Source: Chloroflexia bacterium
Lineage (GTDB): Bacteria; Chloroflexota; Chloroflexia; DTKN01
Direction: 5' to 3'
Assembly (NCBI GenBank): GCA_049970175.1
Contig: JBMFNL010000003.1
Location: 5,652 to 69,651, forward strand
Length of the DNA: 64,000 nt
The notes under the pieces were generated by a model that saw nothing but the letters and a program-made list of their open reading frames with translations, was not told where the DNA came from and did not search any database. A program made the translations under genes and the position numbers. How positions within the stretch are numbered: the stretch's first letter is position 1; each line of letters begins with the position of its first letter. Shown here piece after piece: positions 1-64,000 of the stretch.

Positions 1-3000
1 GGATGTCCCTGGCTATCGGTGACCAGGATGTCGTAGGTAGCCTTCTGCCGGGGGCCGTAGTGCTCGCCCTTCGCCATATCCCGGTCCGGGGTCAACCGGA
101 TGGAAAGTTCCTTGGCGGCTACGGAGACGGGAAGTTTCACCAGGCCCATGCGGAACGAGGCCAGGCCGTCCGGGGCCTGCTCTGAACCCTGGACGATGAG
201 CACCGAGACGAAGACGTTGGGGACATCCTCCGGCCCGATCGGCACCCGCACCACCTCGCTGTTGCCCCGGAACTGCCGCACCTCGCTCTCCATGATGTGG
301 CCGCGTTCGACCGTTACCAGGGCATAGACGGTGCCGCTGTAGGGGGAAGGGACAAGGATTTCGGCGGTATCGCCGACCTGGTACTCTTGCTTATCGGCCA
401 CCAGGGCAATGCGGTTGTTGCTCTCCTGCCGCCAGGGGACGTACTCTTCGCCTCCCCAGACCCAGAAATAGGTGCTGGCCCGGATTTCGTTCTCGCGGGA
501 GTCGCGTCCGATGGCCCGAACGCGGTAGGAGCCGGCCTTGGAAGGGGTAAAGGTTGCCACCGCCCTGCCGTCGTCCCCGGTGGTTACGGTGGTGGTGAAG
601 ACGGGGAGGTCCTCGACCGCCCAGTTCCAGTAGAAATTCCCGTCGGCGGCCCGTTCGCGGACGCTGTACCAGCGGCGCTCCATAAAGATCACCGTCAGCG
701 GGACACCGGCCACCGGTTCGCTTTCCCAATCCACGGTGATGAGGTCGATCTGCTTCTCCCGGCCCACCTCGGTCAGATAGCCCCGCGGCGCCAGGCCCAC
801 GTAGAACTCGCCCTTGTGGACGACCACGGCGGTACGGTTGCTCACCTGCTGGCCGCTCAGGTCGGTCACGCTGGCCTCGAGGGTAAAGTTTTGGCTCTGG
901 ACCTTCTCGGCGATGTCGGCCGGGACACGGAAGGTGGCCCGGCCGCCGGCATCGGTGCGGGTGTCGCCCTCGGCCAGGAGCTGGCCGTAGCCGCCGTAGG
1001 TCTCTTCGTAGTAGTAGCCCCCCCATTCAGCATCGCTGAAGTTATACCAGGGACAGGACTGGCCGGCCGGACAGCGGTAGGAAAAGGTGTAGTCGTTGCT
1101 CAGCACGCTCCAGTGCACAGGGGCATCGGCCACCGGGCCGCCGAAGTAGTAGGTAGCCTCGACGGTCACGTTGATGGTCTCGCCGGAGAGGTAGGCGGGA
1201 CGGTCGGTGGTCACCTGAATCTGGAACTCGGGCTTGCGATATTCGGCCACCATGAAGGAGGTGCTGGCGTAAAAGTTATAGGCCGAGGCCTCCATCTCCA
1301 GCGAGTAAGTGCCCAGGGCCGCCTCGTCGTCCAGCTTCAGTTCATCGTAGAAGGTGCCCATGTCGCTCAGGGAGACCTCTTTCTTGAAAAGTTCCTTGCC
1401 CTGGGGATCGGAAATGCGCACCCCGACCCGGAGGTCTTCCGGCACGGTGTAGCGGGCGTCGTCGTCGGCCCGGACGATGCCCTTGAAGTAGACGGTCTGG
1501 CCGGGACGGTAGATGGGTCGGTCGGTATAGAGGTAACCCACATAGCCGGCGGCCCAGTACTCCGACTCGAGGTTGAAATCCCAGGGGCTGATGCCGTCGG
1601 ACCAGCCGTTGAAGGTCAGGGCAAAGTTTTCATCGCCCGGCCGGCCGGACATGGCGAAGAAGGGGTCCCACAGGTTGACCATGTGCAGGCCGGTCGCCAG
1701 GTAAAGGCCGTTTTCATCGGTGGAGCCGCTGCGGGCCGGCCGGCCATCGGCCGGGTAAAGGTCGATGGCCAGGTCGGGGACGGGCCGGCCGGTGGCGAGG
1801 TCCGTGGCCCAGATGAGCACCTCATCGCGCGATTGCTTCAGGACGAGGTGGAGGCGCGAACGGACGAACATGAAGCGTTCCGGTCTCCGGTCGGGCCAGT
1901 GCCGCTGCACCTCGGGGGCGCTGAGTTCCACGTAATAGAGGCCCGGGGGCAGGTCGTTCCCCTCGGCGTCGGTCAGTGCCAGGCGGGTCTGGGCGGCTTT
2001 GTTGGGCGGGGAACTGACCTCCACGGACCAGCGCTTGATCAGGTTGGAGGAGGGAGGAGTGTAGTTATACCAGTAGTCCCAGCCGCCGAAGCCGTTGATG
2101 CGCATGAACTCTTCCGGGCCCAGGGTGTAAAGCGCCAGGTCCAGGCGGGAGACGTTGAGGTGGCCGGCATAGAGTACCGTGTGGGTATAGGCACTCACAG
2201 AGGCCAGGATGCCGCTGACGTTGAAGACGGCATAGGGGTCCAGGTTTCCGGTGGTGAAGCGGATGCGGTAGGTACGGCCCAGCATCCCCCCGTATAGATC
2301 GGGCATGGCAGGATCCAGGACGATCTCGTAGGCCGTGGCCGGCTCCTTGGGGAAGTAAAGGTCGACCTGGGTGTTGTAATCGTACCAGTAGGCATGGACG
2401 CTCGTCAGGGGCACCGTCGGGCTGATGCTCAGGTAGCGGGTAAAGACCTGGGTATCCATCGGGCTGGCAAAGAGCAGGCTCACGTTGTTGTAGACGGGCC
2501 AGTCCTGCTGCCCGTCGCTGGGGGTGGACCTGCGGAGGCCCGGCTCCGGGACGGTGGAGAACTGCCAGGCCACGGCCCGGCTCAGGCCGGCCCCTCCTCC
2601 CCGGGCCTGGGAGCCGGCGCCCACCGTGGCGATGAAGCGCGTGCCCCGGGGCAGGGGACGGTCCGGCACAAAGACCATCTTCTCCGGGGAAGAGGGCTTT
2701 TCTCCACCATACCAGCGGAAGGTCCCGGCCACCCGTTCCTTCGCCGCCGTCATCAGGGAAAAATGCTCCTGGACGGAGGCGTGGTCCATCGGCTGGTTGA
2801 AGGTTACCGTAATCACGCCATAGGGGGGAAGGTAAGAAAAGTCGCTGGCCGGCTCGTAGGACCGGACCGCCGGCCGGATGGTCGTGAACTTCCAGGTGTA
2901 GTCCTTCTCCAAGACGCCGCCGGTGGTATCGGTCAGGCCGGCGGATATGCGGGCGGTGTACTCGGTGGAGGGAAGGAAAGCCTCTTCCGGGCGGAAGATG

Positions 3001-3608
3001 TAGATGGAGGTGTTCAGCCACTCCCCCTTGCCCGCCACCGGGGGCATAAAGGTGACCGGGTCGGGCAGTTGGGCCTGCTCGCCGATGGCCGTAAGCGGCA
3101 CCACCGGCCGGTTAAAGACCACGGTGACGGCCGTATCGGGGGGGACTTCGGTGACGCCCGGCGTCGGCTGAACGGCGCTGACGGTGAGAAAGCCCACCGT
3201 GCTGAAGTCAAAGGCGGCGGCCTCTTCCATCGGCGTGCCCTCGGCGTTGCGGGCCGTGGCGGCGACCGTCACGCGGTAACGCCGACCGCGCTCCCACCGG
3301 CCGTCGGGAGTAAAGATCAGGGTGCGCTCGTCGCGCCAGGTGAATTTTCCGATCGCCGTGGGGGTGATGGAGATGGCCGCTTCCACGCTGGTCCGGTCCA
3401 TGGGCTGGTCAAAGGTGAGTTCGATGGGGGCATCGAGCGGCAGTTCCTCGCCCAGGGCCGGCGTGTGCATGAGGAGGCGCGGCGGGGGCAGGGGTTCAGG
3501 CGTGGGCGCCGGGGTAGGGGAGGGTGTCGGTCCACAGGCGGTCAACAGGATGCCCAGGAGGGCCAGGATGGCCAGGATACGGTTGGTTCGACGGCTCAGA
3601 TTACGCAT
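1..3608 (-). CDS. Alpha-2-macroglobulin family lipoprotein with N-terminal Ig-like (Big_5) domains; 3' end lies beyond the window
   Basis: Absent from the ORF track because it has no stop in the window. ATG at 3608 after GAGGAG. Reads MRNLSRRTNRILAILALLGILLTAC (lipobox), then a PT-rich linker, Ig-like repeats, and the MG-domain motifs YTDRPIYRPGQTVYFKG and VAEYRKPEF. Adjacent to a PBP1C gene. Confidence 0.88.
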   Translation of the reverse strand, partial: MRNLSRRTNRILAILALLGILLTACGPTPSPTPAPTPEPLPPPRLLMHTPALGEELPLDAPIELTFDQPMDRTSVEAAISITPTAIGKFTWRDERTLIFTPDGRWERGRRYRVTVAATARNAEGTPMEEAAAFDFSTVGFLTVSAVQPTPGVTEVPPDTAVTVVFNRPVVPLTAIGEQAQLPDPVTFMPPVAGKGEWLNTSIYIFRPEEAFLPSTEYTARISAGLTDTTGGVLEKDYTWKFTTIRPAVRSYEPASDFSYLPPYGVITVTFNQPMDHASVQEHFSLMTAAKERVAGTFRWYGGEKPSSPEKMVFVPDRPLPRGTRFIATVGAGSQARGGGAGLSRAVAWQFSTVPEPGLRRSTPSDGQQDWPVYNNVSLLFASPMDTQVFTRYLSISPTVPLTSVHAYWYDYNTQVDLYFPKEPATAYEIVLDPAMPDLYGGMLGRTYRIRFTTGNLDPYAVFNVSGILASVSAYTHTVLYAGHLNVSRLDLALYTLGPEEFMRINGFGGWDYWYNYTPPSSNLIKRWSVEVSSPPNKAAQTRLALTDAEGNDLPPGLYYVELSAPEVQRHWPDRRPERFMFVRSRLHLVLKQSRDEVLIWATDLATGRPVPDLAIDLYPADGRPARSGSTDENGLYLATGLHMVNLWDPFFAMSGRPGDENFALTFNGWSDGISPWDFNLESEYWAAGYVGYLYTDRPIYRPGQTVYFKGIVRADDDARYTVPEDLRVGVRISDPQGKELFKKEVSLSDMGTFYDELKLDDEAALGTYSLEMEASAYNFYASTSFMVAEYRKPEFQIQVTTDRPAYLSGETINVTVEATYYFGGPVADAPVHWSVLSNDYTFSYRCPAGQSCPWYNFSDAEWGGYYYEETYGGYGQLLAEGDTRTDAGGRATFRVPADIAEKVQSQNFTLEASVTDLSGQQVSNRTAVVVHKGEFYVGLAPRGYLTEVGREKQIDLITVDWESEPVAGVPLTVIFMERRWYSVRERAADGNFYWNWAVEDLPVFTTTVTTGDDGRAVATFTPSKAGSYRVRAIGRDSRENEIRASTYFWVWGGEEYVPWRQESNNRIALVADKQEYQVGDTAEILVPSPYSGTVYALVTVERGHIMESEVRQFRGNSEVVRVPIGPEDVPNVFVSVLIVQGSEQAPDGLASFRMGLVKLPVSVAAKELSIRLTPDRDMAKGEHYGPRQKATYDILVTDSQGH

Positions 3609-3662
3609 GGGTCACGCTCCTCGATAATTCTCAACGCTTCCATCGTACCACTTTCCTAGATT

Positions 3663-6182
3663 CTACTCGGTTACAATAATGTGTACCTCTTTACTTCCAA
3701 CCCGATCCCCATTCTGGTCCACCCCCTCGGCCCAGAAGGTATGGGGGCCGGGTTCCAGCGGCCAGTAGACCTGGTAAGGGGGCTTCTGGAAGCGGGCCAG
3801 CGGCCGGCCGTCCACCATGAGCGTTACCTCCACCAGGACGGCTCCGTTCCCCGGCCGGGCGGCGACCCGGATGCGCTGGGAATCACGGGGCAGGCTTCGG
3901 TCCAGGCGGTAGGTGGCTCCCTGGTCCGGGCCGGTCATCACCAGGGGCGGCTCCTCCCTCGACCAGGCCAGGAGTTGGCCTTCCCCAGGAGCCGGCGGCG
4001 GCTGCGGGATGCCCTGTTCGGCGGCCCAGGCCTGGGCTTCCGGCGGGAAGATGGTGTAGACGCGCTCTACGATGCGCTCCGGAGGCGTATCGGCGGTGGC
4101 CCGGAGCCCCGTGGCCCGGTCTATGGCGATGCGCTGGTGCATCGGGCAGGTTTCGTGGGGCTCGCTTCCGGCCAGGAAGAGTTCCTTGACCCGGTGGGGG
4201 CAATCGGGGTTGGGGAGGAGACCGGAGAGGGTGCAGACCTCGACCTCGACCAGGCCGGCCGGCCGCCGGAACTCCTGGACAGGCCGGCCGCGAAGGACGG
4301 TTTCCATAAAGTCGTGCCAGATGGGGGCGGCCCCGGTCACCCCGGTCACCTGGTGCATCGGCTCGTTATCGGCATTCCCGGCCCACACGCCCACCACCAG
4401 GTCCGGGGTATAGCCCACGGTCCAGTTATCGTGAAAGTCGTAGGTCGTGCCGGTCTTGACGGCGGCCGGCCGCGAAAGTTGGAGCACACTCCCCTCGCCG
4501 AAGGTGGGGATACGGGCCCGGTCGTCGCTCAGGATGTCGGTGATGAGGTAGGCCACGCGTTCGTCCAGCACCGGTTCGCCCACCGCCGGCGGGGCCGCCC
4601 AGAGGGTCCGGCCGGCGGCATCCTCGATGCGCCGGACGGCCAGGGGATAGACGCGGCGGCCTCCGTTGGCAAAGGCGGCGTAGGCGGCGGTAAGGTCCAG
4701 CAGGCGCACCTCCCCGTCGCCCAGCGTTACGGCCAGGCCCAGGTCGGGGTCGTCCAGGGTGTTCAGGCCCAGCCGGCGGGCCAGGTGGCGCATGGTCTCC
4801 ATGCCGATCGTGTCCAGGACCTTGATCGCCACGAGGTTATAGGACGAGGCCAGGGCCTCGCGCAGCCGCACCGGGCCGTGGAAACGCAGGTCGTAGTTGA
4901 AGGGCACGTAGGGGATGCCCCGCTCGGTGACGTAGGCGGTGCGCAGGTCATAGACCACCGTGGCCGGGGTCATCTTCCCTCCCTCGAAGGCGGCGGCATA
5001 GGTGATCGGCTTGATGGCCGAGCCGGGCTGCCGAAGGGCGGTCGCGCCGTTCACGGCCCCGTCAATGCGGGCCGAGAAGTAGTCGGGGCTGCCGAGCATG
5101 GCCAGGATTTCGCCGGTATGGGGGTCGAGGGCCACCAGGGCGGCGTTGCGCACGTTGTGGCCGCCCGGGGGGCAGAGTTCGCGCTGCCCGTTGCATTCGG
5201 CCAGGCGGGCCAGGCGGTAGCGCACCAGGTCGCGGGCCGTCTCGTTCATATCCAGGTCCAGCGTGGTGTAGATGTTCAGCCCGCCCTGTTCCAATCGCTC
5301 CAACCCCAGCGTCTCTTCCAGGAAATTACGCACGTACATCACAAAGTGGGGGGCGCGGATGGGGAAGGGGGCGGCGGCAAAGTGGAGGCGTTCCTCCTTG
5401 GCCAGGCGGGCTTCCTCGGCGCTGATGTAGCCGTGCCTGACCATCAGGTCCAGAACGACGGCCTGACGGGCCTTGGCCGCTTCCAGGTGCTCCAGGGGGT
5501 TGTAGCGGGCCGGAGCCTGGGGCAGGCCGGCCAGAAGAGCGCATTCGGCCAAGTCCAGGTCGGCCACGCCTTTGCCGAAATAGGCCCGGGCGGCAGCCTC
5601 CACGCCGTAGGCCATGTTGCCGTAGTAGATTTCGTTGAGGTAGAGTTCGAGGATTTCGTCCTTGGAGTAGCGCCGGGTCATCTGCCAGGCCAGGATGGCT
5701 TCGCGCAACTTGCGGCGCAGCGTCTGCTCGGTGCGTTCGGAGGGGCTGAGCACCAGGTTGCGCACTACCTGCTGGGTGATGGTGCTGCCGCCGGAGCGGA
5801 TTTCCCCCTGGGCCAGGTTGATCCAGAGGGCGCGGAGGATACCCCAGAAGTCCACGCCGGGGTTCTGGTAGAAGGAGGCGTCCTCCACGGCGATGGTGGC
5901 CTGGCGTAGCGCCAGGGGGACGCTCTCCAGCGGGACCGGGGTATGGCTTCCGCCGCCGGCGGCCGGCATTTCATAAAGCAGCCGGCCGTAGCGGTCATAG
6001 ACCTTGTTGCTGGGCGCGGCCAGGTTTCGGCCCAGGTGGTCGAGAGAAGGGAGGTCCACCAGGAGCCAGAAATACAGCCCCACCCCGGCTCCCAGAACGA
6101 GGAGCAGAAAAAGGCCCAGGGCAATTCCCAGACGGCGAACGCAGGCGGACATCTTTTTCCTCGTATGGGTATTTATCTTCAT
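3663..6182 (-). CDS. pbpC: Penicillin-binding protein 1C-like transglycosylase/transpeptidase
   Basis: N-terminal TM helix. Glycosyltransferase motifs EDASFY, GGSTITQQ, RKLRE. Transpeptidase motifs PGSAIKP, SYN, KTGT. C-terminal Ig-like domain. Next to A2M. Confidence 0.88.
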   Translation of the reverse strand: MKINTHTRKKMSACVRRLGIALGLFLLLVLGAGVGLYFWLLVDLPSLDHLGRNLAAPSNKVYDRYGRLLYEMPAAGGGSHTPVPLESVPLALRQATIAVEDASFYQNPGVDFWGILRALWINLAQGEIRSGGSTITQQVVRNLVLSPSERTEQTLRRKLREAILAWQMTRRYSKDEILELYLNEIYYGNMAYGVEAAARAYFGKGVADLDLAECALLAGLPQAPARYNPLEHLEAAKARQAVVLDLMVRHGYISAEEARLAKEERLHFAAAPFPIRAPHFVMYVRNFLEETLGLERLEQGGLNIYTTLDLDMNETARDLVRYRLARLAECNGQRELCPPGGHNVRNAALVALDPHTGEILAMLGSPDYFSARIDGAVNGATALRQPGSAIKPITYAAAFEGGKMTPATVVYDLRTAYVTERGIPYVPFNYDLRFHGPVRLREALASSYNLVAIKVLDTIGMETMRHLARRLGLNTLDDPDLGLAVTLGDGEVRLLDLTAAYAAFANGGRRVYPLAVRRIEDAAGRTLWAAPPAVGEPVLDERVAYLITDILSDDRARIPTFGEGSVLQLSRPAAVKTGTTYDFHDNWTVGYTPDLVVGVWAGNADNEPMHQVTGVTGAAPIWHDFMETVLRGRPVQEFRRPAGLVEVEVCTLSGLLPNPDCPHRVKELFLAGSEPHETCPMHQRIAIDRATGLRATADTPPERIVERVYTIFPPEAQAWAAEQGIPQPPPAPGEGQLLAWSREEPPLVMTGPDQGATYRLDRSLPRDSQRIRVAARPGNGAVLVEVTLMVDGRPLARFQKPPYQVYWPLEPGPHTFWAEGVDQNGDRVGSKEVHIIVTE

Positions 6183-6332
6183 ATGATAACCTGGGGCAAG
6201 CCGAAAGGGGGCAACGATCCTCCTACGCTTTCCCTACGGCCGGCCGGCGCTTCCCCAGGTCCCGGGAGCGGGGGGTCGGAGGCCTGGGGCGGCTCCCATC
6301 CGCTTCCCCGTCCGCGGCGACGCTTGCTGATC

Positions 6333-9300
6333 CTATGCTCCGGAGCCGGCCTGTTCGGCCCACTCGCGTTCCACGGGGAAGCGCGGCAGGATCACGGCCC
6401 ACTCGTTCAGGAGGACCTGGTCGCCGGGCTGAAGGGCCTCCTTGGGCTTTTCTTCTTTTCCCCCACGGCGGGGGAGCGGGAAGATGCCGATGCGGTTCCC
6501 GACGCGGTGGTGTCGCCGCTCGATGAGGGCCATGCCCAACTGGTAGCCGCCGGTATCCAGGGCGCAACTGGTGACCACGCCGATGCAGCGGCCCCGGCGG
6601 TCCACCACCGGATCGCCGTTTTTGACGGCCGGTACGCCCTTTTCTTCCAGGCGGAAGCGGCAGATTTCGCTTTCCCGCTCGGTATCGCGGCGGGCGATGA
6701 CGGCCTGTTTGCCGATGAAGAAGGGCTTGTGGAGTTTGACGTAGGAGCCGAAGCCGGCCTGGGCCGGGGTGATGTGGTAGGGGCCGGCCAGTTCGTGGCC
6801 GTAGAGGGGCAGGCCGGCTTCCGTCCGGGTGGAATCGCGGGCGCCCAATCCGGCCGGCTTCACGCCGAAAGGCTCCCCGGCCTCCAGGATGCGCCACCAG
6901 AGGGTCGGAGCCTGTTCGGGGTGGACGAAGAGTTCAAAGCCCAACCGTTCGCCGGTGTAGCCGGTGCGGGCCGCCACCAGCGGGATGCCGTCCAGGACGA
7001 CCTCGGCCAGTTCGGTCCGCCGCAGGCGGGAGAGGACCTGCCGGGTGGCCTCATCGCGGGCCAGGGAGAGGAGCGTCTTCAGGGAGGACGGTCCCTGCAG
7101 GGCGATGTCCACTTTGCAGGATTCGCCGTTGGCCGGGTCTTTCAAGTTCCGCAACTCTACCGGGTGCTCGATCTCCCGTACCGGGTGCTTCCGGTCGATG
7201 AGCACCCGGCGTTCGTTGACGGCGTTCAGCCAGGCCCAGTCCTTGTCCTCGTTGGCGGCGTTGACCACCAGGAGGTAGCGGTCGGGACGCAGGCAGTAGA
7301 CGAAGAGGTCGTCCAGGACCTCGCCGTCCGGATCGAGCATATAGGCATAGGCCGACTGTCCGGGGCGCAACCCGGCCACGTAGTTGGTGAGGACGACGTC
7401 CAGGAAAGCGGTGGCGTGTTCGCCGCGGATTTCAAAGACGCCCATATGGGAGACATCGAAGAGGCCGGCACTTCGGCGCACGGCCAGGTGTTCCTCGTAG
7501 ATGCTCGTGTAGCGCACCGGCATCTCGTAGCCGGCAAAGGGGACGATGGCGGCCCCCATGCGCACATGCTCCTGATAGAGGGCGGAACGCTTGAGCGGGG
7601 CGTTCTCCGCTCCCTGCCAGCGGAATTCCCCGCGATCGGCCGGCGGCGCCAGTTCGGCCAGGATCGGCTCCAGGCCGATAAAGTAGGTTTTCGACAGGCG
7701 CACCCAGTCGGCGAAGCGGCCGCGGATGAGGTCCAGACCGCTGACCTGGGGGTCCCCTTCCTCCCAAGAGGGCAGGCCGGCTTCGGCGTGGAGGGCCTTG
7801 CGGGCGGCCAGGCCGGCCGGCCGGATTCCCAGGTCCTCGCCTGTCTCCAGGAGGAGCCTCCAGAGCCGGGCGGCCTGGTCCGGGTGGACGTAGAGTTCGT
7901 AGCGTTCGTCCTGCTCGGTGTAGCCGGCGCGGTGGAGGAGGACCGGGATGCCGTCCACCTGGGCCGGGAGGAAATGGCGAAAGCGCAGCCGGTCGGCGGC
8001 GGGGATGAGGCGGTGGAGGAGGGGCACAGCCTGGGGGCCCTGCACGGCCAGCATGCACCGGCGCTGGGGTGGGTCGGTCTCCTTGAGGTCCTCGACCACG
8101 GCCGGCCCCTGAATCTTGGCAAAGACATCGTCTTGGTCGGAGAGGATATAGCCGTCGGAGAGGCCGCGCAGCCAGGCCTTGACCTTTTCCACGCGGGCGG
8201 CGTTACAGGTGATGAGGAAATGGTCGCGCCATTTCTTATCGCGGTCCAGGTAGAGGACGGTGATGTCATCGATCAGGCGGGCATCCTGGTCCAGGAGGAA
8301 GGTGCGGATGCTCTGGCCGATGGGGACGCGGCGCAGGTCCCCGGTGATGGCTTCCTGGAGGAGCGACAGGGCGCGTTCGCCCCAGACGTAGAGGAGGCCG
8401 GTGTCGCTGCGGTCGAAGAGGGCGACGCCCTCTTTGGCGGCCTGGAGTTCGGCCTGGGGATCGCCGTAGTGCTCCGGCAGGAGCCAGCCGTGGTGTTCGC
8501 ACCAGGTAGCCCCCAGACGCTCGTGCTCGGCGCGCAGGGGCGTTCCCCGGCGGGGGGGATGGGCCGGCATCACCGCATAGAAGGGGTAGCCGTGTTCTTC
8601 CACCTCGATCTCCCGGGCGGTGCAGGAGCGCTCCAGGTCGGCCACCTCCCGTTTGACCTCCTCCAGGAGTTCGAGGGAGATTTTCCCCCGGCCCTGGAGC
8701 CCGGTGAGGCCGATGTAACTGAAGGCGTGGATGTTGGGCAGGACCTTGCCGACGATCTCGGCGATGCGCTCCATCTCCGGGATGCCCATGCCGCGCTGGG
8801 TGACCCAGGTGGTGCCGAAGCGCAGGCCCGAAGGGTGGGCGGGGTTTTCGTCGCCGTAGATGGTGTTCTTGTTCACGGTGATGCCGCAGAGATCGAGGAT
8901 GCGGGAGGCGATTTCGCCGGTCAGGGGGTAGCCGGTGGGGGTTTTGACGCTGCGCAGGTCGATGAGGCACATATGGGAGTCGGTGCCGCCGTAGGCCAGT
9001 TGGAAGCCCTGCCGGCGGAAGGCCTCGGCCAGGGCGACGGCGTTCTCGACGATGCAGCGCTGCAACTCCCGGAAGGCCTCGGTCTGGGCCAGTTTGAAGC
9101 AGACGGCCTTGGCGGCGATGACGTGGATATGGGGCCCTCCTTGTTCGCCGGGGAAGACGCCCACCTCGATCTGCTCGGCCAGGTCGGGGTCGGTGGTCAG
9201 GATGCAGGCCCCGCGGGGTCCGCAGAGGGTCTTGTGGGTGGTGAAGGTGACCACGTGGGCGTGGCCGATGGGGGAGGGGAAGACGCCGGCCGCCACCAGG

Positions 9301-10040
9301 CCGGCGGTGTGGGCGATGTCGGCCATGAAGATGGCCCCGACCTCATCGGCGATGCGGCGGAAGGCGGCCCAGTCCACGCTCCAAGGGTAGGCGCTATAGC
9401 CGGCGATGATGAGTTTGGGGCGGTGCTCCAGGGCGAGTTTGCGGATCTGGTCGTAGTCGAGTTTTCCGGTGGCCGGGTTGGCCTCGTACGGCACCACCCG
9501 GTAGAAGCGGCCGGAGCGGTTGACGGGGCTGCCGTGGGTGAGGTGGCCGCCGTGGGTGAGCGACATGCCCATCACCACGTCGCCCGGCCGGCAGAAGGCG
9601 TTGTAGACGGCGTTGTTGGCGGCGGCGCCGGAGAGGGGTTGGACGTTGGCGTAGATGTGCTCGGCCGGCACCTCGGGCGTGGCAAAGGCCTCGGCGCAAC
9701 GCTTCATGGCCAACGCCTCGACAAAGTCCACCAGTTCCGTGCCCTTGTAATAGCGCCGGTCGGAGTAGCGGCGGTGGTAAGCCAGTTCCTGCTTGAAGTT
9801 GAGGATCTCGTCGCGCTCGAAGCGCGTCATGCGCAGGGAGGGGTAACCTTCGGCGTAGATGTTGTTGTATACGCAGGAGAGGGCCTCCCGCACGGCGCGG
9901 GGGGCAATGCTCTCGGAGGCGATCATGATGAGTTTCCGCTGCTGGCGCTCTTCCTCCAGACGGATGAGGAAATCGAGGTCGGGGTCCAGGGAGGCCAGGT
10001 CTTCCTGAAAGAGGAAAAGGTCGCGTCTGATTTCGGACAT
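6333..10040 (-). CDS. glyA: Serine hydroxymethyltransferase fused to two GcvT (aminomethyltransferase) domains
   Basis: SHMT motifs IASE, YAEGYP, GGHLTHG, TTHKTLCGPRG, FPGEQGGP. Then a degenerate GcvT domain and a complete one (FAGYEMP, GLFDVSHMG, TGYTGE, GLGARDSTRTEAGLPLYGHEL). ATG at 10040 chosen as start. Confidence 0.92.
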   Translation of the reverse strand: MSEIRRDLFLFQEDLASLDPDLDFLIRLEEERQQRKLIMIASESIAPRAVREALSCVYNNIYAEGYPSLRMTRFERDEILNFKQELAYHRRYSDRRYYKGTELVDFVEALAMKRCAEAFATPEVPAEHIYANVQPLSGAAANNAVYNAFCRPGDVVMGMSLTHGGHLTHGSPVNRSGRFYRVVPYEANPATGKLDYDQIRKLALEHRPKLIIAGYSAYPWSVDWAAFRRIADEVGAIFMADIAHTAGLVAAGVFPSPIGHAHVVTFTTHKTLCGPRGACILTTDPDLAEQIEVGVFPGEQGGPHIHVIAAKAVCFKLAQTEAFRELQRCIVENAVALAEAFRRQGFQLAYGGTDSHMCLIDLRSVKTPTGYPLTGEIASRILDLCGITVNKNTIYGDENPAHPSGLRFGTTWVTQRGMGIPEMERIAEIVGKVLPNIHAFSYIGLTGLQGRGKISLELLEEVKREVADLERSCTAREIEVEEHGYPFYAVMPAHPPRRGTPLRAEHERLGATWCEHHGWLLPEHYGDPQAELQAAKEGVALFDRSDTGLLYVWGERALSLLQEAITGDLRRVPIGQSIRTFLLDQDARLIDDITVLYLDRDKKWRDHFLITCNAARVEKVKAWLRGLSDGYILSDQDDVFAKIQGPAVVEDLKETDPPQRRCMLAVQGPQAVPLLHRLIPAADRLRFRHFLPAQVDGIPVLLHRAGYTEQDERYELYVHPDQAARLWRLLLETGEDLGIRPAGLAARKALHAEAGLPSWEEGDPQVSGLDLIRGRFADWVRLSKTYFIGLEPILAELAPPADRGEFRWQGAENAPLKRSALYQEHVRMGAAIVPFAGYEMPVRYTSIYEEHLAVRRSAGLFDVSHMGVFEIRGEHATAFLDVVLTNYVAGLRPGQSAYAYMLDPDGEVLDDLFVYCLRPDRYLLVVNAANEDKDWAWLNAVNERRVLIDRKHPVREIEHPVELRNLKDPANGESCKVDIALQGPSSLKTLLSLARDEATRQVLSRLRRTELAEVVLDGIPLVAARTGYTGERLGFELFVHPEQAPTLWWRILEAGEPFGVKPAGLGARDSTRTEAGLPLYGHELAGPYHITPAQAGFGSYVKLHKPFFIGKQAVIARRDTERESEICRFRLEEKGVPAVKNGDPVVDRRGRCIGVVTSCALDTGGYQLGMALIERRHHRVGNRIGIFPLPRRGGKEEKPKEALQPGDQVLLNEWAVILPRFPVEREWAEQAGSGA

Positions 10041-10109
10041 GGTGCCACTCCTCGGCTTGCTCAACACATTCCACCTTGAATGTGCTTCCAGAGACGTCTG
10101 TCGCTGCTT

Positions 10110-10138
10110 ACTATATCGCCCCTGGCCCGGTTTGTCAA
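10110..10138 (-). promoter_or_regulatory. Sigma70-type promoter for the glyA-gcvT fusion
   Basis: TTGACA-17 nt-TATAGT on the minus strand. Confidence 0.7.
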
Positions 10139-10158
10139 TTTCAACGGGTCATTTGCGT

Positions 10159-10187
10159 TTGCCCCGGCGGGGAAAGTGTGCTACAAT
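10159..10187 (+). promoter_or_regulatory. Sigma70-type promoter for the CoA-transferase operon
   Basis: TTGCCC-17 nt-TACAAT with extended -10 TG. Confidence 0.65.
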
Positions 10188-10302
10188 AGCGCCCGGCGGC
10201 CGGCAACGGTATCCGATCCCAGAAAAAAGGAGCGGCGGCATGGGCTTTCGCGGCGAGGCGAAACGGCGAACGGCCCGGTATCTCTCGGTTTCCGGCGGAA
10301 TT

Positions 10303-10336
10303 CAGGTGCCTTCCCCTGAGGGCACCTGTTTTTGTT
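10303..10336 (+). terminator. Intrinsic terminator-like hairpin inside the 5' leader of the CoA-transferase operon
   Basis: CAGGTGCCTT-loop-AGGGCACCTG followed by TTTTTGTT. Confidence 0.7.
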
Positions 10337-10387
10337 GGGGCGACGAAGACGTGCCAAGGATGAGCGATTTGGACAGGAGGTAGTCCC

Positions 10388-11359
10388 ATGCAGGTCCTGG
10401 AATCGGGCATCGGCGAACTCTTACAACCCTACAGCATGGAGGAATTCCGCGAGTGGAACCGTACCCAGAAGGCCAGGGGATTCGTGGACAAACTGATGAG
10501 CGAGCAGGAGGCCATTGCCCGCTTCGTCCACGACGGCGACTACATCGGCAAAGAACTCTACGGTACCTGCCGGGCCCCGATGTCGCTGGCGCGGGAACTG
10601 GTGCGCCAGGGGAAGAAGCATCTGCGGGCCGTCGGGCAGGGGGTGCTGGAACTGGACCTGTGGGTGGCGGCCGGCCTGATCGACGCCATGGACATTACCT
10701 ACCACGGCCTGGAGGTCTACGGCGTTTCCTACGCCCTGCGCCGGGCGGCCGAGAGCGGGAGATTGAAGTTGGTCGAGTGGAGCAACGGGGCCATCACCTG
10801 GCGGATGAAGGCGGCGGCCATGGGGGTGCCCTTTATCCCGGTCAAGTCCATGCTGGGCTCCGATACCTTCCGCTACAGTGCGGCCAAGGTGGTGGAGTGC
10901 CCCTTCACCGGGGAGAAGGTCTGCCTCCTGCCGGCCCTGGTGCTGGATGTGGCCCTCATCCACGTCCATCGGGCCGATCGCTACGGAAACGCCCAGATCG
11001 AGGGCATCTCGGGCTTTGCCTTCGAGATGGCCCGGGCGGCCAAGCGGGTGATCGTGAGCGCCGAGGAGATCGTGGACACCGAGGAGATTCGCCGGTATCC
11101 TGACCGCACCATCATCCCCTACTACCTGGTGGATGCCGTGGTGCATGCTCCCTTCGGCTCCCATCCGGGGGAGATGGTCTATATGTACGAGCGCGACGAG
11201 GAGCACATCCGCGACTATGTGCAGGCCTCCCAGACGGAAGAAGGAATGAAGGCGTACCTGGACCGCTACGTCTACGGCGTACGAAATCACCAGGAGTACC
11301 TGGAACTCATCGGCACGGAACGGCTGGAATATCTCAAGCGCACCTGTGTCGGGAGGTAA
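10388..11359 (+). CDS. gctA: Family I CoA-transferase subunit A (glutaconate CoA-transferase-like)
   Basis: RBS AGGAGG. Motifs KAAAMGVPFIP, CPFTGE, DVALIHVHRADRYGN, VDAVVHAPFGSHP. Confidence 0.85.
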   Translation: MQVLESGIGELLQPYSMEEFREWNRTQKARGFVDKLMSEQEAIARFVHDGDYIGKELYGTCRAPMSLARELVRQGKKHLRAVGQGVLELDLWVAAGLIDAMDITYHGLEVYGVSYALRRAAESGRLKLVEWSNGAITWRMKAAAMGVPFIPVKSMLGSDTFRYSAAKVVECPFTGEKVCLLPALVLDVALIHVHRADRYGNAQIEGISGFAFEMARAAKRVIVSAEEIVDTEEIRRYPDRTIIPYYLVDAVVHAPFGSHPGEMVYMYERDEEHIRDYVQASQTEEGMKAYLDRYVYGVRNHQEYLELIGTERLEYLKRTCVGR

Positions 11360-11362
11360 GCG

Positions 11363-12124
11363 ATGGAGTACAACCGCACCGAACTCTTGATCTGCAGCGC
11401 GGCCCGGCTGATGGAAGACAACTGCACGGCCTTTATCGGCACGGGCATCCCGATGCTGGCGGCCTCGCTGGCCCAGAAACTCTATGCCCCCAACCTGATA
11501 CCGGTCTTTGAGTTCGGGGGAACGGGGGCACTCCTGGTGCGCCTGCCGCGGGCGGTGGGCGAATCGCGCACCTTTTACCGGGCGGTGGCCGCCTCCGGCA
11601 TCTGCGACATCATCGAGACGGCCCAGCGCGGCTTTGTGGATTACGGCTTCCTGGGCGGGGCCCAGATCGACCCCTACGGCAATTTGAACTCGACCTGTAT
11701 CGGCGGGGACCACGACCACCCCAAGGTGCGGCTGCCGGGAAGCGGCGGGGGCAACGATGTGGGCAGCCACTGCTGGCGGACGATCATTCTCATGCAACAT
11801 GAGAGGCGGCGGTTCCTCCCCAAGGTGGATTTCATCACCACGCCGGGGTATCTGACCGGGCCAGGGGCGCGGGAAGCGGCCGGCCTGCCCCGGGGGACGG
11901 GCCCCTACCGGGTGGTCACCAGCCTGGCCATCCTGGGCTTTCACCCGGAGAGCAAACGCATGATGCTCCTGAAGGTGCAGCCCGGCGTGACGGTGGAGCA
12001 GGTGGTGGAGAACACCGGCTTTGAACTGATCATCCCCGACGATGTGGAAGAGAACGAACCGCCGACGGAGGAGGAACTGCGCGTGTTGCGGGAAGAGGTG
12101 GACCCGGAGCATATCTACATATGA
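11363..12124 (+). CDS. gctB: Family I CoA-transferase subunit B
   Basis: FIGTGIP, putative catalytic Glu in VFEFG, GGAQIDPYGNLNST, RLPGSGGGND, ENTGFEL. Confidence 0.85.
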   Translation: MEYNRTELLICSAARLMEDNCTAFIGTGIPMLAASLAQKLYAPNLIPVFEFGGTGALLVRLPRAVGESRTFYRAVAASGICDIIETAQRGFVDYGFLGGAQIDPYGNLNSTCIGGDHDHPKVRLPGSGGGNDVGSHCWRTIILMQHERRRFLPKVDFITTPGYLTGPGAREAAGLPRGTGPYRVVTSLAILGFHPESKRMMLLKVQPGVTVEQVVENTGFELIIPDDVEENEPPTEEELRVLREEVDPEHIYI

Positions 12125-12909
12125 CCTCCATCTCGTTCGACCGGGCGGCCTCGTTCTACGACCGCACGCGGGGTTTTCCGCCCGGGGTGGAAAAAGAGGT
12201 GGCCGGAGTGCTCTGCCGGCAGGCCGGCCTGAGGGAGGGCGATCGCCTGCTGGAACTGGGCGTGGGAACCGGCCGGCTGGCCCTGCCGCTGGCGGAGGCG
12301 GGCCTGACCGTCTTCGGGGTGGACCTCTCCTGGAAGATGCTGGAGGTATTGCGGAGGAAGGATGCGTCGCGCCGAGTGCACGTCGTCCAGGGGGACATCA
12401 CCGCCCTGCCCTTTTCTCCGGCCTCCTTCGATGCCGTCTTGGCCGTGCATGTCCTGCATCTGGTGGGCGACTGGCGGACGGCGCTGGCGGAGGCGGTGCC
12501 AGCCCTGCGCCCGGGTGGATGCTTCCTCCTGGGATGGGGAGAACGCCGCGAGGACAGCCCGACCTGGCAGGTGCGGACGGCCTGGAGGGAGATCGTCCGC
12601 TGCCTGGGAGGGACGACCGAAGGGCCGGGCGAACGGGAAAGCGAGCGGATCATCGCCGCCCTGGAGGCCATGGGGCTGCAGCGGGAAGAGGTCCGGGAGG
12701 CAGCCCGCTGGACGGTGTGCGTTTCCCCGGCCGGTGCCGTGCAGACCATCGCGGAGCGCATTTTCTCCGAGACCTGGTTCTTGCCGGATCGGTTGCATGA
12801 AGAGGCGCTGGAACGGTTGCGGGACTGGGTCGGCCGGCACTATGCCGAGCCCGAGGTGCCGGTGACGACGGAAGAGGTGTTTCAGGTCGCAGTACTGCGC
12901 CGGGAATAA
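12121..12909 (+). CDS. Class I SAM-dependent methyltransferase
   Basis: LLELGVGTG, GVDLS, GDITALPF...FDAV. ATGA overlap with gctB. Confidence 0.85.
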   Translation: MTSISFDRAASFYDRTRGFPPGVEKEVAGVLCRQAGLREGDRLLELGVGTGRLALPLAEAGLTVFGVDLSWKMLEVLRRKDASRRVHVVQGDITALPFSPASFDAVLAVHVLHLVGDWRTALAEAVPALRPGGCFLLGWGERREDSPTWQVRTAWREIVRCLGGTTEGPGERESERIIAALEAMGLQREEVREAARWTVCVSPAGAVQTIAERIFSETWFLPDRLHEEALERLRDWVGRHYAEPEVPVTTEEVFQVAVLRRE

Positions 12910-12951
12910 ATGGGCCGGTGTCCAACCGGGTGCCGGCCTGAGGAGGATGTT

Positions 12952-14067
12952 GTGGACCTGGAATCTTGGCTGCCCACGGACATTCTGTTATTCCTGGTGT
13001 TCTCCCTGGCCTTTGGCCTGGAAATCGTCCGTTGGTTCCGGCTACGCAGGTTTCACCTAAACCTGACCTGGACCGGAGGTTGGCGGTATGCCTATTACCT
13101 GTCCCGGCTGGCCCTGACGGCCGGCCTGGGGCCGGGGTTGGCGACCGCCCTGACCGGGGGAGTCACGCTGCTATGGAGGCATCTCCTGTCCCTACCTTCG
13201 CCCTATAACCTGTATACCGGCGGCCTCCTCTGGCTCGTGCTGGCCGGCGGCGTGGCCGGCCTGCTCTTTATCGCCTTGTCCAAGGTCTATGCGACGATGA
13301 GAGAGGTGATTCGGCCGTGGCTGTTCTGGACGGCCCTGGCCGCGATCTGCTTTGTCTTCGAGCCGCTCCGCTGGATTTTCGGGGGCACGCTTGTCCTCCT
13401 GGTGACCAGCGCCGTCGGCCGGAAGGTGCGCTTTACCGGCTGGCAGGACCTGGTCGACTGGCTTCGGGGGGCACCCGAGGAGGCCAAGTCCGCGGCAGAG
13501 CGCCTGGCGCAGCGACTCTACCGGCCTCGGCGTATCCGCATCGTGGTTCTGACCGAGGCGGAGGGATATCTGTCCTACCAAACAGGTGGGACCGAGGTCG
13601 GAGGCGACCAAGCCAAGCCGGACGCCCAACCGGTTACGCTCGAGGTCGCAGGCGACCAGGTTGAGCCGGACGGGAAAGTATCCCGGTTCATCCTGAATGC
13701 CGGCCGGCTGGAGACTCTGGTGGAGGCTGTCCAGCGGTTGGAGGAACGGGCCGATCTGCTGCAGGAAATTCCCCGGGTGATCGCCAGGAATGCGGAGAAG
13801 ATCGCCGAATATAAAAAGGGGATCGAACGGGAAGAGGGGGATCCCGAGGAGAAGAAGCGACGGGTAGAGGAATTCATTCGTCGTGAGGTATTCGAGGCAA
13901 CAGGGTTCGGCGAGCGGATGCGCTCCTTGCTTTACTGGCACTACGGCCTGCCGGAGGAGAAGGTGCAGGTCTCGGTAAGCCGGGCGCCCCGGGTGCGATT
14001 GGTGCCGCTCATTTCCTGGGCGGAGTATTTTGGGCTTTTTCTGGGGAAGGAGACCGGCGGATGGTAG
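12952..14067 (+). CDS. Hypothetical membrane protein (several N-terminal TM helices, charged C-terminal domain)
   Basis: GTG start after GAGGAGG. Hydrophobic N-terminal half, coiled-coil-like C-terminal half. No family recognised. Confidence 0.7.
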   Translation: MDLESWLPTDILLFLVFSLAFGLEIVRWFRLRRFHLNLTWTGGWRYAYYLSRLALTAGLGPGLATALTGGVTLLWRHLLSLPSPYNLYTGGLLWLVLAGGVAGLLFIALSKVYATMREVIRPWLFWTALAAICFVFEPLRWIFGGTLVLLVTSAVGRKVRFTGWQDLVDWLRGAPEEAKSAAERLAQRLYRPRRIRIVVLTEAEGYLSYQTGGTEVGGDQAKPDAQPVTLEVAGDQVEPDGKVSRFILNAGRLETLVEAVQRLEERADLLQEIPRVIARNAEKIAEYKKGIEREEGDPEEKKRRVEEFIRREVFEATGFGERMRSLLYWHYGLPEEKVQVSVSRAPRVRLVPLISWAEYFGLFLGKETGGW

Positions 14068-14121
14068 CCTCCGCCAGGGCCGGTGTACCCCTGGGGAGGT
14101 GGACGGTCGTTCAGGGAACGG

Positions 14122-15999
14122 CTAGAATTGGGTCAGGCTGCCTTCGGCTCGGGCCTGCCGCAGGGCCAGGCGAAAGGCCAGCACCCCGGCCGGCAGGGTG
14201 AGGGCGGCAAAGAGGCCCAGCAGGGCCAGTTCCGTTCCCACCTGGAGGGAGCCGGCGCCCTGGAGGAGTGCCAGGCGTATGGCCCGCAGGGTATAAGTCA
14301 TCGGGAACAGGTAGGAGAGGGGCTGCAGCCAGGTCGGAAGGACGCCCACCGGGTAATAGATGCCGCTCAGGAGAGAGGAAAGGCCGCTCAGGACGAACTG
14401 GACCGGGTCGCCTCGCTTGGTTACCAGAATGAAGGCGGCGGAGAGGATGCCCAGGCCGCTGAAGGCCAGCAGGCTCAGGAGCAACACGAGCAAGGCCGTG
14501 CCCACGTTGGCCGGCCCCAGCGGGGCTCCGAACAGGGCCACCCCCATCCCCAGGTACAGCACCACCTGGCCCGAGGCCAGGAGAAAACTCCAGAGCGCCG
14601 AAGTCCCCAGAAAGGTTTCCAGACGGGTTGGCGTAACCAGGATGGCCTCCAGGGTTCCCTGCATCTGGCCGGAACGGATGGCCCCGGAGAAGGCATAGAG
14701 CCCCACCGCCTGGTAGCCGCCGAAAGCGATGCCGATGAGGACAAAGGCGAAATAGTTGCCTCCGTATTCGGAAAGGTACGGGGAAGCGGCCGGTCCGAGG
14801 AGGCGGGCCATAAAGTAGAAGGCGGCCACCGACAGCAGCATTCCCAGGAGTTGCAGGAGGGTAGCCAGGCGGTAGGTGACCTGGGTGAGCAGGTCGCGCC
14901 GCAAGAAGGCCAGCACCCGGCCGGCGGCGGCCTGGAGAGGGGGAAGGCGTGGAGGGGTGGGGGCACGGGGCCGGGGTTCGGCCGGCCGCGGACCTTCCAC
15001 CAGCAACGGGGCCGTCGTATTGTCCTCCATCGTCAACCGCTGGAAGACCTCCTCCAGGGGTGCGGGCTCCAGGCCGGCGTCCACGACCTCAATGCCCGAT
15101 TCCAAGAGCGGCCGCAGGAGGGCTTCGATCGGGACGGTATCCGGGAGTTCCACGGCCAGGCGGCGGCAGCCGGGGGGCGCGTCCGGACGTTCCTCCACCG
15201 GCCAGGGCCAGCCGGTCCAGGGCGGAGAGGAAAGGTGCGGCGGCAGGATCAGGGTGAGGAGGTAGCGCCGCCGAAAGCCCACGGCCGAGCGCAGGCCGGC
15301 CACCGGTGCGACGGCCCGCAGCCGGCCCCGGTGCATCACCGCCACCCGGTCGCAGAGGGCCTCGGCCTCGTCCAGGTGATGGGTGACCAGGAACACGGTG
15401 CAGCCGGAGCGGGCGATGCGACGGATGAGTTCGTGCAGGCGGGCCGTCGCCTCGGGGTCCAGGCTACGGGTCGGCTCATCCAGAAAGAGGACGGGTGGGG
15501 CGTGGAGCAGGGCGCGGGCCAGGTCCAGCCGGCGGCGCATGCCGGTGGAGAGCCGGTCGAAGCGTTCCTCCAGGGCCGGGCCCAGTTCCAGCGTTTCCTC
15601 CAGTTCGGCCAGGCGGGCGTCCACATAACTTCTGGCAAGTCCCTGGAGGGCTCCGAAGAAGCGCAGGTTCTCCCGTCCGCTCAGGCGCCAGTAGAAACTG
15701 CGTTCTTCCCCGCAGGCCAGGCCCACGTGGGCCTTGACGGCCTCCTCCTCGCCCAGGTCGTGGCCGCAGATCCAGGCCCGGCCGGAGGTGGGCAGGATGA
15801 GGGTGCAGAGGAGGCGTACCAGGGTGGACTTGCCGGCCCCATTCGGGCCGAGCAGGCCGAAGATTTCCCCTTCCTCCACCTCGAGGGAGACGTCGTCCAC
15901 GGCCAACACGCCGTCCCGGCGGGGGCGGACAAGGTCCCGCCAAGATGGAGGGGGCGGGAAACGTTTGGTGAGCCGGTCAGTCGCAATGGCCGGGGTCAG
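14122..15999 (-). CDS. Fused ABC transporter ATPase plus ABC-2 type permease
   Basis: Walker A GPNGAGKS, signature LSTGM, Walker B LFLDEP, H-loop VTH, then an ABC-2 TM domain (GTLEAIL..P, SGIYYP). Reading frame extends upstream of the listed GTG 15909 to a CTG at 15999 preceded by GGAGG. Confidence 0.85.
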   Translation of the reverse strand: MTPAIATDRLTKRFPPPPSWRDLVRPRRDGVLAVDDVSLEVEEGEIFGLLGPNGAGKSTLVRLLCTLILPTSGRAWICGHDLGEEEAVKAHVGLACGEERSFYWRLSGRENLRFFGALQGLARSYVDARLAELEETLELGPALEERFDRLSTGMRRRLDLARALLHAPPVLFLDEPTRSLDPEATARLHELIRRIARSGCTVFLVTHHLDEAEALCDRVAVMHRGRLRAVAPVAGLRSAVGFRRRYLLTLILPPHLSSPPWTGWPWPVEERPDAPPGCRRLAVELPDTVPIEALLRPLLESGIEVVDAGLEPAPLEEVFQRLTMEDNTTAPLLVEGPRPAEPRPRAPTPPRLPPLQAAAGRVLAFLRRDLLTQVTYRLATLLQLLGMLLSVAAFYFMARLLGPAASPYLSEYGGNYFAFVLIGIAFGGYQAVGLYAFSGAIRSGQMQGTLEAILVTPTRLETFLGTSALWSFLLASGQVVLYLGMGVALFGAPLGPANVGTALLVLLLSLLAFSGLGILSAAFILVTKRGDPVQFVLSGLSSLLSGIYYPVGVLPTWLQPLSYLFPMTYTLRAIRLALLQGAGSLQVGTELALLGLFAALTLPAGVLAFRLALRQARAEGSLTQF

Positions 16000-16020
16000 A
16001 GGAACCTCCGCTGGACCGTG

Positions 16021-16341
16021 CTAGGCCATCAACTGGGCCAGTTCGTGGGCTTCCAGGATGGGCATGAAGCGGGATAGTTCGACCATCTTGAAGATTTTGC
16101 GATGGTGTGGGCTGACATTGATGGCGTAGACGAGGTGTCCCCGCTTGCGGGCGGCGACGATGAACTTGAGCAGGCCGGAGATGCCGGCCGAGTTGATGAA
16201 CGCCACTTCGGAGAAATCCAGCACCGTGGTCTTGCGGCTGCGCCCGCAATATTCCTCGATCTCGCGGGCGGAGAGCGCGTCAATGCTGGGGGTTCGGATG
16301 TGGATGATGGCCACATTCCCGCGATCTTCCATCTGAATCAT
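16021..16341 (-). CDS. STAS-domain anti-sigma factor antagonist (RsbV/SpoIIAA-like)
   Basis: VLDFSEVAFINSAGI with the phosphoacceptor Ser, IFKMVEL. ATGA overlap with the upstream gene. Confidence 0.88.
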   Translation of the reverse strand: MIQMEDRGNVAIIHIRTPSIDALSAREIEEYCGRSRKTTVLDFSEVAFINSAGISGLLKFIVAARKRGHLVYAINVSPHHRKIFKMVELSRFMPILEAHELAQLMA

Positions 16342-16784
16342 GGCGTTTGCCTCCCGGAGTGTTCGTGAGGCTGGATGTGCAGCCACATCGTAAAGGTGTT
16401 TCCCTCCTCGCCGGAGGAAAATTCGACCCGGTCCACCAGTTGGTGGATGAGGAAGAGGCCCAGCCCGCGAAAGTCGCCCTGCTGGAGGGCTTCCTCGGTG
16501 AGTCCCTGGCGGCGAATCTCCAGGGGGCGGTCCAGCCGTCCCTGGTCGATCACCCGCACCACCAGTTGGTCGGCTTCCAGGGAGAAGACGATGCCGACGT
16601 GGACCTCACGTTGGAGGCGGTTGCCGTGCTCGATGGCGTTGGTTACCGCTTCGCTCACGGCCAGGGTCAGGTCGGCCACCTTCTCCTCGGAAAAGCCCAT
16701 CTGCCGGCCGATTTCCTGGGCGGCGGCCCGGACCACCCGTTCAAAGACCAGGTCGGAGGGGATGCGCATTTCCACCCGGTTCAT
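16338..16784 (-). CDS. Anti-sigma factor Ser/Thr kinase (RsbW/SpoIIAB-like)
   Basis: LAVSEAVTNAIEHG, VIDQG, RGLGLFLI...VD. Confidence 0.9.
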   Translation of the reverse strand: MNRVEMRIPSDLVFERVVRAAAQEIGRQMGFSEEKVADLTLAVSEAVTNAIEHGNRLQREVHVGIVFSLEADQLVVRVIDQGRLDRPLEIRRQGLTEEALQQGDFRGLGLFLIHQLVDRVEFSSGEEGNTFTMWLHIQPHEHSGRQTP

Positions 16785-16799
16785 CGGTTCCCTCCGGTT

Positions 16800-18320
16800 T
16801 CAGTATCCCAACACGCTGGTGGTGGCCCGCAACAGGCGGTCGTACTGTTGCAGGTAGGCCATGCCGACGGTGCTGTTGCCCAGTTGGAGATGGCAGGCCC
16901 CCAGGTAGTAGAGGGCCTGGGCGTGTTGGGGGTTGGCCTGCACCACCTTTTCAAAGCGGGGGATGGCCTGGGCCGGCTCGCCGGCCTCCTTGTAGGCCAG
17001 CCCGAGGAGGTAGTGCGTCTCCACATCGTCGGGCCAGTGTTTCAGGACGGCCTGGAATTCCTGGATAGCCTGACGGAAGCGGTTGCGCTTCAGGTGGATG
17101 ACCCCCATATCGTAGCGCAGGCTGACCAGTTGAGGGGCCAGTTCCAGGGCTTTTTTCCAGGCGTTCAGGGCCATCATTTCGTTGTTCATCGCCATGTACA
17201 GGCGCCCCAGGAGGTAGTAGGACTGGGCATTGCGGGGGTCCAGCCGGACGGCCCGCAGCAGGCACTTCAGGGCCGGAGCCGGCCGGCCCAGGATGACGAG
17301 GACCTTGCCCAGTTCCTGGAAGACGTCGGCGCTCTGCGGATATTGCTGGGCGCAACGGTAGAGCAACTGGTAGGCGCTCTGGGGCTGTTTCAGCAGACGG
17401 AAGACCCGGCTCATCTTGACGCAGGCGGCAACGTATTCGGGCGCCTTGGGAGAAATCTGGCGATACTCGGTCAGGGCCTCTTTCCAGCGTTTCTGGCGGG
17501 CCAGCAGGTTGCCCAGGAGGTAGCGGGCGCGATATTCCCGAGGCTTCCATTGCAGGAGGGCGCGGTAGATGCGCTCGGCCTCTTCCGGGTAGCCCTGCAC
17601 TTTGAGGTCTTCGGCCAGGCGGTAGTACCACTCCACGGCCTCCTGCTCGGAGCGGGTCTCCAGCCCTTCGCCGACCCTCTCCATCTTGAAGGTGGGCTCC
17701 ACCCGCAAGGCCTCGGCAAAGCACTTCTGGGCCAGTTCGTGGGCCCCGTGGGCCTGGTGCATCAGGCCGATGTAATAGAGCGGCTCGGCAGCATCGGGCC
17801 GGCAATCGTGGGCCGCCGTGTAGAAGATATAGGCGGCGCCGGGGTTGTCCAGGGCCTGGTAACAGCGTCCCAGGGCGAACTTGGCCTCGTAGAGGTCGGC
17901 GTTGTGCTTGAGCGCCTCCCGGAAGGCGTTGATGGCCTTTTCGATCTGGCCTTTGGCGGCGAAGGAGACGCCGATGTTGTAATGGGCCTCGGCCAGCGAG
18001 GGGTCGGTCTGTACCGCGTTGAGGTATTCGCGTAACGCCCCATCCCAGTCGTTGCGCAGCGCCATCGCGTTGCCGATGTAGAGGTAGATGATGGCCCGAT
18101 CCCGATCGGTGACCGGGACCTCGCTGGATTCTCCTTCCACATACGCAGCGAGCAGGGCCAGGCGGAACTCCTCGGCGGCCCGGGGGTAGTCGGCGTTCAG
18201 GTAGGCCTGCAACCCCTTGCTGAAAGCCGAGCCGGCCCGGGTGGCCTCCATAAAGCGCTCGCTTCCGGCGAAGGTGTCCAGGTCCAGGACGACCAGTTGG
18301 ATTTTTTCTTCATCGGCCAT
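16800..18320 (-). CDS. Tetratricopeptide repeat protein
   Basis: Repeated 34-aa TPR pattern (AEAHYNIG, AQSYYLLG, AQALYYLG) along most of its length. Confidence 0.9.
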   Translation of the reverse strand: MADEEKIQLVVLDLDTFAGSERFMEATRAGSAFSKGLQAYLNADYPRAAEEFRLALLAAYVEGESSEVPVTDRDRAIIYLYIGNAMALRNDWDGALREYLNAVQTDPSLAEAHYNIGVSFAAKGQIEKAINAFREALKHNADLYEAKFALGRCYQALDNPGAAYIFYTAAHDCRPDAAEPLYYIGLMHQAHGAHELAQKCFAEALRVEPTFKMERVGEGLETRSEQEAVEWYYRLAEDLKVQGYPEEAERIYRALLQWKPREYRARYLLGNLLARQKRWKEALTEYRQISPKAPEYVAACVKMSRVFRLLKQPQSAYQLLYRCAQQYPQSADVFQELGKVLVILGRPAPALKCLLRAVRLDPRNAQSYYLLGRLYMAMNNEMMALNAWKKALELAPQLVSLRYDMGVIHLKRNRFRQAIQEFQAVLKHWPDDVETHYLLGLAYKEAGEPAQAIPRFEKVVQANPQHAQALYYLGACHLQLGNSTVGMAYLQQYDRLLRATTSVLGY

Positions 18321-18333
18321 GGGTAACCATCCT

Positions 18334-18368
18334 GTTGCGTGTTGCGTGTTTCGTGTTGCGTATTACGT
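18334..18368. repeat. Heptamer tandem repeat (GTTGCGT) x5, imperfect
   Basis: gttgcgt gttgcgt gtttcgt gttgcgt attacgt. The last unit overlaps the PP2C stop codon. Confidence 0.85.
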
Positions 18369-19913
18369 ATAGCCTTCCAAGGTCAGGAGGAGTTGTTGGA
18401 CAAGTTCACGGGACGGCCCTGGGCCCCAGCGATCCCGCACCAGGCCGGCCAGGGTCAGGATGGCGGCCCGCCAGACCTCGGTGGGGGCCTCGGCGGGGAT
18501 GGAGAGGCCCTCCAGGCATTCGCGGAGCGTCTGTCCGCCCTCCGGTCCCAGGATATCGGCCGCCACCTCGGCCATCTCCTGCACCCGGTCGGTATAGCGG
18601 CGGCGCAACACAACCAAGGTGATGTCGTCATCCTGGGGTTGCGGGCCGGTGAAGGCGCGCACGGCCCGGACGATCTGGCGGGTCAGGGAACGCGGCCGGC
18701 GGGAAGTGCTTTCGTTGAGCAGGCGGTAGAGGCGCTCAAAGCCGAAGAGTTCGCCCCGCTCGTTGGTCGCTTCGACGATGCCGTCGGTGTACAGGATGAG
18801 CACATCGCCGGGTTCCAGCCGGGCCGTGGCCTCGTTGAAGGTGCAATCGCGGTCGATTCCCAGCGGCAACCCGTCCAGTTCCACTTCGCGGGCCACCGCG
18901 TTGAGGATCAGGGGGTAGTTGTGGCCGGCGTTGGCCAGGTGGAACGTCCCATCGGTGATGTCCAGGAGGGCGTAGAGGAGGGTGACGCACCCCTGGGGAA
19001 TCTGCTCGATCAGGGCCTGGTTGATTCGGGCGAGCGTCTGGCCGGGGGAAGCGTGGTTGCGGGCCTCGATGCGGAAGAGGGTGCGGGCGACGGCCATGTG
19101 CAGAGCCGCGGGGATGCCTTTGCCGGAGACGTCCCCGATCATGATTCCCCAGTGGGTGGAATCGAGTTCGACAAAGTCGTAGAGGTCGCCGCCCAGTTCC
19201 CGCGCCGGCAGGAAGGCCGTGCTGGCTTCCCAACCGGGCAGTCGGGGACTGCTGGCGAGGAGGAGGCTCACCTGGATGTCGCGGGCCACACGCAGGTCCT
19301 GGTGGAGGAGGTCGTCGTTGGTGGCGGTGGCCGGGGCCATTTCTGGCCGGGGAGCCGGCTGGTCCTCCTGGGCGGCAGGAATGGCCCGGCCGGCCTCTTT
19401 TCGGACGGCGGCGAGCACCCGGACCAGCACAAAGACGCCGACAAAGGCCATCAGGTACAGGAAGAGGGCCAGCAGGTCACGGCCGGAAACCCGCCTCGGA
19501 AGGAGGCGGGCCAGCCAGAGCCCCACATACAGAAGGCCCGTACCCCCCAGCAGGCCCGGCCCGGCCGCCCCGGGCACCTGGAGCGCGGTCCAGACCAGCG
19601 GCCACAGGAGAAGCAGAACAAGCGGATCCCGGGGTTGGGTCAGCAGGACGCTGCCGAGCGTGATTCCCAGGGCCTCCCCGGCCGTCAGGACCAGCCAGCG
19701 CCAGGGTTCTTTCTTCCAGGTCACAAAGGCGATCAGGCCGATCGCCGCCGGTCCCAAGCCCAGTGTCCATTCCAGCCAGGGCAGGCCGGCCGGTCCGGGC
19801 AAGTTGCCACGGCCGAAGAGGCCAACCGCAATCAGCAGGAAGGCCCACCATTCCAGGAAGAGGACCTGTCCTACCCACGGTCGTCTGGCCAGTTCGCTCA
19901 GCCGGCCGATCAT
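18363..19913 (-). CDS. Membrane-bound PP2C/SpoIIE-family (RsbU-like) phosphatase
   Basis: Multi-TM N-terminus. Motifs ARDIQ..LL, GGDLYDF, IGDVSGKG, NAGHN, LYTDGIVE, DDITLVVL. Confidence 0.9.
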   Translation of the reverse strand: MIGRLSELARRPWVGQVLFLEWWAFLLIAVGLFGRGNLPGPAGLPWLEWTLGLGPAAIGLIAFVTWKKEPWRWLVLTAGEALGITLGSVLLTQPRDPLVLLLLWPLVWTALQVPGAAGPGLLGGTGLLYVGLWLARLLPRRVSGRDLLALFLYLMAFVGVFVLVRVLAAVRKEAGRAIPAAQEDQPAPRPEMAPATATNDDLLHQDLRVARDIQVSLLLASSPRLPGWEASTAFLPARELGGDLYDFVELDSTHWGIMIGDVSGKGIPAALHMAVARTLFRIEARNHASPGQTLARINQALIEQIPQGCVTLLYALLDITDGTFHLANAGHNYPLILNAVAREVELDGLPLGIDRDCTFNEATARLEPGDVLILYTDGIVEATNERGELFGFERLYRLLNESTSRRPRSLTRQIVRAVRAFTGPQPQDDDITLVVLRRRYTDRVQEMAEVAADILGPEGGQTLRECLEGLSIPAEAPTEVWRAAILTLAGLVRDRWGPGPSRELVQQLLLTLEGYT

Positions 19914-19920
19914 GGTCGCT

Positions 19921-21444
19921 TCACCCCCAGGGCCTCTCCGGCAGCGCCGGAGCCGGGCCTTCCAGTACCTCCAGATGCTTTCGGCAGGCCTGCCGGAGCA
20001 GGTGCACCGGCACGCCGTCAATGAGGTCCTCTTCCGGCCGGCCCAGGAGGGTACGCCAGGTCCGGCGAAAGGCCTGGGCCGCCCGACGACGGTCGGACAG
20101 GGCCAGGAAGAGGTCGCCCAGGTAATAGTGGGCGGTCGGCGAGGAAGGGTTCAGGTAAGCCGCCCGTTCCAGATCGGCGACGGCCTGCTCCAGCCGGCCT
20201 TGTTGGCGGTGGATCAGGCCGCGCAACAGGTAGGCTTCCTCGGCCAGGTCATCCAGTTCCAGAGCCCGCTCGCAGGCCCGTAGGGCCTCGGTGTAACGTC
20301 CCTGGTTGGCATAGACCTGGGCCAGGCCGCAGAAGGCTTCCACCAGGTTCGGTTCCTCGCGCAGGGCGGCGCGGAAGGCCTCTACGGCCTCTTCGTACAT
20401 CCCATCGCGCAGGCAGGAGAGGCCGTGCTGGTAGTGCGCCCGGGCCGGCTCCTCGTCGGCCGCCGCCTGCCGCCGTTCGTCCCCGGTTCGGCGAATCGGC
20501 TGGGGATGGGTGGGGGCCGTTCCCAGGAAGAGCGGCCGCTCCACCGAACTTCCGCCGGGGACGGAACGCGGTCGGGGCAGGGGGACTTCCGGGCGCGTCG
20601 GCCGGGCCGCTTTTCCCTTGCGGTAGAAAAAGACCCCGCCCCGCTGCACCCGCTCAAAGGCATCGAAGACCTGCCAGAGGGTCTCGGAAAAGCCGATGAA
20701 GAGGTAGCCTCCCTCCTTCAGGCAGCGGTAGAGGTTGGCCATCAGGCGGCGCGAGGTCTCGATGCGGAAGTAGATGGTCACGTTGCGGCAAAAGATCACG
20801 TCCACCCCGTGCACGAAGGGTGGAAGCGGCTCGGCGACCAAGTTGACCTCGTGGAAGCGGACCAGTTCCCGCAGTTCCGGTTTCACGGAGTACCATTCGC
20901 CCTGGCGCTCAAAGTAGCGCGACAGGTAGGCCGGCTCGACCCGCTGGACCTGCCGTTCGGTGAAACGGCCCTGGCGGGCATACTCCAGGGCCTGCCGGCT
21001 CAGGTCCGTGGCCAGGATTTCCACCGGTCGGCGGGGTGGGCACCCCAGCGTTTCGGCCACGGTGATGGCGAGGGAGTAGGCTTCCTGGCCGGTGGAACAG
21101 CCGGCGCTCCAGAGCCGTAAGGGAAGGCCGGCCGGCCGGAGGCGCTCCAGTTCGGGCAGGACGACCTCGGCCAGCAGACGGAAGTGGCGCGGGTTGCGGA
21201 AGAACGAGGTTTCCCGGTTGACCACTTCCTCCAGGAGGGCGCTCATTTCCTCCTTGCCGGCCGGCGAATCGAGCAGGGCCCGGTAGTCCTCCCAGGTACG
21301 CAGGCCGTGGTGGCTCAGCCGGCCGGCGACGGTGCGGGAGAAGGAGCGGCGGCGCGAGTCGTCCAGGTAAATCCCGCTGCAGGCCTGGATACGCTCGCGC
21401 AATTCGGTGAAGGCGGCTTCATCCAATTCCCACACCGGCGACAT
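19921..21444 (-). CDS. cheR: CheR methyltransferase with C-terminal TPRs (WspC-like)
   Basis: NRETSFFRN, LWSAGCSTGQEAYS, ATDLS, DVIFCRNVTIYF, GGYLFIG, then TPRs. Confidence 0.92.
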   Translation of the reverse strand: MSPVWELDEAAFTELRERIQACSGIYLDDSRRRSFSRTVAGRLSHHGLRTWEDYRALLDSPAGKEEMSALLEEVVNRETSFFRNPRHFRLLAEVVLPELERLRPAGLPLRLWSAGCSTGQEAYSLAITVAETLGCPPRRPVEILATDLSRQALEYARQGRFTERQVQRVEPAYLSRYFERQGEWYSVKPELRELVRFHEVNLVAEPLPPFVHGVDVIFCRNVTIYFRIETSRRLMANLYRCLKEGGYLFIGFSETLWQVFDAFERVQRGGVFFYRKGKAARPTRPEVPLPRPRSVPGGSSVERPLFLGTAPTHPQPIRRTGDERRQAAADEEPARAHYQHGLSCLRDGMYEEAVEAFRAALREEPNLVEAFCGLAQVYANQGRYTEALRACERALELDDLAEEAYLLRGLIHRQQGRLEQAVADLERAAYLNPSSPTAHYYLGDLFLALSDRRRAAQAFRRTWRTLLGRPEEDLIDGVPVHLLRQACRKHLEVLEGPAPALPERPWG

Positions 21445-21446
21445 CC

Positions 21447-22559
21447 TCACGTGTCCTGGGCCGGTCGGTCCGTCACGGCCCGCAAGAGGGCCGGCGCGAT
21501 GTCTTCCAGCGGGAGCACCTGCTGGGGCGCTCCCAGTTCGATGGCTGCCCGGGGCATGCCAAAGATCGTGGAGGTGGCCTGGTCCTGGGCGATGGTTACC
21601 CCGCCGGCCCGGCGGATGGCCAGCAGGCCCTCGGCCCCATCGCTGCCCATGCCGGTCAGGAGGACGCCGACGGCCCGCCGGCCGAAATGCTGGGCGGCGG
21701 CCTGCATCGTTACATCCACGGAGGGGATGAGGGGCGTCCGGGGCGTCTCCGCCAGATAGAGCCGGCGGCGGTCGGGCAGGAGGTGGAGGCCCTCCGGGGC
21801 GATGTAGACCCGGCCGGGAGTCAGCCCGTCGTCCTGGTGGGCCAGCGCGACCCGAAGGCGCGTCTCTCCGGCCAGCCATTCGGCCAGCCCCCGGGTGAAA
21901 CCGGAGGCGATGTGCTGGACCACCAGGATGGGGGCAGGGAAATCGGCCGGCAACCGGGAGAGGATGCGCTGGAGGGCCCGGGGGCCGCCGGTAGAGGCCC
22001 CGATCACCACGAGGCGCGAGGGGGCCTCGGCCGGAGCCGGGCTGGTCTCCGTCGGGAGGGGAGGTAGGGGCAGCGCCCGGACGGCCCGTCGGCGTCCGCG
22101 CAGATGGGTGATCACCCGCACGCGAGAAAGGAGGCGGACGCGCTCGATGAGGGCCTGGGCCCGGGTGCGCAGGGCGGCGGGGTCATCGCCGGCCGGCTTC
22201 TCCAGGATGTCGAGCGCCCCCGCTTCCAGCATGCGGAAGGAAAAGTCCACATCCTGTTTGGATAGGGAGGCGGTAACGATGAGGATCGGTGTGGGATGGT
22301 AGGCCATGATCTGGCAGGTGGCCTCGTAGCCGTCCATCTCCGGCATCCGCACGTCCATGGTGATGACATCCGGGCGCAGCCGGGCGGTCATCTGCACCGC
22401 CTCCCAACCGTTGCGGGCCAGGCCGACCACCTCGATTCCCGGGTCGCCCTCCAGGATGGAGCGAATGACCGCCCGGGCGACCGGCGAATCGTCCACGACC
22501 AGGACCCGCAGTTTCCGCTCGTTTTCGGCCTCCCGTGCGCGTTCGTCTTCCCGATCCAT
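21447..22559 (-). CDS. cheB: Chemotaxis methylesterase (REC-CheB)
   Basis: VLVVDDS, DVITMD, GASTGGP, VQHI, PSVD, TGMGSDGA, FGMP. Confidence 0.95.
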   Translation of the reverse strand: MDREDERAREAENERKLRVLVVDDSPVARAVIRSILEGDPGIEVVGLARNGWEAVQMTARLRPDVITMDVRMPEMDGYEATCQIMAYHPTPILIVTASLSKQDVDFSFRMLEAGALDILEKPAGDDPAALRTRAQALIERVRLLSRVRVITHLRGRRRAVRALPLPPLPTETSPAPAEAPSRLVVIGASTGGPRALQRILSRLPADFPAPILVVQHIASGFTRGLAEWLAGETRLRVALAHQDDGLTPGRVYIAPEGLHLLPDRRRLYLAETPRTPLIPSVDVTMQAAAQHFGRRAVGVLLTGMGSDGAEGLLAIRRAGGVTIAQDQATSTIFGMPRAAIELGAPQQVLPLEDIAPALLRAVTDRPAQDT

Positions 22560-22560
22560 G

Positions 22561-22941
22561 CTATCCTTCGATCCCCCGCAGGCGCAGGAGGAAACCGATT
22601 CGTTCGCCCAGTTCCAGCAGGTCAAAGTCCTTGTTCAGGTAATCGTCCATCCCCACCTCGAAGCCGACGCTCGTATCGTCCATCGAGGTCAGCGCGATGA
22701 TGGGGAGGTCGCGGATGGCCGGATTTTCGTCTCGACGCAACCGCCGGCAGACCTCGTAGCCGTCAATGCCGGGCAGCCGGATGTCGAGGACCAGGAGGTG
22801 GGGAGGATCGGCCCGGATTCGTTCCAGGGCTTCCTCTCCGCTGGAAGCCACACTGACCTGATAGCCCAACGCCTCCAGACGCAATTTGACGATGTCGGTG
22901 ACCAGACGGCTATCGTCCACGACCAGGATACGGACGGCCAA
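22561..22941 (-). CDS. Single-domain response regulator (REC)
   Basis: ILVVDD, LVLDIRLPGIDG, IIALT, DDYLNK. TTG start after AAGGAGG. Confidence 0.9.
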   Translation of the reverse strand: MAVRILVVDDSRLVTDIVKLRLEALGYQVSVASSGEEALERIRADPPHLLVLDIRLPGIDGYEVCRRLRRDENPAIRDLPIIALTSMDDTSVGFEVGMDDYLNKDFDLLELGERIGFLLRLRGIEG

Positions 22942-22952
22942 CGTGCACCTCC

Positions 22953-25142
22953 TTACCCCACCAGGTGAGCCACCGTCTCCAGGAGATTGCCCTGGTCGAA
23001 GCGGCTCTTGGTGATATAGGCCTGGGCTCCGAGTTGCATCCCCTGACGGCGCCGCTCCTCATCGGCGTAGGCCGTGATGATGACGATCGGCAGGTTGGCC
23101 CAGCGCGGGTTCTGGCGGATGCGGGCGGTGAGTTGCAGGCCGTCCAGGCGTGGCATCTCGATATCGGTGATGACCAGGTGATAGGTACCGCGTTCCAGTT
23201 TTTGGAGCGCGTCCAGCCCGTCCTGGGCCGTCTCCACCCGGTAGCCGGCCGCTTCCAGGATGCTGCGCTCCAGTTCTCGGGTGATCAGGGTGTCTTCGAC
23301 CAGCAGGATGCGAGGGGGGTCCCGGGGAGGTGGAGGGGCCTCCCGGGGGTGCTCCGGGGGAATGGGGGCCGTCGGGCGGGCGCTGAGGAGGCCGCTCAGG
23401 TCTAGGATGGGAATCACCTGACCGGCCTCGGAAATCGTTGCCGCGGAGAAGTAGGGGCTGCGGCTCAGGATTTCGCCCAGGGGCTGAACGATGGCTTCCA
23501 TCTCATCGAGGAGACGGTCCACGGTCAGCGCCACCTGGTGACCATCGCTGCCGGCGATCACGGCCACCGTCCCTTTCTGTCCCGAAGCACCGGCGGCCAG
23601 GCCCAGGACCTGGGCCAGGGTCAGGAGCGAAAGCGGACGTTCCTGCCAGTACAGCACCGGGTGTCCCTCCACATGGACGATTTCCTGAGGTCGCAGGCGG
23701 ACCAGGCCGCGGACGACGCCGGACGGGATCGCCAGCGTTTCCCCGGCCGCCTCGACCAGCAGCACCGGTATGGTGGCCAGCGTCAGGGGTACGTCCAGGA
23801 TAAAGGCGGTGCCCCGGCCCGGGGAGGTCTCCACCTGCACCAGTCCGTTCAGCCGCCGCATGGTGGCCTGCACCACGTCCAGGCCCACGCCCCGGCCGGC
23901 CATCTCGTCGGCCTGACGGCGGGTGGAAAAGGCCGGCCGGAAGAGCAACTCCAGGAGCGTCCTTTCGTCGGCCTGCTCGGCCTCCCTTTCTTCCAGCAGG
24001 CCCCGTTCCACGGCGATGCGGCGCACCTTCTCCAGGTCAATGCCCCGTCCGTCGTCCTGGACACGGATGTGTACCCGCCGTCCCAGGGTCTGGGCCTCCA
24101 GAAGGAGGCGACCCCGGGGCGGCTTGCCCAGCCGGAGGCGTTCCTCCGGCGGTTCGATGCCGTGGGACAGGGCGTTGCGCACCAGGTGCACCAGCGGTTC
24201 CCGCAAGAGGTCCAGGACCCGGCGGTCCAGTTCCACTTCGGCCCCCTGCACTTCCAGGGCAACCTCCACCCCGCATTCGCCGGCCAATCGGCGTACGACA
24301 CCCGGAAAGACTTCAAAGAGGGAGCCGATGGGCACCATCCGGATGGCTAGGACCTGTTGCTGCAGTTCGGCCAGATTCAGGGCAGAGCGTTCCAGCCAGG
24401 CCGTGTACTGCCGGCCGAAAGCGCTTCCTCGGGAGTTCTGTTCTTCCAGGCAGGATTCCAGCCGCTCCAGACGACGGGTCAATTCCTCGATCTGGCGGGG
24501 CCGCAGGCGCTCGTGGAAGGTTTTCAGCGTTTCCTTCAGGCTGCGCAGGGCTTGTTTCGTTTCCTCCTGGGCCCACAGGAGTTCCTCCAGGAGGGCCTGT
24601 TGCCGGCGGGCCTGCTCCTGAAGGAGCCGGGTTTCCCCCACCAGGCGGGAGAGGTGGTCCACCTGCTCCATATCCACCCGCATCGTCTCCCGGGGCGGGC
24701 CGGCCGAGGGGGCGGAGAGGGTGACGACCGGGGCGGCTTCCGGATGGGTTTCCCGCGGGCCCAGCAATCGCTCCAGTTCGGCCAGCAGGCCGGCCAGGTC
24801 CACCGCCTCGCCCCGTCCCTCGAGGCGGGCCGTGGTCAGGGCGCGGATGCCGTGGCTGGCCCGGAGCAGGGCGTTGCCGACCTCGGGGGTTAGAGCCAGG
24901 CTTCCCTTGCGTATGGCGCCCAGCACTTCTTCCATCTGATGGGCCAGGCGGTTGATTTCGGCAAAGCCCATGATCTTGGCCGAACCTTTGGTGGTGTGGA
25001 CGGCCCGCAACATCCGATCGATCAGGGCCGTATCGCCGGGGTTGGCCTCCAGGGCGGTCAATCCCTGCTCCAGGAGGTTCAGGTTTTCCCAGGTTTCGTC
25101 GCGGAATTGCCCGTAGAAGGCAGTCAGGTCAATATCGGTCAT
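22953..25142 (-). CDS. cheA: CheA-like hybrid kinase (HPT-HATPase-CheW-REC; WspE-like)
   Basis: RAVHTTKGSA, HLVRNALSHGIE, DDGRGID, GRGVGLDVV, CheW domain, C-terminal REC (ITDIEMP). Confidence 0.95.
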   Translation of the reverse strand: MTDIDLTAFYGQFRDETWENLNLLEQGLTALEANPGDTALIDRMLRAVHTTKGSAKIMGFAEINRLAHQMEEVLGAIRKGSLALTPEVGNALLRASHGIRALTTARLEGRGEAVDLAGLLAELERLLGPRETHPEAAPVVTLSAPSAGPPRETMRVDMEQVDHLSRLVGETRLLQEQARRQQALLEELLWAQEETKQALRSLKETLKTFHERLRPRQIEELTRRLERLESCLEEQNSRGSAFGRQYTAWLERSALNLAELQQQVLAIRMVPIGSLFEVFPGVVRRLAGECGVEVALEVQGAEVELDRRVLDLLREPLVHLVRNALSHGIEPPEERLRLGKPPRGRLLLEAQTLGRRVHIRVQDDGRGIDLEKVRRIAVERGLLEEREAEQADERTLLELLFRPAFSTRRQADEMAGRGVGLDVVQATMRRLNGLVQVETSPGRGTAFILDVPLTLATIPVLLVEAAGETLAIPSGVVRGLVRLRPQEIVHVEGHPVLYWQERPLSLLTLAQVLGLAAGASGQKGTVAVIAGSDGHQVALTVDRLLDEMEAIVQPLGEILSRSPYFSAATISEAGQVIPILDLSGLLSARPTAPIPPEHPREAPPPPRDPPRILLVEDTLITRELERSILEAAGYRVETAQDGLDALQKLERGTYHLVITDIEMPRLDGLQLTARIRQNPRWANLPIVIITAYADEERRRQGMQLGAQAYITKSRFDQGNLLETVAHLVG

Positions 25143-26671
25143 CCGAGTTCCATCCGGCCGGCGGATTGCAACTGCTCGGCGATTTCGGAAAGGGTGGCAG
25201 CGGCCTCGGCCAGTTGCCGGCTGCCCTCGGCCGTCTGGTTGGCCACTTCGGCAATTTCGCGCATCGTCTCCACGATCTGTTCGCTGGCGGTGCGCTGCTG
25301 GGTGGTGGCCAGGGAGATTTCCTGGGCCGCCTCGGCGGTGCGCTGGGCCAGGAGGACGATTTCCTCCATGGCCCGGCCGGCCTGGTAGACCTGGTTCACC
25401 CCGCGCTCCGTCTGCTTCAGGCCCTCTTCGGCGGCCATGACCGAGGCGTTGGTGGCCCGTTGAATCTCGGCGATGATGCCGCGCACTTCCTTGGCCGATT
25501 CCATGGCCCGGTTCGCCAGGCTTTTGATCTCGGCGGCGACCACGGCAAAGCGCCGGCCGTGTTCGCCGGCCCCGGCCGACTCGATGGCCGCGTTCAGGGC
25601 CAGGAGGTGGGTCTCGTCGGCGATGTCGTTGATGATCTCGATGATCTCGCCGATGCGCTGGGAATGCTCCCCCAGCGCCAGCACCTTGTCGGCCATTTCC
25701 TGCACCCGACTCTTGATCCCTTCCATCGCCGCCACCGTCTCGTCCACGGCGCTCTGCCCTCGTCCCACCGCCGCCAGGGTTTGTTCGGCCACTTGGGAGA
25801 CGTTCTCCGCGCTCTGGGCGATCTGGCGGGCGGTGTAGCCCATTTCCTCGATGGTGGAGGTCACCTCGCTGATGGCCGAGGCCTGTTGGGCGGCGCCGCT
25901 GGCCTGCTGGCGAGAAGTGGCCGAAAGTTCGGTCGCCGAGATGCCGATCTGGGTGGCCAGGTTGACCTGCTGGATGCCCTTTTCCATCAGGCGCTCGTTG
26001 GTGCGCAGAATCTCCTGGGCCCGTTGCTCCGATTCATGCACGGCCTCCAGGAGGGAGAGGGCATTCCGGCGGGTGACGTAGGCGACGTAGAAGAAGGAGA
26101 CGACCAGGCCCGTTCCGTACTGGAGCAGAAAGGTGTTCAGAGGGATGGCGTGTCCCGCGGAGGAAGGGTCGGTGCCTCCCGGCGATTGCGGAAGGGCCAG
26201 GGCGATGAAGAGCAGGGTGGCCAGGCCGGCGGTGAAGTAGACGGTGTTGCCGGGGAGGGTGGTCCCGCTGACCACAATCGGCCAGAGGAAAAGGACGGCC
26301 GAGAAAAAGGGCCACAGAGTCCCGCTGGCGAAGCCTTCATGGCCGGTCAGCAGGGTCACGACGATCAGCGTGGCCAGGACCAGGAGCCAGGCCCCTTCGA
26401 CCGGCCGACGGGCGTTGGCCAGCGGAATGACGGCCAGACAGACGGCGAGAAGCGCTCCCAGCCCGATCCAGGTCGGTGTGGTCATCGGGGACGCGGCCAG
26501 TTGGAACTGGTGGGCCAGGACATGGGCCAGGAGAATCACCAGCAGGCCCAGGAACTCGGCGACGGCCAGGCGGCGGACGGTGGTGCTGCGCCGCTCCAGT
26601 TCCTCCGACGAGAGCGCGGCCGGCGTGGTCAGGTAGGAGAAGATGCCCTGTTGCCGGTTTCCCTTGGTCAT
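25139..26671 (-). CDS. Methyl-accepting chemotaxis protein with multi-TM N-terminus
   Basis: IADETHLLALNAAIESAGAGEHGRRFAVVAAEIK hairpin tip, TIEEM methylation-type site, about six hydrophobic N-terminal segments. Confidence 0.93.
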   Translation of the reverse strand: MTKGNRQQGIFSYLTTPAALSSEELERRSTTVRRLAVAEFLGLLVILLAHVLAHQFQLAASPMTTPTWIGLGALLAVCLAVIPLANARRPVEGAWLLVLATLIVVTLLTGHEGFASGTLWPFFSAVLFLWPIVVSGTTLPGNTVYFTAGLATLLFIALALPQSPGGTDPSSAGHAIPLNTFLLQYGTGLVVSFFYVAYVTRRNALSLLEAVHESEQRAQEILRTNERLMEKGIQQVNLATQIGISATELSATSRQQASGAAQQASAISEVTSTIEEMGYTARQIAQSAENVSQVAEQTLAAVGRGQSAVDETVAAMEGIKSRVQEMADKVLALGEHSQRIGEIIEIINDIADETHLLALNAAIESAGAGEHGRRFAVVAAEIKSLANRAMESAKEVRGIIAEIQRATNASVMAAEEGLKQTERGVNQVYQAGRAMEEIVLLAQRTAEAAQEISLATTQQRTASEQIVETMREIAEVANQTAEGSRQLAEAAATLSEIAEQLQSAGRMELG

Positions 26672-26683
26672 GGCGGCCTCCTC

Positions 26684-27160
26684 TTAGCGGTCCTGGATCG
26701 GAGCCAGGGACAGCAGCATCGAGATTTCCTCCGGGGGAATAACCTGTCCCAGGTCGAGAAGGGGTAGCAGGATGTCTTCCTGCCAGACCAATCCCCAGAC
26801 AAGGGGACGGGGTTGCACCTCGCGCAATAGATCGGGCAGCAGCGTGATCTGCTTCCAGGGCAAGGTTACCGGGCCTTCGACGTCGTCAACGCGGAAGGAA
26901 AGCGGGGCGATGTCGGGGGGAAGTATGAGTAAAATGCCGCGTTTCCTCTCGCCGGGTGTTGCCAAGCCCAGGCGTATCTCCAGGTCCAGTACAGGGATGG
27001 CGGCCTCGCCCAGGGCCAGGAAGCCCAGTAGGTCGGGAGGGCCGTTCCGGGCCGGATAGAGCGTTTCTTTACGGCGCAGCGCTTCCACCTGTCCGGCCTC
27101 TACGGCGAACCGGTCGGAGCGAGTCTTGAGGAACAGGGCCGTGATCCCTTCTTCAGCCAT
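26684..27160 (-). CDS. cheW: CheW-like protein (divergent)
   Basis: GFLALGEAAIPVLDL, FRVDDV, LPLLDL. Lies between cheW and the MCP gene. Confidence 0.8.
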   Translation of the reverse strand: MAEEGITALFLKTRSDRFAVEAGQVEALRRKETLYPARNGPPDLLGFLALGEAAIPVLDLEIRLGLATPGERKRGILLILPPDIAPLSFRVDDVEGPVTLPWKQITLLPDLLREVQPRPLVWGLVWQEDILLPLLDLGQVIPPEEISMLLSLAPIQDR

Positions 27161-27659
27161 GGCGGACAGCCTCCAGCAGGCCGGCCGGATGAAGCAGGCG
27201 GGTAGTCTTTTCCTCCTGGCGGGCAATGGCCTGGAGGAAGGGGGCGGTTTCCTCGGCCTCGGCCGGTGGTGTTTGCCATGTGGATTCCGGCAGAGCGGCG
27301 ATGTCCTCGACCCGGTCCACCAGCATGGCCGCGGCGAGGCCTTCGTGCTGGACGATCAGCAGGCGGCTCTCGGCGGTCAAGGGACTTTTCGGCAGGCCGA
27401 GCAGTTGACGCAGGTCCAGGACCGGCAGGACCTCTCCCCGCAGGCCGGTAGCACCCAGGACGGCGGCCGGCAGGCCCGGTAGCGGGGTGATGTGGCCGAC
27501 CCGGCTGACCTCTCGCACGGTGTCCAGGGGAAAGGCGTAGCGTTCATCGGCCAGGTAGAAAACGAGCACGTTCCGCACCCTTTCCCGGCCTTCTTCCGGC
27601 CGTTCGGCTCGGCGGGCTATCTCTTCCTGGATTTCCCGAATTGTCCTGGAACTCGCCAT
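27153..27659 (-). CDS. cheW: CheW protein
   Basis: VFYLADERYAF..VREV, ITPLPG, GLRGEVLPVLDL, LVDRV. Confidence 0.92.
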   Translation of the reverse strand: MASSRTIREIQEEIARRAERPEEGRERVRNVLVFYLADERYAFPLDTVREVSRVGHITPLPGLPAAVLGATGLRGEVLPVLDLRQLLGLPKSPLTAESRLLIVQHEGLAAAMLVDRVEDIAALPESTWQTPPAEAEETAPFLQAIARQEEKTTRLLHPAGLLEAVRHG

Positions 27660-27734
27660 GCTCCACCTTGCCCGTGACGGGCCGGCAGGCATCCTGCCGG
27701 TTCACCTGCACATTGGCGTTATTTTTCAAAGTCT

Positions 27735-27763
27735 ATTGTACTATATCCGGCAAGGCCGTGCAA
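27735..27763 (-). promoter_or_regulatory. Promoter of the chemosensory operon
   Basis: TTGCAC-17 nt-TACAAT on the minus strand. Confidence 0.65.
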
Positions 27764-27779
27764 ACGCGCGCGGGCGGCC

Positions 27780-27808
27780 TTGACGGAATAGGCCAAAATG
27801 GGGATAAT
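27780..27808 (+). promoter_or_regulatory. Promoter upstream of the CocE hydrolase
   Basis: TTGACG-17 nt-GATAAT. Confidence 0.6.
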
Positions 27809-27925
27809 AGGGTAACCGCCGGGCCGAACCACCAACGGGTTCCACTCAGGTGAGGCCCTACACGGACCTTGGTGGCGACCAGGGCGGCTACCAACGGTCT
27901 GAACCGAATGGTGTGGAGGCGTCGG

Positions 27926-29653
27926 ATGCAACGGAAAACCCTTTTGGCCCTCCTGGGACTGGGCCTAGCCGCCTACGGCCTCCTTCCCTCCCGGAAACTG
28001 CTGGCCCGATGGCTGCGCCTGCCCGCACCGCAATACGAAGTGGAGGTCGAGGCCGACCTGGCCATCCCCATGCCCGACGGCGTCATCCTGCGGGCCGACC
28101 ACTACTTTCCCCGGCCGGCCGGCTCCTACCCCACCCTCCTGATTCGCACCCCCTACGGCCGGAGGGCGACCGGAGACCTCCTCGCCCGGGGCATGACCGT
28201 TCTGCTCCGTTGCTTCGCCGAACGCGGCTACCACGTCCTCATCCAGGACGTCCGGGGACGCTTCGACTCCGGGGGGACGTTCGAGCCGATGGTTTACGAG
28301 GCGGGCGACGGGTTGGCCACGGTGGAGTGGCTGGCCGGCCGGCCTTGGTTCAACGGAACGCTGGGGATGTGGGGGCCCAGTTACCTGGGCTATGCCCAGT
28401 GGGCGGTAGCCTCCCAGGCTCCATCTTGCCTGAAAGCGCTCGTTCCGATCATCACCTTCTCCCGAGGCTATGGGGCTGCCTACATAGACGGGGCACCGGC
28501 GCTGGACCTGGCTCTAAACGCCCTCTTCCTCTTTGACACCCTCGGTAATCCGGAATGCCCCCCGGAGGAAACCCGAAGGCGCTGGCGACGGCGGGAAAGG
28601 ATTCTCGCCCCGGCCTTCCGCCATCTGCCGCTCCTGGAGGCCGACCGCATCGTCCTCGGCCGGGCCGAGCCTTTCTACCGGAGCGGTTCCCTCCACCCCG
28701 AAGCCGACGATCCGTTCTGGCAGGCCCTGGACCATCGCCCCGGCCCCGGATGGGCAGGGCCGGCCGTCCACCTGATTTCCGGCTGGTACGACCTCTTCCT
28801 CCGAGAACTCCTGAACGACTATGCCGCCCTGCGGGCGGCCGGCCACTCCCCCTACCTGACCGTCGGCCCCTGGTATCATATGGACCTGGCCTGGGTGCCG
28901 GAAGCCCTTCGGGAGGGCCTGGCCTGGTTCGATGCCCACCTCCATGGACAACCCGGGCACCTGCGGAAACATCCGGTGCGCCTCTATGTCCTGGGGGCAA
29001 ACGAATGGCGGGAACTGGAGGACTGGCCGCCAGCCGTCTCCCCGAGGCCCCTCTTCCTGCAGGCCCACGGGCTCCTCTCCCCGCAGCCTCCCACCGAAGC
29101 CTCTCCACCCGACCGTTACCGTTATGACCCGGCCGACCCCACCCCGAACCTGGGCGGCGGCCTGCTTTTCCCGCCGGCCGGCCCGATGGACAACCGCCCC
29201 CTGGAGGCCCGGCCGGACGTCCTCTCCTACACCACCCCGCCCCTGAAGCGCGACCTGGAGGTGATCGGCCCGGTGCGGCTGCAACTGTACGTCCGCTCCA
29301 GCCTGGCCCACACCGATTTCTTCGGCCGGCTATGCGATGTGCACCCGAACGGCCGCTCGATCAACCTCTGCGACGGGCTGTTTCGCATCGAACCGGGAAG
29401 AGGGGAACGCCTGCCCGATGGGACGCTCCGCATCGAGGTGGACATGTGGGCGACGGCCTGCCGCTTCCGCCGGGGGCATCGCATCCGCCTGCTGGTATCC
29501 AGCGGCGCCCATCCGCGCTGGGCCCGCAACCTGGGATTGGGCGAGCCGCCGGCCACCGCGACTCGGATGGCCGTAGCCGAGCAGGAAATTTACCACGACC
29601 CCGACCACCCCTCGGCCCTGCTTCTGCCGGCCGCCTCCCCGCTCTCGCTTTAG
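27926..29653 (+). CDS. CocE/NonD family hydrolase (X-Pro dipeptidyl-peptidase S15-like)
   Basis: RTPY, QDVRGRFDSGG, nucleophile motif GPSYLG, GWYD, GPWYH, YDPADPTP, GHRIRL. RBS GGAGG. Confidence 0.92.
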   Translation: MQRKTLLALLGLGLAAYGLLPSRKLLARWLRLPAPQYEVEVEADLAIPMPDGVILRADHYFPRPAGSYPTLLIRTPYGRRATGDLLARGMTVLLRCFAERGYHVLIQDVRGRFDSGGTFEPMVYEAGDGLATVEWLAGRPWFNGTLGMWGPSYLGYAQWAVASQAPSCLKALVPIITFSRGYGAAYIDGAPALDLALNALFLFDTLGNPECPPEETRRRWRRRERILAPAFRHLPLLEADRIVLGRAEPFYRSGSLHPEADDPFWQALDHRPGPGWAGPAVHLISGWYDLFLRELLNDYAALRAAGHSPYLTVGPWYHMDLAWVPEALREGLAWFDAHLHGQPGHLRKHPVRLYVLGANEWRELEDWPPAVSPRPLFLQAHGLLSPQPPTEASPPDRYRYDPADPTPNLGGGLLFPPAGPMDNRPLEARPDVLSYTTPPLKRDLEVIGPVRLQLYVRSSLAHTDFFGRLCDVHPNGRSINLCDGLFRIEPGRGERLPDGTLRIEVDMWATACRFRRGHRIRLLVSSGAHPRWARNLGLGEPPATATRMAVAEQEIYHDPDHPSALLLPAASPLSL

Positions 29654-31209
29654 CCCCACGGCCTCATCAGCACCCGCTCTCCCTCCTCCAGGCCGGAGAG
29701 CACCTCATAGTACTGCGGGTCGGCCACGCCCAGCGTGATTCGCACCCGTTCGCTTCTCCCTTCCCTCAGCACCGTCACATAATAGCCCTCGCCGATGCGC
29801 TCCACCGCCTGTCGGGGAATGAGGAGGGCATCCTCCTTCTCCACAGTGACGATGGTCAGGTTGGCGGCCATGCCCAGGCGCAACGTGACCGGGAGCGGCG
29901 GCCGGAGGGCGATGGTCGTCAGGTAGTAGGGCGTGCCCCGATCGATGGTCACCGCCGGGGCGATCTCCTGTACCGTCCCCCGTAGCGGCCGGCCGGGGAA
30001 GGCATCCAGCGTGACGGTTACCGCCTGGCCCGGAGACACCCAGCCCACATCGATTTCATCAATGCGGGCCCGAATCTGCAGTTGACGCAGATCGGCCAGT
30101 CGGACCAGGGAGGAGTACGCCCCCACCACTTCCCCCTCATCGGCCGCCAGTTCGACCACCGTCCCGGCAAAGGGGGCCAGGAGGCGGGTCTTGTCCAGTT
30201 CGGCACGGGCCTGCTCCAGGGACAGTTGGGCCAGGAAAAGTTCCCGTTCCAGAATCTGCACCTGGATCGAGTCCGACCCGGCCTGAAGCCGGGACAGGTT
30301 GGCCCGGGCCTGCGCTACCCGGGCCTCGGCCTCGGCCCGTGCGGCCTCCTCCGGCCCGGAAAGCAGTCCCTGCAGGTGGGCCCGCGCTGCGGTCAGGCGG
30401 GCCTGGGCCTCGGTCACCGCCGCCTCCTGTTCCTGCCGGGCCCGCTCATAGGCCAGCCGGGCCTGTTCCATCGCATCTTCGGCATCCTCCACCTGCCGCC
30501 AGGCCAGCGTCTCGGCATCTTGCTGCGCCTGGGGGAGGGGAATACCCCGCTGCCGCAAGCGCTCGTTCTCCCAGTAGATGCGGCTGTAGGCATCCTGGGC
30601 ATTGCGGAGGGCGTTGGCCGCGACCTCCCAGTTCAGCCGGGCGCTCTCCACGGCCAGGGCCGAGGACTCCCGGGCCTGCTTCAGGGCCGCCTCGGCCTGG
30701 ACCACCTCCTGCCGGGCCACGGCCACCTCCTCGGGCCGGGCACCGGCCAGGAGGGCGGCCAGCCGGGCCTCGGCCGCCGCCAACTCGGCCTGGGCGGCGG
30801 CGATCTCCTCGGGCGAGGCGCCTTCCCGGGCCTCCTGCAGATGGAGTTGGGCAATTTCCAGCCGCAGGCGGGCCTCCTCGACGCGGTATTCCAGGCCCTC
30901 GGAGGAAAGGCGTACCAGGAGGGTTCCCGTGACCACCTCCTGCCCTACCTTCACCGGCACCTCCACAACCTGACCGCTTACCGGGCTGGCCAGAACCGCC
31001 TGGCGGGTCGAGATCACTTCCCCGAAGGCGCTGACCGTGCCCCGGATGGCCCCTCGCCGGACGACGACGTAGGGGGGCGGCGTGGGTCGCAGGAGGAAAA
31101 GGTAGAGGAGGCCGGCCGCCAGGGCCAGAACCAACCCCAACCCGACCGCCAGCCGGCGCCGATTTGCACGTTTCGGAGTTCCTTGGTATAATTCGTTTTG
31201 CTTTTTCAT
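29650..31209 (-). CDS. Efflux transporter periplasmic adaptor (MacA/HlyD-like membrane fusion protein)
   Basis: N-terminal TM helix, lipoyl halves SPVSGQV..V.VKVG and LAPFAGTV, long coiled coil, IDEID, EVLSGLEEGE. Confidence 0.88.
   Translation of the reverse strand: MKKQNELYQGTPKRANRRRLAVGLGLVLALAAGLLYLFLLRPTPPPYVVVRRGAIRGTVSAFGEVISTRQAVLASPVSGQVVEVPVKVGQEVVTGTLLVRLSSEGLEYRVEEARLRLEIAQLHLQEAREGASPEEIAAAQAELAAAEARLAALLAGARPEEVAVARQEVVQAEAALKQARESSALAVESARLNWEVAANALRNAQDAYSRIYWENERLRQRGIPLPQAQQDAETLAWRQVEDAEDAMEQARLAYERARQEQEAAVTEAQARLTAARAHLQGLLSGPEEAARAEAEARVAQARANLSRLQAGSDSIQVQILERELFLAQLSLEQARAELDKTRLLAPFAGTVVELAADEGEVVGAYSSLVRLADLRQLQIRARIDEIDVGWVSPGQAVTVTLDAFPGRPLRGTVQEIAPAVTIDRGTPYYLTTIALRPPLPVTLRLGMAANLTIVTVEKEDALLIPRQAVERIGEGYYVTVLREGRSERVRITLGVADPQYYEVLSGLEEGERVLMRPWG
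31164..31192 (+). promoter_or_regulatory. rpsT promoter
   Basis: TTGCAC-17 nt-TATAAT with extended TG. Confidence 0.7.
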
Positions 31210-31239
31210 CGGAACACGCTCAAGGAGGATGTAGACTCA

Positions 31240-31524
31240 ATGGCTCATACCCGTTCTGCTTTGAAAAAGATTCGCCAGGCCGAGCGCCGGCGCCGGCGCA
31301 ACCAGATGATCCGCTCCCGGGTCAAGACGCTCATCAGAAAGGCCCGGGCCCTGATCGAGGCCGGCCAGTTGGAGCAGGCCGGCCTGGCCGTCGGCAACGC
31401 TATCAGCGCCCTGGATAAGGCGGCCGAAAAGGGCGTCCTGCACCGCAACAACGCCGCCCGACGCAAGTCCCGCCTGGTCCGGCGCTACAACAGCGCTTTC
31501 CGCCCCGCACCGCCGGCCGCCTGA
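31240..31524 (+). CDS. rpsT: 30S ribosomal protein S20
   Basis: MAHTRSALKKIRQAERRR..N...DKAAEKGVLHRNNAARRKSRL. RBS AAGGAGG. Confidence 0.97.
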   Translation: MAHTRSALKKIRQAERRRRRNQMIRSRVKTLIRKARALIEAGQLEQAGLAVGNAISALDKAAEKGVLHRNNAARRKSRLVRRYNSAFRPAPPAA

Positions 31525-31551
31525 AGGCGTCCTCCAGATTTCTCGAACCCC

Positions 31552-31577
31552 AGGCCTCCCGCAAGGGAGGCCTTTTT
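31552..31577 (+). terminator. rpsT intrinsic terminator
   Basis: AGGCCTCCC-GCAA-GGGAGGCCT followed by a T run. Confidence 0.85.
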
Positions 31578-31614
31578 CCGGCCACATTCCTGCAGATGGG
31601 CAGGGCGTCCCGCC

Positions 31615-32580
31615 CTATAGCCCCGCCACCTCCACAACGGCCAGTTCGAGGGCCACCTCGCCATCGCGCCGGCCGGTCTTGATCTCTCGGTCCACCTCGA
31701 CCAGACGGCGGTAAATGCTCTCCAACTCTTCCCGTGACAACCTCTGGGCCTGCACCACCACCTTTTCGGCCACAAAGGGATGGAGTCCCAAAACACGGGC
31801 TACCTGCTCGGGCCGGCGTTCCCCGGCCGGCAACCCCTTGACCTCCAGGAGGAGGCGGAACTGGCGCACGATCATGCTCAGGATGTAGAGGGGGTGCTGG
31901 CCGGCCTGGAGCAGACGGCGCAGTTCCAGCATGGCCCGGGCCCGTCGCCGCTGGCCGATGGCGTCTACCAGGGCGAAGATGTCGCTCAGACGGGCCTCGC
32001 TGGCCAGTTCGGCCACCAGACGCTCGTCGATCCTCCCCTGCGGGCCGACGTAGAGGACCAGTTTCTCCACCTCATGGCGTAACACCGCCGTGTCCGTCCC
32101 GACGGTCGAGGCCAGCAGGTCGCAGGCGGCCGGGGTAATTTCGGCCCCCTGCCGTCGCACCTCCTGAGCGATCCAGAGCGAAAGGTCGCGGCCCCGGGGC
32201 GGCGTGAACTCCCGCACCTCGCCCAGCGGCCGGACCAGGGCCACCAACGGGTGCGTGGCGGCCAGACGAACCCGCTCCCGGAAGATGAGCAGCGTGTTGG
32301 GGGATAGGCGGGGCAGAAAGTCGCGCAGATGGGCCAGGAAGGCTTCCCCTGCTCCCTTCTGCTCCAGTCGTTTTCCCAGTCCTTCCACGATCACGGCACG
32401 GCAGGGGGAAAGGAAGGGCAGGGCCTGGCAATGCTCGATCAGGACGGCCGGGCTCAACGTCTCCCCATCCAGGCGGCTGATGGCCGGCTCCCAAAACTCC
32501 GGCGGAACCTTTTCCTGCAGCAGGCGCTTCAGGGATTCCTCAGCGGCGACGAGGTCCTCGCCATGGAAGAGGTAAACCAT
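31615..32580 (-). CDS. holA: DNA polymerase III subunit delta
   Basis: VYLFHGED, ALPFLS..R.VIV, EVEKL, IFALVDAI, HPFV..K, DREIKTG. Convergent with rpsT. Confidence 0.92.
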   Translation of the reverse strand: MVYLFHGEDLVAAEESLKRLLQEKVPPEFWEPAISRLDGETLSPAVLIEHCQALPFLSPCRAVIVEGLGKRLEQKGAGEAFLAHLRDFLPRLSPNTLLIFRERVRLAATHPLVALVRPLGEVREFTPPRGRDLSLWIAQEVRRQGAEITPAACDLLASTVGTDTAVLRHEVEKLVLYVGPQGRIDERLVAELASEARLSDIFALVDAIGQRRRARAMLELRRLLQAGQHPLYILSMIVRQFRLLLEVKGLPAGERRPEQVARVLGLHPFVAEKVVVQAQRLSREELESIYRRLVEVDREIKTGRRDGEVALELAVVEVAGL

Positions 32581-32612
32581 ACCGGCCGTCCTCTCGTGCT
32601 GTGGGCATACGA

Positions 32613-32806
32613 AAACCCCACCATGCCGTATGCCGGTTGAGTTCTAAACCTGAGTTCTCACCCAGGTGGGAGCCGGTATGACGGTTTTGCGTTCCTGGGT
32701 CAGGCCCTGCCTGCCCAGTCTACGCAGCCCCGCCAGGGACTGTCTCCCAATGTCGCAAGTGTTGGCTCAGAACTTTTGCCGGCAATTACGGGCACGGCAG
32801 GGTTCT
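32613..32806 (-). ncRNA. ssrS: 6S RNA (SsrS)
   Basis: About 195 nt on the minus strand. Closing stem AACCCTGCCGTG...CATGGTGGGGTT. 6S-like motifs TGAGCCAACAC, GGGAG...GGCTCCCACCTG, AGGTTTAGAACT around a central bubble. Own promoter directly upstream. Confidence 0.85.
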
Positions 32807-32812
32807 ATTTGT

Positions 32813-32841
32813 ATTTTACCACAAAACCCGCTAGAATGCAA
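32813..32841 (-). promoter_or_regulatory. 6S RNA promoter
   Basis: TTGCAT-17 nt-TAAAAT on the minus strand. Confidence 0.7.
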
Positions 32842-32864
32842 ATCGCTACCATCTGCGGGCCTAG

Positions 32865-32893
32865 TTGAACTTATCCCGGGCCTCTGTTATACT
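32865..32893 (+). promoter_or_regulatory. Promoter of the aminotransferase gene
   Basis: TTGAAC-17 nt-TATACT with extended TG. Confidence 0.6.
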
Positions 32894-33017
32894 GGGCCCG
32901 GCTCACCGCCGGCCGGGCATAAGCGCTTTTCTGCCACACGTATAAGGCCCGATCGGGGGTTGCGCCTTCCTACCGGCTACGAGAGATGCAAAGCAGTCCT
33001 GTAGATGAGGAGGTCCG

Positions 33018-34400
33018 ATGAAAAGAGACCATACCCGCCTGATGCAGGCCCTGGCCGAGGCCTATGCCCGATACTCGCCCCGTTCCGCAGCCCTTCAGGA
33101 GCGGGCCCAACGGGTGATGGTGGACGGCGGAAGCCACAACGTGCGCCTGATCTGGCCCTTTTCCCCGCGCATCACAAGCGCCCGGGGGGCCTGGCTGCGG
33201 GATGAGGATGGGCACAACATCCTCGACCTCTGGCAGGGGCACTTTGCCAACGTCCTGGGCCACAACCCGGAGGTCGTTACCACGGCCCTGGCCGAGGCCC
33301 TGCGCTCCGGCTGGGGGCTCCTGGGCGGCATGACCGATGTCCTCCAGATCGAGGTGGCCGAAATCCTCTGCCGTCAGACCGGGAGCGAGCGCGTCCGCTT
33401 CACCACCAGCGGCTCGCTGGCCACGATGTACGCCATCCTGCTGGCCCGCGCCTTTACCGGGCGAAGCCTGGTGCTCAAGGTGGGCGGCGGGTGGCACGGG
33501 GCCCAGCCCTGGGGACTCAAGGGCGTGGAGTTCCGCCAGGGTTACGAGCAGCCGGATAGCGAAGGGCTTTCCCCCGCGCAGATGGCCGATGTCTGTGTAA
33601 CCCGTTTCAACGATGTGGAGGCGCTGCGACGGGCCTTTCGGGAGTTGGGGGATCGCCTGGCCTGCTTCATCGTCGAACCGTTCATCGGGGCCGGCGGGTT
33701 TCTCCCGGCCCGACGCGAGTACCTGCAGGAAGCCCGCCGTCTCACGGAGCACTATGGAGCCGTGCTCATCTTCGACGAGATCATCTCCGGCTTCCGCTTT
33801 CGGGCCGGCGATGCCGGCGCGCTCTACGGCATCCGGCCGGACCTGGCCACCTTCGGCAAGGCCATGGGGGGCGGGATGCCGGTCGCGGCCGTGGCCGGCC
33901 GGGCCGACATCCTGGAACTGGCCGGCCGGGAGAGCGGCCGGGTGCGCTTCTCCGGCGGCACCTACAGCGCCCACCCCGCTTCCATGCTGGCGGCCAAGGT
34001 GATGATGGCCCACCTGGTGGAACACGAGGCCGAAATTTACCCCCGCCTGGCCGAACTGGGCGAAAAGGCCCGCCGGACGATGGAGGCGGCCTTTGCCGAG
34101 GAGGGCATCTATGCCCGCTGCAGCGGGCACCGGGCCGACGTGCTCCCCGGAAGTTCCCTGGTCAAACTCCACTTTCCCTACCGGGAGGACACGCCCCTGG
34201 AAAGCCCCGACGAGGCGCACAACCCGGACATCTGCGACGACGTGCTGGCCGAAAAGGCGCTGCGCCTGGCCCTGCTCCTGGAAGACGTGCATACCGTCCA
34301 CGGGGGCGGGGCCCTCAGCACCGCCCACAACGAGGAGGACATCGCCTTCCTGGGCGAAGCCTGCCGGCGGGCCGCCCGCCGGATCAAGCCCTACCTGTAG
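33018..34400 (+). CDS. Class III PLP aminotransferase (glutamate-1-semialdehyde aminomutase-like)
   Basis: LGHNP, VRFTTSG, GGWHG, IVEP, LIFDEIISGFR, PLP-Lys in TFGKAMGGG, GTYS. Confidence 0.88.
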   Translation: MKRDHTRLMQALAEAYARYSPRSAALQERAQRVMVDGGSHNVRLIWPFSPRITSARGAWLRDEDGHNILDLWQGHFANVLGHNPEVVTTALAEALRSGWGLLGGMTDVLQIEVAEILCRQTGSERVRFTTSGSLATMYAILLARAFTGRSLVLKVGGGWHGAQPWGLKGVEFRQGYEQPDSEGLSPAQMADVCVTRFNDVEALRRAFRELGDRLACFIVEPFIGAGGFLPARREYLQEARRLTEHYGAVLIFDEIISGFRFRAGDAGALYGIRPDLATFGKAMGGGMPVAAVAGRADILELAGRESGRVRFSGGTYSAHPASMLAAKVMMAHLVEHEAEIYPRLAELGEKARRTMEAAFAEEGIYARCSGHRADVLPGSSLVKLHFPYREDTPLESPDEAHNPDICDDVLAEKALRLALLLEDVHTVHGGGALSTAHNEEDIAFLGEACRRAARRIKPYL

Positions 34401-35265
34401 GAATGGGCCGGCCGTCGTACCCTTTCCCTTCCTCCGCTCCCTGACAACGGGGGCAGAAATGGCTGCTGCGGCCGGCCACACGCTCGCATCGAATCGCCGT
34501 TCCGCAGCGCGGGCAGGGCCGGCCGGCCCGCCCGTAGACCTGCAGCCGCTCGGCAAAACGGCCTCCTTCGCCCCGGCCGAAGAGAAAGGCCCGGTCGGCC
34601 AGCGTGGTGCCCTCGGCGGCGACGGCCTCCTCCAGGACCTCCCGGACGGCGCGATGCAGGCGGATCACCTCTTCCGGCGAGAGGCTTCCGGCCGGCCGGC
34701 AGGGGTGCAAACCGGCCCCGAAGAGGGCCTCGTCGGCGTAGATGTTGCCCAGGCCGGCCAGAAAACGCTGGTCCAGCAGGAGGGCCTTCAGGCGGGCTCG
34801 AGGGCGACACCGCAGCCGCTCGGCCAGCAGGCCCGCCGTCCAGTCCGGCGAAAGCGGCTCCGGCCCCAGGGAACGGTCCAGGGCAGCATAGTCCTCAGGG
34901 GAAAGGAGCCGCATCCGCCCGAACTTGCGGGGATCACAGAAGTGGAGCGCCCGACCGTCGTCCAGGTCCAGGACGGCGTGGGTGTGCCGGTCCGGGGGAA
35001 TTTCCCCAGGGAAAAGGAGGAGACGGCCGCTCATGCCCAGATGAACGGCTAGGAAGCGGCCGTCTTCCAGACCCAGGAGCAGATGTTTTCCCCGCCGGCC
35101 GACCTCCTGCACCCGGCAGCCGACCAGGGCGGCGATGAAATCCTCCCGGCCGTACGGCGCGATCAGCGGAGTATAGTCCAGCGCCCGGATGCCGACGATG
35201 GTGCGGCCGGCCAGATGGGGGCGCAAAGCCCGGGCGGTCGTCTCCACTTCAGGAAGTTCGGGCAT
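34384..35265 (-). CDS. mutM: Formamidopyrimidine-DNA glycosylase
   Basis: MPELPEVE, RRGK, HLGMSG, DPRKFG, GLGNIYADE, C4 zinc finger CPRC...CPRCQ. Confidence 0.97.
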   Translation of the reverse strand: MPELPEVETTARALRPHLAGRTIVGIRALDYTPLIAPYGREDFIAALVGCRVQEVGRRGKHLLLGLEDGRFLAVHLGMSGRLLLFPGEIPPDRHTHAVLDLDDGRALHFCDPRKFGRMRLLSPEDYAALDRSLGPEPLSPDWTAGLLAERLRCRPRARLKALLLDQRFLAGLGNIYADEALFGAGLHPCRPAGSLSPEEVIRLHRAVREVLEEAVAAEGTTLADRAFLFGRGEGGRFAERLQVYGRAGRPCPRCGTAIRCERVAGRSSHFCPRCQGAEEGKGYDGRPIPTGRA

Positions 35266-37045
35266 CTTCCGCTCCCAACTCGCTTTTCCCCGCGCCCGAG
35301 GGAACGGTGAGCAGCCCCGTCAGGCAGAGAGGAAGTCCGATGAGTAGGAAACCGGTCTCGGCATATCCCTCGTAGGCCCCCTGGCGGGTTAGAATACCCC
35401 AGCAGGCCAGCAGGACGGCCAGCAGGCCGTAGCCGAGAAAGAGAAACGCCCGGCTTTCCCGGGGTAGAGCCCGGCTATCCCGGTTGAGCCCATAACGCAG
35501 CCCCTGGCTCAGGAGGCTCAGGAGCATGCTCACGGCCAGAAAAAGGTTTCCCACCTCCGGCAACGCGTTCAGTGGAGAAAGGGGATCGGAAAGGAGCGGG
35601 TAACTTTCCAGCAACCAGAGGGTCAGGGCGGCCGTGCTCAGTCCGAGGAGGGTGGAGGGGTTCAAGCGGCGGCGGAGGAGGGCCAGGAGGAAAAGCCCGG
35701 CCAGGGCCAGCGTGCCTGTGGCCGTGAGGTCCTCCAGGCCGAAGGTGGCCGCTCCCAGGAAGCCCAGCGGCCGGGTGGCTTTCCAGTACAGCATCCAGAA
35801 CCCCAGGCCGAGGAGGAAAAGGGCCCCGCGCGGGAAACGCCTCCCCAAGAGCAGGCCGCCCAGGGCCAGTCCCCCGCCGATTACCCAGGTATAGTACTGG
35901 CCGAAGCGAAGGAAGGCGGCCCCGGCCTGCTCCAAGAACAGGGCAAAGCGGCTGACCAGAGCCCCGGAAGCCGGCAAGAGGGTGACCACCAGGGTGGCAA
36001 CGGCCAGGAAGAGTTGAAAGAGGGGCAGCGGGCCGGCCAGGAGGAGGACCGGAAGGAGGGTCCCCCAGGACGGCTCCTCCTCTCGGTGTCGCCGGCGACG
36101 CAGCGACCAGAAAGCCAGGAAAAGCAGCCCGACCAGGACCGCCGCCCCCCAGCGCCAGGGACGAGGCCGGCCGCCCCCCAGGGGCCAAAGCCAGAGCCAG
36201 AAGAGACGCAAGAGGAGGAACAGGCCCAGGGTCCATCGCCACAGCGCCGGCCGGCCGAGCGTTTCCAGCCAGCGGGATCCGACCCGGCCCAGTTCGAGGG
36301 CGATGCCGGCGACGGCGCTGCCCGAAAGGAGGAAAAAGGGCACCACCAGCGAGACGAGCAGGCTGAGGTTGCTCCCCAGCCGGATGGCGGCACTCCGCCC
36401 CACAACGTCCGCCCCTCCACCGGCCAGTTCCGCGCTCAGGTATCCGCCCAGGAGGGCCCCGATGCACAGCAGGGTGATGAGGACAACGTGGGCGGCCAGA
36501 GGGGATGCCTTTCCCCCTCGACGGTACGGCCCCGCCCCCATCCCCACCAGGAGAAGCAGAAGGAGGCTGCTGCCCCAGGAGAGCAGGGTCCAGGGACGGG
36601 CCGCCGGATGGGCCAGGTCGCTCCGGTCAGCCAGGGTGAGGGCAAAGGCGGCGAAGGGAACCAACACCAGGGCCCGGAAGACCCCGGAGGCCCGGGCCGC
36701 GCCGGCGAGGAGATACGCCCAGGCCAGGGCCAGGAGGCCCCCGATCAACGGCACGGCCGGCAGGGGAACCGTGGGCATATACCGCTCCCCGGTCGCCATC
36801 GGCAAGGAAAGCAGCGGGCCGACGCTGCGGAGTTCTCCCACCCAGGGCACCAGACAGGCCAGCCCGGCCGCCAGCCAGAGGCCCAGGCGGGCGGCCGTCC
36901 GAAAGGCCGGGCTTCCCCCACGCAGGTCGAGCCGTCCGGCCCAGGCCTCGCCCCAGATGAGCACCCGGCCCACTTCCCCCAGGAGGCCGCCCAGGGCATG
37001 GAAACAAGCCCACCGGCCGGGCCTGGCCGGCCCACGCTCACTCAT
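35249..37045 (-). CDS. Hypothetical multi-pass membrane protein
   Basis: 598 aa, very hydrophobic, overlaps both neighbouring genes. No family recognised. Confidence 0.75.
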   Translation of the reverse strand: MSERGPARPGRWACFHALGGLLGEVGRVLIWGEAWAGRLDLRGGSPAFRTAARLGLWLAAGLACLVPWVGELRSVGPLLSLPMATGERYMPTVPLPAVPLIGGLLALAWAYLLAGAARASGVFRALVLVPFAAFALTLADRSDLAHPAARPWTLLSWGSSLLLLLLVGMGAGPYRRGGKASPLAAHVVLITLLCIGALLGGYLSAELAGGGADVVGRSAAIRLGSNLSLLVSLVVPFFLLSGSAVAGIALELGRVGSRWLETLGRPALWRWTLGLFLLLRLFWLWLWPLGGGRPRPWRWGAAVLVGLLFLAFWSLRRRRHREEEPSWGTLLPVLLLAGPLPLFQLFLAVATLVVTLLPASGALVSRFALFLEQAGAAFLRFGQYYTWVIGGGLALGGLLLGRRFPRGALFLLGLGFWMLYWKATRPLGFLGAATFGLEDLTATGTLALAGLFLLALLRRRLNPSTLLGLSTAALTLWLLESYPLLSDPLSPLNALPEVGNLFLAVSMLLSLLSQGLRYGLNRDSRALPRESRAFLFLGYGLLAVLLACWGILTRQGAYEGYAETGFLLIGLPLCLTGLLTVPSGAGKSELGAEDARTS

Positions 37046-39851
37046 GGACGACCTCCAGGGCGTAGAGGAAGATGCGGTCCGCGAAAAGGATGCGGCCGTC
37101 CATCACCAGCGGGGCGGCGAGGGCCGGAGCCGTGTAGGGCGGAGTATAGCGGGCCAGGAGCCGGCCGCTTTCGGCATCCAGGGCCACGAGCGCCCCTTCC
37201 CCGGTGATGCCGTAGACCGCGCCCTCTCCCACCACCAGGTCGGAAAGCAGGAGGTCGCCGCCGTCGTGGCTCCAGAGCACCTCCCCCGTATCGCCGGCAT
37301 AGGCCTGGAAGAGCCCGTCGGACCAGCCGACAAAGACACGGCCGGTGGAGTCGCAGGCCGGCCGGAGGAACAGGGCCGGCCGCACCGGCCCCCTCCAGAG
37401 CCTCCGGCCGGACCGGGCATCGAAGGCGGCCAAGAAAAAGCCCTCTTCTTCCAGAAAGCCCGTATAAAGCGTTCCTCCGCAACGCAGGGGTGTCCCCTGC
37501 GCAAAGGTTATAGGCGATTGCCAGAGCATCGTACCGTCGGCCGGGTCCCGGGCCTCCAGGTGCCCGGCGGAAAGGAAAACGCCTTCCTCCTCGGCCCAGG
37601 GAGCGCCCGTACAGGCCGGGAGGGGGACCTGCCAGAGCGTCGTGCCGTCGGCCGTGTCCAGGGCCCGAAGGCGGCTTCCGGACAGGGTGTCCAGGCAGAG
37701 GATCAGGTGGGAAGATGTAGCGGACGGCGGGAGGCGGAGCCAACCCTCCACCCCCCGACGCCAGCGCACCTGCTGGCCGGCCAGGTCATAGGCCACCACG
37801 GTGGTGGAAATCTCCCCGGTCTCCGGGTGGGAAAGGGCGATATAGGCCGTATCCCCATGGACCAGCGGCGGGAGGTCGGCCAGGCCGCCCAGTTCGGCCA
37901 GGAGGGTGAACTCGCCCGAAAGGGGGTCGTAGAGCCGGAGGTCGCCGTCATCCAGGAGGAGGAGGGCCCGGCCGGCCCATGCCTGGGGACTTCCGACGGG
38001 TCCGGCTCCGCTCGATTCCTCCACCGCCGGCCGGTCCCAACGCGGGACCAGGCGGAAGGCCCGGCCGGCCGGGTCTCCCAGGGCGTAGACGTGGCGGTGG
38101 CGGTCGGCCAGGAGGATGAGGCCCTGGCAAAAGGCCGGAGGTGCGCCCACCGGGGCCAGGTCGTTCCGGACGGCCCATGCTTGGCCGCTTTCTCCGTCCA
38201 GGAGGTGGACGCTTCCGGAACTATCGGCCAGGATGAGGGTGCGGTCCACCAGGAGTGGGGCCTGGGGAAACGCCCCGGGAAAATCGGCCTGCCAGCGCGT
38301 CCGGCCGTCCTCTCGACCCAAAGCCACCACATGGCCCAGGCCGGTAACGGCGTAAACGGCGTCATCGCCGAGGGTCAGGGCCGAGGAAACGTCCCCGGGC
38401 AGAGAGGCGCTCCAGCGGAAGGTCCCATCGGCCAGGGCAAGGGCGACCACCCGTCCTCCCTCCATTCCTCCGCTCAGGCCGATGTAGACCGTTTCCCCGG
38501 CGATGGTGGGTGGAGGCAGGATACTCTGCTCCAGTTCGACCTCCCAGCGCAGGTCGCCCCGGACGGCATCGAGGGCGTAGAGGAGGCCGGAGGCGTCCCC
38601 GAAAAGGACGAGTCCCCGGCTGCCGGCGGCCGGGGCCAGGAGGGCGTCGCCGGCCTCGAAGCGCCAGCGTTCCACCCCATCGCGGGCCTCCAGCGCGTAG
38701 AACGTGCCGCTTTCCGTGCCGAAAAAGAGGAGGTCGCCGTAGATGAGGGGGGAGGCGACGATCCGATCGTTGGCGGAGGCGCTCCACAGGAAGAGGCCGC
38801 GGGAGGCCTCCAGGGCGTAGAGGCGGTCGCCGGCGGCGATGTAGACGATTCCCCCGGAGACGGCCGGCGCGGCGACGATCGGCCGGCCGGCATCCCAGGT
38901 CCAGCGTACTTCGCCGCTGAGCACATCTACGGCCCGGACGACGCCCTTCTCGTCGCCCAAGAGGAGCAGTCCTCCGGCGCAGAGGGGAGGGGCGGTGATG
39001 TCGCTGGGAAAGGCGGCCTGCCAGCGGAGGGAGAGGGCGGGCCGGGCCGAGAGGGGCGGCCAGGCACCGCTCCGCTCCGGCCCACCACGTTCCAGGTATG
39101 TCGCCCCGGAGCATCCGACCTCATCGGCCGGCACGGCCGAGCCCGATCTCGGGGAGAGGCCGGTGGCCGAAAGGAGTTCGTAGCGCGTCAGGCCGGCTGG
39201 CCCGCTTTCTTCCTGCAACAGGGGAAAGAGGTCGCCTGCCCGGGCGTACCAGACACGGTGGTGGATATCCTGCCCGCCGAGCCGGACGTCCATTTCCACC
39301 GCCAGGGTGGAGGAGAAGGTGCCGGCCGGGATGGAAAGAGGGCCGGCGGGCCGGCGGCGCAGGGTATACGCGAGGGGCAGGAAACGCCGCCAGGGGCCGT
39401 AGGACCAGGTGACCGTGCCGCTCAGGGCGGCCTCCGGCATCTGGAGGGGCAGGGTGGGGGAGTACGTGTAGAGGCCGCTACTCTGGAGGAAACCGGCCTC
39501 CTGCCGTCCGGCCGGCGTTTCCACGTAAAAGATGACCTCGCGGGAAATTTTCCGGGAAACGTCGCTTCCCTTCAGAGCCAGGAGGGGCTTTCCCAGAGAG
39601 GGCCGGAGGGCCAGGACCTGAGGGTCGGTCAGGTTGAGGGAGAGGAAGCCGACGTCTCCGGAAGGCTCGGTCTTTCGGTAGAGGGCGGCTTCCCCTCGGG
39701 AAGGTTCCGGAGACGGCACGGCGGCCAGAGTCCAGGAAAGCATCAGGACCGTGGCCAGGAGGGCGAGGCCAAAGGTGGCGGCGACGGCTACGGCCCCGAT
39801 CCGGGCGCCACAGTTTGGGCCAGGTTGTGGCCCTGGCTGGATGGTTTCCAT
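37038..39851 (-). CDS. PQQ-binding-like beta-propeller repeat protein
   Basis: N-terminal TM/signal segment. Many LYALDA..G...W repeats arranged in two blocks. Confidence 0.88.
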   Translation of the reverse strand: METIQPGPQPGPNCGARIGAVAVAATFGLALLATVLMLSWTLAAVPSPEPSRGEAALYRKTEPSGDVGFLSLNLTDPQVLALRPSLGKPLLALKGSDVSRKISREVIFYVETPAGRQEAGFLQSSGLYTYSPTLPLQMPEAALSGTVTWSYGPWRRFLPLAYTLRRRPAGPLSIPAGTFSSTLAVEMDVRLGGQDIHHRVWYARAGDLFPLLQEESGPAGLTRYELLSATGLSPRSGSAVPADEVGCSGATYLERGGPERSGAWPPLSARPALSLRWQAAFPSDITAPPLCAGGLLLLGDEKGVVRAVDVLSGEVRWTWDAGRPIVAAPAVSGGIVYIAAGDRLYALEASRGLFLWSASANDRIVASPLIYGDLLFFGTESGTFYALEARDGVERWRFEAGDALLAPAAGSRGLVLFGDASGLLYALDAVRGDLRWEVELEQSILPPPTIAGETVYIGLSGGMEGGRVVALALADGTFRWSASLPGDVSSALTLGDDAVYAVTGLGHVVALGREDGRTRWQADFPGAFPQAPLLVDRTLILADSSGSVHLLDGESGQAWAVRNDLAPVGAPPAFCQGLILLADRHRHVYALGDPAGRAFRLVPRWDRPAVEESSGAGPVGSPQAWAGRALLLLDDGDLRLYDPLSGEFTLLAELGGLADLPPLVHGDTAYIALSHPETGEISTTVVAYDLAGQQVRWRRGVEGWLRLPPSATSSHLILCLDTLSGSRLRALDTADGTTLWQVPLPACTGAPWAEEEGVFLSAGHLEARDPADGTMLWQSPITFAQGTPLRCGGTLYTGFLEEEGFFLAAFDARSGRRLWRGPVRPALFLRPACDSTGRVFVGWSDGLFQAYAGDTGEVLWSHDGGDLLLSDLVVGEGAVYGITGEGALVALDAESGRLLARYTPPYTAPALAAPLVMDGRILFADRIFLYALEVVHE

Positions 39852-39861
39852 CGCCGGAGCC

Positions 39862-40827
39862 TCACACTCCCGGTGGCAACTGGCCGTGGGCCCTCCACCA
39901 GTCCATACACCAGGCTACCGTGCGGGGGATGCCTTCCTCCAGCGGAACCTTCGGCCGGTAGTCGAGAAGGGCGCGGGCCTTGCGGATGTCGGCCACATAG
40001 TGGGTGACCTCGCCCACCCGGGGCGGCTCCACGTGCACCTCCGGGATACGGCCCAGGGCTGCGCTGATGAGTTCGACCACGCGGAAGAGGGTATTGCCCT
40101 GGCCGTAGGCCAGATTGATCGTCTCGTTGCGCACCTGTCCGGAGAGCAGCCGCTCCAGCCCGGCATAGACGCCCTCGATGCAATCGTCTATGTAGGTAAA
40201 GTCGAGCACCTTTTCCCGACCGTAGATGGTGATCGGCTCGCCCAGGGCGATCTTGCGGATAAAGAGGGGGATGACCCGCTCCATACGCTCCAGGTCGTTA
40301 TCGTAGCGGCCGTAGACGTTGCTGAAGCGAAAGATCAGGTAAGGCAGGCCGTAGCAGCGGGCGTAGGAATAGATCAACGCCTCGCCGGAGATTTTGCTGG
40401 CCGAGTACGTGCTTTCCGTGAAGGAGAAATCGGCCTGGGTCTCCTCGGTGATATAGCGGTGGATGTCGCCATAGACCTCGCGGGAACTGCTGAAGACGAT
40501 CGGCACCTGGTTCTGGCGGCAGTACTCCAAGACGTTATAGGTGATCTGGATGTTTTCCATCGCCCGGTGGGGCTCGGAGACCAGTTGGTGGACCTTGGCG
40601 TTGGCGGCCAGGTGGACGACCACATCCACCGGCGGATATTCCACGCCGCCGATGCCGCCGCGAAAGTTGGCAAAGTTGCCGGCCAGGTCCTGGAGGATGT
40701 AACGGAAGCGGTCGGTCCAGGGGTTGAGCCGCTTATCCACGCCGAAGACAAAGTGGCCCCGTTCCAGGAGATAAAGGGCCAGGTTGGTGCCGATCTGCCC
40801 GCTGGAGCCGGTGATCAGGATGCGCAT
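39862..40827 (-). CDS. NAD-dependent nucleotide-sugar epimerase/dehydratase
   Basis: MRILITGSSGQIG, VHLAA, FSSSREVYG, YSASK, RFSNVYG, DFTYIDD. Confidence 0.92.
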   Translation of the reverse strand: MRILITGSSGQIGTNLALYLLERGHFVFGVDKRLNPWTDRFRYILQDLAGNFANFRGGIGGVEYPPVDVVVHLAANAKVHQLVSEPHRAMENIQITYNVLEYCRQNQVPIVFSSSREVYGDIHRYITEETQADFSFTESTYSASKISGEALIYSYARCYGLPYLIFRFSNVYGRYDNDLERMERVIPLFIRKIALGEPITIYGREKVLDFTYIDDCIEGVYAGLERLLSGQVRNETINLAYGQGNTLFRVVELISAALGRIPEVHVEPPRVGEVTHYVADIRKARALLDYRPKVPLEEGIPRTVAWCMDWWRAHGQLPPGV

Positions 40828-40851
40828 CGCTTTCTCCGACGTTTTGGTTTC

Positions 40852-40880
40852 ATTGTACACCACTCCGGTCGGGCGTGCAA
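40852..40880 (-). promoter_or_regulatory. Promoter upstream of the epimerase
   Basis: TTGCAC-17 nt-TACAAT with extended TG on the minus strand. Confidence 0.6.
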
Positions 40881-40928
40881 CCGCGAGGGCCCCGAAAGAT
40901 TTGGGGTGAAAGGGGGAGGCAACCACGC

Positions 40929-42056
40929 TCAGCGCGGGGCGGACGGTCCCCCCACCATCTCCCGATAGACCTCCAGATAGGCCCGGACCACCCGTTCCTG
41001 GGTAAAACGGGCCAGGACACGCTCCCGACCTCGTCGGCCCAGTTCGGCCCGGAGCGCCGGATCGTGCAGGCGTTCGAGGGCGGCCCGGAGGGCGAGCACA
41101 TCTCCCTCCGGGTAGATCAGGCCGGCCTCGCCGATGACGTAGGGAATTTCCCCGCAACTGGAGCCGACCACCGGGATGCCGCAGGCCATGGCCTCGACGA
41201 GCACGCGCCCGAACTGCTCCTTCCAGGTGGGAGTGGTACGCGAGGGCAGCACGAGCACGTCCATCCGGCGGTAGAGGTCCGGCAGGGCGGATGAGGGGAC
41301 GCGGCCGGCGAATTCGACCCGTCCCTCCAGGTCGGGCCGGCCGGCCCGCCGGCGCAGTTCCGGCTCCAGAACACCGCCCCCGACGAGCAACAGACGCACC
41401 CGCGGCAATCCGGCCGCGGCCTCCAGAAGGTCCAGGAGGCCCTTCTGGGGGACCAAGCGGCCGGCGTAGCCGACCCTGACCTCTTGGGCTTCCTTCTCCT
41501 CCCCCCTTGGGAGGGGATGAGGGCAAAATACCTCCTCATCCACCCCAAACTGCGGAATCACCCGCAACGGCCCCCGATACCCCTTGCGGCGCAGGACACC
41601 GGCGGCGTCATGGTTGCCGGCCACAGCATAGGCCGCGTGGTCCAGATTGTAACGTTCGAACCAGCAAAAGGGCGGGGGCAGGCGACGGTAGATGTTGGCC
41701 CAGTTGAAAAAAAGGCACCGTGCTCCCCGGCGCCTCCCCAGCCAGACGGCCTGGAAGGTGGCCGGGTTGAACGATTCCTCGTCAATGTGCAGGACGTCCG
41801 GCCTTTCCTCTCGGAGCACCTGCCCCAGGGAAGGCCAGAAATAGAGATGGAAGTGCCCGTTGAAGGCGATGGGGCAGACGCGCAGACGGTAGTTCGAGGC
41901 CGGCACATCCTCCAGTGGAATCTCCCCGACGCCCGGTTCCCGCCACGAAGGAGGGACCACGGCCACCAGTTCCACCTCGGGGTCGCGGGCCACCCACTCC
42001 AGTTGCCGCCGATACATCCCCACGACCAACGCCTTGCTCAGGAGCATCACCTTCAT
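40929..42056 (-). CDS. Glycosyltransferase family 4
   Basis: YAGRLVPQKG, DVLVLPS, EQFGRVLVEAMACG. Confidence 0.92.
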   Translation of the reverse strand: MKVMLLSKALVVGMYRRQLEWVARDPEVELVAVVPPSWREPGVGEIPLEDVPASNYRLRVCPIAFNGHFHLYFWPSLGQVLREERPDVLHIDEESFNPATFQAVWLGRRRGARCLFFNWANIYRRLPPPFCWFERYNLDHAAYAVAGNHDAAGVLRRKGYRGPLRVIPQFGVDEEVFCPHPLPRGEEKEAQEVRVGYAGRLVPQKGLLDLLEAAAGLPRVRLLLVGGGVLEPELRRRAGRPDLEGRVEFAGRVPSSALPDLYRRMDVLVLPSRTTPTWKEQFGRVLVEAMACGIPVVGSSCGEIPYVIGEAGLIYPEGDVLALRAALERLHDPALRAELGRRGRERVLARFTQERVVRAYLEVYREMVGGPSAPR

Positions 42057-42092
42057 CGTCTCACCTGGCGGGAATCCGATACGGCCCGGCGG

Positions 42093-42139
<47 letters not shown>

Positions 42140-42140
42140 T

Positions 42141-43877
42141 TCACATCCTCGTGGGCGCCTCGATCCCCAGCAGGCGCAGGCCGTTACGGATGCCCTGGCC
42201 CACCGCGGCCACCAGCCCCAGCCGGGCCTCGCGGACGCCGGCCGGCGCGAGCAGGATGGGCAGGTCCCGCCAGAAGCGGCTGAAATCGCGGGCCGTCTCG
42301 TACAGCCACTCGGCAACGATGTGGGGGGCGTATTCGGCGGCCGCCCGGCGCACCACCTGCGGGAAACGGGCCAGATGACGAATCAGGACCTGCTCCTGGG
42401 GTTCCACCAGCAGGGCCGGATCGTAGGCCTCCGGAACCCCTCCACCTTTCTCCAGGACGCTGTGGCAACGGGTGTGGGTGTACTGGATGTAGGGGGCCGT
42501 GTTGCCCTCGAAACTCAGCATGGTCTCCCAATCGAAGACAATGTCCCGGCGGCGGTCCTGGTGCAGGTCGTTGTAGATGACCGCGCCGATGCCCACCTGA
42601 CGGGCGATCTCGCGCTTTTCCTCCTCGCTCAGGCCGGGGTTCTTTTCCTCCACGATGGCCCGGGCCCGGGCTTCGGCCTCGTCCAGGAGTTCGTCCAGGA
42701 AGATCACCTCGCCGTGGCGCATGGAAAAACGGCTGCCGTCCGGCTTGAGCACCGTGCCGAAGGAGACATGGATGGAGCGGGCGGCCAGTTCCGGATACCC
42801 CATCCGCTCCAGGGCCTTGAAGGTCTGGCGGAGGTGCAGCGTCTGCTCTTCGCCGATGACCAAGAGGATCAGGGCCGGCCGGTAGGTACGCCAGCGGTAG
42901 AGGGCGGTGGCGAGTTCCCGGGTGATGTAGAGGGTGGCCCCATCGCTTTTACGCAGCAGGGTCGAGGAGAGGCCGTCCTCGGTCAGGTCCAGGATGACGG
43001 CCGGGCTCTCCAGGTCCCGACGGGCCACCCCCTTGGCGATGGCCTCCTCGATCACGTCCTCCAGCATATCCTCATAGAAACTTTCCCCGTGGTAGAGGTC
43101 GAAATGTACCCCCAGGCGGCGGTAGGTCTTTTCCAACTCCTGGATGGTGAGGTCCACGAAATGTTGCCAGAGGCGGCGGGCCTCCGGGTCGCCCTGTTCC
43201 AGGCGGGCGAACCAGCGCCGACCCTCTTCCTCCAGAGAGGGGTCGGCTTCAGCCTCCTTATGAAAACGGGCATAGAGGTCCACCAGGTGGCCGATGGGGT
43301 CCCGGGCCATCGCTTCCTCGTCCCCCCAGGCCCGGTAGGCATAGATCAGTTTGCCGAACTGGGTGCCCCAGTCGCCCAGGTGGTTATCGCCGATGGTGTG
43401 ATAGCCCAGGAAATCGTAGATGTTGCGGAGGGACTGGCCGATGATGGTGGAGCGGAGGTGCCCTACGTGCATCCGCCGGGCGACGTTGGGGGAAGAGTAG
43501 TCGAGGATGACGTTCTGGCCCTGCCCGACATCGTCGCCACCGTAGGAATCGCCCCATTCCCGCACCTCGGCAAGCACCTGGCGGGCCAGTTCGCGTTCCT
43601 CCAGGGTAAAGTTCAGGTAAGGTCCCAGCGGAGCCATCATGCCCACCAGGCTGGGAGGGGGGAAAGAGAGGCGGCCGGCCAGTTCTGAGGCGATGGCCGC
43701 GGGAGGTCGGCGCAGTCGGCGGGCCAGGGCAAAGCAGGGCAGGCCCAGATCGGCCGGTACCTCCGGCGGAGGGGGCAGGAGGGCGATCTCCTCCTCCAGA
43801 CATTCCGCCTGGGTGACGAGGGCCGTGCGAATTTCCCGAACGAAGCGATCCAGGGTGTATTCCCGAGGCAACGGCAC
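42141..43877 (-). CDS. argS: Arginine--tRNA ligase
   Basis: DYSSPNVA..MHVGHLRSTIIG, NHLGDWGTQFG, GESFY, KSDG..LY, GNTAPYIQY. Confidence 0.97.
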   Translation of the reverse strand: MPLPREYTLDRFVREIRTALVTQAECLEEEIALLPPPPEVPADLGLPCFALARRLRRPPAAIASELAGRLSFPPPSLVGMMAPLGPYLNFTLEERELARQVLAEVREWGDSYGGDDVGQGQNVILDYSSPNVARRMHVGHLRSTIIGQSLRNIYDFLGYHTIGDNHLGDWGTQFGKLIYAYRAWGDEEAMARDPIGHLVDLYARFHKEAEADPSLEEEGRRWFARLEQGDPEARRLWQHFVDLTIQELEKTYRRLGVHFDLYHGESFYEDMLEDVIEEAIAKGVARRDLESPAVILDLTEDGLSSTLLRKSDGATLYITRELATALYRWRTYRPALILLVIGEEQTLHLRQTFKALERMGYPELAARSIHVSFGTVLKPDGSRFSMRHGEVIFLDELLDEAEARARAIVEEKNPGLSEEEKREIARQVGIGAVIYNDLHQDRRRDIVFDWETMLSFEGNTAPYIQYTHTRCHSVLEKGGGVPEAYDPALLVEPQEQVLIRHLARFPQVVRRAAAEYAPHIVAEWLYETARDFSRFWRDLPILLAPAGVREARLGLVAAVGQGIRNGLRLLGIEAPTRM

Positions 43878-43883
43878 CTCCTA

Positions 43884-45035
43884 TCACACCCGCTCGAACG
43901 GGTCAAAGAGTTTTTTGTACTCCTCCAGGGCGTAGCGGTCGGTCATGCCGGCGATATAGTCGCAGACGACGCGGTAGAGGTCCTCTTCGCCGATGCGGGC
44001 CCGGGTCGTCGGGGGGAGGAGTTCGGGGTTGGAAACATAGGCCCGGAAGAGTTGCTCGATGAACCAGCGGGCTTTGGCCGCCATACGCAGGACCCGCCAG
44101 TGGCGGTAGAGGTGCCGGTAGAGAAAGTCCTTGAGTTGGCGGTTCTTGGCGGCCATCTCCTCCGAATGCCCTACCAGGAGGCCCGGGTAGCGGCGGACGT
44201 CCTCCAGGGAGGCGATGCCGGCCGCCTGGAGGTTCCTCTCGGTGGCCTGGATAATATCGGTGACCATCGTGCCGATCAGACGACGGATCACCTGCCGACG
44301 GACGAGTTCGGTGAAGGGCCGGCCGGCCGTGCCGGTGGAACGGAGCATCTCTTCCCAAAGGACGATGCCGGAGAGGTCCTCCGGCCGGATCATGCCGGAA
44401 CGCAACCCGTCGTCCAGGTCGTGAGCGGTGTAGGCCGCCTCGTCGGCGGCGTTGACCACCTGGGCCTCCAGCGGCGGCCGCAGGTCGGGGTCGTAGCCGC
44501 TGGCGTCGGAGCGGTCGTAGATGGTCTCGTGTTTGATGATGCCTTCGCGCACCTCCCAGGTCAGGTTCAGACCCGGAAAATCGGGGTAGCGCCGTTCCAG
44601 TTTTTCCACCACGCGCAAACTCTGGGTGTTGTGGTTGAAGCCACCGTGGTCGGCCATCAGCGCGGCCAGCGTCTCCTCCCCCGAATGGCCAAAGGCCGGG
44701 TGGCCGATGTCGTGGGCCAGGGCGATGGCTTCCACCAGGTCCGCGTTCAGCCCCAGGGCGCGGGCAATGGTCTGGCCGATCTGGCAGACCTCCAGGGTGT
44801 GGGTCAGGCGGGTGCGGTAGTAATCGCCCTCGTAGTTGACAAAGACCTGGGTCTTGTACTCCAGGCGGCGGAAGGCGGTGGTGTGCAGGATACGGTCGCG
44901 GTCGCGCTGGAAGGCGGTGCGGTAGGGCGGCTCGTCCTCGGGATAGGCCCGGCCGCGGGAATCGCGGCTTTTCATCGCGTAGGGGGCCAGGGTTGCGGCC
45001 TCCAGTTCTTCCAGATCTTTTCGGGAACGGTACAT
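43884..45035 (-). CDS. dgt: Deoxyguanosinetriphosphate triphosphohydrolase
   Basis: FQRDRDRILH..AFRRLEYKTQV, RTRLTHTLEV, HDIGH.FGHSGE, DYIAGMTD. Confidence 0.95.
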   Translation of the reverse strand: MYRSRKDLEELEAATLAPYAMKSRDSRGRAYPEDEPPYRTAFQRDRDRILHTTAFRRLEYKTQVFVNYEGDYYRTRLTHTLEVCQIGQTIARALGLNADLVEAIALAHDIGHPAFGHSGEETLAALMADHGGFNHNTQSLRVVEKLERRYPDFPGLNLTWEVREGIIKHETIYDRSDASGYDPDLRPPLEAQVVNAADEAAYTAHDLDDGLRSGMIRPEDLSGIVLWEEMLRSTGTAGRPFTELVRRQVIRRLIGTMVTDIIQATERNLQAAGIASLEDVRRYPGLLVGHSEEMAAKNRQLKDFLYRHLYRHWRVLRMAAKARWFIEQLFRAYVSNPELLPPTTRARIGEEDLYRVVCDYIAGMTDRYALEEYKKLFDPFERV

Positions 45036-45121
45036 CTCCACCTCCATTTCCAGGCTTTCCTCGCTCAGGCGCGTAGCCGCATTACGGTTTTGCCGGTTCG
45101 TGCCGGGGGATAGTCCCGCCT

Positions 45122-46204
45122 CTACCCTGCGGAAAGCGCCTCCACGATACGGAACGGGTCGCTGGAGACCACGCTGGAGGCATAGAGTTCCATGGCCCCG
45201 ATGTCCGAGGTGCGGCTCTCCGGGTCGCCGCGATCCACCACCCGCGCGAGGACGCCGGGAAGGACGCTCCAATCCTCTTCCACCGGAGCCAGCGGCGGCA
45301 GGTAGAGGGCCACGTTGAAGGAACGCACCCCCAGTCGCTCCACATAGGCCTGCAACACCGTGTAGAGGGCCTCCACCAAGTCCTGGTTGACGGCCGGCCC
45401 CAGGAGCAGGAACTCCTTCTCTTTGATCGGCGTGAGGTAGGCCAGGGCGTGGGCCGCGCCGAAAGGACGCGCCAGTCCCAGGGCCTCGTGCACCTGCAGC
45501 AGATCGGCCAGGTAGTCGCTCCCGTAGGCCGCCCGGTAGCGCAATGCGGCCTGGCGGAGGGCTTCCACCCGGCCGTAGGGCATCTCCCGACTTACGGTGG
45601 CCTGGGCATGGCCGTGCAGGATGGAGGCCCCGCTTTTCCAGAGGCAGTTCCACATAAAGAAGTAAAAGACGGCCTGCGGGTCGCTCCGGTGGGCGGCCTC
45701 GGCCCAGCGCCGGCCGGTTTCCAGGGCGTCGGCGATGCTCTCCCGGCTGAAGCGTAAGGGGTGGTGTTCGTCAAAGATGATGACACCGTGGAAGCCGTCG
45801 TATTTGGCGATGTTGCTGGCGGTGAGGCTGTGCGTTCCCCGGATGCGTCCGAAGACATCCTCGGGCGTGAGTTCCAGCGGCCGGCAGAAGGGGTCCCCCT
45901 GGTTGGCGGCGATCGTCTCTTCCAGGCTCCCCAGCGGGGGAGCTTCGATGGGCCGGCGGGCGCGGAGTTCGTTATAGAGCGTGCCCTCCAGGGTGATTCG
46001 GTTGGTCACCTTGACGATGCGCTGCCGGCGCACCGCCTCCACCGAGCCGAAGTGGCGCTCGATCCAGGCGTACATCGCCTCGGGAGGGACCACTTCCCCC
46101 ACCGTCGTGCTCAGGTGAAAGAGGCGGTGGAAGAGGGCGCGCTCCTCATCCGGCAGGCCGGCCACCAACTCGGGAAGGCTGACGATGCTCCGGTTAGGCG
46201 ACAT
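45122..46204 (-). CDS. GalT-like HIT-superfamily nucleotidyltransferase/phosphorylase
   Basis: NELRARRP, DPFC, WNCLWKSGASILHGHAQ (matches GalT GASxxHxHxQ). Overlaps the glgA stop. Confidence 0.7.
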   Translation of the reverse strand: MSPNRSIVSLPELVAGLPDEERALFHRLFHLSTTVGEVVPPEAMYAWIERHFGSVEAVRRQRIVKVTNRITLEGTLYNELRARRPIEAPPLGSLEETIAANQGDPFCRPLELTPEDVFGRIRGTHSLTASNIAKYDGFHGVIIFDEHHPLRFSRESIADALETGRRWAEAAHRSDPQAVFYFFMWNCLWKSGASILHGHAQATVSREMPYGRVEALRQAALRYRAAYGSDYLADLLQVHEALGLARPFGAAHALAYLTPIKEKEFLLLGPAVNQDLVEALYTVLQAYVERLGVRSFNVALYLPPLAPVEEDWSVLPGVLARVVDRGDPESRTSDIGAMELYASSVVSSDPFRIVEALSAG

Positions 46205-47717
46205 CTTCGCCTCGCCCCGGGCCGACCCGATAGACTTCCCGCGGCGGGCGGGGCAGGCGCGAGGCCAGGGCCCGGCGGTAGAGGTCCACGTATTTGCGCG
46301 CCGAGGCCTCCCAGGAATAGTCCGCCGACATCACCCGCACCATCAGTTGCCGCCAGGTGTCGCGGTACTTGAAGTTCTCCAGGGCGCGGATGATGGTGCC
46401 GTAGAGAGCCCACGGGTCGTAGGCTTGGAAGGCAAAACCGTTTCCGGTGCCGCTCACGGGGTCAAAGTCCTGCACCGTATCGGCCAGGCCGCCGGTGGAG
46501 CGAACGATGGGGATGGAGCCGTAGCGCATGGCGATGAGTTGCCCCAGTCCGCACGGCTCAAAACGCGAGGGCATCAGGAACATATCGCTGCCGGCGTAGA
46601 TTTTCTGGGCCAGGGGAGCGTTGAAGGTCAGGAAGACGGCCACCCGGTCCGGGTAACGCTCGTGAATCTGGCTGAAAAGGTCGTGGTAGCGCTGCTCGCC
46701 GGTGCCCAGGAGGACGAACTGGAGGCGCGTGTGCTGCATGAGCGGGTCGATGATCTGGGCGATCAGGTCAAAGCCCTTCTGGTCGGTCAGGCGGGAGATG
46801 GCGCCGATCAGGGGGATGTGGGGGTCCTCGGCCAGGCCGGCCTCTCGTTGCAGGGCCCGCTTGCACTCGGCCTTGCCGGAGAGGTCGTGCAGGTCGTAGC
46901 GGGCGGCGATGTAGGGGTCGGTGGCCGGGTTGTGTACCTCCGGGTCGATGCCGTTGAGCACGCCGAAGAGCCGGTCGCGCCGGTCGCGGAGAAGGGGGTC
47001 CAGCCGCTCGCCGTACTCGGGGGTCAGGATTTCCTGGGCATACGTTTCGCTGACGGTATTGATGATGTCGGCAAAGTAGATGCCCCGGCCCATCATGTCC
47101 ACCACATTATCCAGGTCGGGAATTTCGGGATGGACGATGAAGCCGTATTCGTCGATGCCGGCGATCTCCAGGACGCGGTAGCCAAAAATGCCCTGATAGG
47201 CCAGGTTGTGGATGGTGTAGAGGGTGGCCGTGTCTTTGTAGAAGGGGTCGTTTTTGTAGATCGTCTTCAGCCAGTTGGGGACGATGGCGGTGTGCCAGTC
47301 GTGGCAGTGAATCACCTGGGGCTGCCAGCCCAAAAGTTTCATCGCCTCCAGGATGGCCCGGCAGAAGAAGATGAAGCGCTCGGCATCGTCGGGGTACATG
47401 TAGATGCCCTCGCGGTCGTAGAAGTGGGCGTTCTCGACCATATAGACCGGGACCTCCTCGCCGATGGTGCCCTGGAGGAGGCCGGCCTCCATCGTCTGAT
47501 CGTCCATGGGCACGGGGAAGGATTCCAGCACCGTCTTCAGGCCGAACTTTTCCCGGTCGATGCGCCCATAGCGGGGCATGCCCACGCGGACGTCCACGCC
47601 CAGTTTCTTCAGGGCCTTGGGCAGTGAACCGGCCACATCGGCCAGGCCGCCGGTTTTGGCAAAGGGCACCACCTCGGCCGCCAGAAAAAGCACCCGCAAA
47701 GGCTCTTGGGCTTCCAC
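46194..47717 (-). CDS. glgA: Glycogen synthase
   Basis: EVVPFAKTGGLADV, HCHDWH, TIHNLAYQG, SRLTDQKG, MPSRFEPCGL, TGGLADTV. GTG start after GAGGAGG. Confidence 0.96.
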   Translation of the reverse strand: MEAQEPLRVLFLAAEVVPFAKTGGLADVAGSLPKALKKLGVDVRVGMPRYGRIDREKFGLKTVLESFPVPMDDQTMEAGLLQGTIGEEVPVYMVENAHFYDREGIYMYPDDAERFIFFCRAILEAMKLLGWQPQVIHCHDWHTAIVPNWLKTIYKNDPFYKDTATLYTIHNLAYQGIFGYRVLEIAGIDEYGFIVHPEIPDLDNVVDMMGRGIYFADIINTVSETYAQEILTPEYGERLDPLLRDRRDRLFGVLNGIDPEVHNPATDPYIAARYDLHDLSGKAECKRALQREAGLAEDPHIPLIGAISRLTDQKGFDLIAQIIDPLMQHTRLQFVLLGTGEQRYHDLFSQIHERYPDRVAVFLTFNAPLAQKIYAGSDMFLMPSRFEPCGLGQLIAMRYGSIPIVRSTGGLADTVQDFDPVSGTGNGFAFQAYDPWALYGTIIRALENFKYRDTWRQLMVRVMSADYSWEASARKYVDLYRRALASRLPRPPREVYRVGPGRGEDVA

Positions 47718-47763
47718 GTGTTCCTCCTCGGCCACAGCGAAGAACCGACCTTTCCGGCCGGCC

Positions 47764-47792
47764 ATTGTACTATATCTCCTCTCGACGCGCAA
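47764..47792 (-). promoter_or_regulatory. glgA promoter
   Basis: TTGCGC-17 nt-TACAAT on the minus strand. Confidence 0.6.
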
Positions 47793-47861
47793 ATCAACGG
47801 TGAACGGCCGGAGAACGGACACCCGCCACCGTCGCAGACGAGTGAATAACGGTAGAGAAAT

Positions 47862-47890
47862 TTGACGAAATGGGAAAAGACGTGTATAAT
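47862..47890 (+). promoter_or_regulatory. Promoter upstream of the lipoprotein pair
   Basis: TTGACG-17 nt-TATAAT with extended TG. Confidence 0.75.
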
Positions 47891-48057
47891 GATCGTAGTT
47901 CCCCCGCCTGCATCGGTAACCCGGGCATGCCGGTGTGGAGCCAGGAATCGGGTTGATCCACCCGGAGCCGAACCAACGGGGCCATCTGCCCGGCAGACAG
48001 CCAGCCCAATGCGAGAGCGGCGGCAGGGTGGACCGACCGGGTTGGCCGGAGGTGATT

Positions 48058-48387
48058 GTGCGTACCATTGTTGGGTGGCTTTCCCTCTTTCTGCTCCTGG
48101 GGACGTTCCTCCTTTCGGCCTGCGGAAGTGGGGAAGCGTCCACGTTGGTGGGGAAGTGGTCCGACGCCAGCGGCCAGGCGGTGTTCGAATTTCGGGCCGA
48201 CGGCAAACTGAGCATGACGGCCGGAGACATCACCGTGGAGGCCGGCACGTACCAGGTGCTGAGCCCGGGCGTCCTGGAACTGGACGTTCAGGGCCAGAGA
48301 CAGCGCCTGGCTTATACCATCGCCGGGGACCGGCTGACCCTGACCGACGAAGCCGGCATTACCCTGGAATTGGTCAGGGTGAAGTAG
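48058..48387 (+). CDS. Small lipoprotein, lipocalin-like beta-barrel
   Basis: GGAGGTG RBS, GTG start, lipobox LLSAC, LVGKW, FEFRADGKL, GTY. Confidence 0.78.
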   Translation: MRTIVGWLSLFLLLGTFLLSACGSGEASTLVGKWSDASGQAVFEFRADGKLSMTAGDITVEAGTYQVLSPGVLELDVQGQRQRLAYTIAGDRLTLTDEAGITLELVRVK

Positions 48388-48558
48388 GGGCAAGAGGTCG
48401 ACCTGCAACCGCACCGCCCTGCTTAGCGTAATACCGATGGGTTGCGCAGCCGATGGTCTCTCCCCCACCGAGCCCTGGAAGGCTGTGTATCCCGCCGCCG
48501 GATCTTATAGAACAGCAAGGCCCAGCCTTGCCTGAGCCAACCTCGAGGAGGATGTGTG

Positions 48559-48915
48559 ATGAAAAAGCGTGTCCTGGTACTGGTATCGGTCCTGTTCGTC
48601 GTCCTGTTGCTCCTCTCGGCCTGCGGCGGCGGGGCGACTTCGCTCGTGGGCAAGTGGTCGGCCACCGAGCCTTCCTCGGGAACAAAGATCATCACCATCG
48701 AGTTCAAAGCCGATGGAAAACTGGCCATGGGCTCGGGGGATCTCGTCCTCGATGTGGGCACCTACAAGGTCCTCAGCGCCAGCCAGGTGGAACTGGCAAT
48801 GGACTTTATGGGGACCCAGCAGACCCAGACGCTCAACTACCGCTTCGAGGGAGCCAAACTCATCCTGAGCGATCCGACCGACCCATCCGGCACCCTCGAA
48901 CTGACGCGGGAGTAG
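48559..48915 (+). CDS. Small lipoprotein, paralog of the upstream gene
   Basis: MKKR signal, LLSAC, LVGKW, IEFKADGKL, GTYKVLS. Confidence 0.82.
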   Translation: MKKRVLVLVSVLFVVLLLLSACGGGATSLVGKWSATEPSSGTKIITIEFKADGKLAMGSGDLVLDVGTYKVLSASQVELAMDFMGTQQTQTLNYRFEGAKLILSDPTDPSGTLELTRE

Positions 48916-48932
48916 CCCCAGTTCGCACCGCC

Positions 48933-48970
48933 CCTTTGTCCTCTTCGACCGGCGGCGCAGAGGACAAAGG
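48933..48970. terminator. Inverted repeat between convergent genes (probable terminator)
   Basis: CCTTTGTCCTCT...AGAGGACAAAGG, 12-bp perfect stem. No clear U tract. Confidence 0.5.
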
Positions 48971-49164
48971 AGGCGGATCCGCCGGCCTGAGGGACGTTGC
49001 CACCGGTGCGAGGGGGCTTCCCCAATAGACACCGGAGGTTCCGAAGAGCCATCGCCCAGCGGTGGCTCTTTCCTTTAGAGGTAGAATCCCCCATCGGACA
49101 GGCACCAACCGAAAGGTAGGGGACGCCTTTCCCCGGAGGAGCCGCCTCCCGAGGAAAATCCTTC

Positions 49165-49660
<496 letters not shown>

Positions 49661-49677
<17 letters not shown>

Positions 49678-50440
49678 GTTCGCTCCACCATTCGGGATGT
49701 CCTTCCCAGGCGGAAGCCGTGTCGCTCCGTCTTCGGATCCGGATGGGGCCAAAGAGTTCCTCCTGTTCGATGAGAATCCAGCCGCGTTTGAACAGTTCCA
49801 GGACGGCCCAGAAGGTCACCACCACCTCCTCCCGGCTGGATGCTTCCGCCAGCAACTCCTGGAAGGAAACTTCCGGGCAGGCGTACAGTCGCTCGTGAAT
49901 CAGGCGGGCCTTTTCCACCAGGGTCACCCGGGCGGACGGCGGGCGCGGCCGCTCCTCCTCCTCCGCAGCGAGTTCCGCAAGCCGGCGCTGCAGGGCCACC
50001 AGGAGGGCCTCCAGACTGACCCCCTCCAGTTCGGCCGGCCGGGGTGATGGAAGCGCCGTGGGAGCGACCCGCCCCCAGGTCCGCCATCCGGCCTTCAGCC
50101 GCTCCTCCAGAAACGCGGCTGCTCGCCGATACCTCCGGTACTCCTGCAGCCGGCGCACCAGGTCCTCCCCGACGTCCTCTTCCACCTCCTCAACGGCCAG
50201 CGGCGGTCGAGGCAACAGGACCCGCGACTTGATCCAGAGGAGACGGGCCGCCACCCACAAAAAGGCCGAAAGTTCCGCCGGATCGCGCCGGGGCAGACGG
50301 GAAAGATACGCCAGAAACTGGTTGGTCACCTGCGCCAGAGCGATCTGGGTGATGTCCAGTTCCTCCTTTTCGATCAGGTACAGCAGGAGGTCCAGCGGCC
50401 CACGAAAGACCTGGGTCTCGACCACATATCCAGTCACCAT
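49661..50440 (-). CDS. scpA: SMC-Scp complex subunit ScpA
   Basis: [48 protein letters not shown]. Confidence 0.95.
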
Positions 50441-50521
50441 GGCCGGTTTCTCCACTCCGCCAACCTCACCACGGACGGCTTGATTGTACCATACTTTCCC
50501 CGGCTGTAAAATGCGCCGAAT

Positions 50522-50549
50522 TTGACAACTCCTCCCTTTGTGGTATAAT
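50522..50549 (+). promoter_or_regulatory. Promoter of the ABC exporter operon
   Basis: TTGACA-16 nt-TATAAT with extended TG. A divergent scpA promoter (TTTACA..TACAAT) lies at 50483-50510. Confidence 0.75.
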
Positions 50550-50675
50550 ACACATTGCAGCGTGGGGCGGCCCTTACGGCGACGGGAAAATGCCGTAGTG
50601 GGACCTACCTGTTTGCCCGCAACAGGTAGCGGGCAAATTGCTTTTATGGGGACTTTTCCCCACCGGAGCAACGAT

Positions 50676-52470
50676 ATGGCGACGGCAGCCGCCTTCGATC
50701 TGAAGAAAACGCTCTCCCAGAACCATCTCCTGGGCCTCTGGCGGATGATGGCCGGCTTCCGCTGGACCTACCTGGGGGCCACCCTCAGCCTGGGCGTGGC
50801 CGCGGTGGCCAAGACGTCCACCTTCTGGCTTCTGCGCTACCTGGTGGACGACGTGCTGGGCCGGGGACGCGGGGGGATGATCCTTCTCTACATCGCGCTC
50901 GGCTTCCTGGGCCTGGCTCTGGTCGAGGGCACCTTCACCTTCCTCAGCGGGAAACTTGCGGCCCAGACGGCCGAGGGCATCGCCCGCCGCCTGCGCAACT
51001 ACCTCTTTGACCATATCCAGCGGCTCTCCTTCACCTACCACGACCACATGCCCACCGGCGAACTGATTCAGCGGTGTACCTCGGACGTGGACACCATCCG
51101 CCGCTTCTTTGCCGACCAGGCCATCAATGCCGGCCGCATCCTCATCCTGTTCGCCGTCAACCTGGCCGCCCTGCTCAGCCTGAACGTGCCGCTGACGCTC
51201 CTTTCCCTCGCCATCATCCCGGTCATCATCGGCGTCTCGGTGGTCTTTTTCCGCCAAGTTTCTCGGGTCTATGAGTCCTACCAGGAGCAGGAGGCCGTCC
51301 TCTCCACCACCCTCCAGGAGAACCTGACCGGCGTCCGGGTGGTCAAAGCCTTTGCCCGGCAGGATTACGAACGGAAGCGCTTCGATGCCCAGAATTGGGC
51401 CAAGTTTCTGCGTGGCCGGCGGCTCATCTCCATGCACGCCCTCTACTGGCCGGTCTCCGACGCTCTCTGCGGAATCCAGATGCTGGCCGGCTTTGCCGTG
51501 GGCGCTCTGATGACCATCCAGGGGACGATCACGTTGGGCACCTACCTGGCCTATTCCGGCATGGTGCTCTGGATCATCTGGCCCATGCGCAATCTGGCCC
51601 GGCTGATCGTGCAGATGTCCACCGGGCTGGTCTCCTACGGCCGCGTGGCCGAGATCATCCGGCAGGACCGCGAGCCGCTGGAAGAGGGACGCTTCCCACC
51701 CGAAGGCGACCTGCGGGGGGAAATCGTCTTCCGCAACGTCTGCTTCGAATACGAGGCCGACGCGCCGGTGCTGAAGGACGTCTCCTTCCGCTGTGCACCC
51801 GGTCAGGTGGTGGCCCTCCTGGGTTCCACCGGCTCCGGCAAGACCACGGTGGTCAACCTCCTGCCGCGTTTCTACGATTACACCGGCGGCAGCATCACCC
51901 TGGACGGGGTGGAACTCCGGGACTATCCCCGCCACTACCTCCGCCGGCAGATCGGCATCGTCGAGCAGGAGCCGTTCCTCTTCTCCCGCACCATCCGGGA
52001 GAACATCACCTACGGGGTCGAGCGAGAGGTTTCCCAGGAGGAGGTCGAGGCCGCGGCGCGGGCCGCCGCCATCCATGACGAGATCATGTCGTTTCCCCAG
52101 GGGTATGACACGTTGCTCGGCGAGCGTGGGATCACCCTTTCCGGGGGCCAGAAGCAGCGGGTGGCCATCGCCCGCACCCTGCTCAAGGACCCTCGCATCC
52201 TGATTCTGGACGATTCGACCTCGGCGGTGGATACCGAGACGGAGATGCTCATCCGCCAGGCCCTGGAGCGCCTGATGCAGGGCCGTACCACCCTGATCAT
52301 CGCCCACCGCATTCAGACGGTGATGAACGCCGATCTCATCCTGGTCTTTGACCGGGGGCGCATCGTGCAGCAGGGAAAGCACGAAGAGTTGCTTCGGGAG
52401 GCCGGACCGTACCGGCAGATTTACGAACTCCAGACGCGCATCGAGGCCGAACTGGAAGAAGAGGTGTCCG

Positions 52471-52487
<17 letters not shown>
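50676..52487 (+). CDS. ABC exporter TMD-NBD subunit 1 (MdlA/BmrC-like, degenerate site)
   Basis: Six-TM domain, GSTGSGKT, LSGGQ, Walker B ILDDS (D replaces the catalytic E). Confidence 0.93.
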
Positions 52488-54291
<1,804 letters not shown>

Positions 54292-54292
54292 C

Positions 54293-54343
54293 CGTTGGCA
54301 CGTTGGCACGCACGTTCGCACGTTGCACGTTGGCACGTTGGCG
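54293..54343. repeat. Octamer tandem repeat (CGTTGGCA), about 6 imperfect units
   Basis: cgttggca cgttggca cgca cgttcgca cgttgca cgttggca cgttggcg directly after the stop codon. Confidence 0.85.
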
Positions 54344-54361
54344 CGTGTGGGGGACAGCACG

Positions 54362-55171
54362 ATGGAACGAACGACCGAAGGTCGGGTGGTGTGCCTCTCG
54401 CCGCATCCCGATGATGCCGTTTTCTCCTGTGGGGGGATGCTTTCGGGCTGGCGGGAGATGGGCCGGCCGGTGCAGGTCATCACCGTCTTTGCCGCCTCCT
54501 CCCCGCCGCCGGAGGAACTTTCCCCCCTGGCCCGACTGTTGCATCTGGCCTGGGGCAACCTGCCCGACCCGATGGCCCACCGCCGCCGGGAGGATGCCCG
54601 TGCCCTGAAGGTCCTCGGTTGCACCGGCCGCTGGTGGAAGTACCCCGATGCCATCTACCGCCACCCGTCCTACACCTCCCTGGAAGCGCTTTACCGGCAA
54701 CCCCCCGAGGAAGCGGACCTGGAAAAGGCCCTGCTGCGACGCTGCCGGGCGCTGAAGGCGGACCTCTGGCTCTTTCCCCTGGCGGTGGGGCATCATGTGG
54801 ACCACCAGGTCCTCTTCCGGGTGGGAAGGGCGATGGTGCAGGCCGGCCGGGCGGTGGCCTTTTACGAGGACCTGCCCTACACGGCCTGGGAAGGGGGGCC
54901 GGAGGCGCGTCTGGCGGAAGTGGGCCGGCCGCTTTCCCCGGAGATCATCGAGGTGACGCCCTGGTGGCCGCGCAAGACGGCCGCCGTCTCCTGTTACGCC
55001 TCCCAACTCCCTTCCCTGAGCCGCGCCGGCCTCTCGCTTCAGGAAGCGCTGGAGGGATACGGGGCCTCCTTGCTTCCCGGCGGGTATGCCGAACGGCTGT
55101 GGTGGCCTGAGGACGTTTTCATGGCGGACTTTTTCCGGCGCCCGGAGGCGGAGGTGCGGGGAGAGAGGTGA
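54362..55171 (+). CDS. PIG-L/LmbE family deacetylase
   Basis: LSPHPDDAVFSCGG, RRREDARA, HHVDH, FYEDLPY, YASQ. Confidence 0.9.
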   Translation: MERTTEGRVVCLSPHPDDAVFSCGGMLSGWREMGRPVQVITVFAASSPPPEELSPLARLLHLAWGNLPDPMAHRRREDARALKVLGCTGRWWKYPDAIYRHPSYTSLEALYRQPPEEADLEKALLRRCRALKADLWLFPLAVGHHVDHQVLFRVGRAMVQAGRAVAFYEDLPYTAWEGGPEARLAEVGRPLSPEIIEVTPWWPRKTAAVSCYASQLPSLSRAGLSLQEALEGYGASLLPGGYAERLWWPEDVFMADFFRRPEAEVRGER

Positions 55172-55491
55172 AATCCCAAAACTTGACCTCCATGCGGCCG
55201 TGCACCTCGGCGCCGAGTATGGTATAATGGTTTCCGCGATCCATGAACGGCCCTGCTTGGGGTCAAGTACACAGTTTCGCCGGTTCGTATCGAGTACCCT
55301 GGCCGAACGAGCGGAAAATCATCCGGTATTTGGGCCTTCAACCCGGAACGTTCAACGACTAGGGCCTCGTCGGCCATCGTTTCCGATCGCCCAACCAGCC
55401 GGAGAAAGGAGGCTCGATGGCCTTTTGCTAAAGTGTACCGGCCGACGGGCCGGCAAAGCCCGCTTGAGAACGTCCAGAAAGGAGCACCGAC

Positions 55492-56922
55492 ATGGCAGGA
55501 CACATGCTGCCCTTTCCCAAAGGGAAAGAGGTCTGGGCCTCCCAGGTGAACAATGACCCCAACCCCTCCCACGGACCGGGCACCAAGATGGCCTGGGCTT
55601 TTGATTTCAACCTAGGCGTAGGCAACGAGGACGAAGGGGAGGTCATCGTCGCCGCGGCCGGCGGGACCGTGGTCAAGGTGCGGGAAAGCACTTCCGATGA
55701 CACCTGCGGCGGAAGCGAATATTCCGGCCGGGCCAACTACATCCTGATTCGCCACGACGAAGGCGGCTGCGACCTCTACCTCCATCTGATGCAGGGCAGC
55801 GTCAGCCGTTTCGGCCTCCAGGTGGGCAGCCGAGTGGTGCGAGGGCAGGAAATCGGCCTCCTGGGTAAGACCGGCTGGACCGGCTGTGGTGCCCACCTGC
55901 ACTTTCAACACCAGCGCTGCGGCCTGACCTGCCAGTACCCTTGCCCGGCCATCAACTATTTCCAGCAGTCGGTCGAGGTCACCTTTGACGATGTCCCCGA
56001 ACCCGACCACAAGCCCAGAAAGCGGGTCATCTACGTCTCCCAGAACGAACAGGAGGTGCCGCCCCCGCCTCCGGCCTCCCTCGTGGAGGCGCTCTGGACG
56101 ACAACCTGCCGTCCCTCCGGCGCCGCCTACGATCCCGGACATCCCCTTTTCGCCTATGCCGTTGCCCATCGTCTAGGCGCGCCGCTGGGCCTGCCGCTCC
56201 AGAAGACCCTGAACCAGACGGTTTACGTCATCCAGGTCTTTGCCCGGGATACCCTGTATGCTCCGCAGGAAGACATCGCCAGCGTGGGCCGGATGAGCGA
56301 TCTGCTGAGGGCGCAGGAACCCCTGGGGATGGAACTGCTCCAGGCCACCTTCTCCGCTGCGGGCAGCGTCTTTCACCCTTCCTGGGCCACCCATCTCTAC
56401 TACCTGGAGCAACTCGAAACGCGGCCGCTAGGTGCTCCCCTGGGGCCGGTGCGCACGCTGGAATTCGGCGGAAAGCGTTACGACCTGGAGTTCTTTGCCC
56501 TGGACACGCTCTATACCCTCGTGCCCTACTGGCGCGACATCCGCCGGCTGAGCGACCTCCTGCGGCCGATTGCGCCGCCCCCCGGCCAGGAGTACGACTG
56601 GGCACTGGGTGGAGCCCTTCATCAGATGATGCGGGCCCTTCTCTCGCCCCAATACACGTTCGAGCGCTGGCTGGTGGAGCGGACCTACGAACGGGCCGGA
56701 ATCGCCTTCGATCCGGACAAGGCTCGTTTCTGGTATGCTCTGGGACAGGTGGCCTCCGGCCGTCCCCTGGGCAATCCGCTCGGCGGCGGCCCTTATAACG
56801 GCGAATACGCCGTCGAGGCCGAGGGGATTCGGTATGGTGTGGAAGTCTATGCCGGCGATACCATCTACTGGGCACCGCCGAACTGGCGCGACATCCGCCG
56901 GCTGAGCGACCTGGGGGCCTGA
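55492..56922 (+). CDS. M23 family metallopeptidase with three C-terminal repeats
   Basis: SH...AFDF, AAAGGTV, NYILIRH, YLHL, GQEIG..GKTG..GAHLHF. Repeats containing (P)LG(A/N)PLG and ending in RxSDL. Confidence 0.85.
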   Translation: MAGHMLPFPKGKEVWASQVNNDPNPSHGPGTKMAWAFDFNLGVGNEDEGEVIVAAAGGTVVKVRESTSDDTCGGSEYSGRANYILIRHDEGGCDLYLHLMQGSVSRFGLQVGSRVVRGQEIGLLGKTGWTGCGAHLHFQHQRCGLTCQYPCPAINYFQQSVEVTFDDVPEPDHKPRKRVIYVSQNEQEVPPPPPASLVEALWTTTCRPSGAAYDPGHPLFAYAVAHRLGAPLGLPLQKTLNQTVYVIQVFARDTLYAPQEDIASVGRMSDLLRAQEPLGMELLQATFSAAGSVFHPSWATHLYYLEQLETRPLGAPLGPVRTLEFGGKRYDLEFFALDTLYTLVPYWRDIRRLSDLLRPIAPPPGQEYDWALGGALHQMMRALLSPQYTFERWLVERTYERAGIAFDPDKARFWYALGQVASGRPLGNPLGGGPYNGEYAVEAEGIRYGVEVYAGDTIYWAPPNWRDIRRLSDLGA

Positions 56923-56935
56923 AAATCGTCTGAAG

Positions 56936-57568
56936 ATGGCGAACTGGATTACCCTCAGCCGTCTGCTGCCGCTGGCCCTGACGGTAGTTTTTCTCTACCT
57001 CGATGGGGTGGCTTTTCCATGGGCCGCCGTCCCGCTCATCCTCCTTTTGCTGGTGCTGGACCTGGTGGACGGTGTGGTGGCCCGGCGCACCGGGAGCGTT
57101 TCCCGGCTGGGGAGCGCGCTGGATGTGGCGATGGACCGCCTGGTCGAATTTCTCCTCTGGGTCTGTTTCTCCGACCTGCGGCTCATTCCGGTGTGGGTGC
57201 CCCTGGTGGTGATCACGCGAGGGCTGATCGTGGATGCCGTTCGTGCCCTGGTCCTGGCCCAGGGGGAGACGGCCTTCGGCATGATGCATTCCCGGCTGGG
57301 GCGTTTCCTGGTCTCCTCTCGTTTTATGCGCGATTTCTACGGCGTGACCAAGACGTGCGCCTTTCTGGCTCTGGCCGGTGTACACGCCCTGCGCCGCCAG
57401 GTGGCCTGGACGGGGGCGACCCCGGCGCTCCTGGGGGCAGTGCTGTGGCTCTATCCCGCCGGGTACGCCCTGACGGTGCTGGCGGTGGTCCTGTGCTTGG
57501 CCCGGGGCATCCCGGTCCTCTTCGATGCCCGTGCCGTTCTCCGGCGTGGCCTGCCCGACGACCGATGA
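56936..57568 (+). CDS. CDP-alcohol phosphatidyltransferase (PgsA-like)
   Basis: ANWITLSR, DLVDGVVARR...SRLGSALDVAMDR. Confidence 0.9.
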   Translation: MANWITLSRLLPLALTVVFLYLDGVAFPWAAVPLILLLLVLDLVDGVVARRTGSVSRLGSALDVAMDRLVEFLLWVCFSDLRLIPVWVPLVVITRGLIVDAVRALVLAQGETAFGMMHSRLGRFLVSSRFMRDFYGVTKTCAFLALAGVHALRRQVAWTGATPALLGAVLWLYPAGYALTVLAVVLCLARGIPVLFDARAVLRRGLPDDR

Positions 57569-58281
57569 CCCGGCCGGCCGCCTTCTTCGATATTGACCGC
57601 ACCCTGGTCGTGGGGACGTCGCTGGAGCACTGCTTCCTGCGGCTGGCCTGGCAGGAACAGGCGCTCAGCCTGGTGATGCTGGGGAGGGCTTTGCTTGCCG
57701 GCCTGCAGGCCCTGGGCTTCCTGCCGGGCGGAAAACCTTTTCCCTTTCCTTCCGGCCTCCCGTTCTTTACCCGCCTGCGCTACGCCTTCCTCAGCGGCAA
57801 CAAGTCCTACCTGCGGGGATGGCCTCTGGAGCGCTGTCAGGCGCTGGCCGAGGAAACCTTGCGCCGGGAGGTGCTCCCCCGCCTGAGCCCGGCGGGGATG
57901 GAACGAATCCGCCGCCACCAGGCCGAGGGCCGGCGAATCGTCCTTTTCAGCGGCACGCTCGACTTCCTGGGGGAGCCGCTACGGGCCTACCTTTCGGCCG
58001 ATCGTCTGGTGGCCGCCCGGCCGGAGGTCCGCGCCGGAGTGCTGACCGGCCGGTTGGTCGGTCCGCACCCTTATGGGGAAACCAAACGCACCCTCCTGCT
58101 CTCCATAGCCGCCGAGGAGGGTTTGGACCTGGAGCGCTCCTACGCCTATGCCGACCACCACACCGACATCCCGTTTCTGGCGTGTGTGGGGCATCCCGTG
58201 GCGGTCAATCCGGACCGTCGGCTGGCCCGGGAGGCCGGCCGGCGAAACTGGCCGGTGGAGATTTGGCCTCGAGAAGAGTAG
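57565..58281 (+). CDS. HAD-superfamily subfamily IB hydrolase
   Basis: AAFFDIDRTL, LFSGT, K, AYADHHTD, VAVNPD. ATGA overlap with the upstream gene. Confidence 0.9.
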   Translation: MTRPAAFFDIDRTLVVGTSLEHCFLRLAWQEQALSLVMLGRALLAGLQALGFLPGGKPFPFPSGLPFFTRLRYAFLSGNKSYLRGWPLERCQALAEETLRREVLPRLSPAGMERIRRHQAEGRRIVLFSGTLDFLGEPLRAYLSADRLVAARPEVRAGVLTGRLVGPHPYGETKRTLLLSIAAEEGLDLERSYAYADHHTDIPFLACVGHPVAVNPDRRLAREAGRRNWPVEIWPREE

Positions 58282-58310
58282 AGGCAACCTGTGCCCTGCC
58301 CCTACTACGC

Positions 58311-59072
58311 TCACGATCCACGTTGTTGCACCGCTCCGTGAACCACGCCTATCGCCAGGCGGGCCGGGTCCCGTTCCCCCGACACCCCGAACTCCTGGCC
58401 GACGATTCGGCCGTCCAGGAGGTGGATGACCCGACCGGCATACCCGGCCGCCTCGGGGTCGTGCGTGACCATCACGATGGTCTGGCCGGCCCGGTTCAGC
58501 CGGCGCAGCAAATCCAGCACCTGTCGCCCGGTGGCCCGGTCCAGATTTCCGGTAGGCTCGTCGGCCAGCAGGAGGGGTGGCTGGTTAACGATGGCCCGGG
58601 CTACCGCCACCCGCCCCTGTTCGCCTCCCGAAAGTTGATAGGGCAGGCGCTTCTCCTTCCCGGCCAATCCTACCCAGGACAGCACCTCCCGGGCCCGGGC
58701 CAGCCGTTCCCGGCGCGGAAGGGAGGAAACGGCCAGGGCCAGCAACACATTGTCCAGCGCGGTCAGATAGGGCAGAAGCTGCAATTGCTGGAAAACAAAG
58801 CCGATGTACTCATGGCGGAAATCGGCCTGCCGTTCCGGATTCAGCGCGTAGACATCGATGCCGTCGATGATGACCTGACCCCCGGTCGGCCGGTTCATCG
58901 CCCCCAGGATGGTCAGCAGGGTGCTTTTGCCCGACCCCGAAGGCCCCATCACGGCGACGAACTCGCCCTCGGCCACCTGCAAGGTGACCCCCTGAAGTGC
59001 CGGAACCGGCACGCCGTTCGTGTTGTAGACTTTGCTGACATCACGCAGGTCGATCATCAGATTTCTCCTCAT
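58311..59072 (-). CDS. ABC ATP-binding protein (LolD/MacB-type)
   Basis: GPSGSGKST, LSGGE, LADEPTGNLD, MVTHD. Confidence 0.93.
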   Translation of the reverse strand: MRRNLMIDLRDVSKVYNTNGVPVPALQGVTLQVAEGEFVAVMGPSGSGKSTLLTILGAMNRPTGGQVIIDGIDVYALNPERQADFRHEYIGFVFQQLQLLPYLTALDNVLLALAVSSLPRRERLARAREVLSWVGLAGKEKRLPYQLSGGEQGRVAVARAIVNQPPLLLADEPTGNLDRATGRQVLDLLRRLNRAGQTIVMVTHDPEAAGYAGRVIHLLDGRIVGQEFGVSGERDPARLAIGVVHGAVQQRGS

Positions 59073-60229
59073 AAGGAACGCAAGGCCAATGTCGGATCAA
59101 TTCGGGCGGCGTATCGGGCGGGATAGAAGCCGGCCACCAGGCCCACAACCAGCGCCGCCCCGATCGCGCCCAGGGCAAGCAGCGGATTCCAGGTTACCGG
59201 AACGGATACGCCGGCGATATGGGGGGACAACACCACGGCCGCTCCCATTCCGACCAGCCAGCCGAGGATCCCTCCACCCAGGCTCACCACGCCCACCTCG
59301 CCCAGGATGATCTGCATCACATGGCGTTGGCGAAAGCCCAGGGCACGAAAGAGGCCGATTTCCTGCCGGCGCTCGGCCACTGCGCCCAGCATCGTCGTCA
59401 ACACCACCAGGCCGCCAATGGTGACCACGACGGCCGCGACGGCCAGGGCAAAACGCTCCAGTTGGCCCACCGTCTGCATCCGCAAGGCGACGGCCTGCCG
59501 CAGAGCGGTGGCCTGGGCCTGTGGAAGCACCTCGTTGATCTGGGCAACGATGTCCTCTACCGGACAGCCGGAGCAAAGCGCAGCCACTTCCACCAGGCTG
59601 ATCTTTTCCGGCCGGCCCATGGCTTCCTGGGCCGCCGCCAAGTCCACGAAGAGGATGTCGTCATCCTGAGAGCCGTTTTCGGCCAAGATTCCAACCACCC
59701 GAAAGTTCCACCCGCCGGCCACGAGGGACGCGCCCGGCTTCCAGCCCAGGAGCGTGGCCAGTCGCTTTCCGACCAAGGCCTCGTCGGGCGCGGCCGGTTC
59801 TCGCCCTTCCTCCACCCGCCACCATTGCTTCAGGCGCAGTTCGTCGGCAAAGCGGACGCCGGCCAGCAGCACCGGCCGGCCGCCGATCTGGACGGCGGAG
59901 AGCAGTTTGGGGGCCACGATGCTGATGTTACGGGCGTTTTTGATCGTCCGGATGCGCTCCAGATCGGCCAGCGTCAGTTCACCCACATCGTAAGAGGTCG
60001 CCGCCACCGTCAGGCCCCCATAGGAGAGGGAAAGGCTGCTGGAACGGGGCACGATGAGGATATTGGCCCCGTATTGGTCCATTTTGTTGGCTATATCCTC
60101 CTGAAGGGTGGCCGTGATCGCGATAAGCGCCACCACGGTGCCGACACCCAGGACCAAACCCAGCACCAGCAAGGCTATGCGTCCCTTGCGGCGGCGCAGG
60201 TTGCTCCAGATCACATCGCTAAGGCGCAT
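59069..60229 (-). CDS. ABC permease, FtsX/MacB family
   Basis: NL.RRK.R N-terminus, large extracytoplasmic domain containing ALCSGCP, ERRQEIG..RALG, P...AARIDP..AL. Confidence 0.92.
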   Translation of the reverse strand: MRLSDVIWSNLRRRKGRIALLVLGLVLGVGTVVALIAITATLQEDIANKMDQYGANILIVPRSSSLSLSYGGLTVAATSYDVGELTLADLERIRTIKNARNISIVAPKLLSAVQIGGRPVLLAGVRFADELRLKQWWRVEEGREPAAPDEALVGKRLATLLGWKPGASLVAGGWNFRVVGILAENGSQDDDILFVDLAAAQEAMGRPEKISLVEVAALCSGCPVEDIVAQINEVLPQAQATALRQAVALRMQTVGQLERFALAVAAVVVTIGGLVVLTTMLGAVAERRQEIGLFRALGFRQRHVMQIILGEVGVVSLGGGILGWLVGMGAAVVLSPHIAGVSVPVTWNPLLALGAIGAALVVGLVAGFYPARYAARIDPTLALRSL

Positions 60230-60308
60230 CGTTTCCTCCGGGATTCTGTTACCCGACCAAGCCGGGAGCCCCCGGCCTGTCAGCGTCCTATCAGGGCGGA
60301 GGACGGTC

Positions 60309-60938
60309 CTAAAAGTAAATCAGGCCGGCAAGGAGGTCCTGGACACGGATGACCAGCATATCCCCTTCCACACTCCGCTCCAGGGGAGCCGGATTGCAGC
60401 CGCCCCGCACGATGTTGATCTGGTCGGTCGGGAAGCGGCGGCCGCAGTTGTTGCAGACCATCACATCCCCCTCCTGATGATAGCCCTTGCGGGCCGGATA
60501 GCAGACGTCGCAGGCGTTGAAAGCGGCGCGTACAATTCCGTCGCGGCTTTTGACGACGAAGAACTCGATCGGCCGGCCGTCGTGCATATAGGTATAGAAG
60601 TGGGCCCGGTAATCATCAAAGGTGGACAGCGGCAGGCGAATCAGGCCGTCCTGGGCTTCGACCAAGGGGTAGGGGGCGTGCCCGTAGGTGGCGGCCACGG
60701 CCGCCACGTTTCGGCGGGCCGGCGTTTCGCTGCCCCCGGGGTTCAAGAGGGGTGCGGTTCCGGCCGCGACGTCGGTCGCTCCCGAGAGCAGACGGGACAG
60801 CAGCAGGGCAAGCACCCCGCCGACTACCAGCAGGCCCAGAGTCCCGGTCAACAGCAAGCCGGTGGACAGGCGGTGCGAGCGTTTCGTCCGGGTAGCAAAA
60901 CGAGCCCGTTTGGCGGCCCGTGAAACGGTCTTGCTCAT
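60309..60938 (-). CDS. DUF2318-type membrane-anchored Cys-rich (putative Fe-S/metal) protein
   Basis: TM helix, then AAFNACDVC, GY.QEG..MVCNNCG..F, GGCNPAPL. RBS AGGAGG. Confidence 0.85.
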   Translation of the reverse strand: MSKTVSRAAKRARFATRTKRSHRLSTGLLLTGTLGLLVVGGVLALLLSRLLSGATDVAAGTAPLLNPGGSETPARRNVAAVAATYGHAPYPLVEAQDGLIRLPLSTFDDYRAHFYTYMHDGRPIEFFVVKSRDGIVRAAFNACDVCYPARKGYHQEGDVMVCNNCGRRFPTDQINIVRGGCNPAPLERSVEGDMLVIRVQDLLAGLIYF

Positions 60939-61075
60939 CTGAACCTCCTTTTGGCCCAATCCAACCTGCAGGCACACACTGCTATTCAGTCTAACCGGCC
61001 CGGCGCTTCGGAAGCAGCGCCAAAAGGCGCCCGATGGACAGGCTATATGGCCTATCCCCTCCCGGGATTCCGCTG

Positions 61076-61105
61076 TTGACAGCCTCCCCTCCTCCATGCT
61101 AGAAT
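61076..61105 (+). promoter_or_regulatory. Promoter of the two-component operon
   Basis: TTGACA-18 nt-TAGAAT with extended TG. Confidence 0.6.
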
Positions 61106-61144
61106 GCCGACGGCCGGCATCCGAAATTTCACTCGAGGTAACCG

Positions 61145-61798
61145 ATGGGGAAACCGCTCCGTGTCGTTCTAGCCGATGACCATGCGATGGTTCGCCAGGG
61201 CATCCGGCAATTTCTGGAAGAGGTGGACGACATCGTCGTCGTCGCCGAAGCGGCCGACGGCCAGGAGGCGCTGCGCATGGTGGCCCGGCATCGTCCCGAT
61301 GTTGTTGTGCTGGACATCCAGATGCCCGGCATGAACGGTATTGAGGCCACCCGGGAGATTCGCGCCCATTTTCCTGAGGTCCGTCTCCTTATCCTGACCG
61401 CCTACGATGACGACCCGTATATCGTGGCCCTGCTGCGGGCTGGAGCGGACGGCTACATCCTCAAATCGGCCGAGGCGGAAGACCTGGTGCGGGCCGTGAG
61501 GGAGGTGGCCGCCGGCCGGAGCGTCCTCAGCCCGGAGGTGGCCCGCCGGGTGGTACAGCACGTGGCTGCCGGTGGAGCAAGAGCGGCCAGCCCGGCGGAA
61601 GCGCTGACCGAGCGAGAGGTCGAGGTCCTCCGCCTGACGGCTCTGGGGCTCAGCAACAAGGAAATCGGACGCCGTCTGGGCATCAGCGCCCGCACGGTGC
61701 AGGGGCATCTGGCAAATATCTACGGCAAACTGGGCGTCAACAGCCGCACTGCCGCGGTGATGGAGGGTCAACGCCGCGGCTGGATCTTTCCCGAATGA
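61145..61798 (+). CDS. NarL/LuxR-family response regulator
   Basis: LADDH, VLDIQMP, GYILK, LTEREVEVL...GLSNKEI..L.IS.RTV..H...IY.KL. Confidence 0.95.
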   Translation: MGKPLRVVLADDHAMVRQGIRQFLEEVDDIVVVAEAADGQEALRMVARHRPDVVVLDIQMPGMNGIEATREIRAHFPEVRLLILTAYDDDPYIVALLRAGADGYILKSAEAEDLVRAVREVAAGRSVLSPEVARRVVQHVAAGGARAASPAEALTEREVEVLRLTALGLSNKEIGRRLGISARTVQGHLANIYGKLGVNSRTAAVMEGQRRGWIFPE

Positions 61799-63195
61799 GC
61801 ACCTTCTGGAAAACGCTGCGCGGCCTGCGGGCCCAGCTCTTCCTCTGGGCCATCCTGCCGCTAACGCTGGCCCTTATCGCCGTGGCCTTTACCGGGGTGT
61901 ACGGCCACGAGGCGACCATGCGCCGGATGGTCGGGGAACGCGACCTCCTGCTGGCCCGCGCCTATGCGCGGCAGGCGGCCGGTGTACTGGAGCGCTACGG
62001 GGAAAATCCTCCCTCGGAAGCCTGGGCGGCCCTCCTCGGCGAGACCCGTGTGGGACGGCAAGGGGTTATCTATATCCTGGACCCCGCCGGCTATGTGGCC
62101 TACCACCCTGACCCGACGCTGCGCGGTGCTGACTATCGGGGCCACAGCGGCATCCCCGAGGCGCTGGGCGGGGAAGAGGGTTCCACGTTCTGCCATGCCC
62201 CGGAGGGGACGGAGATGTACCTTTCGTATGCCGCCGTTGGCGAGACCGGCTGGCGGGTGGTGGTGGAGGAACCGTGGGACGAACTGGTGGACCCCGTCCT
62301 GCGACTGCCCGGGGTGGTGCCTTTTGTGGCGGTAGCCGCCGGGGTGGTGACCGTGCTGACCCTGGTGTTGGGGGCGCGTACGATGGTCGTGCCCCTGCAG
62401 CGGCTAGCCCGGGCGGCCGGCCGGGTTTCCTGGGGAGACCTCTCGGCCATCACCGAACCGGTCCACGGGGTGGAGGAGATCGAGGAATTGCAGCAGGCCC
62501 TGAAGGAGATGGCCGAGCGTCTTCAGAGTTACCAGAAGGGCATGCGCGACTACCTGGCGGCGATCACCGAGGCCCAGGAGAGCGAGCGGGCCCGTCTGGC
62601 TCGGGAGCTGCACGACGAGACGGTCCAGGCGCTGGTCGCCCTGGGACAGCGGGTGGAACTGGCCCGCCGGTCGCTACGACGGGGCGAGGTCGAAGCGGCC
62701 CGGTCCCTGCTGGAAGAGGTGCAGCGTGTGGCCAGGGAAACGCTGGAGGGGGTGCGGCGTTTCAGCCGGGACTTGCGTCCGCTCTACCTGGAGGAACTGG
62801 GTTTTGTTCCGGCCCTGGAGGCGCTGGTGCAGGAGGCCGGCCGCCAGGACCCTCTTCCCATCGAACTGCGCCTGGAGGGGACACCCCGCCGTCTTTCCCC
62901 GGATCATGAGTTGACCCTTTACCGCATCGCGCAGGAAGCGCTTTCCAACGCCCTGCGCCACGCCCGGGCCGAGCATATCTGGCTGACCCTGCGGTTCGAG
63001 GAGAACGGGGTCACCCTGACCGTGGCCGACGATGGGGTGGGCTTTTCCCCTCCCGCGCATCCCAGCCGGCTGACCCAAAAAGGACATTTCGGGTTGCTGG
63101 GGATGCGCGAGCGGGCCCTCCTGGCCGGGGGAACCCTCCGCATCGCCTCCGCGCCCGGCCAGGGCACGGTGATCGCTGTGCATCTGCCAGGATAA
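61795..63195 (+). CDS. Sensor histidine kinase (Cache-like, HAMP, HisKA_3)
   Basis: Two TM helices, YHPD...GWRVVV sensor, ERARLARELHD, RIAQEALSNALRH, DDGVGF, GLLGMRERA. Confidence 0.93.
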   Translation: MSTFWKTLRGLRAQLFLWAILPLTLALIAVAFTGVYGHEATMRRMVGERDLLLARAYARQAAGVLERYGENPPSEAWAALLGETRVGRQGVIYILDPAGYVAYHPDPTLRGADYRGHSGIPEALGGEEGSTFCHAPEGTEMYLSYAAVGETGWRVVVEEPWDELVDPVLRLPGVVPFVAVAAGVVTVLTLVLGARTMVVPLQRLARAAGRVSWGDLSAITEPVHGVEEIEELQQALKEMAERLQSYQKGMRDYLAAITEAQESERARLARELHDETVQALVALGQRVELARRSLRRGEVEAARSLLEEVQRVARETLEGVRRFSRDLRPLYLEELGFVPALEALVQEAGRQDPLPIELRLEGTPRRLSPDHELTLYRIAQEALSNALRHARAEHIWLTLRFEENGVTLTVADDGVGFSPPAHPSRLTQKGHFGLLGMRERALLAGGTLRIASAPGQGTVIAVHLPG

Positions 63196-63280
63196 CGGAT
63201 GTAGATTCGCAGTTGGGCAAGACGCCGTGCGAAGCCGGCCGGAGCACAGCGACGGCCGTATCGAGTCGGCAAAGGAAGTG

Positions 63281-63845
63281 GGGGGAAGTCCCCCTCAGCG
63301 GGGGTGCGGGGGCTCCGGGGGGCGTGCCATGCCCCCGGCCGGGGCGTCAGGGGCAGAGCCTCCGACGAAAGGGGCGGGAAGGCGCCCGAAGCGTTGATCG
63401 TTCCACGTTGGCCGGTGAGTATGTACAAACTCGGATGCCCACGGGAGTTGGCCGAAGCACGGGGACAGTTTGACCCCGGCGGCAGCGCTTTTCTGCAGGG
63501 GGAGTTTGAGGGGGACGGGTAGGGGCCGGCCATTGGCCGGCCCTCCCCCTCAAGAGGGGGTGCGGGGGGCAGGAGCCCCCCGCAGGAGAGCCGGGAAGGC
63601 GCACGACACGGATGAACACGGATACACGGATGGGGGCGCTCGGTTCGGCCGGAGCCTCGCCTCCAGGCGGGATAAGGTTTCGACAGGCTCAACCTAAAGG
63701 ACGGATGCCCACCAGGGCCGGCCGGCAACCCCATCTCCCATACCCCCGGGGGGTATGGGGAAATGCCCTCCCCCAGAGGGCGAGGGGGAACACCCGGCCC
63801 AGCCCGCCGGCCGGAGGCGGGATGCCGGGGGCAACGCCCCCGACC
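63281..63845. repeat. Mosaic of REP-like palindromes and short repeats
   Basis: TGCGGGGGGC-AGGA-GCCCCCCGCA, GGCCGGCCA-T-TGGCCGGCC, CCCATACCCC..GGGGTATGGG, (ACACGGAT) x3, AGGTTTCGACAGGCTCAACCT. Confidence 0.65.
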
Positions 63846-63853
63846 ATTGCCCC

Positions 63854-64000
63854 CTACTTCCTCCGCCCGGCCAGGAGGTCGCCTAGGTAGGCCCACGCCG
63901 CTCCCAGCCAGTTCAGCCGTCGCCGCAGGGGAAGGTCCAGTTCGCTCTTTTCGCACAGGGTGGAGATGCTCAGGCCGTCGATCTCCGGCTTGAGGGCACG
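63854..64000 (-). CDS. 3' end of a CDS entering from beyond the window; product unknown
   Basis: Open frame ...RALKPEIDGLSISTLCEKSELDLPLRRRLNWLGAAWAYLGDLLAGRRK-TAG with GC3-rich codons. Confidence 0.65.
   Translation of the reverse strand, partial: RALKPEIDGLSISTLCEKSELDLPLRRRLNWLGAAWAYLGDLLAGRRK

Follow-up and report, generated by a model that had tools for sequence, protein, structure and literature searches.

Our data show that a hot-spring Chloroflexia bacterium encodes a chemosensory (che) gene set and a four-protein partner switch within one run of 12 co-oriented genes, on the minus strand (positions 14122-27692) of the 64,000-nucleotide stretch of DNA that we analyzed (the window). 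With modest confidence, we favor the reading that this is an ACF-type che operon of a flagellum-less Chloroflexia bacterium, and that the partner switch in the same operon is its output, acting on a target other than a SigB/SigF-type sigma factor. The phosphatase, kinase and STAS protein of this switch, together with a dedicated TPR protein, are probably the long-missing output of the che pathway. All 12 genes listed in an initial annotation, from the che set through a fused ABC-2 transporter, were identified by Pfam, in the order cheW1, cheW2, MCP, cheA-REC, REC, cheB, cheR-TPR, PP2C, TPR, RsbW-like kinase, STAS and ABC-2. After start codons were refined against orthologues, the gaps from cheW1 through STAS were, in order, -8, 12, -4, 11, 1, 2, 7, 42, 15 and -4 nt. 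The original description of junctions under 45 nt therefore holds for ten of eleven; the last, between STAS and the ABC-2 gene, is uncertain, and is the sole wider junction (111 nt to the first canonical start, or 21 nt with a CTG at 15999 that is preceded by GGAGG). Upstream of cheW1 lies a sigma-70-like promoter match, TTTGCA-18-TACAAT (27735..27764, minus strand), a consensus match only, at 9 of 12 positions; the scan detected only four such sites in 15 kb, where shuffled sequence gave 1.0 +/- 1.0, and terminator-like sites were not enriched (12 versus 8.7 +/- 2.9 in shuffles).

The chemosensory genes, like all those described below on the minus strand, begin with cheW1 (27153..27692; 179 aa; Pfam CheW, E 3.3e-32) and cheW2 (26684..27160; 158 aa from the ATG at 27160; Pfam CheW, E 4e-13), a divergent CheW that tblastn detected solely in same-family relatives. 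The N-terminus of the MCP (25139..26671; 510 aa; Pfam MCPsignal, E 2.4e-38) is of the polytopic membrane type: residues 35-161 contain five hydrophobic segments, a large periplasmic domain is lacking, and Pfam detected no HAMP domain. This architecture is the same in 56 of 56 orthologues. Next come cheA-REC (22953..25142), which encodes a 729-aa hybrid kinase with Pfam Hpt, HATPase_c, CheW and Response_reg domains, and a gene for a 126-aa, CheY-like single-domain REC protein (22561..22941; Pfam Response_reg, E 1.1e-25) whose acidic pocket, threonine and lysine (D9, D10, D53, T85 and K104) do not vary among 35 orthologues. The set is completed by cheB (21447..22559; 370 aa; Pfam REC and CheB_methylest, and above the cut-off of an NCBIfam CheB subfamily model) and cheR-TPR (19921..21444; 507 aa; Pfam CheR, E 1.3e-54, plus TPR repeats).

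This operon is the sole che system of the 95%-complete genome, holding all three CheW-domain matches and the only MCP. Neither flagellin nor CheD was found in the genome, and Pfam identified no genes for sigma factors, cyclases, pili or flagella among the 33 other ORFs called in the window, which bears out the earlier statement that motility genes, cyclases and sigma factors are missing from it. GGDEF genes sit on other contigs, with no GGDEF domain in the operon or window. By Pfam, the ACF-class core set (MCP, CheA, CheW, CheR and CheB) is present in one cluster, and the operon's CheR is fused to TPR repeats in one ORF, an ACF feature described in passages of PMC3447774. Statements on Chloroflexi in the same paper class all their che pathways as ACF, with only CheR-TPR; taking the class from these statements, the pathway is of the ACF kind, in agreement with the Wsp/ACF resemblance noted initially. 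Like Pseudomonas Wsp/ACF, it has no flagellar link and pairs a single dedicated receptor with two CheW proteins, a hybrid CheA-REC kinase, CheB and a CheR fused to TPR repeats. It differs in its receptor, which is polytopic in the membrane and lacks a periplasmic domain, and in its candidate output genes, which encode PP2C, TPR, RsbW-like kinase and STAS proteins in place of the REC-GGDEF regulator WspR. The operon contains no multidomain response regulator at all, REC being present only as the single-domain protein, in CheB and in CheA.

The genes downstream of cheR-TPR supply the parts of an RsbU/RsbV/RsbW-type switch: a SpoIIE-family PP2C with its Asp motifs, a HATPase_c_2 kinase and a STAS protein with its serine. 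The PP2C (18363..19913; 516 aa; Pfam SpoIIE, E 9.5e-52) is membrane-anchored and free of REC, as first described; its N-terminus contains four hydrophobic segments by hydropathy and six helices in an AlphaFold model. This model (pLDDT 82.7) consists of a ~175-aa helical membrane part, a linker, a SpoIIE-type phosphatase and a C-terminal four-helix domain. Its best Foldseek matches are RssB-PP2C, SiaA (among the two best), Rv1364c and SpoIIE, and the predicted fold is nearest to partner-switch phosphatases. All of 35 orthologues retain the motifs GGDxxD, GDVSGKG, TDG and DD unchanged, together with D243, D246, D261, D377, D429 and D430, which from knowledge of the family we take to be metal ligands. 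We found no known REC-docking motif in the protein. The RsbW-like serine kinase, or switch protein (16338..16784; 148 aa; Pfam HATPase_c_2, E 6e-29), has conserved N-box and glycine motifs in 77 sequences. In the STAS protein (16021..16341; 106 aa; Pfam STAS, E 1.1e-11), the serine of FINSAG aligns under the serine of MDSAG in the anti-sigma antagonist TM1442; it is retained in at least 95% of 75 sequences and is presumably, by family knowledge, the phospho-acceptor.

Between the PP2C and kinase genes lies the gene for the dedicated TPR protein (16800..18320; 506 aa; Pfam TPR families), which consists entirely of TPR repeats and is modeled as two TPR lobes with a conserved motif at residues 12-24 (AlphaFold, pLDDT 86). 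The protein is 95% identical within the genus and 57-58% identical to sampled Chloroflexaceae and Herpetosiphonaceae orthologues, and the gene is single-copy and confined to the class Chloroflexia among the genomes searched. As the best conserved, single-copy and lineage-specific member, the TPR protein suits the role of candidate coupler that had been suggested for it.

Linkage of the che genes to this quartet is found in most gliding filamentous relatives. From named genomes we obtained 143 loci with the TPR gene and examined the best 80. Among these best 80 of 143, the genes for PP2C, CheR, CheB, REC and CheA lie upstream of the TPR gene on the same strand in 56 of the 56 loci with at least 8.5 kb of upstream sequence (MCP in 55 and CheW in 52 of the same 56); PP2C is upstream in 66/68 loci and RsbW plus STAS downstream in 73/76, and on four MAG contigs PP2C or RsbW is absent beside the TPR gene. 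The order cheW-MCP-cheA-REC-cheB-cheR-PP2C-TPR-RsbW-STAS recurs in several Chloroflexia families, and in Chloroflexus, Oscillochloris, Roseiflexus and Herpetosiphon alike the che block and PP2C-TPR-RsbW-STAS are conserved as a single unit. Of 301 Chloroflexia genomes, 128 have the TPR gene, in an almost all-or-none pattern at family level, and a CheA match accompanies it in 127 of the 128 (none was found in genome G136); in family f14, both are present in the same 18 of 37 genomes and neither in the other 19. The neighborhood comparison proposed in the initial annotation came out in favor of linkage, both in gene order and in the genome-by-genome co-occurrence of CheA and the TPR gene.

The linkage has exceptions. 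The order from the che genes through cheR-PP2C-TPR-RsbW-STAS is retained in 14 of 19 regions from relatives; in family f4 the quartet is rearranged to RsbW-STAS-PP2C-TPR and adjoins che genes in only two of five genomes, being apart from them in the other three, with che systems elsewhere in all five. The compared genomes are kin rather than independent samples, and conserved order therefore overstates the number of independent events. Both points would fit two independent modules that travel together, with synteny reflecting ancestry and not function. We regard this as the least probable reading, and a very improbable one: the order is retained between families at 36-60% protein identity while flanking genes differ, presence and absence agree genome by genome in family f14, and the junctions on either side of cheR measure 2 and 7 nt. 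Comparison of these gene orders supports the view that chance does not account for the linkage of the che and rsb-like blocks.

The last gene of the run encodes a fused ABC-2 transporter (14122..15999, with its start uncertain between the CTG at 15999 and a GTG at 15909). It joins an ABC ATPase to an ABC-2 permease in one ORF, as in DrrAB-like exporters (Pfam ABC_tran and ABC2_membrane), and scores 227 bits against the NCBIfam DrrA subfamily, below the cut-off of 312. One could propose that in the window's family this exporter is regulated by the STAS protein, which would place export of a polymer or lipid under the control of the che pathway. A co-oriented ABC gene does follow STAS in most same-family genomes (among eight regions, five had a full-length match, one a C-terminal match only and one none, and one reached a contig end), and the second-best solved-structure match of STAS is a 102-aa STAS protein (entries 7ch8/7ch9/7cha, E 0.008) that we take to be MlaB of the Mla ABC transporter. 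We nonetheless find such regulation improbable. An ABC homologue lies downstream in only 5 of 59 loci with at least 5 kb of downstream sequence (best 80 of 143), all close kin of the window; in four same-family relatives STAS and the ABC gene lie ~1.1 kb apart, with a dus-like gene in between in the two that were read; and Chloroflexaceae, Roseiflexaceae and Herpetosiphonaceae keep the quartet but have no ABC gene with it. The transporter, initially counted as part of the system, is probably a family-specific neighbor outside the conserved unit.

We examined sigma factors as targets of the switch. The genome has seven Sigma70_r2 matches (two RpoD-like, four ECF-like and one ECF-like fragment) and no group-3 (SigB/SigF-type) sigma factor. 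The cut-off of a SigB/F/G model was reached in none of 41 related genomes (this one and 40 relatives) and in 1 of 14 controls, a comparison in which a divergent group-3 sigma factor could score below the cut-off. A SigB/SigF-type sigma factor is therefore not supported as final target, contrary to the analogy drawn in the initial annotation. The operon resembles the RsbU/RsbV/RsbW-SigB and SpoIIE/SpoIIAA/SpoIIAB-SigF switches of Bacillus in its SpoIIE-family PP2C, HATPase_c_2 kinase and STAS protein with conserved serine, and differs from them in having no cognate group-3 sigma factor in operon, genome or 40 relatives, a che pathway as proposed input rather than RsbT or a stressosome, and a dedicated TPR protein.

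The switch might still be a true anti-sigma module, in which RsbW sequesters an unlinked sigma factor, dephosphorylated STAS frees it and the che pathway controls its regulon. The closest similarity of the RsbW-like kinase is to anti-sigma-B RsbW (solved structure 6m36 as the best sequence match, E 2.2e-13; NCBIfam anti-sigma-B RsbW, E 2.5e-21, below cut-off), and a second RpoD-like sigma factor, 380 aa long, is encoded in the genome. RpoS is a group-2 sigma factor. Passages of PMC9855816 describe the che1 locus of Shewanella oneidensis as carrying CrsR and CrsA, which control RpoS. Against this arrangement stand the lack of a group-3 sigma factor in this genome and of any above the model's cut-off in the 41 related genomes, and the absence of a sigma gene from the window; it would also leave the strictly co-conserved TPR protein without a role. 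We consider it unlikely, while giving it some weight. The final target of the switch is more likely a non-sigma one reached via the TPR protein, for example surface motility or filament aggregation; failing that, the second RpoD-like (group-2) sigma factor would be the fallback.

In our preferred reading of the operon, with the switch as che output, the polytopic receptor and two CheW proteins would set the activity of the CheA-REC kinase, with adaptation supplied by CheB and CheR-TPR. Phosphoryl groups would pass to the single-domain REC protein, which when phosphorylated may alter, directly or via the TPR protein, how the PP2C phosphatase is balanced against the RsbW-like kinase, two enzymes that would act on the conserved STAS serine. 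The phosphorylation state of STAS would decide which partner RsbW or STAS holds. The N-terminal part of PP2C varies by family, being membrane-bound in f1 and f4 and short and soluble in others, so that lineages may differ in how REC is coupled to the switch. The direction of signal flow cannot be read from gene order alone, and the switch could instead be an input or modulator of the che array, in which case STAS or RsbW would act on the MCP or CheA. A PP2C that is itself a membrane protein in f1 and f4 could sense something, and passages of PMC9239204 report a proposal that a STAS protein acts on a chemoreceptor in Campylobacterota. In most families, however, PP2C is short and without the membrane part, so that an upstream signal is needed; reverse flow would also leave the single-domain REC protein with nothing to act on, the genome having yielded no flagellin. 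We judge this direction of flow to be quite unlikely.

CrsR is a REC-PP2C-kinase fusion; compared with it and with the gamma-proteobacterial F7 stage-1 clusters, the operon has PP2C and kinase as separate proteins, a PP2C without REC and an extra TPR protein, and belongs to another phylum. Passages of PMC7184735 describe F7 'stage 1' che clusters that carry STAS genes and a serine phosphatase, thought, as here, to feed a partner switch and not a motor. According to these accounts, wiring of a che pathway to a partner switch has a precedent in gamma-proteobacterial F7 clusters, and the Chloroflexia operon is a variation on it. CheD and the Aer2-like soluble receptor of F7 stage-1 are missing here, the receptor being membrane-embedded; the known target of Shewanella che1 is RpoS. 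Non-sigma targets of partner switches are described for SiaABCD and discussed for HmpWUV in passages of PMC8256260, PMC9127174 (both citing Riley 2018 for HmpWUV) and PMC9239204. The Hmp chemotaxis-like system and the HmpU/HmpV/HmpW switch belong to Nostoc punctiforme, likewise a filamentous gliding bacterium, of a different phylum; a TPR member is not mentioned in the relevant passages of PMC8256260 and PMC9127174. Pseudomonas SiaABCD also combines a membrane PP2C, a kinase and a STAS-like protein, and acts on a non-sigma effector (passages of PMC9239204); that effector is the cyclase SiaD and its input is not a che pathway, whereas no cyclase is linked to the operon described here.

We tentatively propose, as a possibility of limited probability, that a sigma-independent switch built around a TPR hub is a general output of che arrays in gliding filamentous Chloroflexia, steering surface behavior post-translationally. 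Chloroflexales have only Tad pili (PMC7332563). If the proposal is true, the TPR-hub switch could steer Tad-pilus-based gliding, reversals or aggregation, and would be a further chemotaxis output beside CheY acting on the motor and REC-fused enzymes.

We examined the minus-strand ORFs at window positions 14122-27692 with Pfam and recovered exactly the twelve-gene series that the initial annotation had described. The upstream half encodes a CheW, a weaker CheW, a protein with an MCP signalling domain, a CheA-REC (Hpt-HATPase-CheW-REC), a lone REC protein and a REC-CheB; the downstream half encodes a CheR with TPR repeats, a SpoIIE-type PP2C that, as first described, lacks a REC domain, an all-TPR protein of 506 residues distinct from CheR-TPR, an RsbW-like HATPase_c_2 protein and a STAS protein. 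The last ORF is a fused ABC_tran and ABC2_membrane transporter. Below, we call the PP2C, TPR, RsbW-like and STAS genes the quartet. With five starts shifted to orthologue-backed positions, the junctions in gene order from cheW1 to STAS are -8, 12, -4, 11, 1, 2, 7, 42, 15 and -4 nt, and GGAGG-like sites precede several of the genes. The overlaps or sub-45-nt gaps originally claimed for the whole operon thus hold for these ten junctions (-8 to 42 nt) and are uncertain for the STAS-ABC junction, which is 111 nt when counted to the first GTG. Since the ABC frame is open right from the STAS stop and the ABC proteins of relatives begin further upstream, the gene may instead start at a CTG (15999) that a GGAGG precedes. 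Neither the single promoter-like site upstream of cheW1 nor the lack of terminator-like sites is statistically meaningful, so it is the spacing that points to one transcript.

Among the remaining 33 called ORFs of the window, Pfam recognised housekeeping and transport genes and, at about 61-63 kb, a two-component pair of LuxR type. It detected neither a sigma factor or cyclase nor any pilus or flagellar gene there, in agreement with the earlier description of a window without motility genes, cyclase or sigma factor. One 1244-aa open frame (6333-10067, minus strand) carries serine hydroxymethyltransferase (residues 97-439) and glycine-cleavage T (GCV_T, residues 830-1107) domains; this could be an unusual fusion or else a pair of genes with no in-frame stop between them. 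At 3-6182 (minus strand), a bacterial alpha-2-macroglobulin-like gene (MG2, bMG3 and A2M bait region), which extends past the window edge, adjoins a PBP1C-type transglycosylase/transpeptidase gene, a known pairing. Convergent on the ABC gene is a plus-strand gene (12910-14067) for a 385-aa membrane protein with no Pfam or NCBIfam match.

Using the PP2C as query in the genomes of 40 relatives, we found that same-family copies are full-length and 55-84% identical, except for one split at a contig end and one partial match, and that copies in other families are shorter, with 42-49% identity across the matched region. We cut 19 regions of at most 20 kb around PP2C matches and mapped the twelve window proteins onto them. 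All eight regions from the window's family, f1 (one beginning inside the MCP gene, one stopping at a contig end within the PP2C gene) show the order cheW-cheW-MCP-cheA-REC-cheB-cheR-PP2C, followed in seven by TPR-RsbW-STAS. Six regions from Chloroflexaceae and Herpetosiphonaceae have the same order minus the second CheW and the ABC gene. The five regions from family f4 have the order RsbW-STAS-PP2C-TPR, with che genes directly after in two; all five f4 genomes examined hold several che systems, and in three the operon-like one is separate from the quartet. The proposed che-quartet linkage is thus not absolute.

We also scanned a TPR-protein alignment against one genome per species; a relative was encoded in 143 of 158 stretches, and the best 80 were analysed. 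All 80 are from Chloroflexia, including Chloroflexus, Oscillochloris, Candidatus Viridilinea, Roseiflexus, Herpetosiphon and Candidatus Ribeiella. Gene-neighbourhood conservation, which the initial annotation had named as a check on its reading, is borne out among these best 80: PP2C, CheR, CheB, REC and CheA lie upstream of the TPR gene on the same strand in 56 of 56 loci with at least 8.5 kb upstream, and the same flanks contain MCP in 55 and CheW in 52. PP2C is upstream in 66 of 68 loci with at least 1.8 kb of upstream sequence, and RsbW and STAS are downstream in 73 of 76 with at least 1.2 kb downstream; the exceptions are the MAG contigs L061, L062, L116 and L119. The f4-type arrangement falls among the 63 lower-scoring loci, outside these counts. 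The linkage of che genes and quartet is far beyond chance.

Past STAS and an mdh/ldh-like gene, the Chloroflexus islandicus locus (L084, 13561-15598) has a further single-domain REC gene, its second, together with one for a REC-GAF-HD-GYP protein (Pfam HD_5, E 2.8e-40). Within the best 80, putative REC matches recur downstream at most loci from Chloroflexaceae and Roseiflexaceae. In those families the pair, which the window's family lacks at the operon locus, is possibly a c-di-GMP branch of this pathway.

The exporter had been counted as a member of the system, and its position invites a reading in which STAS regulates the adjacent transporter. We assign this a low probability, as an ABC homologue (at least 50% identity) follows the quartet in just five of 59 loci with at least 5 kb downstream, all five close relatives of the window, and in four same-family relatives ~1.1 kb separates STAS from ABC. 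In both relatives read, a 344-aa dus-like (tRNA-dihydrouridine synthase-like) gene or its counterpart fills this gap (locus L021, 3746-4780; locus L024, 5935-7000); relatives from the window's genus and from a genus designated g2 carry the gene between STAS and ABC. We found no copy anywhere in the window's assembly (tblastn, E 1e-5 or better), where the interval at 15910-16020 is 111 nt only, and a deletion in the window seems to have taken away the usual ABC start (MRKEF in relatives). Given the rare linkage and the intervening gene in relatives, we regard the exporter as a neighbour of the quartet.

Of 301 sampled Chloroflexia genomes, 128 have the TPR gene, as a single copy: it occurs in every genome of f1 (8/8), f4 (16/16), f8 (60/60) and f9 (11/11), and in part of f11 (4/5), f12 (7/9), f14 (18/37) and f15 (3/5). 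None was found in the genomes searched from f3 (33), f6 (26), f10 (62) and f13 (13). A CheA search is positive in 166 of the same 301 genomes. By a reading of the genome lists, all but one (genome G136) of the 128 with the TPR gene have CheA as well, which makes 127, and in f14 both genes occur in the same 18 genomes and neither in the other 19. CheA without the TPR gene is found chiefly in f3 (26/33), where the matches read off the listing are weak (E 1e-36 to 1e-64). These tallies include three genomes flagged as unpublished, G099 (positive for both genes), G039 and G019 (both without the TPR gene); dropping them shifts counts by at most 1-2, and they contributed none of the loci. Phylum-wide, 37 of 401 sampled genomes have the TPR gene, every one in Chloroflexia families, and this sample gave no match outside the class at E 1e-60 or better. 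From a library of 1.84 billion representatives, the best 150 matches include just two full-length single-stretch clusters, along with five fragments, that look like orthologues; giant TPR proteins with many repeats make up the remainder. Judged by the phylum sample and the representative library, the quartet's TPR protein is thus narrow and lineage-specific. A search for fused forms in longer proteins gave 70 matches; each is a generic TPR protein, 21-29% identical, and no orthologue is among them.

An AlphaFold model of the TPR protein (mean pLDDT 86) shows lobes at residues 28-207 and 225-500 with a disordered linker between them. A near-invariant motif, LDLDTFxGSERFM (residues 12-24), is modelled with low confidence and looks like a docking peptide; f4 proteins have an extra N-terminal tail ahead of it. 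The fold matches generic TPR superhelices only (OGT, SPINDLY, APC subunits), and so gave no functional lead. A three-chain prediction of PP2C residues 180-516, the TPR protein and REC, run with their own alignments and without controls, scored 0.00 for the TPR protein against a mark of 0.32, and we count it neither for nor against an interaction. We also measured rate covariation ("mirror tree") for 10 proteins across 52 taxa. The top pairs by corrected distances were TPR-REC (0.65), RsbW-STAS (0.60) and CheB-CheR (0.60), and rank distances gave REC-PP2C 0.49, TPR-MCP 0.42, TPR-REC 0.40 and RsbW-STAS just 0.24; we discarded these pairs as evidence, as their order changes with distance type and is confounded by rate class.

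The switch proteins retain their signature residues. At least 95% of 75 STAS sequences retain the FINSxG serine, which aligns to the MDSAG serine of the solved anti-sigma antagonist TM1442. The RsbW-like protein, closest among solved sequences to RsbW (entry 6m36), keeps the N-box (SEAVxNAIxHG), DxG and RGxGxxLI motifs across 77 sequences. In 35 orthologues each, REC residues D9, D10, D53, T85 and K104 and the Asp-containing motifs of PP2C are invariant. In the AlphaFold model of PP2C (mean pLDDT 82.7), residues 17-176 form six N-terminal helices, and a disordered linker follows before a long helix (199-220). The PP2C fold spans 228-438, and the confidently modelled four-helix domain at the C terminus (443-513) is conserved in every family but f4. 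The membrane part occurs in f1 and f4, but the proteins of Chloroflexaceae, Roseiflexaceae and Herpetosiphonaceae, with ~360-400 residues, lack it. Foldseek neighbours of the catalytic domain are RssB-PP2C, SiaA, the RsbU domain of Rv1364c and SpoIIE. All 56 of 56 MCP receptor orthologues have 4-6 hydrophobic segments within the first ~190 residues; the orthologues searched showed no periplasmic domain and no assignable family for the sensor part, which has no similarity to the PP2C membrane part. A PilS-like 6TM model matched 3 of 29 orthologues at E <=0.1 (best 0.0013), all under the cut-off, and we leave the domain unassigned.

The assembly holding the window is 3.08 Mb in 145 contigs and 95% complete, and the names borne by its homologues put it in class Chloroflexia. 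The sequencing runs listed as containing 16000-25900 are hot-spring metagenome DNA only. All three CheW-domain matches and the one MCP match in the genome lie inside the operon, and neither flagellin nor CheD was found in the genome. It follows that this is an organism with a single chemosensory pathway served by a single receptor, and with no flagellum. Four T2SSE-type ATPases exceed the family cut-off, so it may have pilus-like systems. Outside the operon, partner-switch parts comprise 6 SpoIIE and 14 STAS matches, with clusters on contigs 46 and 52. On contig 52 (~6.7-17.3 kb), seven STAS-domain ORFs in a row, accompanied by two HATPase_c_2 genes and a PP2C, look stressosome-like; contig 46 (~6.8-11.1 kb) has a PP2C domain within a 1207-aa open frame and an RsbW-STAS pair close by. 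This switch count is high for a genome with no group-3 sigma factor. On contig 16 (~45.5-49.9 kb), three REC-like matches and one GGDEF match within 5 kb possibly form an unlinked REC-cyclase set.

RsbW- and SpoIIAB-type proteins classically bind group-3 sigma factors, as in Bacillus systems, and the initial annotation, which likened the switch to the SigB/SigF type, had suggested an unlinked sigma factor or another target. Of the seven Sigma70_r2 matches in the genome, two are RpoD-like (452 and 380 aa), four are ECF-like and one is an ECF-like fragment. The SigB/F/G model gives the two RpoD-like proteins ~145 bits against a cut-off of 234 and, in the nine f1 genomes, shows just the two RpoD-like matches; the cut-off is passed in none of 41 genomes (the window's and 40 relatives) and in one of 14 control genomes. 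With no such factor above cut-off there or in the window, the partner would be either the second RpoD-like factor or some non-sigma protein. The former would parallel RpoS and CrsR of Shewanella as presented in passages of PMC9855816. Non-sigma partners are discussed for HmpWUV in parts of PMC8256260 and PMC9127174, and one is demonstrated for SiaABCD in a section of PMC9239204. We infer the direction of the signal, the coupler and the target alike, and the TPR protein, being strictly co-inherited, stands out as the candidate for coupler or effector arm.

Chloroflexus, Roseiflexus, Oscillochloris and Herpetosiphon are gliding filaments, and we know of no named output for ACF che genes in gliding Chloroflexia. 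Sections of PMC3447774 class all Chloroflexi che pathways as ACF and place CheR-TPR in ~80% of Chloroflexi genomes, which lack prototypal CheR and flagellar genes; parts of PMC7332563 describe chemoreceptor-like arrays near septa in Chloroflexales, with Tad the only pili. Our literature searches found no description of the quartet or its che link in Chloroflexia, though tables in PMC3447774 and Wuichet and Zhulin 2010 may list neighbours. The concept of a che pathway feeding a partner switch already has precedent: by excerpts of PMC7184735, ancestral F7 systems of gamma-proteobacteria have che clusters with STAS and serine-phosphatase genes, and by excerpts of PMC9855816 one F7-type cluster is tied to RpoS control. 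Unlike these systems, that of Chloroflexia has receiver, phosphatase and kinase as separate proteins, and adds the lineage-specific TPR protein and a polytopic-membrane receptor; unlike partner switches with a sigma target, it lacks a SigB/SigF-type one. It is a second, phylogenetically remote candidate case of His-Asp signalling into a serine-phosphorylation switch, and adds an example of a partner switch seemingly working without a SigB/SigF-type sigma factor. Because kinase, phosphatase and receiver are separate proteins, each step is testable in isolation, and the PP2C, soluble in most families, should purify easily. The quartet provides four concrete candidate genes, present in cultured strains, for chemosensory output in gliding Chloroflexia.
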